NCBI GenBank assembly: GCA_964643985.1
Contig: CAZXUS010000004.1
Span: forward strand, 1-53,481
From: an uncultured Bdellovibrionales bacterium
GTDB taxonomy: Bacteria > Patescibacteriota > Minisyncoccia > Moranbacterales > DUUL01
Reading direction: 5' to 3'
Length of the DNA: 53,481 bases
Both the position numbers and the translations under genes were made by a program. The notes under the pieces are model-generated. The model did no database searches. It saw only the letters and a list, made by a program, of their open reading frames with translations, and had not been told where the DNA came from. Below are positions 1-53,481 of this stretch, piece after piece. How positions within the stretch are numbered: position 1 is the stretch's first letter; each line of letters opens with the position of its first letter.

Positions 1-287
1 GCACCAGTAATCATATTCTTGATGTAATCAGCATGTCCTGGACAATCAACGTGAGCATAATGTCGTTTATCAGTTTCATACTCAACATGAGCAGTAGCAA
101 TTGTAATTCCTCGCTCTTTTTCTTCTGGAGCTTTATCAATTTCGCTAACAGATTTGTTAGAAGCCATTTTTCCCATCAAAATCATAGAATGTAAAATAGC
201 AGCAGTTAACGTAGTTTTACCATGATCAACATGACCAATAGTTCCTACATTTACATGGGTCTTTCCACGTTCAAATTTTTCACTCAT
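1..287 (-). CDS. tuf: Elongation factor Tu, 5' part (runs off window)
   Basis: ATG at 287; translates [31 protein letters not shown]...ERGITI...[16 protein letters not shown]; downstream of fusA. Confidence 0.98.
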
Positions 288-383
288 AACAACTTTTCAT
301 TATTTCAAAGGATTTACCACCTAAAAAATAATTATTAAACTTATTAAACTTTATTATATCTAAAATAATAATAAACCATTACA

Positions 384-411
384 ATGATATCAAAACCTAA
401 CTATTTGTCAA
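384..411 (-). promoter_or_regulatory. Putative sigma70 promoter for tuf
   Basis: TTGACA (411-406), 16 nt, TG-A-TATCAT (-10 at 389-384). Confidence 0.45.
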
Positions 412-429
412 ACCAATAAAATTTATCAA

Positions 430-594
430 GGGACTATTTCCGATCACCCTTTTTACTGCCCGTCTCGCGTCGCTTGTCGAGGCGGACTTGCCGAGGCGAA
501 CAATTTTCCAATTTTACCTTAAAATTGATAAATTTCGCAACCCGTCTCACTAAGGCTTGCCGAGGCAGGCAAAATTGTGATTGAAAACAATCCC
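430..594. mobile_element. MITE-like element (TIR family), copy 1
   Basis: Left end GGGACTATTTCCGATCAC, right end GTGATTGAAAACAATCCC (imperfect TIRs); contains GC-rich REP-like hairpins; no ORF. Confidence 0.7.
458..570. repeat. GC-rich REP-like palindromes (family A: CCCGTCTCG..CGAGGCGG), two copies plus a duplicated half
   Basis: gcccgtctcgcgtcgcttgtcgaggcgga (458-486), cttgccgaggcgaa (487-500), cccgtctcactaaggcttgccgaggcaggc (541-570). Confidence 0.8.
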
Positions 595-608
595 CTCAAA
601 AACAAATT

Positions 609-2699
609 TTAAACTTCTCCGTCTTTAATTTTTTGCGCAACATTAGCAGGCACTTCCGCATAATGATCAAATTCCATTGAATAATTGGCTCGTCCTTGAG
701 TCATAGATCTCAACTGAGTTGAATACCCGAACAATGATGCCAAGGGCACTTCCGCAAAAATAACCTTGGTTTTAATTTTTTCATCGCCTCGATCAACCAT
801 TTCCGTAATTTGCCCTCGTTTTGAATTCAAATCTCCCACCACATCGCCCAAGTAATTTTCCGGAGTAGTCGCTTCAACTTTCATAATTGGTTCTAAAATA
901 ACCGGATCAGCAATTTTAGAGGCAGCTTTAAAGGCCATTGATCCTGCTATTTTGAAAGCTCCTTCAGAAGAATCTACATCGTGAAAGGATCCATCATAAA
1001 CCGTCACTTTAATATCCACCATTGGATAACCGGCCTGAATACCTTTTGTCATCGCGCCTTCCACCCCTTTTTTAATAGCCGGAATATATTCACTAGGAAT
1101 AGAGCCTCCTTTAATTTCATTAACAAATTCAAAACTAACACCCTTTTCTTCGGATGGTTCAACTTTCAACCAACAATGTCCATACTGACCTCGTCCTCCA
1201 GATTGCTTGACATATTTTCCTTCAGCTTCAGCCATTTTTCGAATAGTTTCTCGGTAAGCAACTTGTGGTTGACCGACATTAGCTTCAACTTTAAATTCCC
1301 TTTTCATTCGATCCACAATAATGTCAAGATGCAATTCACCCATTCCAGAAATAATAGTTTGAGCAGTTTCTTCATCTGTTCTAACCGTAAAAGTCGGATC
1401 TTCTTCAGCTAATTTCCTCAAAGCAATCGCCATTTTTTCTTGATCCACTTTAGTTTTTGGTTCAATCGAGATAGAAATAACAGTTTCTGGAAATTTAATA
1501 TTTTCTAAAACAATCTGATTTTTTTCATCACATAAAGTATCTCCGGTAGTCGTGTTTTTCATTCCTACTAAAGCTCCAATTCCACCTGCGTAAATTTCTT
1601 CGATTTCCTCCCGATTATTCGCATGCATTTGAAGAATTCGTCCAATTCGCTCTTTCTTTCCTTTGGTTGAATTGTAAACATAAGAACCAGCTTGCAATAC
1701 TCCTGAATAAACTCGGAAAAAAACTAACTGTCCAACATAAGGATCAGTCGCAACTTTGAAAGCCAAAGCTGAAAAAGGTTCTAAATCAATCGCTTTTCGG
1801 GTTATTTTCTTGTCTTCTTCATCGACTTCATTCCCTTCTATATCAGGAATGTCAGCCGGAGAAGGCAGATAATCGACAACAGCGTCCAAAACTTTTTGAA
1901 CTCCTTTATTTTGAAGAGCCGTTCCAGTCAAAACAGGTTCGATTGCTCCCGCAATAGTTCCTTTTCGAATGGCTTTTTTAATTTGTTCTTTAGAAATTTC
2001 TTTTCCTTCTAAATAAGCTTCCATTAAATCATCATCTAATTCAGCAACTCTTTCTATTAATTTTTCTCGCCATTCTTCCGCTTTAGCTTGCAGTTCTTCA
2101 GGAATTTCTTTTTCATCCACAATTTCCCCCATTTTACCAGAGAAAAGATAGGCTTTCATTTCAACTAAATCTACCACACCTTGGTGTTCACCTTCTTCAC
2201 CAATTGGCAATTGAATCGCAACTGCGTTAGAAGACAATCGAGTATGAATAGACTCTAAAGAACGCTCAAAATTAGCACCATCTTTGTCGATTTTGTTAAT
2301 GAAACAAATTCTAGGAACATTATATTTATCAGCTTGTCGCCAAACAGTTTCTGATTGAGGTTCTACTCCTTCCTTGCCATCGAAAATAACCACGCCTCCA
2401 TCTAAGACTCGCAAAGACCTTTCAACTTCCACCGTAAAATCAACATGACCAGGAGTGTCAATAATATTAATTAAACTATCCTTCCAGAAACAAGTAGTAG
2501 CAGCCGAAGTAATAGTAATTCCTCGTTCCTGCTCTTGTTCCATCCAATCCATAGTTGCTTCACCCTCGTGAACTTCTCCAATTTTATGAGAAATACCAGT
2601 ATAAAATAAGACTCTTTCGGTGACAGTTGTTTTACCTGCATCAATATGAGCAATTATTCCAATATTTCTACTTTTTTCAATAGGATATTTCCTAGCCAT
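609..2699 (-). CDS. fusA: Elongation factor G
   Basis: [23 protein letters not shown] motifs; 696 aa; str cluster. Confidence 0.99.
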
Positions 2700-2861
2700 T
2701 TTCTTTATAAATAATTTTTAATACAAATATTTTACAGCAAGGCAAACACAACTCAACCAAGCCTTATAGAAATAAAATTTTTGAGCACAATTCGAGACGG
2801 ATTCAAATAATAAATAAAATCTTAATAAATCAATCTTTTCAACCGCTTCGTAAAAGGCTAC

Positions 2862-2983
2862 AAAAACTAAATGTTTGAGTGCAATTCGAGGCAAATTTTC
2901 AATTGCGTATGAGATGTGCTGATATGGCACATCGAAAAGCAATTGGAAATTTAACAAAGAAGTGCGCCAAACATTTAGTTTTT
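2862..2983 (+). repeat. ~120-nt structured hairpin element (family B), copy 1
   Basis: 16-bp perfect terminal IR aaaaactaaatgtttg/caaacatttagttttt; core TTTGAGTGCAATTCGAGG...ACAAAGAAGTGCGCCAAA. Confidence 0.85.
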
Positions 2984-2989
2984 AATTTT

Positions 2990-3457
2990 CTAGGCGAAGT
3001 GAGCAAAGGCTTTATTGGCTTCCGCCATCCGATGAGTATCTTCTCGTTTTTTCATAGCAGCTCCTTTTTTATCAGCCGCATCAATCAATTCATCCGCTAA
3101 ACGAATTGCCATTTTTTTACCTTTTTTGTTTTTAATGGAATCCTTAATCCATCGCATCGCTAAAGTTGTTCTTTTTACTCCAATGACTGGAACTGGAACT
3201 TGATAGTTAGCACCACCAATTCTTCGCCCTTTCAATTCCATTAGAGGAGAAACATTTTTTATCGCTTGCTCGAAAACATTTAAGCCACCTCGATTAGTTC
3301 TGTTATGAATTTCATCAAAAGCATCATAAACAATTTTTTCAGCAATAGTTCTTTTTCCTCGAACTAGTATATGACCAACAAATCGACCCACTAAAAGTGA
3401 ATTATAAACAGAGTCTGCTGACCAATTTTTTTTGTAAACTTTATTCTTTCTAGACAT
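2990..3457 (-). CDS. rpsG: 30S ribosomal protein S7
   Basis: RRIGGANYQVP and HRMAEANKAFAHF motifs. Confidence 0.99.
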   Translation of the reverse strand: MSRKNKVYKKNWSADSVYNSLLVGRFVGHILVRGKRTIAEKIVYDAFDEIHNRTNRGGLNVFEQAIKNVSPLMELKGRRIGGANYQVPVPVIGVKRTTLAMRWIKDSIKNKKGKKMAIRLADELIDAADKKGAAMKKREDTHRMAEANKAFAHFA

Positions 3458-3479
3458 ATTTTAAATAGTTTAAATTTAG

Positions 3480-3600
3480 AAAAATTAAATATTTGAGTAC
3501 AATTTGAGGAAAATCTAAATTTATATACGAGATGTACTGAATGGTATATCGAGAAGTAAATTTAGATTTGACAAAAAAGTGTGCCAAATATTTAGTTTTT
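3480..3600 (+). repeat. Family B hairpin element, copy 2
   Basis: TTTGAGTACAATTTGAGG...GACAAAAAAGTGTGCCAAA; same nested stems; abuts rpsL stop. Confidence 0.85.
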
Positions 3601-4012
3601 ATTTCTTGGGCTTTTTGGTGCCGTATTTAGACCGCCCCTTAATTCGATTTTCCACTCCAGCCGCATCAAGAACACCACGCACCACTTGATATCGAACACC
3701 GGGAAGATCTGGAGTTCGTCCTCCTCGAATCACAACAATTGAATGTTCTTGTAAATTGTGACCGACACCTGGAATATAAGCTGTCACTTCTTTTCCGTTA
3801 GTAAGTCGAACTCGAGCAATTTTTCGAAGAGCAGAGTTCGGTTTTTTAGGACTAGTTGTTCCAATTTTTATACAAACCCCTCGCTTAAAACAAGAAGGAT
3901 AATAAACTGGCTTATTTTTAATAGAATTAAAACCAAAGTCCAAAGCAGTTGTTTTCGATTTTTTAACTACTTTTTTTCTAGGATTTTTTATAAGCTGATT
4001 AATAGTCGGCAC
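3599..4012 (-). CDS. rpsL: 30S ribosomal protein S12
   Basis: [32 protein letters not shown]; GTG start. Confidence 0.99.
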
Positions 4013-4155
4013 GTTTTTTTAAATTAATAATTTAAATTTTTATTCACAAAATTTCTACCGGATAATTAATCCCGTCTTCCTTAATTTACTCTTTACTGAA
4101 GAGAAAACAAAACAAAACAATATTAACTATTGATAAATAATCTTAACTTCTTTTG

Positions 4156-4184
4156 ATTTTACATAAACTTAAGACTCCTGTCAA
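4156..4184 (-). promoter_or_regulatory. Putative sigma70 promoter of str operon
   Basis: TTGACA (4184-4179), 17 nt, TAAAAT (4161-4156). Confidence 0.65.
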
Positions 4185-4198
4185 TACATCTTCAATGT

Positions 4199-5431
4199 TT
4201 ATTTACCCATCTTTTTTCTAATAAAAGCTGGGATTTCAATATCATCATCCAAATCATCCAAAGGATTTTCTTCCGGACCAAATGATCCGCCACTCATTTT
4301 AGATTCATCGCTTTTGAATTTATTATCTTTACCAAAATTATTAGCCGAATCTTCCTCATTATCAAAATCGTCATCCATAAAAGAAGAAACTTTGCTTTTC
4401 TTGAAACCATCTTCATCTTCGAGACTATCTTCTTCCAAATTAAGATCCTTAGAAAAATCACCCTGGGAAATTCCATCATTATCAAAACCAGTCGCCACTA
4501 CTGTAATTTTTATCTCATCTTTTTTGACTGTTTCATCTGAGGCCGCTCCAAAAATTATTCGAGCATTTGGATCAATATTTTCAGTAATAAGTCCAGCTGC
4601 TTCATTGATTTCCATCATAGTCAAATCAACTCCCCCCGTAATATTGAACAAAACCCCCTTAGCTCCATCGACTGAAACATCCAAAAGAGGAGAGCTAATG
4701 GCCTGCTTGGCTGCTTTTTGCGCTCGGTCTTCTCCGGAAGCAACTCCCACTCCCATCAAAGCTGATCCGCTGTCTTGAATCACGGATTTAATATCAGCAA
4801 AATCAACATTAATAATTCCAGGCTTGGTAATTAAATCAGAAATGCCCTGAACACCTTGTCTTAAAACATCATCAACAATTCGAAAAGCATTCAGCAAAGA
4901 CGTCTGTCGATCAACAATTTGTAAAAGTTTATCATTTTGAACAGTAATTGAAGTATCAACTCGATCTTTCAAGTTCTCTAAAGATTCTTCGGCAATTACC
5001 ATTCTTTGTTTTCCTTCGAATGTAAACGGCTTAGTGGCTACACCAACGGTCAAAGCTCCGGCCTCTCTAGCCGCTTCTGCTACAACTGGCCCGGCTCCAG
5101 ATCCAGTTCCACCGCCAGCACCATAAACCACAAAAACCATATCGCAACCCTTAAAGGCTTCTTGAATTTCATCTCGATTTTCTTCAGCCGCTTGACGACC
5201 CAATTCAGGATTCATTCCAGCGCCCAAACCTCGAGTTAAATTTTTTCCAATATGAATTTTTTCACCAGCTGCGCAAGCATGCAAATCTTGAGCATCAGTA
5301 TTAATCGCCACAAAATCAACTCCCGTTAATTTGCATTCAATCATTCGAGTGATAGCATTTCCTCCAGAACCACCAACTCCTGCAACTTTAATCTTAGCAA
5401 ATGTTTCTACTTCCGGTTTTACTTCTGCCAT
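4199..5431 (-). CDS. ftsZ: Cell division protein FtsZ
   Basis: GVGGSGGN, GAGGGTGSG tubulin signature, acidic linker, C-terminal IEIPAFIRKK. Confidence 0.99.
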   Translation of the reverse strand: MAEVKPEVETFAKIKVAGVGGSGGNAITRMIECKLTGVDFVAINTDAQDLHACAAGEKIHIGKNLTRGLGAGMNPELGRQAAEENRDEIQEAFKGCDMVFVVYGAGGGTGSGAGPVVAEAAREAGALTVGVATKPFTFEGKQRMVIAEESLENLKDRVDTSITVQNDKLLQIVDRQTSLLNAFRIVDDVLRQGVQGISDLITKPGIINVDFADIKSVIQDSGSALMGVGVASGEDRAQKAAKQAISSPLLDVSVDGAKGVLFNITGGVDLTMMEINEAAGLITENIDPNARIIFGAASDETVKKDEIKITVVATGFDNDGISQGDFSKDLNLEEDSLEDEDGFKKSKVSSFMDDDFDNEEDSANNFGKDNKFKSDESKMSGGSFGPEENPLDDLDDDIEIPAFIRKKMGK

Positions 5432-5513
5432 TTGTATTTAAATTACGTTTAATAAAAAGATGTTAAGAAATTCTAGCAAGTTTTAAGAAAAAGTCAAATA
5501 TTAAACCTTTTTG

Positions 5514-5912
5514 GGGACTGTTTCCAACCATAATTTTTAAACGAAACTAATTAATTTTGCCTTGTCTCGCTTGCTTTAGCAGGCGGAAGATAAATTATTT
5601 AAAAATTTTTGAAGCTTCAGCGTTAGTTAAGGCAAAATAATTTTTAAATAATCAGAGTTTACTTTTTATTATTATTTCGTTATTAAAATTTTATAATTTT
5701 TAAATTAAATTTTTTAAATAATTTTTGAAACACTAACTTATGTTAATGTAATAAAATTTTTAAATAATTTAATTAAAAATTTAAGATTTTAGTAGAAATA
5801 ATGATAGAGAGTAAGCTCTTAAGCCAAAATTGGAAAATTGTCCGCCTCGGCGAGCAAGACGAGACGGGCCTTGGCGAGACGGGCAGTAAAAAAGATGGTT
5901 AGAAACAGTCCC
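5514..5912. mobile_element. MITE-like element (TIR family), copy 2, ~400 bp
   Basis: TIRs GGGACTGTTTCCAACCAT / ATGGTTAGAAACAGTCCC (17/18); right end resembles the reverse complement of 430-515; family A hairpins at 5561-5587 and 5841-5884; long internal AT-rich IR 5659-5814. Confidence 0.75.
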
Positions 5913-5925
5913 TTACCATTAAAAA

Positions 5926-7179
5926 TTAGTTTCCTGGTAACAAATTTTTAAACCATTTTTTAGCAGTATTAAGCATTTCTATATCTAATTTTTTGCCAAT
6001 TTTATTTTGAGAATTTGTCCCAATTGAATGTTCTCCTTCTTCTACCACCCAAAGAACTGCTCCGGCTACCACTGAACAAGAAGGATCGTCAATCTTGTCG
6101 ACTAAACCTGATAAACCGCTCGGGAATCCGACTTGAGCCGGAAGTTTTAAATTCTCCTTAGCCAAATCAATCATCCCATAAAGACAAGATCCCCCCCCGG
6201 TCAAAACGGCTCCAGCTGGCAATAAAGCTGACCGATTAATTTTTTTCAATTCTTTTTCCACTAATTGAAAAATTTCTTCCACTCGAGCTTCAATAATTTC
6301 AGCAATATGCCTTCTAGAAACCACTCCTTCTTCATCTGAACAAAGATTTGCTAAATTAATTTTTTCATTTTTGTTAATTTCTTGGGGAATGGCCGAACCA
6401 TATTTTAGTTTAGCCTTTTCCGCTACGTCGATAGCCGTCCTCATCCCAATTGCCACATCATTAGTAATATGATTAGCTCCAATCGGCAATACCGATAAAT
6501 ACACTAATTCTCGCTCCTCGAAAACTGCTAAAGAAGTTGTTTCTCCTCCAATATCAATAGAAACTACTCCTAATTCTTGCTGTCTTTTATTTAAAATAGC
6601 CTTAGCTACTGCCAAAGGCGCTGCGATAAAACCGTTTAAATCCAAATTAGCTTGACTTATACATTTTGCAATATTCCTGAGATAAGGCGTAAATCCAGTA
6701 ATTACAACACCCTTCATCTCAAGTCGAACGCCAGTCATTCCAACTGGTTCTCGAATTCCTCTTTGATCATCTAGTGAAAAACTCTGGGGAATAATATGTA
6801 AAATTTCATAATTATGAGTTAAATTGATAGCTTGACTAGAATCGATGACTCTCTCAACATCATCTTCTGTCACCTCTCCATCAGCCTTGCTAACTCCAAT
6901 TACTCCTTTAGTTGAAACACATCTTAAATGACTTCCTCCAACCGAAACAAAAACATCCTCAATTTGAACACCTGACATTCTTTCGGCTTTTTCGACTGAA
7001 GACCGGATGGATTTTACGACATCTTCCAAGTCAATTATTACTCCCTTCCTCATTCCTAAAGACTGAGTTCTTCCGACTCCTACAACTCTTGGTTTTTCTC
7101 CTGGAATTACCTCAGCCACAACGACCCTAACGAAAGAAGAACCGATGTCTAAAACTGTTATATATTTTTGTTTTATCAT
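5926..7179 (-). CDS. ftsA: Cell division protein FtsA
   Basis: LDIGSS, IDIGGETT, VLTGGG actin-like ATPase motifs; upstream of ftsZ. Confidence 0.97.
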   Translation of the reverse strand: MIKQKYITVLDIGSSFVRVVVAEVIPGEKPRVVGVGRTQSLGMRKGVIIDLEDVVKSIRSSVEKAERMSGVQIEDVFVSVGGSHLRCVSTKGVIGVSKADGEVTEDDVERVIDSSQAINLTHNYEILHIIPQSFSLDDQRGIREPVGMTGVRLEMKGVVITGFTPYLRNIAKCISQANLDLNGFIAAPLAVAKAILNKRQQELGVVSIDIGGETTSLAVFEERELVYLSVLPIGANHITNDVAIGMRTAIDVAEKAKLKYGSAIPQEINKNEKINLANLCSDEEGVVSRRHIAEIIEARVEEIFQLVEKELKKINRSALLPAGAVLTGGGSCLYGMIDLAKENLKLPAQVGFPSGLSGLVDKIDDPSCSVVAGAVLWVVEEGEHSIGTNSQNKIGKKLDIEMLNTAKKWFKNLLPGN

Positions 7180-7239
7180 TTACATTTTTATTGAAATTTT
7201 TCCGACTTAAACTAAATTTTACAAAATATTCTTTGACTT

Positions 7240-7617
7240 TTAATTAACAATACAATTTCCGCTACCAGAGATGGAACAGGTTATATTAATAGAACCGCAC
7301 TTTACTTTTATATCATTAGTAGTATCAGGATCAGCAACAACATAAGCACAACCCGTTTCCAAGACTGGATAATCTATGCCTCCACATAAAATAGCGCCAC
7401 CAGGTGCAGTTGGACTAGTCATATTAGTTCCTTTTATATAACACTCGATTGCATAAGGCAAAACAGAATTAAGACTTTCAAGGGCTGTAGCTGACCGAGC
7501 TTTTTCTCTTTGTCCTGAAACTCCGACTAAAATTGTTCCAGCTAAAATACCAATAATAGCTATAACCAATAACATTTCAATTAAAGTAAACCCTTTTTGT
7601 TTTTTTATTTTTTTCAT
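7240..7617 (-). CDS. Type IV pilin-like protein
   Basis: Class III signal KG|FTLIEMLLVIAIIGILA; six Cys in the C-terminal domain. Confidence 0.93.
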   Translation of the reverse strand: MKKIKKQKGFTLIEMLLVIAIIGILAGTILVGVSGQREKARSATALESLNSVLPYAIECYIKGTNMTSPTAPGGAILCGGIDYPVLETGCAYVVADPDTTNDIKVKCGSINITCSISGSGNCIVN

Positions 7618-7700
7618 TTTTTTTATTTAATCATTTTAATTTTTATACTAAGTTAATAGTAGCACTTATTTTGAAAAATGCAAAATAAATATTAATAAAA

Positions 7701-8936
7701 TTAAGCTTTAATTTTTTTTACAATTTCATCCATTTTAATCCCCCTAGAACCTTTAACTAGAACCAAATCTCCGGGCTGAATTAATTCTTTAATTAAATTT
7801 TTGGCTTCCTCTGAATTTTCAAAAACCATCACATTTTCTTGATTTTTAGAATTTTTTAAGTAGGATTGAACCGCCATTTCCATTCGGCTGCCAATTGCCA
7901 CGAAATAATCAACTTCTAATTGAGCTACTTTTTTCCCAACCGCTTGATGACTTCTAGTTTCTTCCTCTCCTAATTCCAGCATATCACCCAAAATTACAAT
8001 TTTTCGAATCGCTTCAATTTCCGCCACCAAATCTAAAGCCAAATTTAAACTAGCTGGTGCACTATTGTAGCTATCATCAATGATAATTGAATTATTAATA
8101 CCTTTAAACAAAGTCATTCGCCCCGAACAAGGCTCGAAATCTTTTAAAGATTCGATCATCTCAATTAAATTCAAATCAAAATATCTACCGACTGATAAAG
8201 CCGCTAAAATCGAATAAACATTGCCTTTACCAACACAACATTTCAATCGAACCGGTAAAACTTTTCCTTGATAATTTAACTTGAAATTAATGCCATCGAT
8301 TTTTTGGGTTTTTTCATTAACCTCAACTTTAAAAATAATATCAGTCGCTTTCATTTCAGCTTCAGCTTCCAAACCATAACCAATTTTATTCACTGAAAGT
8401 TTTTTCCCAATTTCTCGAATAATTTTATTGTCCCAATTATAAATAGCCATTCCTTTCTCCGTCACACTCCTTAATAAATAGCCTTTTTCAGTCGCTAAAG
8501 CTTGTTTAGTTTTAAAATTTTCTAAATGAGAGATGCCAATTTCAGTCAAAACCCCAACCGTTACGGGAATAAAATCACAAAAATATTTTATATCGCCTGG
8601 CTTATCAGCCCCCATTTCTAAAACTAAAATTTCTGGATAATTTTTATCGAAAAGCAAAGCCTTAAACCAATAGCCAATAATTCCCCACATTTGCAAAATC
8701 TTATTTCGCTTATAATCAATTTGACAACCCAAAATTGTCAAGGTGACACCAATTTCATTATTATAATTTTTAGCACTACTTCTAACTCGAAATTTAATTC
8801 CCAGCACTTTGTTGATAGCTTCTTTGGTCGTTGTTTTTCCAACACTCCCCGTAATTGCCACCACAATCGGCTTTCTTTTTTGCAAAACTGATCTAGCCAT
8901 CAATCTTAATATTTTCTGAATAAGCTTGTTTTTCAT
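7701..8936 (-). CDS. murF: UDP-MurNAc-tripeptide:D-Ala-D-Ala ligase
   Basis: ITGSVGKTTTKE, NYNNEIG, DDSYNS, GDMLELG, LVKGSR. Confidence 0.92.
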   Translation of the reverse strand: MKNKLIQKILRLMARSVLQKRKPIVVAITGSVGKTTTKEAINKVLGIKFRVRSSAKNYNNEIGVTLTILGCQIDYKRNKILQMWGIIGYWFKALLFDKNYPEILVLEMGADKPGDIKYFCDFIPVTVGVLTEIGISHLENFKTKQALATEKGYLLRSVTEKGMAIYNWDNKIIREIGKKLSVNKIGYGLEAEAEMKATDIIFKVEVNEKTQKIDGINFKLNYQGKVLPVRLKCCVGKGNVYSILAALSVGRYFDLNLIEMIESLKDFEPCSGRMTLFKGINNSIIIDDSYNSAPASLNLALDLVAEIEAIRKIVILGDMLELGEEETRSHQAVGKKVAQLEVDYFVAIGSRMEMAVQSYLKNSKNQENVMVFENSEEAKNLIKELIQPGDLVLVKGSRGIKMDEIVKKIKA

Positions 8937-9041
8937 AAAGTTAGTTTTTCAACAGTAATACTATTTTCAAATAACCACTCCCACCCAAGTCTTGAAAATT
9001 AATAAGTGTTGGTTAATTGAAAGTGGTATAATTTTAAAAAA

Positions 9042-10937
9042 TTAATCCTCTTCTTTTTCTTCTTCAATTTTTTCATTTTCCCCATTTTCATCATCCTTTG
9101 AAATAAAATTCAAATAATCATGAGATCTATTAAATTTTTCTAAATCATTCTTAGTATACTGCTCAGTCGGTTTAATTCCATAATGTTCAAATAAAAATTT
9201 TGACATTTCCCCAAAAACTGGACCAGCCGTACTTTCCGCCCACTCAACATCTTTAGGATTATCAACTACCACTAACATCGCAAATTTAGGATTACCAACG
9301 GGCCCGAATCCAGCAAAAGAACCCACGGTTGCATCTTCAACATAACCTCCTTTTTCTTTATCAGAAATTTGAGCCGTCCCCGTTTTTCCGGCTATTCGAT
9401 ATCCTGGCACTCCGGCTGGTTTTCCATGACCATTGACCACATTACTTTCCAACATTAAACCAATCTTATTGGAAGCGTCTTGTGAAACTGCCTTCCGAAT
9501 CACTTCTCTTTTAACATCCTTCTTTGTTCCATCATTTTTAATAACAGTTTTTATTATCTGAGGTTTTACTAATTCTCCACCGTTAGCCAAGGCTGAATAA
9601 GCTGTGGTAAGTTGAATCGGCGTGACGGTTATTCCTTGACCAAAAGAAGCTGTATAATATTCGATATCTCGATTGGTTTTTAAATTAGAAATATTACCCG
9701 CCAATTCTCCCTTTAACTCAACTCCCGTTTTTTTACCAAATCCAAATTTTTCAACATAATCCAAAAATTTATTATTGCCTAATTTTTGCTCGACATAAAT
9801 GACTCCAGTATTTATTGATTTTTCAATTATCTGTGTCATCGTCTGCTCTCCGTAAACTTTTTCTTCTGAATTTTTAATCGTATAACCAGAGATTTCAACT
9901 TCCCCTTTGTCGATATAAGTTTCATCTGCTTTGATAACTCCGGCATCCAAACCAGCCGCCATCGTAAAAGCTTTGAAAACAGAACCGCATTCATAAACAT
10001 GCGCTAAATTTGAATTCATATAGATACTATTACTTTCAACTTTGGAAAAATCATTCAAATTAAAAGTCGGCTCTTGCGCCATCGCTAAAATATCGCCAGT
10101 ATAAGGATCCATAATAATAATTCGTCCTCCATCGGCTTGATGCTTTTCAACAGCATTTTTCAAAGTTAATTCCGCTTTAAATTGGATGGCATAGTCCAAG
10201 GATAAAACTAAATCCAAACCATTTTGAGCGGGGCTAGTAAATCTTTTCCCAATTGAAATCCAACGACTTCCAGCGTCTTTTTCCTGCTTTAACCAACCGC
10301 TTTTTCCCAACAATAAATCATTATAAGTTTTTTCTACTCCGTACAAACCTGTTTTTTTACTTTCTTTATTATAACCCTCAAAACCAATAACTTGCGCTGC
10401 CAATGAATTATTAGGATAATATCGCCAGCTTTCATTTTCCAACTGAATTCCTTCGTGATTTAATTCTTTAATTTTTTCTACTTCTTCATCTGATATTTTT
10501 CTCTTCAAAGGTTCGTAAGCGTCCTTTCTTTTTAACAACTTCGAATAAACAGCCTCTCTTTCTAAACCTAAAATTTCACTTACTTTATAAGATAAAACTT
10601 CAGCCGTATCGTCTTCAATAATGCTAGGTACTGCAAAAACCGTGAACATATCCTTATTGGTAGCCACCGGCAACAAACCGTCATCCTCGTTCAAAAAAAT
10701 TTCTCCCCGCTTTGACTCTAAGGTGAATTGAGAAAAATGTTGATTGTCTGCTTTCTCCTTATAATAAGCATAACTTTTAACTTGTAAAATATATAATCTA
10801 AAAAAAATAATTCCGAATAAAAACAAAACCAGAAAAGAAAGAACGTTAATCCGATTTTTAAAAATATTTTCTCGATTGTCACTATTTCTTTCTCTTTTTC
10901 TAATATTATTGTTAACCATAATGATTGATAACGACAC
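9042..10937 (-). CDS. ftsI: Class B penicillin-binding protein (FtsI/PBP2 family); start may be ATG at 10919
   Basis: N-terminal TM, RGEI, SxxK (SVFK), SxN (SIN), KTGT; dcw position. Confidence 0.9.
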   Translation of the reverse strand: MSLSIIMVNNNIRKRERNSDNRENIFKNRINVLSFLVLFLFGIIFFRLYILQVKSYAYYKEKADNQHFSQFTLESKRGEIFLNEDDGLLPVATNKDMFTVFAVPSIIEDDTAEVLSYKVSEILGLEREAVYSKLLKRKDAYEPLKRKISDEEVEKIKELNHEGIQLENESWRYYPNNSLAAQVIGFEGYNKESKKTGLYGVEKTYNDLLLGKSGWLKQEKDAGSRWISIGKRFTSPAQNGLDLVLSLDYAIQFKAELTLKNAVEKHQADGGRIIIMDPYTGDILAMAQEPTFNLNDFSKVESNSIYMNSNLAHVYECGSVFKAFTMAAGLDAGVIKADETYIDKGEVEISGYTIKNSEEKVYGEQTMTQIIEKSINTGVIYVEQKLGNNKFLDYVEKFGFGKKTGVELKGELAGNISNLKTNRDIEYYTASFGQGITVTPIQLTTAYSALANGGELVKPQIIKTVIKNDGTKKDVKREVIRKAVSQDASNKIGLMLESNVVNGHGKPAGVPGYRIAGKTGTAQISDKEKGGYVEDATVGSFAGFGPVGNPKFAMLVVVDNPKDVEWAESTAGPVFGEMSKFLFEHYGIKPTEQYTKNDLEKFNRSHDYLNFISKDDENGENEKIEEEKEED

Positions 10938-10994
10938 TGCTTAACTGCAAAAGAGACTATTTCCAAAAAAGAAAACATTACTAAGCTAAAAATT

Positions 10995-11369
10995 TTATTT
11001 AATCATTGCCACTGAATCGTTTTTCTCGATTTCTACAAAACTAACTTGTTCGGGATTTACCAATGCCAATCTTTCTCTTTCATTTTCAAAATGATAACTA
11101 GATTTTAATTGAGCCACTTCGATTTTCAAAGCTTTATTTTTTTCTTCTAATTCTTCCAATATTTCTTCTTTAATGTTAATTTCTTGTCCCATCGTTGCTA
11201 ATTGATTTATTTGAAAAATATAAGCCAAACTGGACACTCCCGTCATTACAAATAAAAACAGCAAAACCAATCTTAGACTAAAGATTCGACAAATATTTTG
11301 AGATTTTTTAGTTTTATTTTTATTAGAACTAAAACTCTCGCAATTTTTTATCAATAATGATTTTCTCAT
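10995..11369 (-). CDS. ftsL: FtsL-like septal protein
   Basis: One TM plus coiled coil, between rsmH and ftsI; ATG 11369 preferred over TTG 11405. Confidence 0.65.
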   Translation of the reverse strand: MRKSLLIKNCESFSSNKNKTKKSQNICRIFSLRLVLLFLFVMTGVSSLAYIFQINQLATMGQEINIKEEILEELEEKNKALKIEVAQLKSSYHFENERERLALVNPEQVSFVEIEKNDSVAMIK

Positions 11370-11432
11370 TAAATTTAACTGAAGTTTATTGTCAAAAATT
11401 TTCAAATTTGACCTTAAACTTTTTTTTATTTT

Positions 11433-12365
11433 TTATTCCATTACTCTTTCTGCCACCCGAAGTTTTGCACTCCGAGATCTTGAATTTTCTTTTAATTCTG
11501 TCTCTGACGATCGAATCGGCTTTTTGGTGATTATTTTCAAAATCCTCTTTTGATTACAAACACAAATCGGGAATTCCTTGGGACAAATACATCCCCCTGT
11601 ATTTGCCCTAAAGAACTTTTTCACTAATCGATCTTCGAGAGAATGAAAACTTATCACTGCTAACCGACCTTCGTTATTTAAAACGTCCATTGATTCTTTT
11701 AAAAAAATTTCCAGATTTTCCAATTCATTATTAACAGCAATCCGCAAAGCCTGAAAAACTTTAGTAGCCGGATTCATTCCCCTCCTAGCCTTGGCATTCC
11801 CAATTACTATTGTTTCTAGTTCTTTGGTAGTTTCAATTTTCTTTTCTTTTCGATTTTCTATTATTCTTTTGGCAATTTTCCTAGCATTAGATTCTTCTCC
11901 GTATCGAAAAAATATATCCACTAACGATTCTTCCTTCCAGCTATTTACAATATGATAAGCTGTTCGAGTTCCTTCTCTGCCCAATCTCATATCCAACGGT
12001 GCGTCAATCTGAAAACTCATCCCATATTCTTTGTTTTTCACTTGGTCTAATCGCCAACCTAAATCAGCAATAATTCCATCTACTTTTTCAATTTTTAAAT
12101 CTTTCAGAATTTCCCGAATATTAATAAAATTATCTTTTATTAAATAAATTTTCGATCCCCTTTTTTTATTTTTCCCTATCTGCTCTTCAAATTCATCAAT
12201 AGCCTTCTGGTCTAAATCGATTCCAATGAAAGTTCCCTTCTCTCCAATCTGGTCCATCACCAACTGGCTATGTCCTCCTCCACCCAAAGTGGCATCCACT
12301 ACCGTCATTCCTGGCTTTAAATTCAAACTATTCACTGTCTCCCCCAGTAAAACTGTTTTATGCAT
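11433..12365 (-). CDS. rsmH: 16S rRNA m4C1402 methyltransferase
   Basis: HKTVLL, DATLGGGGHS, PLDMR, FQALRIAVNNEL, SFHSLEDR, RSAKLR. Confidence 0.98.
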   Translation of the reverse strand: MHKTVLLGETVNSLNLKPGMTVVDATLGGGGHSQLVMDQIGEKGTFIGIDLDQKAIDEFEEQIGKNKKRGSKIYLIKDNFINIREILKDLKIEKVDGIIADLGWRLDQVKNKEYGMSFQIDAPLDMRLGREGTRTAYHIVNSWKEESLVDIFFRYGEESNARKIAKRIIENRKEKKIETTKELETIVIGNAKARRGMNPATKVFQALRIAVNNELENLEIFLKESMDVLNNEGRLAVISFHSLEDRLVKKFFRANTGGCICPKEFPICVCNQKRILKIITKKPIRSSETELKENSRSRSAKLRVAERVME

Positions 12366-12375
12366 ATCAAGATTT

Positions 12376-12497
12376 AATTTCTAATTTTGAATTTTAAATT
12401 TTGAATAAATTTTGAATTATCTAATTTAGAATTAAAAATCTTTTTTTATAATATTTTAATTATTCAAATTCATTCAAAATTTAAAATTCAATAAATT
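12376..12497. repeat. AT-rich ~7-mer tandem array arranged as an inverted repeat (family C)
   Basis: ttttgaa/ttttaaa units followed by ttcaaaa/ttaaaat units. Confidence 0.65.
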
Positions 12498-12512
12498 CTC
12501 TGAGGCTTATGG

Positions 12513-12611
12513 GTTTGAGCAAAGTTCGAGGAAAAAACGAGCATTCAAGTGAGGTGCATTAAACATACAGCGAACTTGAAGCGCAGTTTTTGACAAAGAA
12601 ATTTGCCAAAC
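12513..12611 (+). repeat. Family B hairpin element, copy 3 (diverged)
   Basis: TTTGAGCAAAGTTCGAGG...GACAAAGAAATTTGCCAAA with compensatory changes; just 3' of mraZ stop. Confidence 0.75.
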
Positions 12612-12623
12612 GCGGAAGTCCTT

Positions 12624-13058
12624 CTAATAAATTCCTAATCTTCCAAGTTGCTCTGCAATCTTATCCTGATCTTTCTCCGCTCCACTCTTATATTTCTCCC
12701 AAACTCCTTCATCCCAAATTTCCAATCGATTAAACAATCCCGCTACCGTCACTCCTTTTTTCAATTTAGCATAATCTTTCAAATAATCTGGAATAATAAT
12801 TCTTCCTTGAGCATCCAAATCCAAATCGATCGCTCCAGCCAACATCAAACGGACAAAACTTCGAGTTGACTTTTCTCCTACTGGCATATTTCCCAATTTC
12901 TCAGCGATTTTTTCCCATTCTTTCATTGGATAAACAAACAAACATTGGTCCAACCCTCTCGTGACGACCACTTTCCCCTTGAAATCACCGCGAAATTTTG
13001 ACGGTAAAGCCAACCTTCGCTTGCTATCTATAGAATGTTTGTATTCGCCGATGAACAT
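12624..13058 (-). CDS. mraZ: Transcriptional regulator MraZ
   Basis: MFIGEYKHSIDSKRRLALP, DAQGRIIIP, RLEIW. Confidence 0.98.
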   Translation of the reverse strand: MFIGEYKHSIDSKRRLALPSKFRGDFKGKVVVTRGLDQCLFVYPMKEWEKIAEKLGNMPVGEKSTRSFVRLMLAGAIDLDLDAQGRIIIPDYLKDYAKLKKGVTVAGLFNRLEIWDEGVWEKYKSGAEKDQDKIAEQLGRLGIY

Positions 13059-13302
13059 GTTAGCTGTTAATTACTGGACTTATTGTCAAATAACCTTTGG
13101 CTACAAAATCATAATTTTGGTTAAATTTTTTTCAAATTTTCTTGAATTAGCGAATGCTAGTCCTTCAAAAATTATTCAAAAAATTTACCTCAAAATTCTT
13201 ATTTCTCGCTATCAAAGTTTATTTTGCAATAAATCCTTAGGGTTTATTTTTTATCAAAGTATTTGCCTTCGTCTCTTCTTTTATGTTTATTTTCTATCTT
13301 TG

Positions 13303-13445
13303 TTCATTAAATTTTTAATTTTATAATTTTTAATTTTTAAATAAATCTTAAATCTAAATTTTTTAAACACCCTGTTTAAGCAACAAATTTAGAATTTAAA
13401 AATTAAAATTTATTTATAAAATTACAAAATTAAAAATTAAAAATT
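13303..13445. repeat. Family C heptamer inverted array
   Basis: tttttaa-type units, then ttaaaaa/taaaatt units around a short centre. Confidence 0.6.
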
Positions 13446-13469
13446 GTCCTAATATCTCGTTTGCGTTAC

Positions 13470-13593
13470 CAGAACTTTTTATTTTGAGTGCAATTCAAGG
13501 AAAATTCGAGTACCGAACGAGGTGCACTAACCTAGTGCAACGAGAGAGTGACGGAGAATTTGACGTAGAAGTGTGCCAAAATAATAAGTTCTG
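13470..13593 (+). repeat. Family B hairpin element, copy 4
   Basis: cagaactt..TTTGAGTGCAATTCAAGG...tgcactaacctagtgca...GACGTAGAAGTGTGCCAAA..aagttctg. Confidence 0.8.
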
Positions 13594-13607
13594 CCATTTA
13601 ATATTCC

Positions 13608-13659
13608 CCACCTTTCGCCACTTAGTACCATTGTAAACCACCAGACCCACCTCTGTCAA
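13608..13659 (-). promoter_or_regulatory. dcw (mraZ) promoter with MraZ-binding GTGG repeats
   Basis: TTGACA (13659-13654), 18 nt, TACAAT (13635-13630); five GTGG/ATGG boxes at 9-10 nt period (13647, 13638, 13628, 13618, 13608). Confidence 0.8.
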
Positions 13660-13804
13660 ACTTTTTAGGGATTATTCTTTTTTCAAAAAAATAAAATCAT
13701 TAAAAAAACGGCTTAATAATGCCGTCTAAAAAACTATTTAAAATATTATTTTTCTAATTTATACCAAATATTTATTCCGGTTATCAACAATTCGTCAACA
13801 ACCC

Positions 13805-13915
13805 AAATTTCTATTGAAATTTAATTTTCAATTTACAATTTACAATTTATCCGCCTCGGCAAGCCTCAGCGAGACGGGCAATCAATTTTCAATGACTAAA
13901 TTTTCAATTTTTAAA
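13805..13915. repeat. Composite: family C (tttcaat/ttacaat) array with family A hairpin at 13850-13879
   Basis: ..tacaattta|tccgcctcggcaagcctcagcgagacggg|caatcaattttcaatg..; same junction as 24200-24290. Confidence 0.75.
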
Positions 13916-13928
13916 ATTTTCTCTGAAT

Positions 13929-13963
13929 AAAAAACAGGGTGTCGATATTATTCAACTACCCTG
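13929..13963 (-). terminator. Intrinsic terminator, CAGGG..CCCTG family
   Basis: Minus strand cagggt-a-gttga ataata tcgac accctg tttttt. Confidence 0.75.
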
Positions 13964-13983
13964 CTTCAGAAAGCCACTCAAGG

Positions 13984-14655
13984 CTATTCTGATTTTTTAG
14001 ATTTTATAACGATAAAGTCCAATGGTCCGTTCTCTACGTAGACATTTCGAATAAAATATTCTTTGCCTAGCTCGAATAAACTCAAGTTAGGCATTACCCT
14101 TTCCACTAAGTCCGAAACAGAATATTCTAATTCGAAACAATGGTCAGGAAAGATCTTTCCTTTGCCTCGCAAAAGAATAATATCGAAACGAAACCCCAGT
14201 GAATTCAAAACCAATCCGTCCGTTATTTCTCCAGGATTTAAATAAAATCTTTTCAGAGCATATTCACGACCCTCTAAAGAAATATCTGAAAGCGACCCCT
14301 CGACAATTTGTCCTCTAATTTTCAGAATATCTTCACGAGAAATTTCAACGGGTGCCTCTTTGTTCTCCAAAATCTCAATAAAAATACTCCCATTTGTTAA
14401 ATTTTCGACGAAATAACGTTCTGTGAGCCCTTCTCTACTAAAAATCAAAGGCTTTAAAGAAAAAAAATGTCCACAAGAAAATTTTTCATCGCAATTATCT
14501 CTTGATTTCCAAAGCTCGCAAGAACCTTCTCCAAAAGTTTTTAGTATAATCTCAAATCCGAAACTCAAAGAAATTAATATTTCGATTAATTCCTGATCTT
14601 TGATTCTGATACTCGAATCATTGTCAGTTAATTCGATTTTTCTTATTTTGCTCAT
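13984..14655 (-). CDS. Hypothetical protein, possibly degenerate cupin-like fold
   Basis: 223-aa ORF, SD GGGAGG, promoter TTGCAA-17-TAGAAT, own terminator; cupin-like pattern is weak. Confidence 0.75.
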   Translation of the reverse strand: MSKIRKIELTDNDSSIRIKDQELIEILISLSFGFEIILKTFGEGSCELWKSRDNCDEKFSCGHFFSLKPLIFSREGLTERYFVENLTNGSIFIEILENKEAPVEISREDILKIRGQIVEGSLSDISLEGREYALKRFYLNPGEITDGLVLNSLGFRFDIILLRGKGKIFPDHCFELEYSVSDLVERVMPNLSLFELGKEYFIRNVYVENGPLDFIVIKSKKSE

Positions 14656-14746
14656 TTAGAACCTCCCTTCTCTCATAAATAATTACTTCTATTGATAAAA
14701 ATGTACTGGAAAATAATTCTATCTCAATTCAAGATTCATTGCAAAC

Positions 14747-14785
14747 AAAAAACAGGGCAATCGATAATATCGACTTCCCTGTTTT
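14747..14785 (-). terminator. Intrinsic terminator, CAGGG..CCCTG family
   Basis: Minus strand cagggaagtcgatattatcgattgccctg tttttt; similar to 13929-13963. Confidence 0.75.
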
Positions 14786-14864
14786 AAAAATAACTCTTTA
14801 TAATTATTTTGTTTTTCATTTTCAAAAAGAACAACCACTAATTTTTTATTCCCCTCATTTTTAA

Positions 14865-15302
14865 TCAAAACGCATTTGGCGCAAAAAACCACTTATCGCA
14901 TTTGTGACAACGTATTCCGTTTCTCTTACCGCTTTTAGTATTAACAAGAACCGCACCTGCCATCCCATTGTCTTTATGACAAAATGGGCAAATTCTACCT
15001 AACCGTCCTTCCCCGTAAAAAACTTTACCGAAAAATGGACTGCTCCATTTTTCACCCGCTAGAAAAATTTTAGAGCCACATTTCGGACAAATCCAAACCC
15101 GAAATTTAGCCCCTAGCTGAAAATCAGTTTTGATTATTATTGATTTTGCCCCTTTCAAAGACATTTTGCAAATTTCAAATTCACCAGTTTCTTCGTTCCG
15201 ATTCTCAACCGGACAAAGATCTGGATCAACCGAATTAGCTTCTGGAATTAACCTATGAGTCCAAATTTTTTCTGGATTATTCATCTTTTTCAGATTATTC
15301 AT
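14865..15302 (-). CDS. Hypothetical multi-Zn-ribbon protein
   Basis: CPKC, CPFC, CHKC plus two more Cys; start moved to ATG 15302 after SD AGGAGG; promoter TTGATT-17-TAGGAT. Confidence 0.75.
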   Translation of the reverse strand: MNNLKKMNNPEKIWTHRLIPEANSVDPDLCPVENRNEETGEFEICKMSLKGAKSIIIKTDFQLGAKFRVWICPKCGSKIFLAGEKWSSPFFGKVFYGEGRLGRICPFCHKDNGMAGAVLVNTKSGKRNGIRCHKCDKWFFAPNAF

Positions 15303-15541
15303 TTTTCCTCCTGACAAAATAATAGTTAATTTAACTTTCTTTTTACTTGATAAATCAAAGAACTGAAAAATCATCCTAGCTTAAAATTTTAAAATAATCA
15401 AATTTCAATAATCAAAAATCCGTTCAAAACATCAATTATTACACGACTTTTTTAAGAAAATTAATTGTTATTAAAGCTGAAATATGCTATTGTTAATAGA
15501 GCAGTTTTTTGGCAATAATCAATAATAAACGGGAGGTTATT

Positions 15542-15718
15542 ATGATTACAGAAGGAAGAATCGAAACAACTTTCGGACTTGAGGTTTTACTTAAGTTAAC
15601 AAAATCTGAGATTCCCAAAGGAGAAGACGGGAAATACTCAGAAAAAGATCTTCTGAATGAAAAAGATGCAATTTCAAAAAAAATGGATGAACAAAACATC
15701 CATTTAGAACCGAGATAA
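15542..15718 (+). CDS. Small hypothetical protein (58 aa)
   Basis: SD GGGAGG then ATG 15542; extended -10 TGCTATTGT; terminator-like aaaaatcgct..agcgatttttt after the stop. Confidence 0.65.
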   Translation: MITEGRIETTFGLEVLLKLTKSEIPKGEDGKYSEKDLLNEKDAISKKMDEQNIHLEPR

Positions 15719-15893
15719 AAAGACGCCAGCTAAAACTGAAAAATCGCTTCATGCAAACCACATGTAGCGATTTTTTACTACCTAAAATCAAAATTATAAA
15801 ATAAATTTCCAAATTTAATTTTTCATTTTATATTACTACTGTATAACATTAGGTGATAACGCTAAATTTTTATTTTTACTACATAATATGTGA

Positions 15894-16070
15894 TTATTTC
15901 TTCCAGCCTTTGATAATCAAAACTTCTCCACGTTTAGCGACAACCACTTTTTGTTTTTCCCGCCAACCAAGTTCACGAATCATTTCGATTGGAATTGTCA
16001 CAGAAATTGATCGCTTGCCAACCTTAGTTAATTTTCTAACATTTCTTTCTTTTGAATTTTTGTCACCCAT
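15894..16070 (-). CDS. AbrB/MazE/SpoVT-family DNA-binding protein (58 aa; not in ORF track)
   Basis: MGDKNSKERNVRKLTKVGKRSISVTIPIEMIRELGWREKQKVVVAKRGEVLIIKGWKK; swapped-hairpin pattern. Confidence 0.88.
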   Translation of the reverse strand: MGDKNSKERNVRKLTKVGKRSISVTIPIEMIRELGWREKQKVVVAKRGEVLIIKGWKK

Positions 16071-16093
16071 AATTTTTATTAATTTTTATTTTT

Positions 16094-16129
16094 AAATAAG
16101 ATTACGTAATCGATTACGTAATCTTATTT
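16094..16129. promoter_or_regulatory. 36-bp perfect palindrome built on two tandem GATTACGTAATC palindromes (candidate operator)
   Basis: aaataagattacgtaatcgattacgtaatcttattt, ~25 nt upstream of the AbrB-like start. Confidence 0.7.
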
Positions 16130-16276
16130 TTTGTTTTAATCCTTAAAACATTCCACCGAAAAACAACCTTTATTCTCCAGACATTTTAAAATTTCTTTAT
16201 TATTTTCCGAAAAACATTTTTTATTAAAAAAGCTTTTACTTTAATATAATTATTTTAACTACCGTTTATTAATTAT

Positions 16277-16978
16277 TTAATAATATTTTTCTCTCACATC
16301 TTTAAATCTATCAAAATCTTTTATCCAACCTCTTGATTTAATATCCTTCTTCCATTTCTCAAAAATACATACAGCTTTTTGAGGATTAATAAATTTATCT
16401 TGCGCTAACCATAAAAGCAGACCTAAAGGATCAAAAACCTTGAAGCCTTCTACTCTGCTAAGTTGAGTTGATTGGTCTTTATCATTAACAAAAACAACAC
16501 TTTTTTTTCCTTGATTGTTTAAAAATCGCGCCAAATTGATATTATCTATATCAGCAGGTTTATTTTTTCTTTTAGCCTTACTTTCCATTCTCTTGTAAGG
16601 AGGAGAACAATCAAATAATGAGTTTTGATAAGTAGTGCTTTGATTAGTTAATGACACTATTTCAATTTTATTTTCACTACAAGGATCAATTTTTTCTTCA
16701 ATGAAAGAACCGTCGCTAGAAGAAATAACTAAATAATCGTCATCAGAAAAAGCGTTGTAAGTTTCGCTACTCTCAACAGAACAACCCAACAAAGTATTTT
16801 GGATTTGATAAACAAGCTCAGATTTTGAACCTTCTGAACTATTCAAAGAAATATTTTTGGAAGCTAAGAAATCTTCGACAATAACACGACTGTCATGAAA
16901 AGATTGAAACGATTGACTTGCTGATTGATCCAATATCCAAATAGAATCTTTATAATCATCAAAATTATAGGTATTCAT
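16277..16978 (-). CDS. Putative PIN-like domain protein
   Basis: WILDQS, ADIDNINLA, VFVNDKD acidic motifs; DUF3368-like tail KVFDPLGLLLWLAQDKFI; ATG 16978 just after the upstream stop. Confidence 0.55.
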   Translation of the reverse strand: MNTYNFDDYKDSIWILDQSASQSFQSFHDSRVIVEDFLASKNISLNSSEGSKSELVYQIQNTLLGCSVESSETYNAFSDDDYLVISSSDGSFIEEKIDPCSENKIEIVSLTNQSTTYQNSLFDCSPPYKRMESKAKRKNKPADIDNINLARFLNNQGKKSVVFVNDKDQSTQLSRVEGFKVFDPLGLLLWLAQDKFINPQKAVCIFEKWKKDIKSRGWIKDFDRFKDVREKYY

Positions 16979-16983
16979 TTTAT

Positions 16984-18012
16984 TTATTTCCACCCCTGCT
17001 TTACAATTCTCCATTGAACTTGTTGTTGTGGAATTTGGATTACTCCTTGAGGGGTTTGTTGGGGAATGTTAACTTGACCTTTTTTGAAATCGATTAAAAG
17101 ATCAAAATGATTGGATGTTTTTGCACTTTCGACAAAGGCAATTTGATATTCCTTTTTGATTTCCATACTATTACTTCCCAGTTCATCTTCAGGATTCCAA
17201 ATCATTCCAAAGTTCATTTCCTTTCGATATTCTTCATAGAGTTCGCTCATCGAATCCGCCAAAGAATCACTAGCTCTGACAACAGTTTTTACGCCCAAAT
17301 CGTCCTTGGCTTCTTTTCTACCAATATAGTATTGATGAGAATAAAGTTTTTCAGTGAAATACTCAACGACCTTTTTAGCTTCTTCTTCTTTCATTGGAGA
17401 ATTATGACTTTTCAAAAGTCTTTCGGCTAAAATTCTAATTAGATTGTAAGTCCGGTTGACATTCCCTAGAGCCAATGGATGAATTTGAGGATTAGCTTCA
17501 ACAAATTTATTAAAAATTTGAGTTAAATTTTCGTCGCTCTTGATTCCAAATTTGTTTTTGGCTAAATCCATATAAGCCACCACGTCCTCGACTGAAATTG
17601 GGATTTTATTTTGTTGATTTTTTGGGTCTTGAGGATTAAAAGCGTTAGCAGTTGAAGGATCAATCGGGGAAATTTCTGACAAATCACTCATTACGATTTC
17701 ATCCGCTCCCAAAGAAATCATAGTTGCAGCACTGTGAGCTTTATAAGGAATAATTACCGAGAACTTTTGGCAATACTCCCGAATCATAGAAACTAATCTC
17801 CAAGGAACCATAGTGTCGCCTCCAGTACTGTATAAAAATAAATCAATATTCTCTACTTTGCCAATTTGTCTTAATTGCTGACTAACAATTGGAATTATAT
17901 CCATAGCGACTTTAGCGCTCAAGGGACCTTGTCGGTCTCCTGTTATATAGGTAATGACTTTTGAATTTCTTTCTTTTTCTATTTTTTCAATTATTTTTTT
18001 TCTTTCACTCAT
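16984..18012 (-). CDS. ClpP-class serine protease (SDH_sah / S49-like family)
   Basis: LFLYSTGGD, AHSAATMISLGADEIVM, ISPIDP, YSHQYYI. Confidence 0.88.
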   Translation of the reverse strand: MSERKKIIEKIEKERNSKVITYITGDRQGPLSAKVAMDIIPIVSQQLRQIGKVENIDLFLYSTGGDTMVPWRLVSMIREYCQKFSVIIPYKAHSAATMISLGADEIVMSDLSEISPIDPSTANAFNPQDPKNQQNKIPISVEDVVAYMDLAKNKFGIKSDENLTQIFNKFVEANPQIHPLALGNVNRTYNLIRILAERLLKSHNSPMKEEEAKKVVEYFTEKLYSHQYYIGRKEAKDDLGVKTVVRASDSLADSMSELYEEYRKEMNFGMIWNPEDELGSNSMEIKKEYQIAFVESAKTSNHFDLLIDFKKGQVNIPQQTPQGVIQIPQQQVQWRIVKQGWK

Positions 18013-18082
18013 ATTTTTTAGTTAAATTGATAACTCTTCGAAACATTATAGCACTTATTGATTGTTTAGTCTAATAAAAATT

Positions 18083-18109
18083 TAAGATTACGTAATCAAT
18101 TACGTAATC
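18083..18109. promoter_or_regulatory. Second copy of the double GATTACGTAATC palindrome
   Basis: taagattacgtaatcaattacgtaatc (26/27 identical to 16097-16123); upstream of extended -10 GTGCTATAAT near 18045-18054. Confidence 0.7.
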
Positions 18110-18237
18110 CCAACTAACTCTATATATAAAAATTTTATTCCCCATTACTAATTGCCAATTACCGATTACTCTCCAATCACTTGAATCTGTCTACCTTCGG
18201 CGGATTTCTCATCAGCTTGTTTTTTATTCATAAATTT

Positions 18238-18771
18238 TTAGCTTAATTCTTTTTTAACTTCCTCAACTAATTCATCTGCTGGTCTATCAGTTATTACTTT
18301 TATTTTTTTACCAGGCATTACATTATAATCAAAATTATTGGGAATATAATTATTATTAGGATCCTTTAGCCGCTCCTCATCGCAATGAGCTTTATGACGA
18401 TCTTTTCTGCTAGTAAATCGTTCAATTCTTTTTTTCTCGTCAATACTACAGACTATAGTATATAAATCTAAATTGTATTTAATTTCCCATCTTTTAAATA
18501 ATTCTGCATCTTCTTTGAAACTAAAAACACCTTCTAAAATAATATCCACTTTGTTTCGAAATGCTTCTTCTGATAGTTTGAAGAGTAGCTCTATAGTGGC
18601 TTTTCCGACTTTTTTACTATCTGCTAATCCAGAACAATTAAAACTCTCGTAAATCCCTTCTTTAATAAAATCTTTTTCTAAACAAAATATCCCCAATTCT
18701 TTTGACAATTCTTTTGTTAAGGTAGTTTTTCCAGATCCAGGAAAACCGCAAATAATAATCAGTTTACTCAT
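18238..18771 (-). CDS. P-loop kinase / AAA_33-like ATP-binding protein
   Basis: IIICGFPGSGKTT Walker A; IILEG. Confidence 0.85.
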   Translation of the reverse strand: MSKLIIICGFPGSGKTTLTKELSKELGIFCLEKDFIKEGIYESFNCSGLADSKKVGKATIELLFKLSEEAFRNKVDIILEGVFSFKEDAELFKRWEIKYNLDLYTIVCSIDEKKRIERFTSRKDRHKAHCDEERLKDPNNNYIPNNFDYNVMPGKKIKVITDRPADELVEEVKKELS

Positions 18772-18819
18772 ATTATTTCTTCAATAAAACTAAAACAAAT
18801 CAATAAATTCTTATTTTCT

Positions 18820-19038
18820 CAACCTGCTCCTTTTTGGAACAAGTTGTTTTAAATTTAATCATTCCAATGATTTATTCAAATTTGCAAAGTGCCTTTTTTG
18901 CACAATTCAATTTTTTAAATTCAAATTATTTTTTACAATAATTCCCATCTCTCAGCTGTTGCAATTTTTGCAACAACTCAATTTCAGTTTAAATTATTTT
19001 TTTAAAAATTAAATTGCAATTTTAATTGCAATTTAATT
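18820..19038. repeat. Array of four short palindromes
   Basis: caacctgctcc-N5-ggaacaagttg; gtgc-N7-gcac; agctgttgca-N5-tgcaacaact; aaattgcaattt/taattgcaattt. Confidence 0.6.
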
Positions 19039-19045
19039 TAATCTA

Positions 19046-19372
19046 TTAACGTAAACCTAACTGACTTTTAAGTTGATCAGCTTCCTGTCTAGTCATCTGA
19101 CCAGCCTTCACCGATTCATCCAATTGTTTTAAAATTTTATCTTTTTCCTTTAAGATGTTCTGCGGATTCATCATCTTTCGCATCGCTTCTTCTCTTTTAG
19201 CTTGAGGCATTTTTTTGAAAAGTTTCAAAGCCCACCGTTCTTTTCGCGACATTTTAGAAGTATCAACATTCTCCAACATATCATCCATCTTATTCATCAT
19301 TCCATCTTTTTTTGGATCAGTTGATTGATCATCGTCATCATCATTTTTTTTACCAAAATTAAAAAAACCCAT
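19046..19372 (-). CDS. Hypothetical Met/Lys-rich helical protein
   Basis: 108-aa ORF co-oriented downstream of rpoD. Confidence 0.75.
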   Translation of the reverse strand: MGFFNFGKKNDDDDDQSTDPKKDGMMNKMDDMLENVDTSKMSRKERWALKLFKKMPQAKREEAMRKMMNPQNILKEKDKILKQLDESVKAGQMTRQEADQLKSQLGLR

Positions 19373-19419
19373 TTGATTAAAAATTAATTTTTAATAAACA
19401 TCCAATAACCAATAAAAAA

Positions 19420-19515
19420 CATTCATTCAACATTCAATTTACTAACACTCAATAATTACATATTAAAGCATTTAATTATTGAATGATTATTGAATATTGA
19501 GCATTGAGCATTTAA
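19420..19515. repeat. Family C heptamer inverted array
   Basis: cattcaa/cactcaa units opposite ttgaatg/ttgagca units. Confidence 0.6.
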
Positions 19516-19534
19516 AAATTTTCTAAAGAAAATT

Positions 19535-21001
19535 TTAGTAATCTTTTAATTTTTCCATTCCCTTCATCGACCGAATTTTCTCCAAAGCCTTAGCTTCAAT
19601 TTGTCGAATCCGCTCTCTAGTCACTCCAAATTCATTTCCAACTTCTTCTAAAGTATGCATCACACCGTCTTCCAAACCAAATCTGATTCGCAAAATTTTC
19701 TGTTCTCGCAAAGTCAGTTGTTCTAAAACTTCATTTAAATGTTTTTTTAATAAAGTCCGTGAAGCAATTTGACTTGGGGCAATTGAATCAGTATCTTCCA
19801 CAAAATCGCTCAAGACACTGTCACTATCATCTCCACCGATTGAAGTTTCCAAAGAAATAGTTTCTTGAGAAACTTTGATAATATGGCGAACTTTTTTTAC
19901 ATCCAAATTCATTTCAACCGCAATTTCTTCCGGCAATGGCTCTCGTCCTAATTCTTGAACCAAACTTCGAACCACTTGAATATATTTGTTAATCGTTTCT
20001 ACCATATGAACTGGAATTCGAATCGTTCGAGATTGATCAGCAATGGCTCTGGTCACGGCTTGTCTAATCCACCAAGTAGCATAAGTTGAAAATTTATAAC
20101 CCCGTCTATAATCAAATTTTTCTACCGCTCGAAAAAGACCAATATTTCCCTCTTGAATTAAATCCAAAAAAGAAAGGCTGTGACTTCTACCAACATATTT
20201 TTTAGCAATCGAAACTACCAATCGAAGGTTGGCTTCGGTCAATCTTTGCCGTGCCATTTGATCCCCTTTTTCCGTCGCCTTAGCCAAAGAGACCTCTTCG
20301 TCCTGAGATAATAAATTCACTTTACCAATTTCTCGAAGATACATCTGAATTGAATCGGTGTCTTTAAAATCAACTGTATCTTTTATTCGACTTTTAGCAT
20401 CAACCTTCTCTTGCGCTATAACTTCAGCTTTTTCGGCAAGTTCTTTTGAATATCCTTTTTTGGCTTCCGCTTTTTTCTTTTTGGCTTCCGCTTTTTTCTC
20501 GTCTTCTTTGACTTGAATTTCTCTTTCTATTTCGGCCTTGATAACATCTTCTGAAGAAAGAATTTTTACTCCAAATTTCTCCGCTCCATCATAAAAAATT
20601 TCCAATTCCTCAATATCTTTTTCAATATCACCAAACTCATGTAAGATTTCTTCTTCCGTGACAAAACCTCTCTGCTGACCTCTTTTGATTAAATCTTCAA
20701 TCTTCTTATTTTCAAATTTAGCCTCCCGACTTTTGGCTGGTTTTCTTTTAGAAACTGATTTTACCGGTTTTTTTTCAGGTGGTTTTTCATTGGGATTTTT
20801 TTTGACTACTTCCTTCTCAACAACTTCTTTTTTAATCACTTTCTTTTCCACGACTGTTTTCTTAATTTTAGGAATAATTTTCTTAACCAATTTTTTCTTA
20901 TTAGTTTTTTTAAAAATTTCTTTAACTGCATTTTTAAACCCACTCTTTTTTTTCAGAGTGACAGTTTTTGATTTTTTAACGCTACTAACTTTTTTCACCA
21001 T
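19535..21001 (-). CDS. rpoD: Primary sigma factor with Lys-rich N-terminal extension
   Basis: [55 protein letters not shown]. Confidence 0.98.
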
Positions 21002-21002
21002 A

Positions 21003-22787
21003 TTATTTTTTTAATTTTTCTAAATCTTTAGAAATTTTTGAAAATTCTTCCATTAAAAAATCCAGGCCTTCCTCATCTTCATTTTCCTCGGCTGTTTTTA
21101 TGTCTTTTATGATGTTAGCTAAGGCTTCTTCTTTTCTAAACAATTTCAACTGTTTACAAACCTCTTTCCAATCCAGAACAGGATCTATCTGATTCTGCTC
21201 CAAGCCTTCCGCGTTATAAACATAATCGATTTGAGCTTCTAATTGACTCAATTTAAGAGCAATTTTCTTGGTTTTACCTGCTGAAATTTTATTCCAAAAA
21301 CCCTGATGTTCTTGATCTAATAAATTTATCTCAAAAGCTTTTATCTGCTTTCCCAATTCTTTTGGATACAAAACAACCAATCCCAAGATTCTTTCTTGTA
21401 ATTGGATTATTTTTGGCTTTCCAGTCTCAATCCCTTTGTCAGTTTGAACTGTCGGCGCTTTCTGATTTACTTTATCCTCTTTGATTTTAACTCTTTCTAG
21501 CACTTCAGTCAACGTATCTTCTGAAACATCCAGCTTATCAGACAGTTTTCTGATCCAATAACTTTGCTCAATCAAATCCGAAATATCCTTAATGATATTT
21601 AATAACTTGTGGGCAATTATTTTTTTACCCTTCGGATTTTCCTTGTCATTTTCTTCAATAACCTTCGAAAAAAAATAGTCCGTCACTTGCCTGGAATTTT
21701 TAATAGCTTTTTTCCAAGCCGGAACATCTTCAATTACCAAATCATTCACGTCTTTAAATCCCTCCGGCAATAATATTATTTCAGCGTCGATATCCTCCGA
21801 CAAACAAAGTTGAACACTTTTGGTAGCCGCTTTTTGTCCAGCCTCATCCATATCAAAACAAAGTTTAAAATTTTTGGTATATCTTTTAAGAATATTAATT
21901 TGATCTGGCGTCAAAGCCGTTCCGGAAACTGCTACTACATTTTTCACCCCAGCGCTAAAAGAAGAAACTACATCCAGATTTCCCTCCACAATTATTACAA
22001 AATCTTGCTTTTTTATTTCCAATTTCGCTTGGCTCAACCCATAAATTACTTTACTTTTATCATAAATTGGGGATTGTGAAGTATTGATATATTTAGCATT
22101 TTTTTCATCCCCACCAGGTACTACTCGAGCCGAATAACCAACCACTCGATCAGCCACGTCAATAACTGGAAACATAATCCGATTTCGAAAACGGTCATAG
22201 TAGTCCGCCTTGTTAGCTCCAGAAGTTCCATCTTTCTGAACCATTAATCCCGAACGAGCAATATCAGCCAAATTAAAATTACGACTCAAGAGAAATTCTA
22301 ATAATTTCGTCCAAGCATCCGGCGCAAATCCGATTCTAAAATCCTTGAATTGCGCTAATTTAATTTTTCGATTTTTCAAATAATCTTTTATCGGCTGTGC
22401 TTTTTTCGATTTTTCAAATTGATACTGATAAAATTTGCTAGAAATTTCTAAAATTTCATATAATTTTTGTTTTTGGCTTTTTTCTTCCGGATTAACTTTT
22501 TGAAATTTTGGCAACTCTACTCCGGTTCGCTCCGCTAATCTCTCCAAGGCCTCCCTAAATTCCAAACCTTCAATCTCCATTAAGAAAGAAAATATATCAC
22601 CGCCTTTTTGGCAACCAAAACAATACCAGAAATTTCTTTCAGCATTGACCATAAAAGAGGGAGTTTTTTCATTATGAAAAGGACACAATGCCTTATAATT
22701 CGTACCAGATTTTTCCAACTTTAAATATTCTCCGATTAATTCCGAGACATTCAATCTTTCCTTAACTTGTTCAACCGCGTCAGCCAC
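21003..22787 (-). CDS. dnaG: DNA primase
   Basis: [15 protein letters not shown] Zn finger, [25 protein letters not shown] and FDMDEAG. Confidence 0.98.
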
Positions 22788-22854
22788 TTTGATTTATTAC
22801 TGATTTAAAAGTTAGTATAGACTAAAAAGATTATTAAATCCAGCAAATTTTGTT

Positions 22855-23030
22855 TATTCAAAATTACTCAAAGCTTCCGCCTAGGTAAACGAAGCGAGAC
22901 AGGCAAATTATTCCAAATTATTCCAAATCAAATTCAAAACCTAAAATCTAAATGACAAAATTTGGATTTTGAACATTTGACATTTGGATTTGATTTGATA
23001 TTTGAAACAATTTGAGCTTTGAAATTACAA
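22855..23030. repeat. Composite family C array with family A hairpin (22876-22904)
   Basis: ttccaaa/ttcaaaa units opposite tttggat/tttgaca units; tccgcctagg..gcgagacaggc inside. Confidence 0.65.
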
Positions 23031-23036
23031 AAGACT

Positions 23037-24176
23037 TTAATCTGTCTTCGGTCTCTCAATCTCAACCCGCTCTGTTATTTCCCCTGCTTTTTTATCGGCA
23101 ATTCGTAGAACATCTTTGTCAACTTTACCCAACTCCTTACTAGCATGATTATAGTGGTTGACCGTCGTTGACAAAGAACTCCCCACTTTTCCAAAAAATT
23201 CTTCATAACTTTTCAAATGTCGTCCCAATTTTTCCACATTTTTTTGAATATGCTTAGCCGATTCTTCAATTTGTAAAGACCGCAAACCTTGTAAAACCGT
23301 TTGCAAATAAGCCAAGAAAGAAGTCGGGGAAACAATCACCACGTGTTTTTCCTTGAAAGCGTATTCCACTAAATCTCGATGAGCCGCTCCCACTCGCTTA
23401 ATTAACAAATCATAATAAATTGATTCCGAAGGAATAAACATAAAAGCAAAATCCATTGTTTTTTCTTTGGGCTTAATGTATTTAGAAGTTTCATCAATTC
23501 GATTTTTTAAATCTTGATTGAAATCTTTGATCAAGCCTTCTCGATCCTCCTTTTTGCATTTCAAAAGTTTTTCGTATTTTTCCAAAGAAAATTTGGAATC
23601 AACTGGAATAATTTTGTCTTTTACAAAAATCACCGCATCCACAATCACGCCATCTTTGAATTTATATTGCATCTGAAAATTATGGGGTGGCAAAACATTT
23701 TTCAAAGTTTCTTCCAAAAAATATTCCCCTAAAACTCCTCGTTGTTTGGGATTTTTCAAAATATCTTGTAAATCTTTTAATTGCGAAGAAAAATTAACCA
23801 CCTGCTTATTAGTCTCATCTAACTTAGTCAATTTTTCCGTGACAGCTTGAATGGACCGATTGGAATGTTTGCTCATTTCATTAAACTGAGTGTTAATTTG
23901 CTCGAACAAACTCCGACTTTCTTTGGACAAACCTTTGGACATTTCTTGAAAAACTTGATTACTGTCTTTTAACTGTCCTTTGGTAATTTTATTTATTTCC
24001 GACAACTTGTGATCCATAATTTCCGACATCTGACTCATTCGCTGTTGCATCATCAACATTGATTTGTCATCTGTTGAGCCTTTTTTCAACTCCACTAATT
24101 TTTGATTCAATACAAAAATCGCTCCAACCACGAGAACGGTTAGAATTATTAAGACTATTATTAGTAAGATGTTCAT
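23037..24176 (-). CDS. rmuC: DNA recombination protein RmuC
   Basis: N-terminal TM, coiled coil, RGVLGE, PVDSKFSL, DFAFMFIPSESIY. Confidence 0.95.
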   Translation of the reverse strand: MNILLIIVLIILTVLVVGAIFVLNQKLVELKKGSTDDKSMLMMQQRMSQMSEIMDHKLSEINKITKGQLKDSNQVFQEMSKGLSKESRSLFEQINTQFNEMSKHSNRSIQAVTEKLTKLDETNKQVVNFSSQLKDLQDILKNPKQRGVLGEYFLEETLKNVLPPHNFQMQYKFKDGVIVDAVIFVKDKIIPVDSKFSLEKYEKLLKCKKEDREGLIKDFNQDLKNRIDETSKYIKPKEKTMDFAFMFIPSESIYYDLLIKRVGAAHRDLVEYAFKEKHVVIVSPTSFLAYLQTVLQGLRSLQIEESAKHIQKNVEKLGRHLKSYEEFFGKVGSSLSTTVNHYNHASKELGKVDKDVLRIADKKAGEITERVEIERPKTD

Positions 24177-24199
24177 ACAACTATTTTATTTAATAAAAT

Positions 24200-24380
24200 A
24201 AATTTTCAATTCACAATTTTCAATTTTTCCACCTCGGCAAACGACGCGAGACGGACAATCAATTTACAATGATTTAATTTTCAATTTTCAATTTTTTATG
24301 CGAACGCAGTTCGCATTCATTGTAAATTTAAAAATTAAAAATTGATTGAAAATTGGTTTATTGTAAATTGTAAATTTTAT
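24200..24380. repeat. Composite family C inverted array with family A hairpin (24228-24256) and central GC hairpin
   Basis: ttttcaa units, central tgcgaacgcagttcgca, then attgtaa/attgaaa units. Confidence 0.75.
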
Positions 24381-24455
24381 ATTTTAACTATCGATTCTTA
24401 CTTTTTTCAAGTCTTACCATTATACATCAAAAAACCCTGATTCCCAAGAATTCTA

Positions 24456-24516
24456 TTGACAATTATCTCTTTTTGTGCTATAGTTATAGATTAGTAGAAA
24501 AACCAGCTCATTAACT
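24456..24516 (+). promoter_or_regulatory. sigma70 promoter plus boxA-like motif
   Basis: TTGACA-17-TATAGT with TG extension; GCTCATTAAC at 24506. Confidence 0.7.
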
Positions 24517-24543
24517 TTGATATTTATAAAAAAGGAGTCTCTC

Positions 24544-24789
24544 ATGTCTGAAAAAGAAACGAAAAAACTAAACAGAGCAATAACACTCATCTCAACGGGT
24601 GTTATCGGTAGCCTATTTTCAGTTACAAGTGGAATTTTTTTGTTAGCCCTTGCTTTGAAAAACCTCGGTCTCTCAAATAATGGAGAATTTTTGGCAGGCG
24701 TATTTTTCCTTGCCATGGGAATTATAGGCTCCGTATTAACGTTCAAAGACCTACTACTCTTACTGATAAAAAAGAGTGCTCTCAGCTAA
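24544..24789 (+). CDS. Small two-TM membrane protein
   Basis: ATG 24544 after SD AAGGAG; hairpin plus T-tract at 24802-24840. Confidence 0.7.
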   Translation: MSEKETKKLNRAITLISTGVIGSLFSVTSGIFLLALALKNLGLSNNGEFLAGVFFLAMGIIGSVLTFKDLLLLLIKKSALS

Positions 24790-24904
24790 GAAAACTCTCG
24801 GAAAGCCGACCCCAGAATTATTGGGATAATAGGCTTTTTTATTTGGAAAAATAACCACTTCGCTAAATTTTTAAATTTTAAATTGATAAAATAGCTTCAA
24901 ATTT

Positions 24905-24932
24905 CTGGATTCCCGCCTCCGCGGGAATGACA
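24905..24932. repeat. dRS3-like palindrome ATTCCC-N8-GGGAAT
   Basis: ctggattcccgcctccgcgggaatgaca. Confidence 0.8.
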
Positions 24933-24954
24933 AAGCGCAAACCAAAATAATAAA

Positions 24955-25060
24955 GTTTTAAGTTTTAAAATTAAATCATTCGAAATTAATTCGAAATTCA
25001 AAATTCGAAATTCAAAATTTTATTTTGTATACTCAATACTTGATACTTCATACTCAATAC
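24955..25060. repeat. Family C heptamer repeats
   Basis: ttcgaaa/ttcaaaa units; tactcaa-tacttga-tacttca-tactcaa. Confidence 0.65.
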
Positions 25061-25983
25061 TATATTCGCACTCCCGTCTCCTTCAAATCCTCCACCCTCT
25101 CCCATTCTTCATCCACTTTATCTTGAATATTTTTTATTAAAGCATCTTTATCCACGCTTTTAAAAATATGTTTAAACCTTCCCTGCGTCCCCAAAAATTC
25201 TTCAATTTTAATTTTGGTTTTTGGTTTATAATTAATTTTGTATTCTCCATTAACAATTTCGTAAAGTGGCCAAAAATTAGTTTCAGTTCCCAATTTAGCG
25301 ATTTCAATAGTTTTATGAGGAGCATGTTGCCACTGATTAGGACAAGGTGAAAAAACTAAAATAAAAGAAGGGCCTTTAGTTTCAAAAGCTTTTTTAACTT
25401 TAGCTTGAAAATCGTCAATAAATCCAACATTAGCGGTTGCCAAATAACCGATATGATGACCGGCCACAATCGTCATTAAATCTTTTCGATCCACTTCTTT
25501 ACCGAAAGATTCTTTTCCAGCTGGAGTAGTTTCAGTTGAAGCACCAAAGGGTGTTCCACCACTTCTCTGATTTCCCGTATTCATATAAGCACCATTATCA
25601 TAGCAAACATATAGAAAGTCGTGTTTTCGCTCCAAAGCTCCCGATAAAGCTTGCAATCCGATATCATAAGTTCCGCCGTCCCCTCCAAAAGCCACAAATT
25701 TAACTGGTTTGTCAGTTTTGATTTTTCCTTTTTTCAACAAAGCTTTGTAGGCCGTTTCCATTCCCGAAACCGTCGCCCCAGCATTCCCAAAAACGCTATG
25801 AATATAGGGCACTTTCCAAGAAGTGTTAGGATAGATAGTAGTAGTCACTTCCATACAACCAGTAGCATTTGTCACAGCAATTGGATTATTAGTGCCATTC
25901 AAAACAGTTCTGGCAATAATTCCGATTGGACAACCGGCACAAGTTCCGGAAGTAGTGAACTTTTGATTTTCTTTTTTAGACAT
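25060..25983 (-). CDS. porB: Pyruvate:ferredoxin oxidoreductase beta subunit
   Basis: CAGC, ATGCMEV, GGDGGTYDIG..DNGAYMNTG TPP motif, SPCP. Confidence 0.93.
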   Translation of the reverse strand: MSKKENQKFTTSGTCAGCPIGIIARTVLNGTNNPIAVTNATGCMEVTTTIYPNTSWKVPYIHSVFGNAGATVSGMETAYKALLKKGKIKTDKPVKFVAFGGDGGTYDIGLQALSGALERKHDFLYVCYDNGAYMNTGNQRSGGTPFGASTETTPAGKESFGKEVDRKDLMTIVAGHHIGYLATANVGFIDDFQAKVKKAFETKGPSFILVFSPCPNQWQHAPHKTIEIAKLGTETNFWPLYEIVNGEYKINYKPKTKIKIEEFLGTQGRFKHIFKSVDKDALIKNIQDKVDEEWERVEDLKETGVRI

Positions 25984-26004
25984 ATTTAAATTATTAATTT
26001 AAAA

Positions 26005-26150
26005 ATTACAAATCCAAAATTCCAAATTCCAAATAAATCACAATTTTCAAAATCTCAATGCTCAAAACTTGGCTTCGAAAATGTTTTGAATTTAAAAGAT
26101 TGTAATTTGGTGCTTATTTGTTATTTGTAATTTATTATTTGGTGCTTAAA
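26005..26150. repeat. Family C inverted array inside the por operon
   Basis: ttccaaa units opposite atttggt/atttgtt/atttgta units. Confidence 0.65.
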
Positions 26151-26157
26151 TTTTACT

Positions 26158-27291
26158 TCACATCATAAAATAAGGCTGATTTTCATTTTTATTCAAAAAT
26201 ATTTTCTCAATATCTTTCTCATAAATATCTCTTCCTCCCAAACCATAAACTACACTCTCCGGTTCGGCACCTAGGGCCTTCTGAACTTCGCCTGCTAAGA
26301 CTTGTCCCGTTCCAAAAGTCATGTTTCGGTCCATCGTTATCACTCGTTTGATTCCCTTTAACGCTTTTTTGACTTCCTCGAAAGGGAACGGTCTAAATAA
26401 TCTAATTTTTAACAAGCCCACTTTTTGACCATCAGCTCGCATTTTATCCACCATACTGGAAATCGTTCCGCAAGTTGAACCTATAGCAACCATGACTGTT
26501 TCCGCGTCTTCAGTTTTATAAGTTTCAATTTGTTCGTATTTTCGACCTGACATTTCGCCAAACTCTTTGGCTACTTTATCAAATTCATCTGAAGCTTTTT
26601 CCATCGCATCATAAATTTGTTTTCGAAATTCAAAATAACTATCAGGCAAAGCAATCGAACCAAAAGTTTTAGGTTTTTCAAAATCCATCAAGTGTTGCTC
26701 TGGTTTGTATTCACCAATAAATTTAAAAATGATGCCATCATTCAAAAGTTCTAAATTTTCAACACTATGAGAGAGAATAAAACCATCTAGATTAATCGTC
26801 GCTGGTAATAAAACTTTTTCAGCCAATTTAAGAGCAATAAAAGTATTATCATAAGCCTCTTGAGCATTTTCTGAAAAAATTTGAATCCAACCAGTATCTC
26901 GCATTGCCATCGCATCCGAATGATCACAATGAATATTAAGCGGTCCAGAAATCGCCCGATTAGCCACCGCCATCACAATCGGCAATCGCATCGCTGAAGC
27001 CACTGGCAAAACTTCCATCATATACATAATTCCCTGAGAAGCCGAGGCCGTCATTGTCCGCGCTCCAGAAGCCGAAGCCCCAATACAAGCACTCATCGCA
27101 CTGTGTTCAGACTCCACTTGAATCATTTCAGTATCCGCTTTTCCATCAGCTACTTTTTTTGCCAAATATTCCACAATCGGAGTTTGAGGCGTGATCGGAT
27201 AAACCGCCATCACATCTGGATTGATTTGAGTCATCGCTTCTCCAACTGCAAATCCGCCTGTTAAAGCTACTTTTTTATTTTTATTTATCAT
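26158..27291 (-). CDS. porA: Pyruvate:ferredoxin oxidoreductase alpha subunit
   Basis: YPITPQT, ESEHSAM, NIHCDHSD, FRPFP, YGLGGRD. Confidence 0.95.
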   Translation of the reverse strand: MINKNKKVALTGGFAVGEAMTQINPDVMAVYPITPQTPIVEYLAKKVADGKADTEMIQVESEHSAMSACIGASASGARTMTASASQGIMYMMEVLPVASAMRLPIVMAVANRAISGPLNIHCDHSDAMAMRDTGWIQIFSENAQEAYDNTFIALKLAEKVLLPATINLDGFILSHSVENLELLNDGIIFKFIGEYKPEQHLMDFEKPKTFGSIALPDSYFEFRKQIYDAMEKASDEFDKVAKEFGEMSGRKYEQIETYKTEDAETVMVAIGSTCGTISSMVDKMRADGQKVGLLKIRLFRPFPFEEVKKALKGIKRVITMDRNMTFGTGQVLAGEVQKALGAEPESVVYGLGGRDIYEKDIEKIFLNKNENQPYFMM

Positions 27292-27363
27292 AATTAATTT
27301 AATAAATTAAGATGCGAGAATATGGCACACAAATAGAAACTTGTTTGATTGACTTTTGGTGTA

Positions 27364-27443
27364 GGTCATCAGTAATCGGTAATTAATAATCAAATTTTTT
27401 CTTTTATATAAATTTGATGACCGATGGCTGTTGACCGATAACA
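27364..27443. repeat. Short 7-mer inverted array
   Basis: gtcatcagtaatcggtaat opposite gatgaccgat..gaccgataac; related to 18143-18170. Confidence 0.5.
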
Positions 27444-27452
27444 AAATCTGTA

Positions 27453-28133
27453 TCAATCCTTAGAAACAATTTTTATAAATTTTATCACTTCTCCAAAATT
27501 TTTAACTACCTTGTCCGCTAAATCTATCACATTTTTTCTCGAAATATTTTCAGTGTAAACCAAAAAATAGTCTGCCTCGTCTTCTCTTTTGATTTCATAA
27601 TCAGTCCAACCATCCCCAACTGCAAAAACCATTCCCTTCAAATTTAAAGCTTCAACTTGCTTAACTTTGCCTTGCGTTTTAGCTAAAAAATTATTTTCAT
27701 TAATTCCAATAATTTTCCCTTGCTTATCAAGCACAAATTCATTAGCAAAAACATTTTCTTCAGAAATTCCAAGTTCATTAGTAGCTGGCAAAATATATTC
27801 CTTAAAACCGCCCGATACTATAAAAATTTGTTGTTTATTTTCCTTGAAAAATTCCTTATTAGCCAAAAACGAATCAGAAATATTTTCTTTCATTTTCTGT
27901 GCTATTTTTTCAATATCGACTTGACTGGCTGAGAAAAGTTTCAAACGACTTCTCAAAGATTTTAAAAAGGAAATTTCACCTCTCATTCCCCTTTTTGTAA
28001 TTTCTTCAATTTCTTTTTGAATTTCTTTTCTTCGAGGATTTTTTGTCAAAACTTCTTTGGCTAATTCATCCAAAGTTTCCAATTTAACAAAAGTGCTATC
28101 AAAATCTATGATTAAAAAATTACCCGAAGTCAT
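27453..28133 (-). CDS. HAD-IB family phosphatase (SerB-like)
   Basis: IDFDSTF motif I, VSGGF motif II, K, VGDGWTD motif IV. Confidence 0.9.
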   Translation of the reverse strand: MTSGNFLIIDFDSTFVKLETLDELAKEVLTKNPRRKEIQKEIEEITKRGMRGEISFLKSLRSRLKLFSASQVDIEKIAQKMKENISDSFLANKEFFKENKQQIFIVSGGFKEYILPATNELGISEENVFANEFVLDKQGKIIGINENNFLAKTQGKVKQVEALNLKGMVFAVGDGWTDYEIKREDEADYFLVYTENISRKNVIDLADKVVKNFGEVIKFIKIVSKD

Positions 28134-28149
28134 TCTTGCTTTTTATAAA

Positions 28150-28428
28150 TTAGCTTTCTTTTTTAACCATTTCAATCGCCTTAACTGGACAAATTTCAGA
28201 ACACAATTCACAACCTTTGCAATATCGATAATCAACCACCGCTTTATTCTTCCCGTTAACTTCTTCTATTTTAATAGCCCCTTCTGGACAAAATTTTGTA
28301 CATTGTCCACAAGCGATACATTTATCACTAACTTCTGGTTTAATTTCTGACCATTCGCCAGTTGGTGGATAATTTTTTTCATCATTTTCAATTACGCCAC
28401 CGAGTTCTTGCCCTTTTTTATTCTTCAT
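28150..28428 (-). CDS. porD: Pyruvate:ferredoxin oxidoreductase delta subunit (2x[4Fe-4S])
   Basis: TGEW, CIACGQCTKFCP, CKGCELCSEICP; ATG 28428 overlaps the gamma subunit stop. Confidence 0.9.
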   Translation of the reverse strand: MKNKKGQELGGVIENDEKNYPPTGEWSEIKPEVSDKCIACGQCTKFCPEGAIKIEEVNGKNKAVVDYRYCKGCELCSEICPVKAIEMVKKES

Positions 28429-28975
28429 AAGCCACTTTAATTGCATTAATATTTTTATTAGTTTTCTCGGAACCAATTTTTTCCTCATATTTAATACGAA
28501 AAACTTTCACTAAGTTTTCTAATTTAACTGCTTTTGTCACTACTGAAAATTTACCTATAATCACTGTATTGGGTCGATTCTCACCTACTATTTTCATCGC
28601 CAAGCCCGAAGCATCAACAATAATTAATTTACCTTTAAATTTAATTTCAGTCAAAATTTCCTCTTTAGTTTTTCGAGTATTGATTATCAAAAACGAATCT
28701 GAACTTAAATTTTCGAAACCGTCAAAAACTTCCAATAAAGTTTCGTCTAAAACCATAAAACAATCTGGATTAGTAATCGGTTCTCTTGTTTTAATCGGTT
28801 TGTCAAAAATTCTGACAAAAGTTTGAACTGGGGCACCACTTCGCTCTGGCCCAAATTCAGGAAAAGCCTGAACATATTTGTCTTCCAATAAAGCTCCTTG
28901 AGCAATTATTTCAGCCGTGGTTTTTGCTCCCTGTCCTCCCCGACCATAAATTATTATTTCAAATATTTTTTCCAT
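28418..28975 (-). CDS. porC: Pyruvate:ferredoxin oxidoreductase gamma subunit
   Basis: GRGGQGAKT, QAFPEFGPERSGAPV, PNT. Confidence 0.93.
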   Translation of the reverse strand: MEKIFEIIIYGRGGQGAKTTAEIIAQGALLEDKYVQAFPEFGPERSGAPVQTFVRIFDKPIKTREPITNPDCFMVLDETLLEVFDGFENLSSDSFLIINTRKTKEEILTEIKFKGKLIIVDASGLAMKIVGENRPNTVIIGKFSVVTKAVKLENLVKVFRIKYEEKIGSEKTNKNINAIKVAYEE

Positions 28976-28977
28976 TT

Positions 28978-30177
28978 TTATTCTAATTTATTTTTTATAG
29001 TCTCAACAATATCTTCTTTTTGAAAAATTCCGTTTAAAAATTCTTTGCCAATAAAAGAAGCAGGGGTTCCAGCAATTCCAAACTTATTTCCTTGCTCGAT
29101 AGACTCTAAAATCAAATCTTTATTACTCTCAGTTTCAACACATTCATCAAATTGCTTTTTATCCAAACCAATTTTTAAAGCATATTGATCGAAAATTTTA
29201 AAATCTTCAGCTTCGCTCCATTGTTTTTGGTTGGCAAATAACAAATCAGCCATTTCCTCAAATCTTCCCTGTTGATAAGCACACTGTCCAACTAAAGCAG
29301 CGCTAATTCCTTGCCCCTGCAAATCCAAAGGGAAATTCTTATAAATCATTGCCAATTGATCTCCGTTGAATTCGTTTCGAGCCTCCTTGGCCGCTTCATA
29401 AAAAATCTTTGAATAAGAACATTGAAAATCAAAAAATGTCACTAATTTAACTTGAGCATCCTTTTTACCTATAACAATATCACCTTTCTTCTCCTCCGGA
29501 GTTTTCAAATATCTTCCGACTGGAATTCCTAAAGCCGTAGAATCCAAAACTAATCCATTCCCTCTTCTATCAAAAATTTCCTGAACTTGCTCTTCTTGAA
29601 AAAAACTGGCCTCTTGAATTTTTTTGTCAAAAACAAAAGATGGGATAGTATTCAATTCATATTTTTCAATCAACGCCTTGCCCTCTTTTGAAGATTCTGA
29701 AACTTCACTAACAACCATTGTCGGAATAAATTTTTTCATCCAGGTCAAGATTTCATCAGCATTGCAAGTTGGACAATTTTCTTCGTCTTCGGCTACTAAA
29801 ATATCGACCTCAATTGCTGGTTCTGAATAAGCCACCCAAGTTTTATCACCCAATTCAAAAACTTCTGCTTCTCTCAGTGCCCTTTCTGAATAACCGTTCT
29901 TTGTCACTAATTGCACTACATCCACAAACAAACTTCCCACAAAAAGACCAGCAACAATGATTATAACTGAAATTAAATTCTGAATCTTTTTGTTGTTTTC
30001 TTTTTGATTTTCAATGTCATCCAAAGTCATTCCATTCTCAAGATTTTCAATCACGCTTTTGCTAGAAGTAATTTTTACTTTTCTAGCTTGATTTTTTTGA
30101 TTTTTTGAATTAGTTCTTTTTGAACTAATTTTATTTTTCCTTACCTCTCCCTCCTTATTTTTATTTTTTTTAACCAT
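28978..30177 (-). CDS. Membrane-anchored DsbA/thioredoxin-fold protein
   Basis: TM, CPTC domain, then FDFQCSYS, KNFPL, GIAGTP. Confidence 0.85.
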   Translation of the reverse strand: MVKKNKNKEGEVRKNKISSKRTNSKNQKNQARKVKITSSKSVIENLENGMTLDDIENQKENNKKIQNLISVIIIVAGLFVGSLFVDVVQLVTKNGYSERALREAEVFELGDKTWVAYSEPAIEVDILVAEDEENCPTCNADEILTWMKKFIPTMVVSEVSESSKEGKALIEKYELNTIPSFVFDKKIQEASFFQEEQVQEIFDRRGNGLVLDSTALGIPVGRYLKTPEEKKGDIVIGKKDAQVKLVTFFDFQCSYSKIFYEAAKEARNEFNGDQLAMIYKNFPLDLQGQGISAALVGQCAYQQGRFEEMADLLFANQKQWSEAEDFKIFDQYALKIGLDKKQFDECVETESNKDLILESIEQGNKFGIAGTPASFIGKEFLNGIFQKEDIVETIKNKLE

Positions 30178-30209
30178 TTTTATTGATTTAAAAATAAGGA
30201 TCTATTTTT

Positions 30210-30428
30210 TTATTTATTTAAAATTGACGGTATCTCATCCGAAAATTGAATACTATTATTAAAAATTTTTGAATCATCAAAACCGGAAACAATCGTTCTG
30301 ACCGCTTGCGATTTAAACATCACTCCCATTAAAAATCCCAAAAAAAATAGTGAAAATAATTTAAACCGAGCCTGTAAAACTTCACTTTTTATTATTTTTT
30401 TCCAATTATTTTTTTTATTATTTTTCAT
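30210..30428 (-). CDS. Small single-TM hypothetical protein
   Basis: 72 aa, hydrophobic stretch, co-oriented upstream of the DsbA-like gene. Confidence 0.65.
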   Translation of the reverse strand: MKNNKKNNWKKIIKSEVLQARFKLFSLFFLGFLMGVMFKSQAVRTIVSGFDDSKIFNNSIQFSDEIPSILNK

Positions 30429-30629
30429 AATTTAATATTAGTATTTTCATTTTTGTCAAAAACAACCTTCAACAAAAATACCCCATCAAAAATCAAACTA
30501 CTATAATACTTATAAAATATCATATTCAACGATTTTCTACAATCGAATTCCTTTGATAATATTCTTTTCTTTGTTATAATAATTATATTATATTTCAAAA
30601 AATAACAGAAAATAATTTTTTTCAAAAAA

Positions 30630-30971
30630 ATGCGAAAACTTTTTTTAATTTTTCCACTTTTATCTCTAGCTCTAACTATCGGTAATTTATTTTCTTGGCG
30701 TCTTTTCGAGTCACTTCTATGGCTTTTCGCAACGGTTCTGATTGCTTTGATTTTTCTCCCGCTAGCTTTCAAGGCCAACGAAAAAGATGTTCCCGTCTAT
30801 CAAGTTTTCGCCCCTATTTTATTAATTCCAATTTTTTTCTCTATTTTTGCCATTATGGATTTTCGTCGAATTGAAGTTTTGACCGATCCACAAGCTATTA
30901 TTTATGGGGTAGTCACCGGAGTCTTAACTCTAGTAGCCTTAATGCTATTAATTGGTCCCAGCAAATATTAA
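30630..30971 (+). CDS. Hypothetical 4-TM membrane protein
   Basis: 113-aa hydrophobic ORF filling the gap; convergent with the next gene. Confidence 0.7.
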   Translation: MRKLFLIFPLLSLALTIGNLFSWRLFESLLWLFATVLIALIFLPLAFKANEKDVPVYQVFAPILLIPIFFSIFAIMDFRRIEVLTDPQAIIYGVVTGVLTLVALMLLIGPSKY

Positions 30972-30974
30972 TTT

Positions 30975-32237
30975 TTAACAACAATATAGTTTATCGGGAA
31001 TTTTATCACCATTTTTTTGACCAAAAGGATTTCCATCCTTTTTTATTTTTGCCAACATTTCTTTATTAGCAGAACTTTGAATGCCATTTTTTTCTTGTTC
31101 TTCTCTAATCGCTCGAACCATTTCCGGCAATCCTATTTTCATTGGACAATTTCGATAACAGGAATCACAAAGAGTGCAATTATGACTTCCCACTTTTTGA
31201 GCTTCTTTTAAACCTTTTTGAACCGCTTCAAAAACAATTCCCTTGGAACCAATATAGCCCTCATTACCATATTGACTTCCCTTTTGATTATAGACCGGGC
31301 AAAAATTAATACACGACCCACAATTAATACATCGTAAAATATCACCGAAACCTTTTTCAATCATTTTTCGTCGACCGTTATCGACTAAAATAATATGAAC
31401 TTCTTGTGCGCCTTGAGCTCCCATAACTAATTTATTTTCAATGTCAGCCGTCTTAGACGGACCCGAAATTACTGAAATGTATTGAGTAATGTCTTGCCCA
31501 GTTCCAAAAATTGCCGCCGTTTGACAAAGCTCCATCGCATCCTTAACTGATTCCGTGATTTTATCAATTCCACAAATTATAATATGCTTCCTAGGAACTC
31601 GAGAAACCAAAGAAATATTGCCTTCGTTTTCCAACAAAACTACCTGCCCCTCTTGAGTAAAAAAATTAGCACCCGTCACACCAACTTCCGCTTGCAAAAT
31701 TTTCGCTCTAATTTTCTGACATAAATAGTGCGTCAATTTTTCCGAATCAGCTTCAATCTGATCCCCATATTTTTCTTTAATTTTTTTAGCTATCATTTCC
31801 GCACTAATATGAATCGCTGGCAAAACAAAATGCTCGTCAGTTTCTTTGAACATTTTCACAATAAAATCCCCTAAATCAGTTTCACTCCAATCAAAATTTT
31901 CGGAAACTTTTTTGATTTCGATTTCTCGCCCAGTATTAGTTTTAGAGGAAGCAATTTTTTTAGCTTTTCCAATGATTTTATTTAAAATATTTTGAGCATC
32001 TTTGGCTTTTTCAGCTTCATAGACTTGAAATCCGCGTCGCTCAAAATTTTTCTTAGCAATTTTTAAATTTTTCTCAAAATCTTCAAACGGTTTTTTTCGA
32101 ATAGCCGTCATCTGATCTTTATACTGATTTTCTTCAATATTTTTATTTTCAAAAACTTTTCGCCGCTTGGAAGCGCTAGAATTAACCGCTTTTTTAATCG
32201 CGTCTTGACTTGTCTTTTTTAAATATTCTTTTTTCAT
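30975..32237 (-). CDS. LUD-domain Fe-S protein (LutB/YkgF-like)
   Basis: ETDLGDFI, GVTGANF, ENEGN, SGPSKTADIE, CINCGSCINFCP, CTLCDSCYRNCP. Confidence 0.9.
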   Translation of the reverse strand: MKKEYLKKTSQDAIKKAVNSSASKRRKVFENKNIEENQYKDQMTAIRKKPFEDFEKNLKIAKKNFERRGFQVYEAEKAKDAQNILNKIIGKAKKIASSKTNTGREIEIKKVSENFDWSETDLGDFIVKMFKETDEHFVLPAIHISAEMIAKKIKEKYGDQIEADSEKLTHYLCQKIRAKILQAEVGVTGANFFTQEGQVVLLENEGNISLVSRVPRKHIIICGIDKITESVKDAMELCQTAAIFGTGQDITQYISVISGPSKTADIENKLVMGAQGAQEVHIILVDNGRRKMIEKGFGDILRCINCGSCINFCPVYNQKGSQYGNEGYIGSKGIVFEAVQKGLKEAQKVGSHNCTLCDSCYRNCPMKIGLPEMVRAIREEQEKNGIQSSANKEMLAKIKKDGNPFGQKNGDKIPDKLYCC

Positions 32238-32345
32238 ATTTTAAAATTAATTAAAGTATTTTATTTATTGGCAATAAAGTAATCTTCTAAATCTCAAAAA
32301 ATTAATCTGACTATATTTTATAATAACATTCATTAAAAAAATCAC

Positions 32346-32384
32346 AAAAAAATCGCCCTTATCTATTTCAGATATTGACGACTT
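32346..32384 (-). terminator. Intrinsic terminator with internal loop
   Basis: Minus strand gtcgtc-aa-tatct gaaat agata-ag-ggcgat tttttt. Confidence 0.6.
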
Positions 32385-32403
32385 TCCCTCTTTAAAAATT
32401 CTT

Positions 32404-32628
32404 CTATTCCTCCTTTTTAAATTTTTTCTTCAAAAATGTTTTAATCGAAAAATATTTTTTTAGTTCATGAAAAATGTTTATAATGATATAAAAAATAACT
32501 AAAACAAAAACCTTTAAAGTGTCATTAGTAACAAAATCAAAAATCACTTTAGTTATAAACACAGCGATAAACACAAAAATAATCTCAATACCAATTACTT
32601 TTAGCAGTTTTCTCTTGTCACCTTTCAT
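32404..32628 (-). CDS. Small two-TM hypothetical protein
   Basis: SD AAGGAG preceded by GTTCTTTGAAAA. Confidence 0.65.
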   Translation of the reverse strand: MKGDKRKLLKVIGIEIIFVFIAVFITKVIFDFVTNDTLKVFVLVIFYIIINIFHELKKYFSIKTFLKKKFKKEE

Positions 32629-32689
32629 TCTTTTTCTCCTTTTTTCAAAGAACTTTTTTATTAATCACAAAAAATATCTTTCAAAAAAA

Positions 32690-33073
32690 TCAGAGATAAT
32701 CTAGAATAAAACGATGTTCATCTCGAAGATCTTCTCCTTCTTTTTTTATCAAATATTCCAACAAAGAAATCCGATTGGAAGGATTTTTATTTTTTTTATT
32801 TTTTATAACTTCTCTCCAAACAATTTCTCCTTCATAAGAAAGGGCCTCTCTTCGCGGTGCTGTAAGACCAAGCAAAACTTCAAGAATTTCACTAAAAGGA
32901 AATTTAGTTCTGATTAAAAACAACAAATCCAAAACTTTAGTAGTATTATAAGAACCACTAATTTCTTGATCTTTAAAATGATAAGTAAAAAAAACACCCT
33001 CATCTTTTCTGCCGTTCCTAAACAGTAGTTTTTTCTCAACAGCTCTTTTCACAAATTCATCAAATTTAAACAT
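32690..33073 (-). CDS. Hypothetical protein
   Basis: SD GGGAGG; promoter TTGACA-17-TATATT; 10-bp IR gtcaatttta/taaaattgac in the leader. Confidence 0.7.
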   Translation of the reverse strand: MFKFDEFVKRAVEKKLLFRNGRKDEGVFFTYHFKDQEISGSYNTTKVLDLLFLIRTKFPFSEILEVLLGLTAPRREALSYEGEIVWREVIKNKKNKNPSNRISLLEYLIKKEGEDLRDEHRFILDYL

Positions 33074-33286
33074 TTTAAACGCCTCCCACGTTTTTTTGTT
33101 TCAACTTCTTTTCCTGTCAATTTTACCGATTAAAATTGACTTGAAAAATATAGCACAAAACAGTCGCTATGTCAAACCAAATTTAGATTTCAAATAAAAT
33201 TTGTTTGATTCTGATTAGATGCTATAATTAAACATCAATTTTTAAAATAAAAAAATACCTAAAAATATTTTTAATGTTGTATTTCA

Positions 33287-33892
33287 ATGTATAAAAAATT
33301 ATATTCCAAAAAAATCCAGCCCAAAGATTTGATAAAACACGAAACCAAAAATCATGTCTTGGTTAAGTTTTTGCTGGTTTTTTTAATATTTTTAATTTAT
33401 TTTTTGTATATTGCTCAAAAATATGGGGTTCAGCAAGGCTTTTTAGTCGCTTTTTTATCTTGGTCATTTTTTGTGCTTTGCACTCCGGTTGCCGACGCCG
33501 GATTTTTGATTGATTTCCCTCTAAGACTAATCACTAAAATAAAAATGTTTGTAGCTGAAATTCTAGTTTGGCTAATCGCGATCACAATTAATTTCTATGT
33601 TTTTTTTACAAATCCAGCCATTTATGAAAAAACTAAATTATTAAAACTTTTTAAACACATCCTCGAAAAGCCTTGGCCTTTTTGGATTATCATTTTAGTT
33701 TCAATGCTCGGAACTTTTGTTTCAATCAAATTTGGCGATGAGCTTCTAGACAAAATTCAACACAAAGAACGAACTTTATACCAAAAACACAAAAAGAACC
33801 ATCAATTAATAATTATGATTTTTTTAATTGTTTTTTCCCTATTTTTTTATGATTTCTTACTTAAAAAATTAGGAATTGATTTATTGAACTAA
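33287..33892 (+). CDS. Hypothetical membrane protein
   Basis: About five TM; FFVLCTPVADAGFLIDFP; TGCTATAAT upstream. Confidence 0.8.
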   Translation: MYKKLYSKKIQPKDLIKHETKNHVLVKFLLVFLIFLIYFLYIAQKYGVQQGFLVAFLSWSFFVLCTPVADAGFLIDFPLRLITKIKMFVAEILVWLIAITINFYVFFTNPAIYEKTKLLKLFKHILEKPWPFWIIILVSMLGTFVSIKFGDELLDKIQHKERTLYQKHKKNHQLIIMIFLIVFSLFFYDFLLKKLGIDLLN

Positions 33893-33904
33893 AATTAACC
33901 ATTC

Positions 33905-34621
33905 ATGGGAGCTTTCGACAGATTTAAATCAATTTACAATAAAACTCAAAAAATTGATGATTTTGATGATCATTGGACTAAAAAATTTATTGATAATAAT
34001 TCTCAAAAAACAGCAATATTTTTTTGTGCTTGGCGAACAAAAGCTAAATTTCACAAAAAAGTTTTCAATCAATTTCCTGATTACAATCACCTTATTTATG
34101 AACTTCCAAACTCGCTTGTATGCAGTGATTTAAAAATAATGGAAAAAACTTGACTTAAAATTGCAAAATCGATAAAAAAAGCCATCCAAAAATTTGATAT
34201 TGAAATAGTTTATGGCTTAAGCCTAGGAACTTCGTTCGCTTTATATTGTGCTAATAGATGTCAAAGTGTTAAAAAAATTTTGCTAGCCTTTCCTGGCGAT
34301 AAAATAACTCCTTGTATATGGGAAGGAGTTTTAACTAAAAAAATTGCCAAAAAAATTGAACGAGAGAGAAAATATACTTATGATGATTATGAAAAAATTT
34401 TTAAACCCTATAACCACATCAACAACCTGACGAACTTAAAAGGAAAATTAATTAAAATTTATCTAGAAAAATCAGATGAAATCGTACCCTATCATCGAGG
34501 TAAAAAGTTAGTTAAAAAAATGAATCAAATGAAACTTAATTTTAAAATTAAAGAAACTAGACTAGACCATATCGCAGGCACAATAAAAAGCGTCACTTTT
34601 GTCAGCTGGTTGTTGAAATAA
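33905..34621 (+). pseudogene. Alpha/beta hydrolase interrupted by one in-frame TGA (34151-34153)
   Basis: Both track ORFs share a frame; the linker reads LKIAKS..VYGLSLGTSFA (GxSxG); SDEIVP (Asp) and LDHI (His) follow. Confidence 0.8.
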
Positions 34622-34712
34622 TTTTTTATTTTAGGCAATACTTTAAATTGAATAAAAAGCATATTCAAATTTAATCCCAAAACGAAGAAGTGCGCCGAAT
34701 CCAAAAGTTTTC

Positions 34713-35459
34713 TTATTTTAAATAATGTTTTAAGGTAAAAATCCAATCCTCATCGGTGCCTTCTGCTTCTTTGGTTTTTTTAAGCCAATTCAAATATTGG
34801 CGATCTTTCTGAACAATATCTGCTACTTTTTCTCCAACATATTTCCCGAAAGGAAATTTTTTAATTAGAACTGGATTATTAGAAATATCAATCATTCTTT
34901 GAATAATTTCCTCTGCTGAGGCTTTTGGCGCTTTTTCTTGAGCAGTCTTCAATAGATGATTGAAAATCGCCTCTAAAACGATTACATCGCCGTCAGCGCT
35001 ATGTGGATCAACCTCAACTTCAACTTCATAATAATATCTTAAAAATTGCAGATTGTATTCTGGAATTTCTTGCTCCGAGTCTAAATAGCGAGCCAATCGT
35101 AAAGTACAAATCGACTCAGGAGTTTTTAAACCCTCATTTTCCAACATCGCAATATCAAATTTAGCGTTATGCGCTACTAGAATATTTTCGCTTAAAATTT
35201 TCTCTAATTTCTGAGCAAATTTACTTCCCTGAAATTCCCCCTCTTTTTCTACCATTTTATTGGTAATATGAGTGATACTCATCGCTTTAACCGAAATTGG
35301 AATAGTTGGTTTAAAATTTTGAACAATCAATTTTTCAGATTTTTTAGAATCTTTTTTTTCTTGAATGTCAACTTGTTTATAAGCTACTTGGCATAAACGA
35401 TCTTTTGCCAAATCATTCCCAGTTGTTTCAGTGTCCAAAAAAATTAATTTCTTTTTCAT
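34713..35459 (-). CDS. DEDDh 3'-5' exonuclease (ExoX-like)
   Basis: FLDTETTG, VAHNAKFD, HSADGD; C-terminal FPFGKYVGE. Confidence 0.92.
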   Translation of the reverse strand: MKKKLIFLDTETTGNDLAKDRLCQVAYKQVDIQEKKDSKKSEKLIVQNFKPTIPISVKAMSITHITNKMVEKEGEFQGSKFAQKLEKILSENILVAHNAKFDIAMLENEGLKTPESICTLRLARYLDSEQEIPEYNLQFLRYYYEVEVEVDPHSADGDVIVLEAIFNHLLKTAQEKAPKASAEEIIQRMIDISNNPVLIKKFPFGKYVGEKVADIVQKDRQYLNWLKKTKEAEGTDEDWIFTLKHYLK

Positions 35460-35521
35460 ATTTTTTTATTAACAATAATAATTTCAATATTTTAAGTATA
35501 CAATAATAAAAACTTTAAAAC

Positions 35522-35558
35522 AAAAGCAGGGCCGAAGAAATAATCTTCGAACCCTGTT
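35522..35558 (-). terminator. Intrinsic terminator, CAGGG..CCCTG family
   Basis: Minus strand aacagggttcgaagattatttcttcggccctgctttt. Confidence 0.7.
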
Positions 35559-35565
35559 AAAAAAA

Positions 35566-35959
35566 TCAAATTTGAAGAAAACGAAGATGTAAACGACCTT
35601 TTTCTAAAGGCTTTGCTTTATCTTCTCGATCTTTAGACATTTTGAAAATTAAAAAATATTCTCCATCTAATTTTTTAATTTTTATCCTATCCGAAAGATG
35701 AAAATCCCGCTCTCCATTCTCATAGCTCAACCAGGGATAATAGGGACTTTCGTCCCAATCAACTTCTCCGTCAATTAAAAATTTAGCAAAATAATCACAT
35801 CTATCGTTTTTACATTCTTTGTAGATTCTTTCATCCTCAAGTAAAGTCGGGAGTTCCCAGCTCCACTGAGTCTCTTCGCTTGAAGATATGTATTTCAACA
35901 ATATATCAGTGCTTAATACAAACGATTACATATAACAAGACTCTCAGTTTACCTAACAT
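35566..35959 (-). pseudogene. Hypothetical exported protein, apparent 1-nt frameshift near 35920
   Basis: SD GAGGGAG plus ATG 35959 (MLGKLRVLLYVIVC..) stops after 17 codons; the long ORF continues in a frame offset by 1 nt. Confidence 0.55.
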
Positions 35960-36063
35960 TTTTAAATTCTCCCTCTCTAAAAAATTTAATAAAATATAAA
36001 AATAAATAACTAGCCAAAATTATACTACAAAAAATCGATTTTGTCCAGCAAATTTTTATCTTC

Positions 36064-36477
36064 TTAGAGAAACGGATTGAATTTTTGTTTGTTTAAATTT
36101 TGTTGTGGGATAAAAAGTGGATCAGGTTGTTTGTTCCATTCAAACCAACCCCATTTTTCACATTTATCTGGTTCCATAATTTTTGGTTCGCCCGAAACAT
36201 AATCAGCCAGCATTACAATAGTAATATAATGCTTATTTTCTTTGGTAAAAAAATCATTAGTGGCAGTTGTAAAACGAACGTTTTGAATCTCCAGACCCGT
36301 CTCCTCTATAGTTTCTCGTCGAGCACATTCTTCCCAAGTTTCATTAAATTCTAAATGCCCACCCGGAAAATTCCAGCTTCCATCGCCATGGGATCCTTTT
36401 CTTTTCCCGAATAATACTTTATTTCCTTTTATTATGCAAACTCCTACTCCCACTTTTGGTCTTTTTTCTTGATTCAT
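36064..36477 (-). CDS. Nudix hydrolase (MutT/NUDT15-like)
   Basis: GGHLEFNETWEECARRETIEETGL Nudix box; RPKVGVG; MEPDKC. Confidence 0.95.
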   Translation of the reverse strand: MNQEKRPKVGVGVCIIKGNKVLFGKRKGSHGDGSWNFPGGHLEFNETWEECARRETIEETGLEIQNVRFTTATNDFFTKENKHYITIVMLADYVSGEPKIMEPDKCEKWGWFEWNKQPDPLFIPQQNLNKQKFNPFL

Positions 36478-36519
36478 AGCTTATAAAAATTATTTAAAAA
36501 CTTTTCTAATTCTTCTAAT

Positions 36520-36570
36520 TGTCATTCCCGCCCCCGCCCCCGCGAAGATAAACTCCGGCGGGAATCCAGA
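36520..36570. repeat. dRS3-like palindrome with an enlarged loop
   Basis: GTCATTCCCGC-ccccgcccccgcgaagataaactccg-GCGGGAATCCAG. Confidence 0.75.
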
Positions 36571-36672
36571 TCTTCGACTTTATGAATTTTACAGACCTTA
36601 CGAACTCGCTCTATTGCTTAAATCTTAAAATTATTGTATCATAAATAGAATTGTTATTAAATAAATCTTCCA

Positions 36673-37962
36673 ATGAATAAAGGCAAAGAACCCCATTTTT
36701 TTGATGTCGCGATTATCGGCGGAGGCGCCGCTGGTTTAATGACGGCTTTTTGGGCCTCCGAAAGAGGCGCTCGAGTGGTCTTAATCGAAAAAAATGAAGA
36801 AATTGGCCAAAAAGTTTTAATGACTGGAAAAGGTCGTTGCAATATTACCCAAGATAATTTTTCCGAAGAAACTTTAATCGAGGCGCTGGGTAAGAAGGGA
36901 CGTTTTTTGTTTTCTGCTTTTAATAAATTTAACGTTAAAAAAACCAAAAATTTTTTCCAGAAAATCGGAGTCGAATTAAAGACAGAACGAGGCGGACGAG
37001 TTTTTCCCGAATCTGACAGCGCCGAAGAAATTATCGCAGTTTTTAAAAGAAAACTTATTCAAAATGGAGTAGTCTTAATGAGAAAAACCAAGCCCCTTTC
37101 ATTCGAAACCAAAGGAAATGTTATTAAAAAAATTATCACCCGAAAACGAGAAATCACTGCCAATCAATTCATTTTTTGCACCGGAGGAAAGTCTTATCCG
37201 ACCACTGGTTCTACTGGAGATGGCTACCAATGGGCAAAAAACTTTGGTCATAAAATTATCAAGCCGGTTCCCGCTCTTTCGCCGATTAAAACCATCAACA
37301 AATGGGCGGAGCAATTACAAGGAGTTTCATTAAAAAATGTTGAACTAAGTGTCTTTCAAGATAACAAAAAACAGCTGACTCGATTTGGAGAAATGCTATT
37401 TACTCACTTTGGAGTAAGCGGACCAATCGTTTTAGATGTCAGCAAAGAAATCGGAGCACTACTAAAAAAAGGGCGAGTAAAAATTTCGATTGACTTGAAA
37501 CCCGCTTTAGATTTCAAAGAGCTAGATTTACGAGTTCAAAAAGATTTTCAAAAATACCAGGGTCGAAAATTTATCAATGCCCTAGATGATTTGCTTCCTC
37601 ACAAAATGATTCCCACTATAATCGAAATTTCAAAAATTGATTCCGAAAAAAAAGTTGGGGAAATTTCCAAAGAAGACCGCAAGCGATTTGTTTCTTTGTT
37701 GAAAAATTTGGTTTTAAATGTTGATGACTTAGTTGGTTTTGAAAACGCTATTGTCACTTCAGGCGGAATTGATTTGGGTGAAATCGATCAAAAAACTATG
37801 AAATCCAAACTAATTGAAAATCTTTATTTCGCTGGAGAAATTATTGATCTTGATGGTCCAACCGGTGGTTATAATCTTCAAATTTGCTGGACCACTGGCT
37901 ACATCGCTGGAAACAGCGTCGCCGAAGTTATCAATCAAGAAAAATACGGTCCAAAAGAATAA
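36673..37962 (+). CDS. HI0933/BaiN-family flavoprotein
   Basis: GGGAAG, GKGRCNIT, GRVFP, TGGKSYP, LFTHFGVSGP, GPTGGYNLQ. Confidence 0.95.
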   Translation: MNKGKEPHFFDVAIIGGGAAGLMTAFWASERGARVVLIEKNEEIGQKVLMTGKGRCNITQDNFSEETLIEALGKKGRFLFSAFNKFNVKKTKNFFQKIGVELKTERGGRVFPESDSAEEIIAVFKRKLIQNGVVLMRKTKPLSFETKGNVIKKIITRKREITANQFIFCTGGKSYPTTGSTGDGYQWAKNFGHKIIKPVPALSPIKTINKWAEQLQGVSLKNVELSVFQDNKKQLTRFGEMLFTHFGVSGPIVLDVSKEIGALLKKGRVKISIDLKPALDFKELDLRVQKDFQKYQGRKFINALDDLLPHKMIPTIIEISKIDSEKKVGEISKEDRKRFVSLLKNLVLNVDDLVGFENAIVTSGGIDLGEIDQKTMKSKLIENLYFAGEIIDLDGPTGGYNLQICWTTGYIAGNSVAEVINQEKYGPKE

Positions 37963-37972
37963 TTATCAAAAT

Positions 37973-38003
37973 AAAAAAAGACACTTCGCTTGAAGTGTTT
38001 TTT
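37973..38003. terminator. Bidirectional intrinsic terminator
   Basis: aaaaaaag-acacttc gctt gaagtgt-ttttt between convergent genes. Confidence 0.75.
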
Positions 38004-38073
38004 CGTTTAAAAAAGCTGTTTCCAAAAATCTTATTTCATTATATTTAATAAATCTTTAATTATTTTAAATTTT

Positions 38074-38727
38074 TTAATTTTTACCTCTCCATTCCAATAT
38101 AAATTCTTTTAAATAATCTTCTATAAATTGATGTCGATGCTTGGCTATTTTTTTACCCTCTTTAGTATTCATTAAATTTTTCAGCAACAAAATTTTTTCA
38201 TAAAAATGAACCAAACTAGAATTTTTATTTTTTTGATATTCTTCTGAATTCTTATAATTACCAATTTTTTCTTCAGAATCATAAATTTTCTGACCATTTG
38301 CTCCGCCACAAGCAAAAGTTCGAGCAATTCCAATTGCGCCCAAAGCATCCAAGCGATCAGCATCTTGAACCACTTGCCCCTCCAAAGTCAAAACTTTATT
38401 TTCATTAAAAGTTTTTCGAAAAGAAATCCCTTCAATAATTTTTATAATATGCACTAATTCTTCTTGCGAAATTTTCAAATCCATTAAATAATTTTTCACA
38501 AATTTTAATCCTTTTTCATCCGAACCGTCATTCAATTTATAATCCGCCACATCATGTAAAAGCGAAGCCATTGAAATAATAAACCAATCCGCTTGCTCCT
38601 CTTTGGCGATCCGTTCAGCCATTTTCCAAACTCGAAAAGTATGCCACCAATCATGACTGCTTTCCGCTTTTTTTAAAAAATTCTTTGCAAATTCAACTGT
38701 TCCATCAATCATTTCTTGTTTATTCAT
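38074..38727 (-). CDS. HD-domain phosphohydrolase
   Basis: SHDWWH, LLHD, QDADRLDALGAIGIAR, HFYEK. Confidence 0.93.
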   Translation of the reverse strand: MNKQEMIDGTVEFAKNFLKKAESSHDWWHTFRVWKMAERIAKEEQADWFIISMASLLHDVADYKLNDGSDEKGLKFVKNYLMDLKISQEELVHIIKIIEGISFRKTFNENKVLTLEGQVVQDADRLDALGAIGIARTFACGGANGQKIYDSEEKIGNYKNSEEYQKNKNSSLVHFYEKILLLKNLMNTKEGKKIAKHRHQFIEDYLKEFILEWRGKN

Positions 38728-39302
38728 AAATCTATTTTATAAACTTTATATTCAGTTTCCTTGGTTAAAACCAATTCTCGATTATTTTTATTTTTTAATT
38801 TCGCGAAAAGTTCGTCAGAAATTGGTGGATATTGACTGGATTGATAATGAGTAATTAGATTTATTGGAATAATTCCCAATCCTTGTTGAATTTCTTCTAT
38901 GTCATTTTCATAAAAAATATCTGTTAAAAACAAAGCGCCAGCTGAAGATCCTGAAATAGTTTTTTTGGCTAAATTATTTTTAAATTCTGGAAATTTTGCC
39001 AAAACATCTAAAAGCATTAAAGTGCTTCCCCCTCGAAAATGAACTGCGTCTGCCCATCGAAGTTGCTCAATAAAATCATTCTTATTAGCTAATTGAAATT
39101 CCAAATCAGCTCGCTTCAAATTATTCATAAAATTTTTTTGATTCCATTTATACTCTTCTTCCCAACGACTCTCCTCAATAGAAAAAAGACAAATCAAAAT
39201 TTTTGGATTTTCTAGCAAGTCTTTCAGCACTTCTTGATAGAATTTTTTATTATTTTCATTCCGCACGCTCGTCATTCCCCCATGTAATATAAATTTGGTC
39301 AT
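38724..39302 (-). CDS. Peptidase S51 (dipeptidase E) / class I glutamine-amidotransferase-like protein
   Basis: HFRGGST, GSSAGA, THY. Confidence 0.85.
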   Translation of the reverse strand: MTKFILHGGMTSVRNENNKKFYQEVLKDLLENPKILICLFSIEESRWEEEYKWNQKNFMNNLKRADLEFQLANKNDFIEQLRWADAVHFRGGSTLMLLDVLAKFPEFKNNLAKKTISGSSAGALFLTDIFYENDIEEIQQGLGIIPINLITHYQSSQYPPISDELFAKLKNKNNRELVLTKETEYKVYKIDL

Positions 39303-39406
39303 TATTTTTATTTATTATTTTCTAAATAATAGCAATTTTTGGACAATTTTGCAAAAAATAAAAACCATCTCACTCGAAGAAATGGTTTTTAAAATTTTAA
39401 TAGGCT

Positions 39407-40648
39407 CTACTGTATTGGCGTTGGTGTTCGAGCGGGGACTGGAGTTGTCGCTCGAGCTGGAATTGAGTTTTGAATTGGAGGAACAAAAGTATTATTAATT
39501 TGAAGCTTCTCTAAAACCACCTTTCTAGTATAACATTCTAAACCAGCTGAATGTTCACTCCAATTGTTATTGGATTCGCTATAATAACCATAACTTTTAT
39601 AATCATCCGTCAAAGAATCATCAGACGGCAAAGAAAAAACTGCACAAATTTCAAACTCGCCCGTTCGAACTATTCCATCGGATGTTGAAGCAATGACAAC
39701 TCGATATGAATAAGGTTGTTTAGTTTCTGGATCTTTAAGATTAGAACAAGAAGAATAGCTAGAACTTCCAAGCTCGCTCAAAGAAACTGGCAACTTCTTA
39801 AAATCTTCCGCGTAATTCTCCACACAATTAGACAAAGTGGAAAGATTTCTTTCTCTCTGGTTATCGAAAGTTCTTTTCCTTTCAGTGGCTGGCGAACCAC
39901 CTGCAAAAAATCCTAAAATAATGCCAATAATAACAATACTTGAAACTATTAAGCCAAAATATTTAAAAATGTTTCCTGAGATTGGATTTCTATATTGAAT
40001 TTTTTTCCGTTCTAAAAAGTAAAAACTAAAAATTATTCCTGAAATTACGAAAATAGTCAAAGCCTTCAAGAAGAATCTAGCACTAAGCTCTCCTTGTAAA
40101 AAAGTAAAAACTGTCGCTATTAAATCTCCGATAATTGTAATTGAAACAACCAACAAAACCAAATAAGTCAACCATTTTGTTAATTTTGTTTCGGTTTTTC
40201 CTTCGTCTCTAGCAAAACTTCTAAACCACAATCGCATTGAAATAAAATAGATTGGAAAAGCAATTATTAAAGCAGCAATTGAATAATGAATCGCATTGGT
40301 TGATATTTTGTTGGAATAATAACTAGCTGAAAGAGCATCTGGAAAATATTTATTAATGATTTGATAAAAAAGAGTTCCCAAGGCAGTTGCCACTACTCCC
40401 AGAAGAATAAAAGAAAATAAATTAAGAGCAATTTCAACAGTCGATGATTTTTTTCCAAAAGTGGATTGCATCGTATCGCTAGGAACTGGAGTTCCTAGCT
40501 CAATCAAAGCCTTACTATAAACAGCATCTATTTGACTTTCAGACCAACCGACTGCCAACAACTGTTCTTTAATTTGAACTTTTGTCGCGCCAGATTGAAT
40601 CATTTTTTTTACATAACTCGAAAGTGAATCTTTTGTTAAATTTTCCAT
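39407..40648 (-). CDS. Multi-TM protein (DUF5671-like) with pilin-like extracellular domain and Pro/Thr tail
   Basis: KWLTYLVL..IGDLI..FLQGELSARF; DPETKQPYSY..FEICAVF. Confidence 0.75.
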   Translation of the reverse strand: MENLTKDSLSSYVKKMIQSGATKVQIKEQLLAVGWSESQIDAVYSKALIELGTPVPSDTMQSTFGKKSSTVEIALNLFSFILLGVVATALGTLFYQIINKYFPDALSASYYSNKISTNAIHYSIAALIIAFPIYFISMRLWFRSFARDEGKTETKLTKWLTYLVLLVVSITIIGDLIATVFTFLQGELSARFFLKALTIFVISGIIFSFYFLERKKIQYRNPISGNIFKYFGLIVSSIVIIGIILGFFAGGSPATERKRTFDNQRERNLSTLSNCVENYAEDFKKLPVSLSELGSSSYSSCSNLKDPETKQPYSYRVVIASTSDGIVRTGEFEICAVFSLPSDDSLTDDYKSYGYYSESNNNWSEHSAGLECYTRKVVLEKLQINNTFVPPIQNSIPARATTPVPARTPTPIQ

Positions 40649-40663
40649 ATTTTTTGTATTAGA

Positions 40664-40707
40664 GGACTATTTCCGATCATTCTTTTTGCTGTGATTGAAA
40701 ACAATCC
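40664..40707. mobile_element. Minimal TIR-only copy of the MITE family
   Basis: ggactatttccgatcattctttttgctgtgattgaaaacaatcc = left and right ends of 430-594 joined directly. Confidence 0.75.
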
Positions 40708-40830
40708 TATTGATTAATTTTTATCATTATAGCACAAAAAATATTTTTAAAAAAATTAGATAGAGACAATAACCAATTTTTGTGCTATAATGTTCCAAGG
40801 TAAATTACATATAGAAAGGAGGTGTTTTTT

Positions 40831-41037
40831 ATGAATAGTCTAAATTCGTTCGATTGGATTGCCGTTTTACTGTTGGCCATCGGAGGTTTGAATTGGGGTC
40901 TAGTTGGAGTTTTTAACTTTGATTTAGTCGCCACTATTTTCGGCGATATGTCAGCCCTATCAAGAATTGTTTATACTGTCGTCGGTATCTCTGCCATCTA
41001 CGTTCTAACTCTCTCAATGAAGCTTAAAAAGAGTTGA
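40831..41037 (+). CDS. DUF378 family membrane protein
   Basis: IGGLNWGLVGVFNFDLVATIFG..SRIVYTVVG; SD AAGGAGGTG; GTGCTATAAT upstream. Confidence 0.93.
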   Translation: MNSLNSFDWIAVLLLAIGGLNWGLVGVFNFDLVATIFGDMSALSRIVYTVVGISAIYVLTLSMKLKKS

Positions 41038-41041
41038 GTCC

Positions 41042-41170
41042 CAATTCAAAAAAGACAGTCTTCTTTCGCGAGACTGTCTTTTGGTTTCCACGATAAATCG
41101 AATTCTAATTTAAAATATTTTTGCAATAAAAAAGACGAGGGTTTTTCTCAAAAACCACTCGCCAGTTATT
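41042..41170. repeat. Left direct repeat: back-to-back terminator module
   Basis: Aligns end to end with 51265-51389, including identical ggtttttctcaaaaaccactcgcca. Confidence 0.85.
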
Positions 41171-41196
41171 TCATTAACATTTTCTTGTCCTTTCCG

Positions 41197-42435
41197 CTAA
41201 AAATAAAGAATTAAGTTAGCCAGAAAGGCATTAACTTTGTCATATTTTCCCCAAAAAGATTCTTGAGGTCCACCAACCAGTTGCAAGCCAATTTCGACTT
41301 GCCAATAATCTTTGAAATAAATAATCTTAGGACAGACAAAATAATCCCCGTCATCCAAATTCATGGTTCCCTCCAGCTCTAATCTCCAACAACTTCCCGC
41401 TCCTTTTTCATAAGAAATCCGGGTTAACATCGAATTGTTCAAATCCCGACGAAAATCAGGCACTCTGACAATCGATTCATCAGAAGAAACAACTTTTTCA
41501 TTGGCATATTGAACCAAAATACTCAGGGTGTCAGTTGGAGTAAAAACTCCATCAAATTCCTTGCGAATTCCGACAACATATTGCCAAAAATTATCCCCGT
41601 GGTCTTGATCATAATATCCTAACTCACCTTTTAGGATATAACCCCTGTCAATTTCGCGAAGAGCTGAAAAGGCATAAACCTTTTCTTTCGAATAACGAAG
41701 CTCAAGGATAGCGCCGTTTAGTAGTCCGTAGGGATTGTAACTAACTCCGTCATAAAACGCGGCCGTTAAATCCCATTCTCGCCAGTTCACTCCAGCTCGC
41801 AATGCATACTGGAATTGATTTTCGTCAACCATTTCTTCCGCTGTAATTCCCAACGGAAAATCCTCCTCCCAACGACCTTTCGGAAGTTTAGAAGCAGTAA
41901 ATTTTGGCACCGCCACTATTTCCAAGAAATAATTTTCCTCATCAAATCGCAAATCAAAAGCAGAAATTCCAACTCGCTCCCAATCCGCTAAAAACATCCA
42001 GTCTCTTGGATTTAGAACATCCATCGGAGAAATTGTATCGGTCACTGACCAATCAGAAATTTGCTTTCCAATTTTTAAGCTGAATTTTTCTCCTTTCCAA
42101 TCAAAATAAGCTTTTTTAAAATTTACAGCCCATCTTTCATTTGATTCAACCATGCTATTAATTATTCCCGCCGCAAAATTTTCACTATCCAAGCGAAAAT
42201 CTCCTTCCAACACTAAGTTGGATGAATCATTGATTTCAACCACAACTTTGGGCTGAATTCTTGCTTCAAAATAGCTTTGCTTACTTTTTGAAGATTTTTC
42301 TTCATAAATGATCGCTTTAAATTCAGTTCTCAGGCTAAGCTCAGAAATAAAATCTTCCTGACTTTGATTAGCAAAAGCGAAACCATTCAAAAAAGAAAAA
42401 ACAACTAAAATTACAATTATTTTGATTATTTTCAT
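41197..42435 (-). CDS. Putative outer-membrane beta-barrel-like protein of the type found with MMPL/LolA-like genes
   Basis: Signal peptide, KIGKQISDW..SPMDVLNPRD, amphipathic beta strands, C-terminal Phe. Confidence 0.7.
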   Translation of the reverse strand: MKIIKIIVILVVFSFLNGFAFANQSQEDFISELSLRTEFKAIIYEEKSSKSKQSYFEARIQPKVVVEINDSSNLVLEGDFRLDSENFAAGIINSMVESNERWAVNFKKAYFDWKGEKFSLKIGKQISDWSVTDTISPMDVLNPRDWMFLADWERVGISAFDLRFDEENYFLEIVAVPKFTASKLPKGRWEEDFPLGITAEEMVDENQFQYALRAGVNWREWDLTAAFYDGVSYNPYGLLNGAILELRYSKEKVYAFSALREIDRGYILKGELGYYDQDHGDNFWQYVVGIRKEFDGVFTPTDTLSILVQYANEKVVSSDESIVRVPDFRRDLNNSMLTRISYEKGAGSCWRLELEGTMNLDDGDYFVCPKIIYFKDYWQVEIGLQLVGGPQESFWGKYDKVNAFLANLILYF

Positions 42436-42456
42436 TTCACCCTCCTTTATGTTCTT

Positions 42457-43215
42457 TTAATCAAAAAACTTTTTAGTGAATATCCAACTTGGAATTTTTG
42501 GATTAATTTCTCTCTTAACCACCTTAAAAAAAGTGGTTCTGGCCAGAAAATTGTTTTTAATAATCACCAAATTGGGTCGCCAGGCTTCACCATCAAACTG
42601 AATTTCTTGGTTAGTCTGAACTTTTTCTACTTGACCTGATTTCCAATATACAATTTCCTCCACCGCCCAGGTATTTTGATTAATTTTGAAAACTCTTTTT
42701 TCGTAAACTGGGTTTTCAAAAGAATCCTTAGGACAAGCTTCAATCCACCAATAGTCCTGATTATCCTTCTTGATTTTATAATCATAATCAGCAATATTTT
42801 CTCCAGACAACTGATCGGTATCCTTATAGGTAAAATCAGTTCCAACAAAAGGTTTTCCTTGATTCTTAGTTGCCACCGATCGGGACTTACTCCAAGATTT
42901 CATTCGAAGATCAATTGTAGAACTGCTAACTTCTCTTGAAATCTGTAATTTAGTTCCTTTAATTCTTCTCGGTGCCGTCAACTCGATTGATACAATATCT
43001 TTATTCTCTGAAAAACTCATCCAGCGAGTTAAAGCTTTTTTTTCTTCAAAACCGCTTTCATATTTAACGGTTATCTCAGCTTCTTCAACTTCAGTTTCAA
43101 TTTGACGAAAATTTTCCCAACTTTTTGTAACGATTTCTGTCGCTGTTAAAGCCTGAGCGTTTGAAGCGAAAAAAAACAGCCCGATTACCATAGCCATACC
43201 AATGAATGTTCTCAT
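42457..43215 (-). CDS. LolA-like outer-membrane lipoprotein-sorting protein
   Basis: Signal peptide (AQA), AP..IKGTKL, FVGTDFTYKD, IFTKKFF. Confidence 0.85.
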   Translation of the reverse strand: MRTFIGMAMVIGLFFFASNAQALTATEIVTKSWENFRQIETEVEEAEITVKYESGFEEKKALTRWMSFSENKDIVSIELTAPRRIKGTKLQISREVSSSTIDLRMKSWSKSRSVATKNQGKPFVGTDFTYKDTDQLSGENIADYDYKIKKDNQDYWWIEACPKDSFENPVYEKRVFKINQNTWAVEEIVYWKSGQVEKVQTNQEIQFDGEAWRPNLVIIKNNFLARTTFFKVVKREINPKIPSWIFTKKFFD

Positions 43216-43242
43216 TTTATTCTCCCTCTATTAATTTGGTTG

Positions 43243-43276
43243 GGGATGAGTCTGATATTATTATCAGACTCATCCC
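43243..43276. other. Perfect 15-bp intercistronic hairpin
   Basis: gggatgagtctgata-ttat-tatcagactcatccc; no U-tract on the coding strand. Confidence 0.7.
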
Positions 43277-43281
43277 ATTTT

Positions 43282-45783
43282 TTAATTTATCAATTTTACT
43301 AATTTTGCCTCCTCAATTCCAATATCTTCAACTTTCTGAGAAGTTTTTTTAATGCACTTGAACAAAATCGCTGGCATTAGAACTAAAGCCCCAAAGCCAC
43401 AAGTAAACATCATAAAAACCAGTAAAACACCTGTCAGCGCTATCGGATTAAAATTAGAAAAAATAAGAAACGCAAAGCAAAAAGCATTGACTAAAATATC
43501 AACAATATTCACTTTCCCTTTTTCACAAATAGCAATTTTTAAAGCTTTTTGATAATTAGATCCTCCCATCAAAGCATCATTGAAATCATCAATGAAATGC
43601 AAATTGAAATCAATAGCGGCATTAATCGCCAAGGGTACAATACAAGCCATTGCTTGATCTAAAGGAATTTTGCACAAAACCATCAGATAGACAATACAAG
43701 CCGAAGAAAACACAAATGGAATCGCCATGGCAACCCCAGTTCTGATTTTATACAAAACATAAATTTGTTTTTTTTCATCAAGAAAACTGGAGCTTCTAAC
43801 TTTTAACCATAAAGAGCAACAAACCATAACTATAATAAAAGAAGTTATCATATTAGCTGGTTGCCTTTTTTGAATATACTTATCAGTTTGATGATAATAA
43901 TGTAAACGTCCAAAAGGCAAACATTTAAAATTTAGACCTCCTTTATCAATCAACTTTACCATAAGCTCAGCTTGTCTTTCTAATTGATTTGAATCATCAG
44001 CCAACAAAGATAAAATTATATTGATACCCTTTTCGTACTGAAGCTGATTAAAGATATTAAAACCCAAGTCCCATTCTATAGTGCTAAAAATGTCCTGTAC
44101 TTGTTGACGTGTTTCCGGAAAATCCAATCCGTATTGCCTTTTTGAAATAAAAAGCACCGTATCAACGATTGATTTGGAAGTTTTAATTCCTTCTATTTCT
44201 TGCGCCTTCTTTTGCAGATAATAATAAGCCCTAATAACTTCTGGATCATATACATCCCCCTCTTTAACTTGAACCAAAAAAGATAACTTTCCAAACCCAT
44301 ATCTATCCTGTTGATTCAAGAACAATCTAGCTCTATCAACAATCGTCCCTTTTAGATAATCAATCGGGTTGGTGCCTGTTTTAATATAAGCTTGTCTATT
44401 GATATCAAAGTTTTTATAAACCCAAAAATCATGACCAACAAATATCAAAGCTCCAACAATTACAACTAAACTGAAAATAGTTGCGAGCCAAAATGTTTTT
44501 TGACGTGGAAAGTAGGTTAGGATCCGATAAAGACCTTCAGTAACATTAACCAGAAAAATCTCTCCCATCTTAACAATCCGATTTTTTTCTTTTTCAACAA
44601 CGTCACCTCCAAAGATCACCTGCAAAGCCGGTAAAAGCCATCTAGTCATAACAACTAAATAAAAAATGCCGATGGCTGATAAAATTCCCATTTCAATTAA
44701 GCCCCTGTTTTCTATTGAATACAAAGTTAAGAAGCCAAAAATAGCAATAATTGCAACAATGTAAATTTTACCGTTAAACCTTCTGGTTTTCTTCCAAATT
44801 TCTTGAGGCAAAAGTTCTGGAAATTTTTCTCGATAAGAATTATAAGAATCAAACTTTCGAGTCGAAAAAGAAATTCCGGCAATAATAATAGCCGTAAAAA
44901 CAAACAACATATAAACTCGCTCTTTAATTGCTTCCCCCGCCAATTTAACATCCAACAAGAACAAGTATCCGACTGTTCCTCGAATCCAAAATAATCCGAG
45001 CACAATAATCAGCCAACAATAAAAAGATTGTTTTATGGAACCATTTAAAGGATAAAGAACGAATATTACTAAAAGCAATCCTATTGTAGAAAACTTAAGG
45101 ATATCAGAAATTAAAGCCGCATCCATTAATCCACGACCAAAAGGCCAACCCGAAACAAGAATTTTTTCATACTCAACCACTGGATAAACATCGCTCTTAA
45201 TAAACCACTCCCAAGTAATTACGTTTCTGTCTTCCAACAAAGACGCAATTCTATTCCGAATATCAATCTCGCTATAATTCGATGGTAAAAACACAATTAT
45301 TTGAGCATAATCAAAATTTTTACCAACAAGCACCTCGTAAACACCCGGATTTTTTTTGATTTCCGCTCTCCATTCTTCTAGATTCCAATCAGAATTTTGG
45401 AACATTTCTTCATTGACATAGGGGTATCCAAGCTCTCCTTTCTGCTTATAATCAATTGCCTTAGCTAAACTCAAAATTCCATACTCAGGGAAAAAATTTT
45501 TCACTTTTTTATGAAATTCCAACAAAAACAATAAATCTTCTTTGAGTAAGCCCTTTTCAAAAGGAAGAACAAAACTAAATTGATCTCCACCTTCAAAACC
45601 CTTGACGCCCAACTTCCGAACTTCTTGCTCAGACTGATAATAGAAATTTTTTTTATCCATAAGGCCATTACTCAAAAGCCCGCCTTTAGGACAAATCCAA
45701 AAACCATAAACCATAACCAAAGATATTAATCCAGTCACGATGAGAATAAACCATTCTTTTTCTTTCCTTAAAATTTTCATCAT
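43282..45783 (-). CDS. MMPL/RND-family transporter
   Basis: Two repeats of TM + large loop + 5 TM; AINAAIDFNLHF, FLIFSNFNPI..G. Confidence 0.85.
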   Translation of the reverse strand: MMKILRKEKEWFILIVTGLISLVMVYGFWICPKGGLLSNGLMDKKNFYYQSEQEVRKLGVKGFEGGDQFSFVLPFEKGLLKEDLLFLLEFHKKVKNFFPEYGILSLAKAIDYKQKGELGYPYVNEEMFQNSDWNLEEWRAEIKKNPGVYEVLVGKNFDYAQIIVFLPSNYSEIDIRNRIASLLEDRNVITWEWFIKSDVYPVVEYEKILVSGWPFGRGLMDAALISDILKFSTIGLLLVIFVLYPLNGSIKQSFYCWLIIVLGLFWIRGTVGYLFLLDVKLAGEAIKERVYMLFVFTAIIIAGISFSTRKFDSYNSYREKFPELLPQEIWKKTRRFNGKIYIVAIIAIFGFLTLYSIENRGLIEMGILSAIGIFYLVVMTRWLLPALQVIFGGDVVEKEKNRIVKMGEIFLVNVTEGLYRILTYFPRQKTFWLATIFSLVVIVGALIFVGHDFWVYKNFDINRQAYIKTGTNPIDYLKGTIVDRARLFLNQQDRYGFGKLSFLVQVKEGDVYDPEVIRAYYYLQKKAQEIEGIKTSKSIVDTVLFISKRQYGLDFPETRQQVQDIFSTIEWDLGFNIFNQLQYEKGINIILSLLADDSNQLERQAELMVKLIDKGGLNFKCLPFGRLHYYHQTDKYIQKRQPANMITSFIIVMVCCSLWLKVRSSSFLDEKKQIYVLYKIRTGVAMAIPFVFSSACIVYLMVLCKIPLDQAMACIVPLAINAAIDFNLHFIDDFNDALMGGSNYQKALKIAICEKGKVNIVDILVNAFCFAFLIFSNFNPIALTGVLLVFMMFTCGFGALVLMPAILFKCIKKTSQKVEDIGIEEAKLVKLIN

Positions 45784-45834
45784 CCATCTCCTCTTTATTG
45801 AAGTATATGATTATCTTTTTTTATTTAATTCTTC

Positions 45835-45887
45835 AGTTTTCAAGGTCCTAATACAACAAAAGTCAGCCTGTAATGACTAACTTTTTT
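45835..45887 (-). promoter_or_regulatory. Hairpin followed by boxA-like motif upstream of the MMPL operon
   Basis: Minus strand aaaagttagtcattacaggctgactttt ... GGACCTTGAAAACTG. Confidence 0.5.
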
Positions 45888-46023
45888 GTTTTTTTATTAA
45901 TTCGGAAAAACAATTTTTAGAATTTTGCTTCAATCTAATTTAATTGCTTTTCACTCCTTATTTATACATCATTTTAATCAATTTGTAAAGACCACAGATA
46001 TAAAATTTTGATTTTGATTTTGA

Positions 46024-48240
46024 TTATTTTAATAATTGAGGTTTAAAATCCTTTTTAAGCTCTACTATAAATTGACTGCCCTTCCCAACCCCGTCCGAAA
46101 TAGCAAAGACTTTTCCTTTATGAGCATCAACAATTTTCTTGCAAACATACAATCCTAAGCCAGTTCCCTCGGTATTCAAGCTACTACTTCCCTCTCCTCT
46201 TCTGAATTTATCAAAAATATACTCTACCTCTTCTTTTCCCATTCCCTTGCCGGTATCAGAAATTATTATTCTAATTTTACTTCCCGACTCTTTTACTTGA
46301 ACTTCAATCCCTCCTGTCGGCGTATATTTAATAGCGTTGTCTATTAAATTAGAAATAACCTCATGCATTTTACTTTTATCAAAAACAAAAGAATGAATTT
46401 TTTTAGTTGGTTTAATATATTTAATTTTCAAATTTTTATTTTCCGCTTCAAGATTAAAACCCTCAACAATTCCTTCCACCATATCAGCAATGTCATTATT
46501 TCTAAAAGCAAAAGTAAATTTCCCAAATTCAATTCTCGACAAACTCAAAAGATCATTGACCAATTTAATTAGTCTTTCATTTGAAATAAAAATTTTCTTC
46601 AAAGCAGTGTCAACTTCCTTTCCGATTCTTCCATAATCACCATCTCTAATCAAAGAAATATAGCCTTTAATTGAAGTCAATGGAGTCCTCAACTGATGCG
46701 ACGCAATTGAAATAAATTCATTTTTAGCCGAATCCAATTGCTTAAGACGTTTATAGGCCGCAGAAAGTTTTCTGTTCATAGCCGTCAAGTCAGTGTTGGC
46801 TTTTTCAACTTCTCCAGTAGCCTGTCTAACTTCTTTTCTTAAACGTACATTAAAATCCTTAGCCTCCGAATAAAGTTGCGCATTTTCAATTGCAATCGCG
46901 GCCTGTCCCGCAATAATTTCTAAAACTTGAAGATCTTCATCATTATAGGCTTCACCAGTTTCTTTTGATCCAAAAACTAAAAGACCAATTAAATCATTTT
47001 TTACTTTCAATGGAATTAACAATTCAATTTCCAACGATGCTAGCAATTCAATTAAATCCTTAGTTTTATCATTATAATGAAGACTTTTAAATTCTTCGAC
47101 AATAACTATTTGATTTTTTTTAATAAAATTATTTTCCATTACTAAGTTTTCAGCAAAGGTTTTTCTTTTTCTGATATTAAAACCTTTATTGTAAAGCAAT
47201 TTATAATTTTTATTTTCATCATTTCGAGCCAAAACACCGAAAGCTTTGGTATGCAAATTTTTAGAAAAAGTTGAATACAAAAATTCATAAACTTTATCAA
47301 TATTCAAAACAGTTTTCAAACCATTGCTAGTTTTCAAAATTAATTTTCCGCTGTCGTAAAGAGAAGTAAAAAAATATTTATTAGCTACTTTAAAAAATCT
47401 TTCTTTGACGTAGGGGAATGTGGCCGCTGCAAAGAAAATCGCCATCAAATCCGTCCAAAAAATAAACTCGCCTAAATATTTACTGGCGATAATTTTTACC
47501 ACCGAAGCCAAACCGAAAATAACACTCAAAGAGATAATATAGACAGAAGATTGCCGAATAACTAACTTAATATCCATAAAACGATAACGGACAATGGCGT
47601 AAAAAATAATTATAGTAAAAATCAAACCAGAAATATAAGCAAAAGGATAAATACCGATTCCATAAGCAGGTAAATAAGCTAGAGGACCAATAGTTGCTAA
47701 AATAAAAAATGCTACAAAACAATATTTGATTCTTTCTTTTTCAATTAAATTAGTTTGTTGCTTAAAATATTTAAAAACTATAATAAACCAAATCAGAATA
47801 TAGATAGCAAAATAAATCAAGAAAAAATGATGAAAAAATTGAGCCTTTGAATGAGCTCCCCATCTATAAATAAAAGCCCCATCTATAAATAAATCTGTTG
47901 GTAAAAGAGCAAGAAAAAAACCAGAAAATAAATAACCGACAATAACAAGAAAATTATTTTTTATAATTTTAAATTTCGTTAAAGCCAATCCAAAATGTAA
48001 CATCGCAACTGGAATAAAAATCACCCCAACATAAACAAATTTATCCCAAAAAATTATTTTTTCAGAATCTCCTTCATTGAAAAACATCATAAAAGTTCCA
48101 AACATCCAAATAGCAGAAAAAAGTGAAAAAAAAGCAAAAGTAATATTCAGCTTATTTCTCTTCCCTCTAATAAAAATCGCGATTCCCAAAAAAAACACCA
48201 CTATAGCACTAATCAAAGGAAAAATTGTTATTAAATTCAT
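46024..48240 (-). CDS. Sensor histidine kinase (7TM N-terminus, GAF, HisKA, HATPase_c)
   Basis: Multi-TM N-terminus, QAAIAIENAQLY, SHQLRTPLT, NLIDNAIKYT, DTGKG, GTGLGL; ATG 48240 preferred. Confidence 0.95.
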   Translation of the reverse strand: MNLITIFPLISAIVVFFLGIAIFIRGKRNKLNITFAFFSLFSAIWMFGTFMMFFNEGDSEKIIFWDKFVYVGVIFIPVAMLHFGLALTKFKIIKNNFLVIVGYLFSGFFLALLPTDLFIDGAFIYRWGAHSKAQFFHHFFLIYFAIYILIWFIIVFKYFKQQTNLIEKERIKYCFVAFFILATIGPLAYLPAYGIGIYPFAYISGLIFTIIIFYAIVRYRFMDIKLVIRQSSVYIISLSVIFGLASVVKIIASKYLGEFIFWTDLMAIFFAAATFPYVKERFFKVANKYFFTSLYDSGKLILKTSNGLKTVLNIDKVYEFLYSTFSKNLHTKAFGVLARNDENKNYKLLYNKGFNIRKRKTFAENLVMENNFIKKNQIVIVEEFKSLHYNDKTKDLIELLASLEIELLIPLKVKNDLIGLLVFGSKETGEAYNDEDLQVLEIIAGQAAIAIENAQLYSEAKDFNVRLRKEVRQATGEVEKANTDLTAMNRKLSAAYKRLKQLDSAKNEFISIASHQLRTPLTSIKGYISLIRDGDYGRIGKEVDTALKKIFISNERLIKLVNDLLSLSRIEFGKFTFAFRNNDIADMVEGIVEGFNLEAENKNLKIKYIKPTKKIHSFVFDKSKMHEVISNLIDNAIKYTPTGGIEVQVKESGSKIRIIISDTGKGMGKEEVEYIFDKFRRGEGSSSLNTEGTGLGLYVCKKIVDAHKGKVFAISDGVGKGSQFIVELKKDFKPQLLK

Positions 48241-48299
48241 TATATTTATTTTATAATTTTGATAATTATATTCTAGCAAATAATTTAAAAAAACAAAAG

Positions 48300-48334
48300 A
48301 AAAAGGCGTCCGAATTTTTAATCCGTCCGCCTTT
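48300..48334 (-). terminator. Intrinsic terminator with tandem GA internal loop
   Basis: Minus strand ggcg-ga-cggatt aaa aattcg-ga-cgcc tttt. Confidence 0.6.
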
Positions 48335-48404
48335 AACTATTTTTTTATAAAATCCAGTTCCCAAAAACATTTGCTTTCTTCCGAGAAAAACTCGGTTGAA
48401 GTTT

Positions 48405-49604
48405 TTAAGGTTGAAGTTTTAATTGAGAATTTTCCCTCATTTTTAGATCAAATGAGGTAATTCTTCTTTTAAAGCAAAATCCTGGAATTGGATGAGAAAT
48501 TCCCATCCGATTAAATAGATCTTGTATGATAGCCATATTCTTCAAACTGGTTTCCATCCAGTTTGTTTTCAAAATTTCCTCTTTTCGGATATTATTTTTC
48601 AAAGCGTAAGCTAGAGCCATTGCCTCGAGAAAACAACCGAAAAGAGTTCTCTGGCTTGGAAACCCAAAGGCCTTGGCCACAGTATCACCAAAAACATAAC
48701 TTAGTTTTCGACAGTAGCCATTACCGACAGTTACCAGAACCAACCTGTCTTCCATACTAAGGTAATCCTTGACAGAAAAGACGGCTGGCTGACAAACATC
48801 CAGCATTAACATTTTTTTGTCTTCCCGGCGAATCTGATCGATTCGCTCAGGAGTCGGGACACTTTTCCCAGCGTGAGCACAATTAACAAACGCATCAACC
48901 TTACCCATCTCTGAATAAGAATCCACTATTTGCAAACCAAATTCTTGGGAAATTTTCCGAAGCGCTTTTTTGTTATTACCAATCGCCACCAGATTTTGAA
49001 AACCTTGAGCAACCAGAAATTCTAATGTAGCCCTTCCCAGCGTCCCGTAAGGACAATTAATACCAATCCTATAAAAAACCTGAATACCAGATTTTTCGAA
49101 GGAATACCGGATCTGTCCCTGTTTAATTAGAAACGTTCCGTTATCGCCCTTAGTCCACAAAATATTCGGGTATTTTATTTTAAGTAGCTCAGCATTTTTA
49201 CCAAAAAGATGCTTCGTGCTAGCAGCTAAAAGTCCGACTCGGGGGTTACGTTTGGCTGCCCAAGCTATCGCTTTCAAAAAAGTCTCACGAGCTTTCTCTT
49301 TGGCTGGACCAGAGATTTCAGAATTTGGATTATCCATTTCATCAGCATACACGGTCATCGCCCGTGTCCTACCAGAAACGGCTTTCAAAGAAAACTTATT
49401 CCACCAAAATCTCGGGCCATTGAAATGGCCTTCTGTTGGATTCCATTCTCCAGTGAAAGATACTTTATCTTGATGATGCCTCATATTAGTAATCATGATG
49501 GCATCAATTTTTGTAGCCATATTCAAAATGAATCTGAGAGTCGTTCTCCAATCAAGAAGAGCCATCATAATTCTTCCCAAATGACCTTTGAGTGTTGAAA
49601 TCAT
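48405..49604 (-). CDS. Acyl-ACP reductase-like / COG5322-type NAD(P)-dependent enzyme
   Basis: GLLAAST..TKGDNGT..PYGTLG..LDVCQP..QRTLFGCFLEAMAL parallels the motif order of cyanobacterial AAR; start moved to ATG 49604 after SD AAGGAG. Confidence 0.65.
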   Translation of the reverse strand: MISTLKGHLGRIMMALLDWRTTLRFILNMATKIDAIMITNMRHHQDKVSFTGEWNPTEGHFNGPRFWWNKFSLKAVSGRTRAMTVYADEMDNPNSEISGPAKEKARETFLKAIAWAAKRNPRVGLLAASTKHLFGKNAELLKIKYPNILWTKGDNGTFLIKQGQIRYSFEKSGIQVFYRIGINCPYGTLGRATLEFLVAQGFQNLVAIGNNKKALRKISQEFGLQIVDSYSEMGKVDAFVNCAHAGKSVPTPERIDQIRREDKKMLMLDVCQPAVFSVKDYLSMEDRLVLVTVGNGYCRKLSYVFGDTVAKAFGFPSQRTLFGCFLEAMALAYALKNNIRKEEILKTNWMETSLKNMAIIQDLFNRMGISHPIPGFCFKRRITSFDLKMRENSQLKLQP

Positions 49605-49615
49605 AAATATTCTCC

Positions 49616-49735
49616 TTAAGCCTGAATCAGGCTTTTTATTTTCGTAAAAACCACAACCGGAGCACAAACCCAAAATACAGGAGAAAACAGCGCCGGAACA
49701 ACATTAGCCACAATTTCAATCAACATTTTTTTCAT
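49616..49735 (-). CDS. 39-aa hydrophobic peptide (not in ORF track)
   Basis: MKKMLIEIVANVVPALFSPVFWVCAPVVVFTKIKSLIQA; SD AAGGAAGGAG; stop overlaps the next SD (TAAGGAG). Confidence 0.65.
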   Translation of the reverse strand: MKKMLIEIVANVVPALFSPVFWVCAPVVVFTKIKSLIQA

Positions 49736-49864
49736 TTTCTCCTTCCTTAAATTTTCAAGGTTAATTTTTTATTTAAAAAATTCCGGATTAATTTCAAAAC
49801 TGAAAAATCAACACGCAATTTTCAAAAATATTTTAATAAATTTATTATTTTTAATTTTCTTATT

Positions 49865-50074
49865 TTATTTATGACAACAGCAGATAATAAATGAAACCAT
49901 CCAGGCCAAACCGACAATTGCCATTAAAATTAATAATTTTGTCAATAAATACTGAGCATCAAAATCATTTAATCCGTTGGCTTTTCTGAAATAACTAATC
50001 CCCAACGCTATTGAAAAAAATAAAAAAGTTATAGTTTCAATTTTGAACCAAATTGGCAATTCTTTTTTTTTCAT
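49865..50074 (-). CDS. Small two-TM protein
   Basis: 69 aa, two hydrophobic segments, ends ICCCHK. Confidence 0.6.
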   Translation of the reverse strand: MKKKELPIWFKIETITFLFFSIALGISYFRKANGLNDFDAQYLLTKLLILMAIVGLAWMVSFIICCCHK

Positions 50075-50126
50075 TGTTTTGTTTTAATTTTTATTTTTTA
50101 AAAAATATTTTTATATTTTTTTACAC

Positions 50127-50154
50127 AAAAACCAAGCAAAAAGCTTGGTTTTTT
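50127..50154. terminator. Terminator-like hairpin in a leader region
   Basis: aaaaaccaagc-aaaaa-gcttggtttttt. Confidence 0.65.
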
Positions 50155-50306
50155 ATTTTATATTCAATTTTTTTAACTTGAAATATCCTGCGCAATCCAA
50201 AATATTCGTTCCTGCGACCAGAAAATCTTCTTATGTATATTTCTATTTTTTTAAATAAATAATTTTTCATTTGATCTGAAATTAATTGTTTACTTCAGAT
50301 ATTAAT

Positions 50307-50369
50307 ACTATACCTCATAAATAATATTTGTCAAGGTAAAATGAAACAAATTTATTGCATTGTTTCATT
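50307..50369 (-). promoter_or_regulatory. Promoter with adjacent 10-bp inverted repeat (candidate operator)
   Basis: TTGACA (50334-50329), 16 nt, TATAGT; aatgaaacaa-N10-ttgtttcatt at 50340-50369. Confidence 0.55.
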
Positions 50370-50539
50370 CACAGCTTAAAACAAAGCTTATCTCACATTT
50401 TTTATGTTAAATTATTTTGGACAATGTTTAAAAAATGACTCTAAAATAATTTTTAAGAACTTATTTTTAAGAACTATTGTAAAAATTATTTAAACATGTC
50501 ATAATTTTCAATCGATAAAATATTTAAATTTTAAAAACG

Positions 50540-51253
50540 ATGCAAAGCTATAATTATCTATCAAGTGAACTTACTAAGCTAGGCTTAACCAAAAAAGAAG
50601 CTGATATCTATCTAGCGCTTTTGGAAGTGGGTTATTGTAGTGTTCAAAAAATTGCCGAAAAACTCGAATTAAGTCGACCGACTGTCTATAGAGTTTTAAA
50701 AGACCTCAAAAAGAAAAATTTAATTAACACCATCGAAAAAGGAAAAAGAAACCATTACATCGCCGGCTCTCCGGATTCTCTTTTGAATATGCTTAGAGTC
50801 AAAAAGAGAAAAGCTGAAGAACAAGAACGAGAGTTTTTGAGAATTATCAATACCCTTCAAGACCAATACAGTTTTTCTTCCAAAAAAAATGTTATTGAAA
50901 ATTTTATCGATAAAAAAAGACAACTTGCCTTGGACAAGCTATCTAATGGCTCTACTCAAAAAATTTATGTTATTTCAACTTATTTTGACAAAGAACTTGA
51001 TGAAACTTTTTCTAATATTCATAAAAAACTAGGCTTTGCATTTCAAATCAAACAACTTCATTCTTTTGAAATAAAAAAAGACACAGACATTTTTTTTCAA
51101 AACAAATTTTTTAAAAACGATTTAGATACCAAAAACATAGTCATCACCGATAAAGTTTTTATTATCAAAAAAAACATCATCCACATAGTCAAAGAAAAAG
51201 ACGTCATCAATTCCTACAAATTAATGTTCAATTCCCTTTGGAAAAATTTATAA
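50540..51253 (+). CDS. TrmB-family HTH transcriptional regulator
   Basis: LGLTKKEADIYLALL..IAEKLELSRPTVYRVLKDL..Y.A.SP. Confidence 0.9.
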   Translation: MQSYNYLSSELTKLGLTKKEADIYLALLEVGYCSVQKIAEKLELSRPTVYRVLKDLKKKNLINTIEKGKRNHYIAGSPDSLLNMLRVKKRKAEEQEREFLRIINTLQDQYSFSSKKNVIENFIDKKRQLALDKLSNGSTQKIYVISTYFDKELDETFSNIHKKLGFAFQIKQLHSFEIKKDTDIFFQNKFFKNDLDTKNIVITDKVFIIKKNIIHIVKEKDVINSYKLMFNSLWKNL

Positions 51254-51264
51254 AAAAAGAATTT

Positions 51265-51389
51265 CAATTCAAAAAAAACAGTTTTTCGCTAAGGCTGTCT
51301 TTTTATTTCTGTAATATAGATCCTATTTAAAAATATTTTTATAATAAAAAAGGCGAGAGGTTTTTCTCAAAAACCACTCGCCATTTATT
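51265..51389. repeat. Right direct repeat: back-to-back terminator module
   Basis: Diverged copy of 41042-41170. Confidence 0.85.
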
Positions 51390-51416
51390 GTATTTTTTTC
51401 ATTAATCTAATTAAAA

Positions 51417-53159
51417 TTAAGGAAACCTCCGTTTAATCCTGCTTGTCCTTCTTTCAATTTTTGGTCTTATAATTAGTCGTCTTTCTCTTCTAATAGGAAG
51501 AATTATTCCAAGCCGAGAATCCCTGCTAAAGATTATTTCTTCTCTACTTTTTAAAACAATTTTGACAAGAGGAGATTCCGTTGCTGTTATGGTTATTGTT
51601 TTTGATTGAGAAAAACCATAATAGTCTTCAACGGTAAGGGTGGCATAAAAAACTCCAGCTTCAGCAAAAGTATGAGTTGGGTTTATGACGGGAGTAGTAT
51701 TTCCGTCTCCGAAGTTCCAATCCCAATACAAAATATCACCGATTGATTGGTCGGTAAAATTAACAGTTAAGGGAGCAGAACCAGAGATTTGATCAGAGAT
51801 AAACTCAGGAATAATTTGAGGAAGAGCGATTTCTAATTTTCCGTATTCGTCCGATTTTGATTCGTCAGAAACATCGCGGTCATCACCGTCTTCAGTTTCA
51901 ATGTCAGTATAGAAATAAAGAGTAAGCTCTCCTTCTGTGCGGTTTTGTTCGGTTATAGGAAAAGTGAAGGAGTGTTTTCAGAAACCGTCACAGTTTTGAA
52001 ATCCTCACTGATAGAAATTCTGATTCTGCCAGAGTGTTTAGATTCTTTTTCACCTTCGTCTATATCGACATCTTCATCTTCAAGGCGATATCTCTTATCA
52101 GGATTAAAGTCTTTCTTGTCTTTAACCACCAGATAATCGATGTCAATATTTTGAAGATCATAATTAGATTTGTTTTTACCTCTAACTTCCATTTCTATAT
52201 CATAAGCTTGTCCAGGCGCCATACTGATATCTACTTCGTGATGCCAGGAACCTTCCTTGTAGGGTCGGATTTTGCAATGAGTGATGTGAATGTCGGTGGA
52301 AGAGGTGCAAGACTTCTTCAACTGGAAGCGGGTAAATTGCGTTGCCAGATGAATCAACAACTCCTTCATTATTATAACTTTCACCTTTTGACCAATCAGG
52401 TTCAGATCCGAAACCACAATAATATGGTTCAAAATCACCTATTTGACCCTTTCCCTCTCCTCCCATATACCACAAAAAACGGTCTTGAGAAAACAAAGAT
52501 TCTCGAGGCGGGCGTATATTGAAAAAATTGTTCCCGTCTGAATCGCTCTTCGCAAGAAACCAACCAGCAAACTCACTTTTAACAAATGAACCATACCGAT
52601 CATATCTATCTTCAAAATCGTTTTTAAGTGAATAGACATCCCCAACTGATTGAACCTGGACTTCATATTTAGCCACATCAACATTGGAATGTTTCTTGAA
52701 GGGAAAAGTTGCGGTATACCATCTATTGGCCGTTAATTTTGACGGATCATTGATAGCCAGAGTATACTTATTGACACTATCAGATTGATAATTATCATCA
52801 TACCTCAAATTGCCGAAAAACCCATAAACTTGAACATCTTCCAAATCATCCGAATCAAAAACGCCAGAATGATCTATGATATCAATTTCAAAACCCATCA
52901 GTTTCCTTCTTCCGTCAGAAAAAGTTTGTTTGTAAAAATCGATATTATCATCAGAAAGATAAAAACCCACGATAACCACATTTTCTGCCTTACAAACCTT
53001 GATACCTCCTTTTTGAGGAATATATTCATTATTTATATCAATATCCCAAACATCAGGACTTTCATCTTCGATATTCGACAAAACCATTGCCGAAGAAAAC
53101 GATACCAAACAAACCAAGCTGAAAAATAATCCTATTGTTATAGAAATAAGTTTCTTCAT
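51417..53159 (-). pseudogene. Secreted PKD-domain protein split over three frames
   Basis: Signal peptide and SD GGAGG at 53159; shifts near 52310 and 51975; last frame reads GSAPLTVNFTDQS..WDWNFGDG..NPTHTF..TLTV (PKD). Confidence 0.8.
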
Positions 53160-53481
53160 AACGCTACCTCCAGTTGCTCTTGTTTAATGTGATTTTAGGT
53201 AGTGAAAAACAAAACTTCTTTTAGTTCTTTTAACCTCCTTTTTTTGTCAAAATTCTTAAATTGAAAAACTACTGTTTTTCTTAGGAGAGATTATATGAAT
53301 AATCTCTCATCAAGAAAAATACTAATTATTCGTTTTCTCAATAAATTTAAATGATTCCAAAATGGTTCTTTCTATTTCTGGGTTGTGGTTTGGTTCTTGA
53401 TGTCTGATTGTCAACATATAACCCAACTTATTATCAATAAAAAAATATAAATCCCAAATATAGCCAAAATTATCCACCCAA

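Follow-up and report, generated by a model that had tools for sequence, protein, structure and literature searches.

A stand-alone AAR/TAD-superfamily enzyme encoded beside 7TM sensor kinases, and a possible lipid-cue circuit in a Patescibacteriota island

The enzyme encoded at 48405..49604 (-) of the window, the whole 53,481-nt stretch of DNA that we analysed, is a member of a family, so far uncharacterised, that shares its fold with acyl-ACP reductase (AAR) and the carmabin TAD. It is a stand-alone, new branch of the AAR/TAD (COG5322) superfamily. Genes of this family are linked to 7TM histidine kinases across phyla, and within the genus of the window the enzyme slot is a swappable cassette, adjoining a kinase whose sensor part is mosaic. 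Together, these features suggest that an acyl-derived product is exported and matched to the 7TM sensor, forming a circuit for a self-produced lipid cue; we hold this reading with slightly less than even confidence.

The genes form an island flanked by a direct repeat of ~130 nt. Its left (41030..41180) and right (51265..51389) copies are 79% identical and are the only two in the whole 1.05-Mb genome; the left one carries two terminator-like hairpins and sits between a DUF378 gene and the gene for a β-barrel. The eight genes and the flanking repeat listed in the original prediction are all in place, every ORF being intact and of full length.

A profile made from 11 family members finds AAR (6jzu) as its best match (E 3.6e-5) and aligns the FGCF of the enzyme onto the FACF of AAR, which carries Cys294. 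The AF2 model of the enzyme (pLDDT 82.5) predicts the two-domain AAR fold: Foldseek returns AAR 6jzu_A (E 2.7e-14, TM 0.72 as TMt) and the carmabin TAD 9e4s (E 1.6e-13, TMq 0.66), the next fold class down being at TM 0.33. The carmabin TAD is missing from the best 60 of the 73 sequence matches of the family profile to solved structures. The putative catalytic residue, Cys324, lies in the FxCFxE motif (FGCFLE in the window) and is found in 96% of 79 relatives, next to E327 in 100%; the window enzyme keeps both. As an AAR orthologue the enzyme was rejected, scoring 15.5 bits (E 0.008) with TIGR04058 against a cut-off of 449.7. Of the AAR-like reductase that had been proposed, the fold and the Cys motif stand; an orthology to AAR does not.

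Compared with AAR (6jzu/6jzq, TIGR04058), the enzyme shares the two domains, the Cys of F-x-C-F-x-E at a helix start and a nucleotide-binding motif of the GxxGxxG type. The identity is nonetheless ~15%, and it is flanked by kinases and exporters in place of alkane genes. ADO (PF11266) was not found in its own genome or among the annotated neighbours in other loci. The family also extends ~60-90 residues beyond AAR at the N-terminus, with conserved Arg, Asp and His positions of its own. The TAD of carmabin CarI (9e4s) is similar in size (~400 aa) and fold; it forms the C-terminal end of an NRPS module, and the enzyme is a separate 399-aa ORF lacking the C-terminal fusion to a carrier module, with no NRPS domain in the window or among annotated neighbours. 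Compared by eye, the family has D269-V-x-x-P273, with Val at the position of the TAD's Asp; in TAD, the Asp of the Asp-Asp-Ser-Gly-cisPro loop faces nicotinamide N1. In the passages available from a preprint (bioRxiv 10.1101/2024.10.28.620694), AAR and TAD are both described as taking the acyl group from a phosphopantetheine carrier via this Cys, which is invariant in TAD and reached by the phosphopantetheine arm; the same source mentions a 'Cluster 4' of discrete proteins.

Co-occurrence with kinases and with MMPL-LolA genes, which the original prediction called for, is borne out in a set of 80 homologous loci. A kinase core lies at most 3 kb from the enzyme in 57 of them (36 7TMR-DISM, 16 HisKA_7TM and 5 other), placing a putative receptor beside the candidate signal enzyme, and four further loci end at contig edges near the enzyme. 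We count 58 kinase genes in the 423 kb within 3 kb of the enzyme versus 5 in the 770 kb farther off, a 21-fold difference. The kinase type follows lineage: HisKA_7TM in CPR-type loci and 7TMR-DISM in Beta- and Gammaproteobacteria. The two 7TM modules have no homology detectable by hhalign (probability 0.08%). In the CPR-type loci (n=16) the enzyme keeps the kinase alone as its neighbour, and an exporter gene occurs in one of them only, L035. MMPL is directly 3' of the enzyme in 19/80 loci, all proteobacterial, in an operon ordered enzyme, MMPL, LolA-like and barrel, with 4-nt gene overlaps in two loci (L045 and L054). LolA-like genes are found in 17 of the 80 loci and barrel homologues after MMPL-LolA in 16. 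Seen from the exporter side, the enzyme is immediately 5' of MMPL in 10/22 loci, and 6/22 are cut at that point. Elsewhere, the enzyme has fatty-acyl neighbours: aldehyde dehydrogenase, GMC oxidoreductase, PlsC-type acyltransferase, PPTase, FabV, enoyl-CoA hydratase and hot-dog thioesterase.

The kinase of the window (46024..48240, -) consists of a HisKA_7TM module (PF16927, 46.2 bits with a cut-off of 28.6), two more hydrophobic helices, GAF, HisKA (PF00512, 61.4 bits) and HATPase_c (PF02518, 92.8 bits). Its S-H-Q-L-R-T-P box, with the phosphoacceptor-type His of this kinase class, is invariant in 18 aligned kinase sequences. Alignment with relatives favours ATG 48240 as the most likely start over TTG 48279, the start assumed earlier. 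No response regulator adjoins the kinase, as had been noted; in related loci regulators come after the kinase, and a double-receiver protein on another contig (C1, 29803-30612) is a match to them (E 2e-42).

Two congeneric genomes, G002 and G004, reveal the exchange. Between the 69-aa gene and the kinase, G002 has a 27.5%-identical enzyme and G004 a double hot-dog thioesterase with an ACP. The 7TM part of the window kinase is 44% and 28% identical to those of G002 and G004, and 58-64% to those of distant lineages; the rest of the protein shares 74% and 72% identity with theirs. The cytoplasmic-part tree joins the three genomes with support 100/99, whereas the 7TM tree rejects this grouping (AU p = 1.2e-6, the group having been named after the identity figures were known). 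By these trees, the 7TM part is non-orthologous among the three congeners and the cytoplasmic part orthologous. Across 31 proteobacterial loci, which are related and hence non-independent, the enzyme co-varies with the 7TM region given the core (partial correlation 0.46, reached in 0/2000 permutations), versus 0.07 for the enzyme with the core given the 7TM region. The idea of a synthase beside its kinase gains support from both observations, as the cassette and the 7TM part change jointly and divergence tracks the 7TM part.

The exporter operon of the window runs from an 833-aa MMPL/RND (HAE3-like) transporter (43282..45783, -; SD GAGGAG upstream) through a 252-aa LolA-like lipid-carrier protein with a signal peptide (42457..43215, -) to a 412-aa secreted β-barrel of outer-membrane porin/exporter fold (41197..42435, -). 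A consensus scan places a terminator-like hairpin between kinase and operon (45858..45885, -). The transporter passes PF03176 marginally (22.5 bits, gathering 20.5) and matches the HAE3 RND model TIGR00921 (E 7e-21, 73.9 bits) under its cut-off of 351.9; HpnN TIGR03480 (41.5 bits, cut-off 751.85) and the actII MMPL model TIGR00833 (31.9 bits, cut-off 874.7) are far below. The carrier is a clear LolA_like member (PF17131, E 8e-19, 68.4 bits with a cut-off of 30). The barrel, preceded by a signal peptide, is modelled by AF2 as an all-β protein of 22 strands (pLDDT 86.2), with OmpM1 8bym as best Foldseek match, followed by MOMP, AlgE and Occ (E 7e-10 to 4e-9).

In the circuit that we propose, Cys324 of the enzyme would accept the acyl group of a thioester, and the enzyme would then free this group, most likely through reduction with NAD(P)H to yield a fatty aldehyde. 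The exporter trio of MMPL pump, LolA-like carrier and barrel would carry the hydrophobic product out of the membrane, and the 7TM sensor of the adjoining kinase would be matched to it. The kinase would signal to a receiver protein encoded elsewhere, while TrmB would set local transcription. The same gene order would arise if the kinase merely regulated the adjacent operon, which counts against a lipid cue.

Less probably, the locus serves to build envelope lipids and is controlled by a two-component system, with no signalling molecule involved. The enzyme would then make a surface or outer-leaflet lipid or its precursor; the exporter trio would place this lipid, and the 7TM kinase would sense another membrane or external cue and switch the operon on. 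The proteobacterial layout, with the kinase at the head of the operon and a NarL/LuxR-type regulator transcribed divergently, is the ordinary one of a locally acting two-component system. In two loci (L102 and L108) HisKA_7TM kinases are near the exporter without the enzyme, in the company of glycosyltransferases and a Wzy_C protein, which suits envelope building. In low-GC loci that lack the enzyme, the exporter trio neighbours glycosyltransferases, a Wzy_C protein and a methyltransferase. Known MMPL/RND lipid exporters with LolA-like partners are mycobacterial MmpL, HpnN and Thalassolituus TOL_3187/3188, in which an MMPL-type pump with a LolA-like domain and a porin-like neighbour are tied to long-chain hydrophobics; in the window, each of the three has its own gene, and they adjoin those for the AAR-like enzyme and the kinase. 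The fused MMPL-LolA of Thalassolituus and its porin-like neighbour are reported to be induced on C28 alkane (PMC6304351), pointing to bulk hydrophobic transport. This explanation does not account for the CPR-type loci, where the kinase is the sole kept neighbour, nor for the recruitment of two 7TM sensor families without detectable homology. It also leaves unexplained why the sensor domain was exchanged along with the enzyme cassette over a vertically inherited kinase core, and why the enzyme diverges in step with the 7TM region but not with the core.

A further question is whether the island works in its present host. The branch of the window enzyme is very long (2.81 versus a median of 0.29), and 23 of the 74 positions conserved in at least 90% of relatives are lost, including R290, D292 and N275; the enzyme may have changed function or be decaying. 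Its nucleotide-binding motif, C-P-Y-G-T-L-G where the family has G-P-Y-G-F-L-G, had been called degenerate. The change is mild: the first Gly, present in 94% of 79 relatives, is altered, and G187 and G190 are kept. The acyl supply is more difficult to see. No PP-binding carrier, ACPS-type PPTase, AMP-binding acyl-activating enzyme or ketoacyl synthase was found in this 95%-complete genome, which leaves the usual AAR substrate, acyl-ACP, without a visible source. The scavenged acyl chains of the original prediction therefore have no visible route to a thioester, and of its circuit as a whole the AAR-like fold, the Cys motif and the co-occurrence are retained, and the AAR orthology and acyl-chain supply are not.

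These observations would suit a horizontally acquired, poorly integrated cassette that is drifting here and has no working role, the enzyme being short of a substrate and the barrel of an outer membrane, while the module is real in diderms; we regard this as quite unlikely. The enzyme is strong in just 2/60 relatives, the barrel was found in 0/400 other sampled genomes of the phylum, and Omp85 PF01103 (BamA), of the usual BAM machinery, was not found in the window genome (G000), G002 or G004. A strong SD precedes the enzyme, the 39-aa ORF and the three exporter genes, versus 3.7-8.9% of own-genome ORFs of at least 150 aa (n=699). It had been thought that the kinase and TrmB, lacking an SD, were of different origin; the argument is reversed, as no SD is the norm of this genome. 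Against drift stand the intact ORFs, the confidently folded enzyme and barrel models, and island genes whose GC content and codon usage lie inside the range of the genome. The catalytic Cys, K131, GDNGT, G187/G190, C242, H244, D269 and P273 are all kept. In G004, the island sits at the same left junction with intact genes that are just 43-60% identical (60% for the barrel), and such divergence without decay points to selection.

It is very improbable that the enzyme-like protein is an accessory sensor, with NAD(P)H or an acyl thioester as its ligand, that docks on the 7TM or cytoplasmic face of the kinase and reports metabolic or redox state without an exported product. In favour of such a sensor, its adjacency to kinases is tight and ancient, physical contact would likewise yield 7TM co-variation, and a pair of N-terminal helices, conserved and partly hydrophobic, might rest on the membrane. 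Against it, the catalytic Cys motif hardly varies in 79 relatives, nor do many positions that resemble an active site, and the translationally coupled exporter operon of Proteobacteria and the thioesterase-ACP replacement in G004 both imply a product.

The lipid-cue reading has parallels among known systems. CqsA/CqsS of Vibrio, LqsA/LqsS of Legionella and RpfF/RpfC of Xanthomonas each pair a lipid autoinducer synthase with an adjacent sensor kinase. The shared feature is a gene for an acyl-derived small-molecule enzyme adjoining a polytopic membrane histidine kinase; here the enzyme is AAR-like, not an aminotransferase or crotonase, the sensors are HisKA_7TM or 7TMR-DISM, and a dedicated MMPL-LolA-barrel exporter is attached. 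In staphylococcal agr, a hypervariable block spans the genes that make the signal and the sensory half of the kinase, next to a conserved kinase half. The variable enzyme/sensor block and conserved kinase half are similar here, in a comparison of three genomes; agr signals with a peptide through a sensor of 6 TM helices, whereas the present cassette encodes a putative thioester-processing enzyme.

If this circuit exists, the AAR/TAD superfamily would gain a third branch, stand-alone and with a physiological context, and two large orphan 7TM kinase classes, HisKA_7TM and 7TMR-DISM, a first candidate source of ligand. It would provide a testable lipid signalling or export module in culturable freshwater Proteobacteria, e.g. 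Chitinibacter, Vogesella, Curvibacter, Rheinheimera, Undibacterium and Methylovulum. It would also mean that small-genome, episymbiont-like bacteria without lipid synthesis possibly handle or sense surface lipids through this locus, which encodes a barrel of outer-membrane type although the organism lacks the machinery that barrels usually need. An unlikely extension is a lipid-signal class not known before, with AAR-like cue makers, 7TM kinase readers and agr-like specificity groups, in which enzyme cassette, sensor domain and perhaps pump would be exchanged together. As part of the same unlikely whole, the secreted LolA-like carrier and the barrel of this BamA-less, small-genome lineage might act at the interface with a diderm host, the barrel inserting into the host outer membrane and passing lipid or signal between partner cells.

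Both small genes upstream of the enzyme that had been pointed out are present. The 39-aa hydrophobic ORF (49616..49735, -), whose stop lies 11 nt ahead of the enzyme start, has no relative found anywhere. The 69-aa two-helix membrane protein with a Cys cluster at its end (49865..50074, -) is conserved in the two congeners (64% and 48% identity). The divergently transcribed TrmB-family regulator (50540..51253, +; PF01978, E 1e-15) has the same position in G002 and G004, with 70% and 71% identity, and is present too in L011 and L016. Between these two genes, a block at 50121..50334 (-) combines candidate elements, namely a promoter-like site TTGACA-16-TATAGT (50334-50307), an inverted repeat, a 49-aa basic ORF (50270-50121) and a terminator hairpin (50153-50127); this block is conserved in G002 and G004.

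The genus comparison is the most telling result of the analysis. All genes named in the original prediction were found in the window sequence. On the minus strand lie, in this order, the genes for a 69-aa membrane protein, a 39-aa ORF, an enzyme resembling acyl-ACP reductase (AAR; 48405-49604, 399 aa), a 7TM histidine kinase, an MMPL pump, a LolA-like protein and a barrel; the TrmB gene is divergent from the rest of this island (41197-51253). Among 60 relatives, a strong enzyme match occurs only in G018, a genome of the same family (E 5e-166), and in the congener G002 (E 2e-81). A further relative, G010, has a weak match (9e-10) in the same slot, ahead of a kinase.

G002 and a second congener, G004, share TrmB (70% and 71% identical to the window, respectively), the 69-aa protein (64% and 48%) and the kinase (65% and 59%). 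The slot between the 69-aa gene and the kinase is filled in G002 by an enzyme only 27.5% identical, and in G004 by a 295-aa double hot-dog thioesterase (4HBT_2, E 6e-16) and an 83-aa ACP (PP-binding, E 4e-10) instead. The latter pair lies at 15844-16989 (minus strand) of L101, the G004 locus, with a like arrangement at 4162-5307 of a metagenome locus, L107. G002 has no exporter; the MMPL, LolA-like and barrel proteins of G004 are 43%, 55% and 60% identical to those of the window, and its whole island stands at the window's left junction, beside DUF5671 and DUF378 genes. A single position thus accommodates three distinct ways of processing a thioester.

Pfam gives no match to the window's enzyme at E 0.01, and the NCBIfam AAR model matches it weakly, at 15.5 bits against a cut-off of 449.7. 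The family is rare: a word-indexed search found 12 proteins at E 0.001 or better, and 117 cluster representatives were recovered among 1.84 billion, 34 of them below 1e-30. The best solved relative of an 11-member family profile is AAR 6jzu (E 3.6e-5), and the alignment places the family's FGCF on the FACF of AAR, home of the catalytic Cys294. With an AF2 model (pLDDT 82.5), Foldseek retrieved AAR (E 2.7e-14, TM 0.72) and the terminal amidation domain (TAD) of CarI, of carmabin (E 1.6e-13), other matches being far weaker (TM about 0.33); an ESM Atlas look-up was consistent with a COG5322/AAR-like neighbourhood. Of the AAR likeness proposed originally, the fold and the cysteine motif are upheld by the profile and Foldseek searches, whereas the NCBIfam score speaks against orthology: the enzyme is not an AAR orthologue. 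By these matches the protein is a member of a third, stand-alone branch of the AAR/TAD superfamily, which may overlap with 'Cluster 4', a group of discrete TAD homologues named in the TAD preprint (10.1101/2024.10.28.620694). The preprint describes an invariant cysteine, common to AAR and TAD, that receives the acyl group from the phosphopantetheine arm, after which AAR uses NADPH to reduce the thioester to a free aldehyde. For koreenceine (PMC6498172), release of a polyketide aldehyde has been proposed for a COG5322 domain that is joined to an aminotransferase. Two other assignments were rejected: glutamyl-tRNA-reductase-like chemistry (1gpj at E 0.028 by profile, absent among the Foldseek matches listed), and shikimate dehydrogenase or F420 oxidoreductase, whose Pfam matches to the window's protein are below cut-off and cover the Rossmann part only.

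The predicted association of the enzyme with kinases and exporters recurs in other bacteria. One genome per species was scanned; 124 stretches matched, 100 encode a relative, and the best 80 of these 100 were kept. Their sources are Patescibacteria-type MAGs, Beta- and Gammaproteobacteria, Desulfobacterales-type MAGs, Synechococcales and Nitrospirota. In 57 of these 80, the enzyme has a kinase core at a distance of 3 kb or less. The kinase is of the 7TMR-DISM type in 36 of the 57, mostly as the gene directly upstream and sometimes convergent, often with a NarL/LuxR-type regulator beside it; 16 are HisKA_7TM+GAF kinases directly downstream of the enzyme, and the remaining 5 are of other kinds, including CHASE8 kinases in three Nitrospirota loci. 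Four of the 23 loci without a kinase core (L007, L019, L029, L039) show a kinase fragment truncated by the end of the contig. As a control within the same loci, kinase-core ORFs number 58 in 423 kb near the enzyme versus 5 in 770 kb farther away, and 52 versus 1 for the two 7TM kinase types alone. Profile-profile comparison of the HisKA_7TM and 7TMR-DISM modules revealed no similarity (probability 0.08%, from shallow alignments).

On the exporter side, the 80 loci include 20 with a homologue of MMPL, 17 with one of the LolA-like protein and 16 with one of the barrel. In 19 proteobacterial loci the enzyme gene is followed, on its own strand, by MMPL, the two genes overlapping by 4 nt in L045 and L054. 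A search started from the MMPL alignment yielded 22 metagenome loci: the enzyme is directly upstream in 10, six end at that point, and one, L107, has the same arrangement as G004. Fatty-acyl genes recur as neighbours of the enzyme in other lineages: an aldehyde dehydrogenase in Chitinimonas, a GMC oxidoreductase in L023 (with a same-cluster ORF in L036), a PlsC-type acyltransferase in Nitrospirota, a PPTase in Synechococcales, FabV in a Vibrio, an enoyl-CoA hydratase in L041 and a hot-dog thioesterase in L004.

Judged by its sequence, the window's kinase is a mosaic. Over its 7TM part (residues 1-224) it shares 44% identity with G002 and 28% with G004, and 58-64% with the distant lineages L012, L014, L003 and L013; outside that part, identity to the congeners is 74% and 72%. 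Trees confirm this. The three congeners form a clade for residues 300-738 (support 100/99), and the 7TM-part tree rejects such a clade (a log-likelihood deficit of 51.7, AU p = 1.2e-6), the group having been set by kinship labels, yet named after the identity figures were seen. Over 16 loci, enzyme identity to the window tracks 7TM identity (Spearman 0.53, p 0.035, overstated as the loci are related), and the value for the cytoplasmic part of the kinase is -0.24. An independent test used 31 proteobacterial loci carrying the other 7TM family, 7TMR-DISM. There, the correlation of pairwise enzyme identity is 0.57 for the 7TM part, 0.40 for the core and 0.35 for the ectodomain. With the core controlled for, the partial correlation between enzyme and 7TM is 0.46, a value reached by none of 2000 permutations; with the 7TM controlled for, that between enzyme and core is 0.07. 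Such figures may be inflated by shared ancestry and unequal rates. A second joint transfer of enzyme and 7TM, involving G002 and L073, is not borne out: the 7TMs group, but L073 is not among the seven best matches of the G002 enzyme, which is about equally far (36-38%) from many relatives.

Matching of the 7TM domain to the enzyme is the best explanation of the linkage and of the joint exchange of cassette and sensor. We favour, tentatively, a reading in which this sensor domain fits the compound that the enzyme produces or handles, and the pump system carries that hydrophobic product. The enzyme would act on a thioester, its product would be the ligand read by the kinase, and MMPL and its partners would transport it. 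CqsA/CqsS, RpfF/RpfC and agr are the comparison systems for such a circuit. A literature search, with subscription journals mostly outside it, returned no paper linking AAR-like or COG5322 proteins with 7TM kinases or MMPL-LolA exporters; proteomics of Thalassolituus is covered in PMC6304351.

Ordinary two-component control of an envelope-lipid operon is a less likely reading, and does not account for an enzyme divergence that follows the 7TM part and not the core. Relevant to it are five low-GC loci of the 22 found through MMPL, which are without the enzyme and have glycosyltransferase, Wzy_C or methyltransferase neighbours; two of the five have a HisKA_7TM kinase nearby. For the 412-aa barrel protein, a signal peptide is recognised and the barrel is modelled with confidence. 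Searches of the window's own genome, G002 and G004 found no Omp85/BamA; a porin-fold barrel is thus preserved, 60% identical, in two species in which no BAM was found, in what would be cells without an outer membrane. Among 400 other genomes sampled from the phylum, none was found to have it; G004, outside the sample, does have it. The MMPL-LolA-like-barrel trio is also found on several low-GC metagenome contigs. The barrel and its LolA-like partner occur on L102, L103, L104, L108 and L111, in a context of housekeeping genes (GatB, Der, Pth, S1).

The matched-sensor reading calls for a thioester. The genome to which the window belongs, as contig C4, measures 1.05 Mb in 67 contigs (relatives, 0.5-1.4 Mb); its size, its gene content and the titles of the records closest to its proteins point to a CPR/Patescibacteria-type bacterium. 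In this 95% complete assembly no PP-binding carrier, ACPS-type PPTase, AMP-binding enzyme or ketoacyl synthase was found, with a single weak PlsC-type match. G004 yielded no ACPS-type PPTase, despite the ACP in its slot; carrier proteins are present in G010 and G018. Elsewhere in the window the genes are routine core ones (EF-G, S7, FtsZ, FtsA, Mur ligase, PBP, MraW, sigma-70, primase and PFOR), and the presence of PFOR implies that CoA thioesters exist in this organism.

These gaps bear on whether the island is a poorly integrated foreign cassette in its own genome, which we consider improbable: the island is not distinct from the rest of the genome in GC content or codon usage. The direct repeat around the 10-kb island is real (~130 nt, copies 79% identical, just two copies genome-wide). 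As att sites of a recent insertion the repeats were rejected, since the island of G004 occupies the same left junction; there, in 20 kb examined, the left copy alone matched, partially. A tRNA scan of the window gave no tRNA gene, and hence no tRNA-linked integration site. The outer neighbours are a DUF378 membrane protein on the left (40822-41037, plus strand, E 5e-24) and, on the right, a 104-aa ORF that is mostly PKD domain (51417-51731, minus strand), perhaps a piece of a larger surface protein. Lack of a Shine-Dalgarno motif had been taken as a hint that kinase and TrmB may differ in origin. This argument is reversed, as few of 699 ORFs of 150 aa or more in the genome carry a strong motif (3.7% with the longest start, 8.9% with any early start; background 1.5%). 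It is present in five neighbouring genes (39-aa ORF, enzyme, MMPL, LolA-like and barrel; 41197-49735) and in the cassette genes of G002 and G004, and absent from the kinase, TrmB, the 69-aa gene and a 49-aa ORF; kinase and TrmB thus look native, and cassette and exporter look like newcomers.

The window's enzyme sits on a long branch (2.81 versus a median of 0.29). Of 74 positions with a conservation of at least 90% across 79 relatives it retains 51, among them K131, G153-D-N-G-T157, G187, G190, C242, H244, D269, P273, C324 and E327; R290, D292 and N275 are among those lost. Its substrate may have changed, or it may be decaying. That this protein is instead an accessory sensor is very unlikely.

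The space separating TrmB from the 69-aa gene contains a unit conserved in the three congeners (50121-50334, minus strand, in the window; 8821-9274 in L092; 17382-17531 in L101). It comprises a promoter-like site, an inverted repeat (ATCTGAA...TTCAGAT) with a loop that in G002 differs by 11 nt, a basic 37-49-aa ORF (MK[NK]YLFKKI...) and a terminator hairpin. Its role might be that of a small protein, of a leader or of a small RNA. Its site at 50334-50307 is the sole promoter-like one supported by conservation; such sites show no excess in the scan (41 versus 41.7 in shuffles). Terminator-like sites number 12 against 6.4 expected, with hairpins after the 49-aa ORF and between kinase and MMPL, and a further one, seen by eye, after the enzyme. 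In Rfam, 40600-51800 gave just a sub-threshold snoR28 (24.7 versus 45 bits), the intergenic unit being without a match. The adjoining 69-aa membrane protein (49865-50074, minus strand) has a C-terminal cysteine cluster, CCCHK here and CCDK in G004; it is conserved within the genus alone and has no family matches.

Contig C1 of the same genome encodes a 269-aa double-receiver protein without an output domain (29803-30612, minus strand). It matches regulators directly after the enzyme-kinase pair in L014, L018 and L023 (E 2e-42) and may act as partner to the orphan kinase of the window. The enzyme of L012, titled an uncultured Bdellovibrionales MAG, is identical to that of G018 (L083), and the submitter's taxonomic label is probably wrong; the 'Gammaproteobacteria' titles of the CPR-type loci L003, L021, L023, L035 and L036 look doubtful for the same reason. 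In three Nitrospirota loci (L078, L081, L082) the enzyme lies in a c-di-GMP-type signalling neighbourhood, with a TonB receptor, a YfiR-like protein, the CHASE8 kinase and the PlsC acyltransferase upstream, and GGDEF and REC-HD-GYP proteins downstream.
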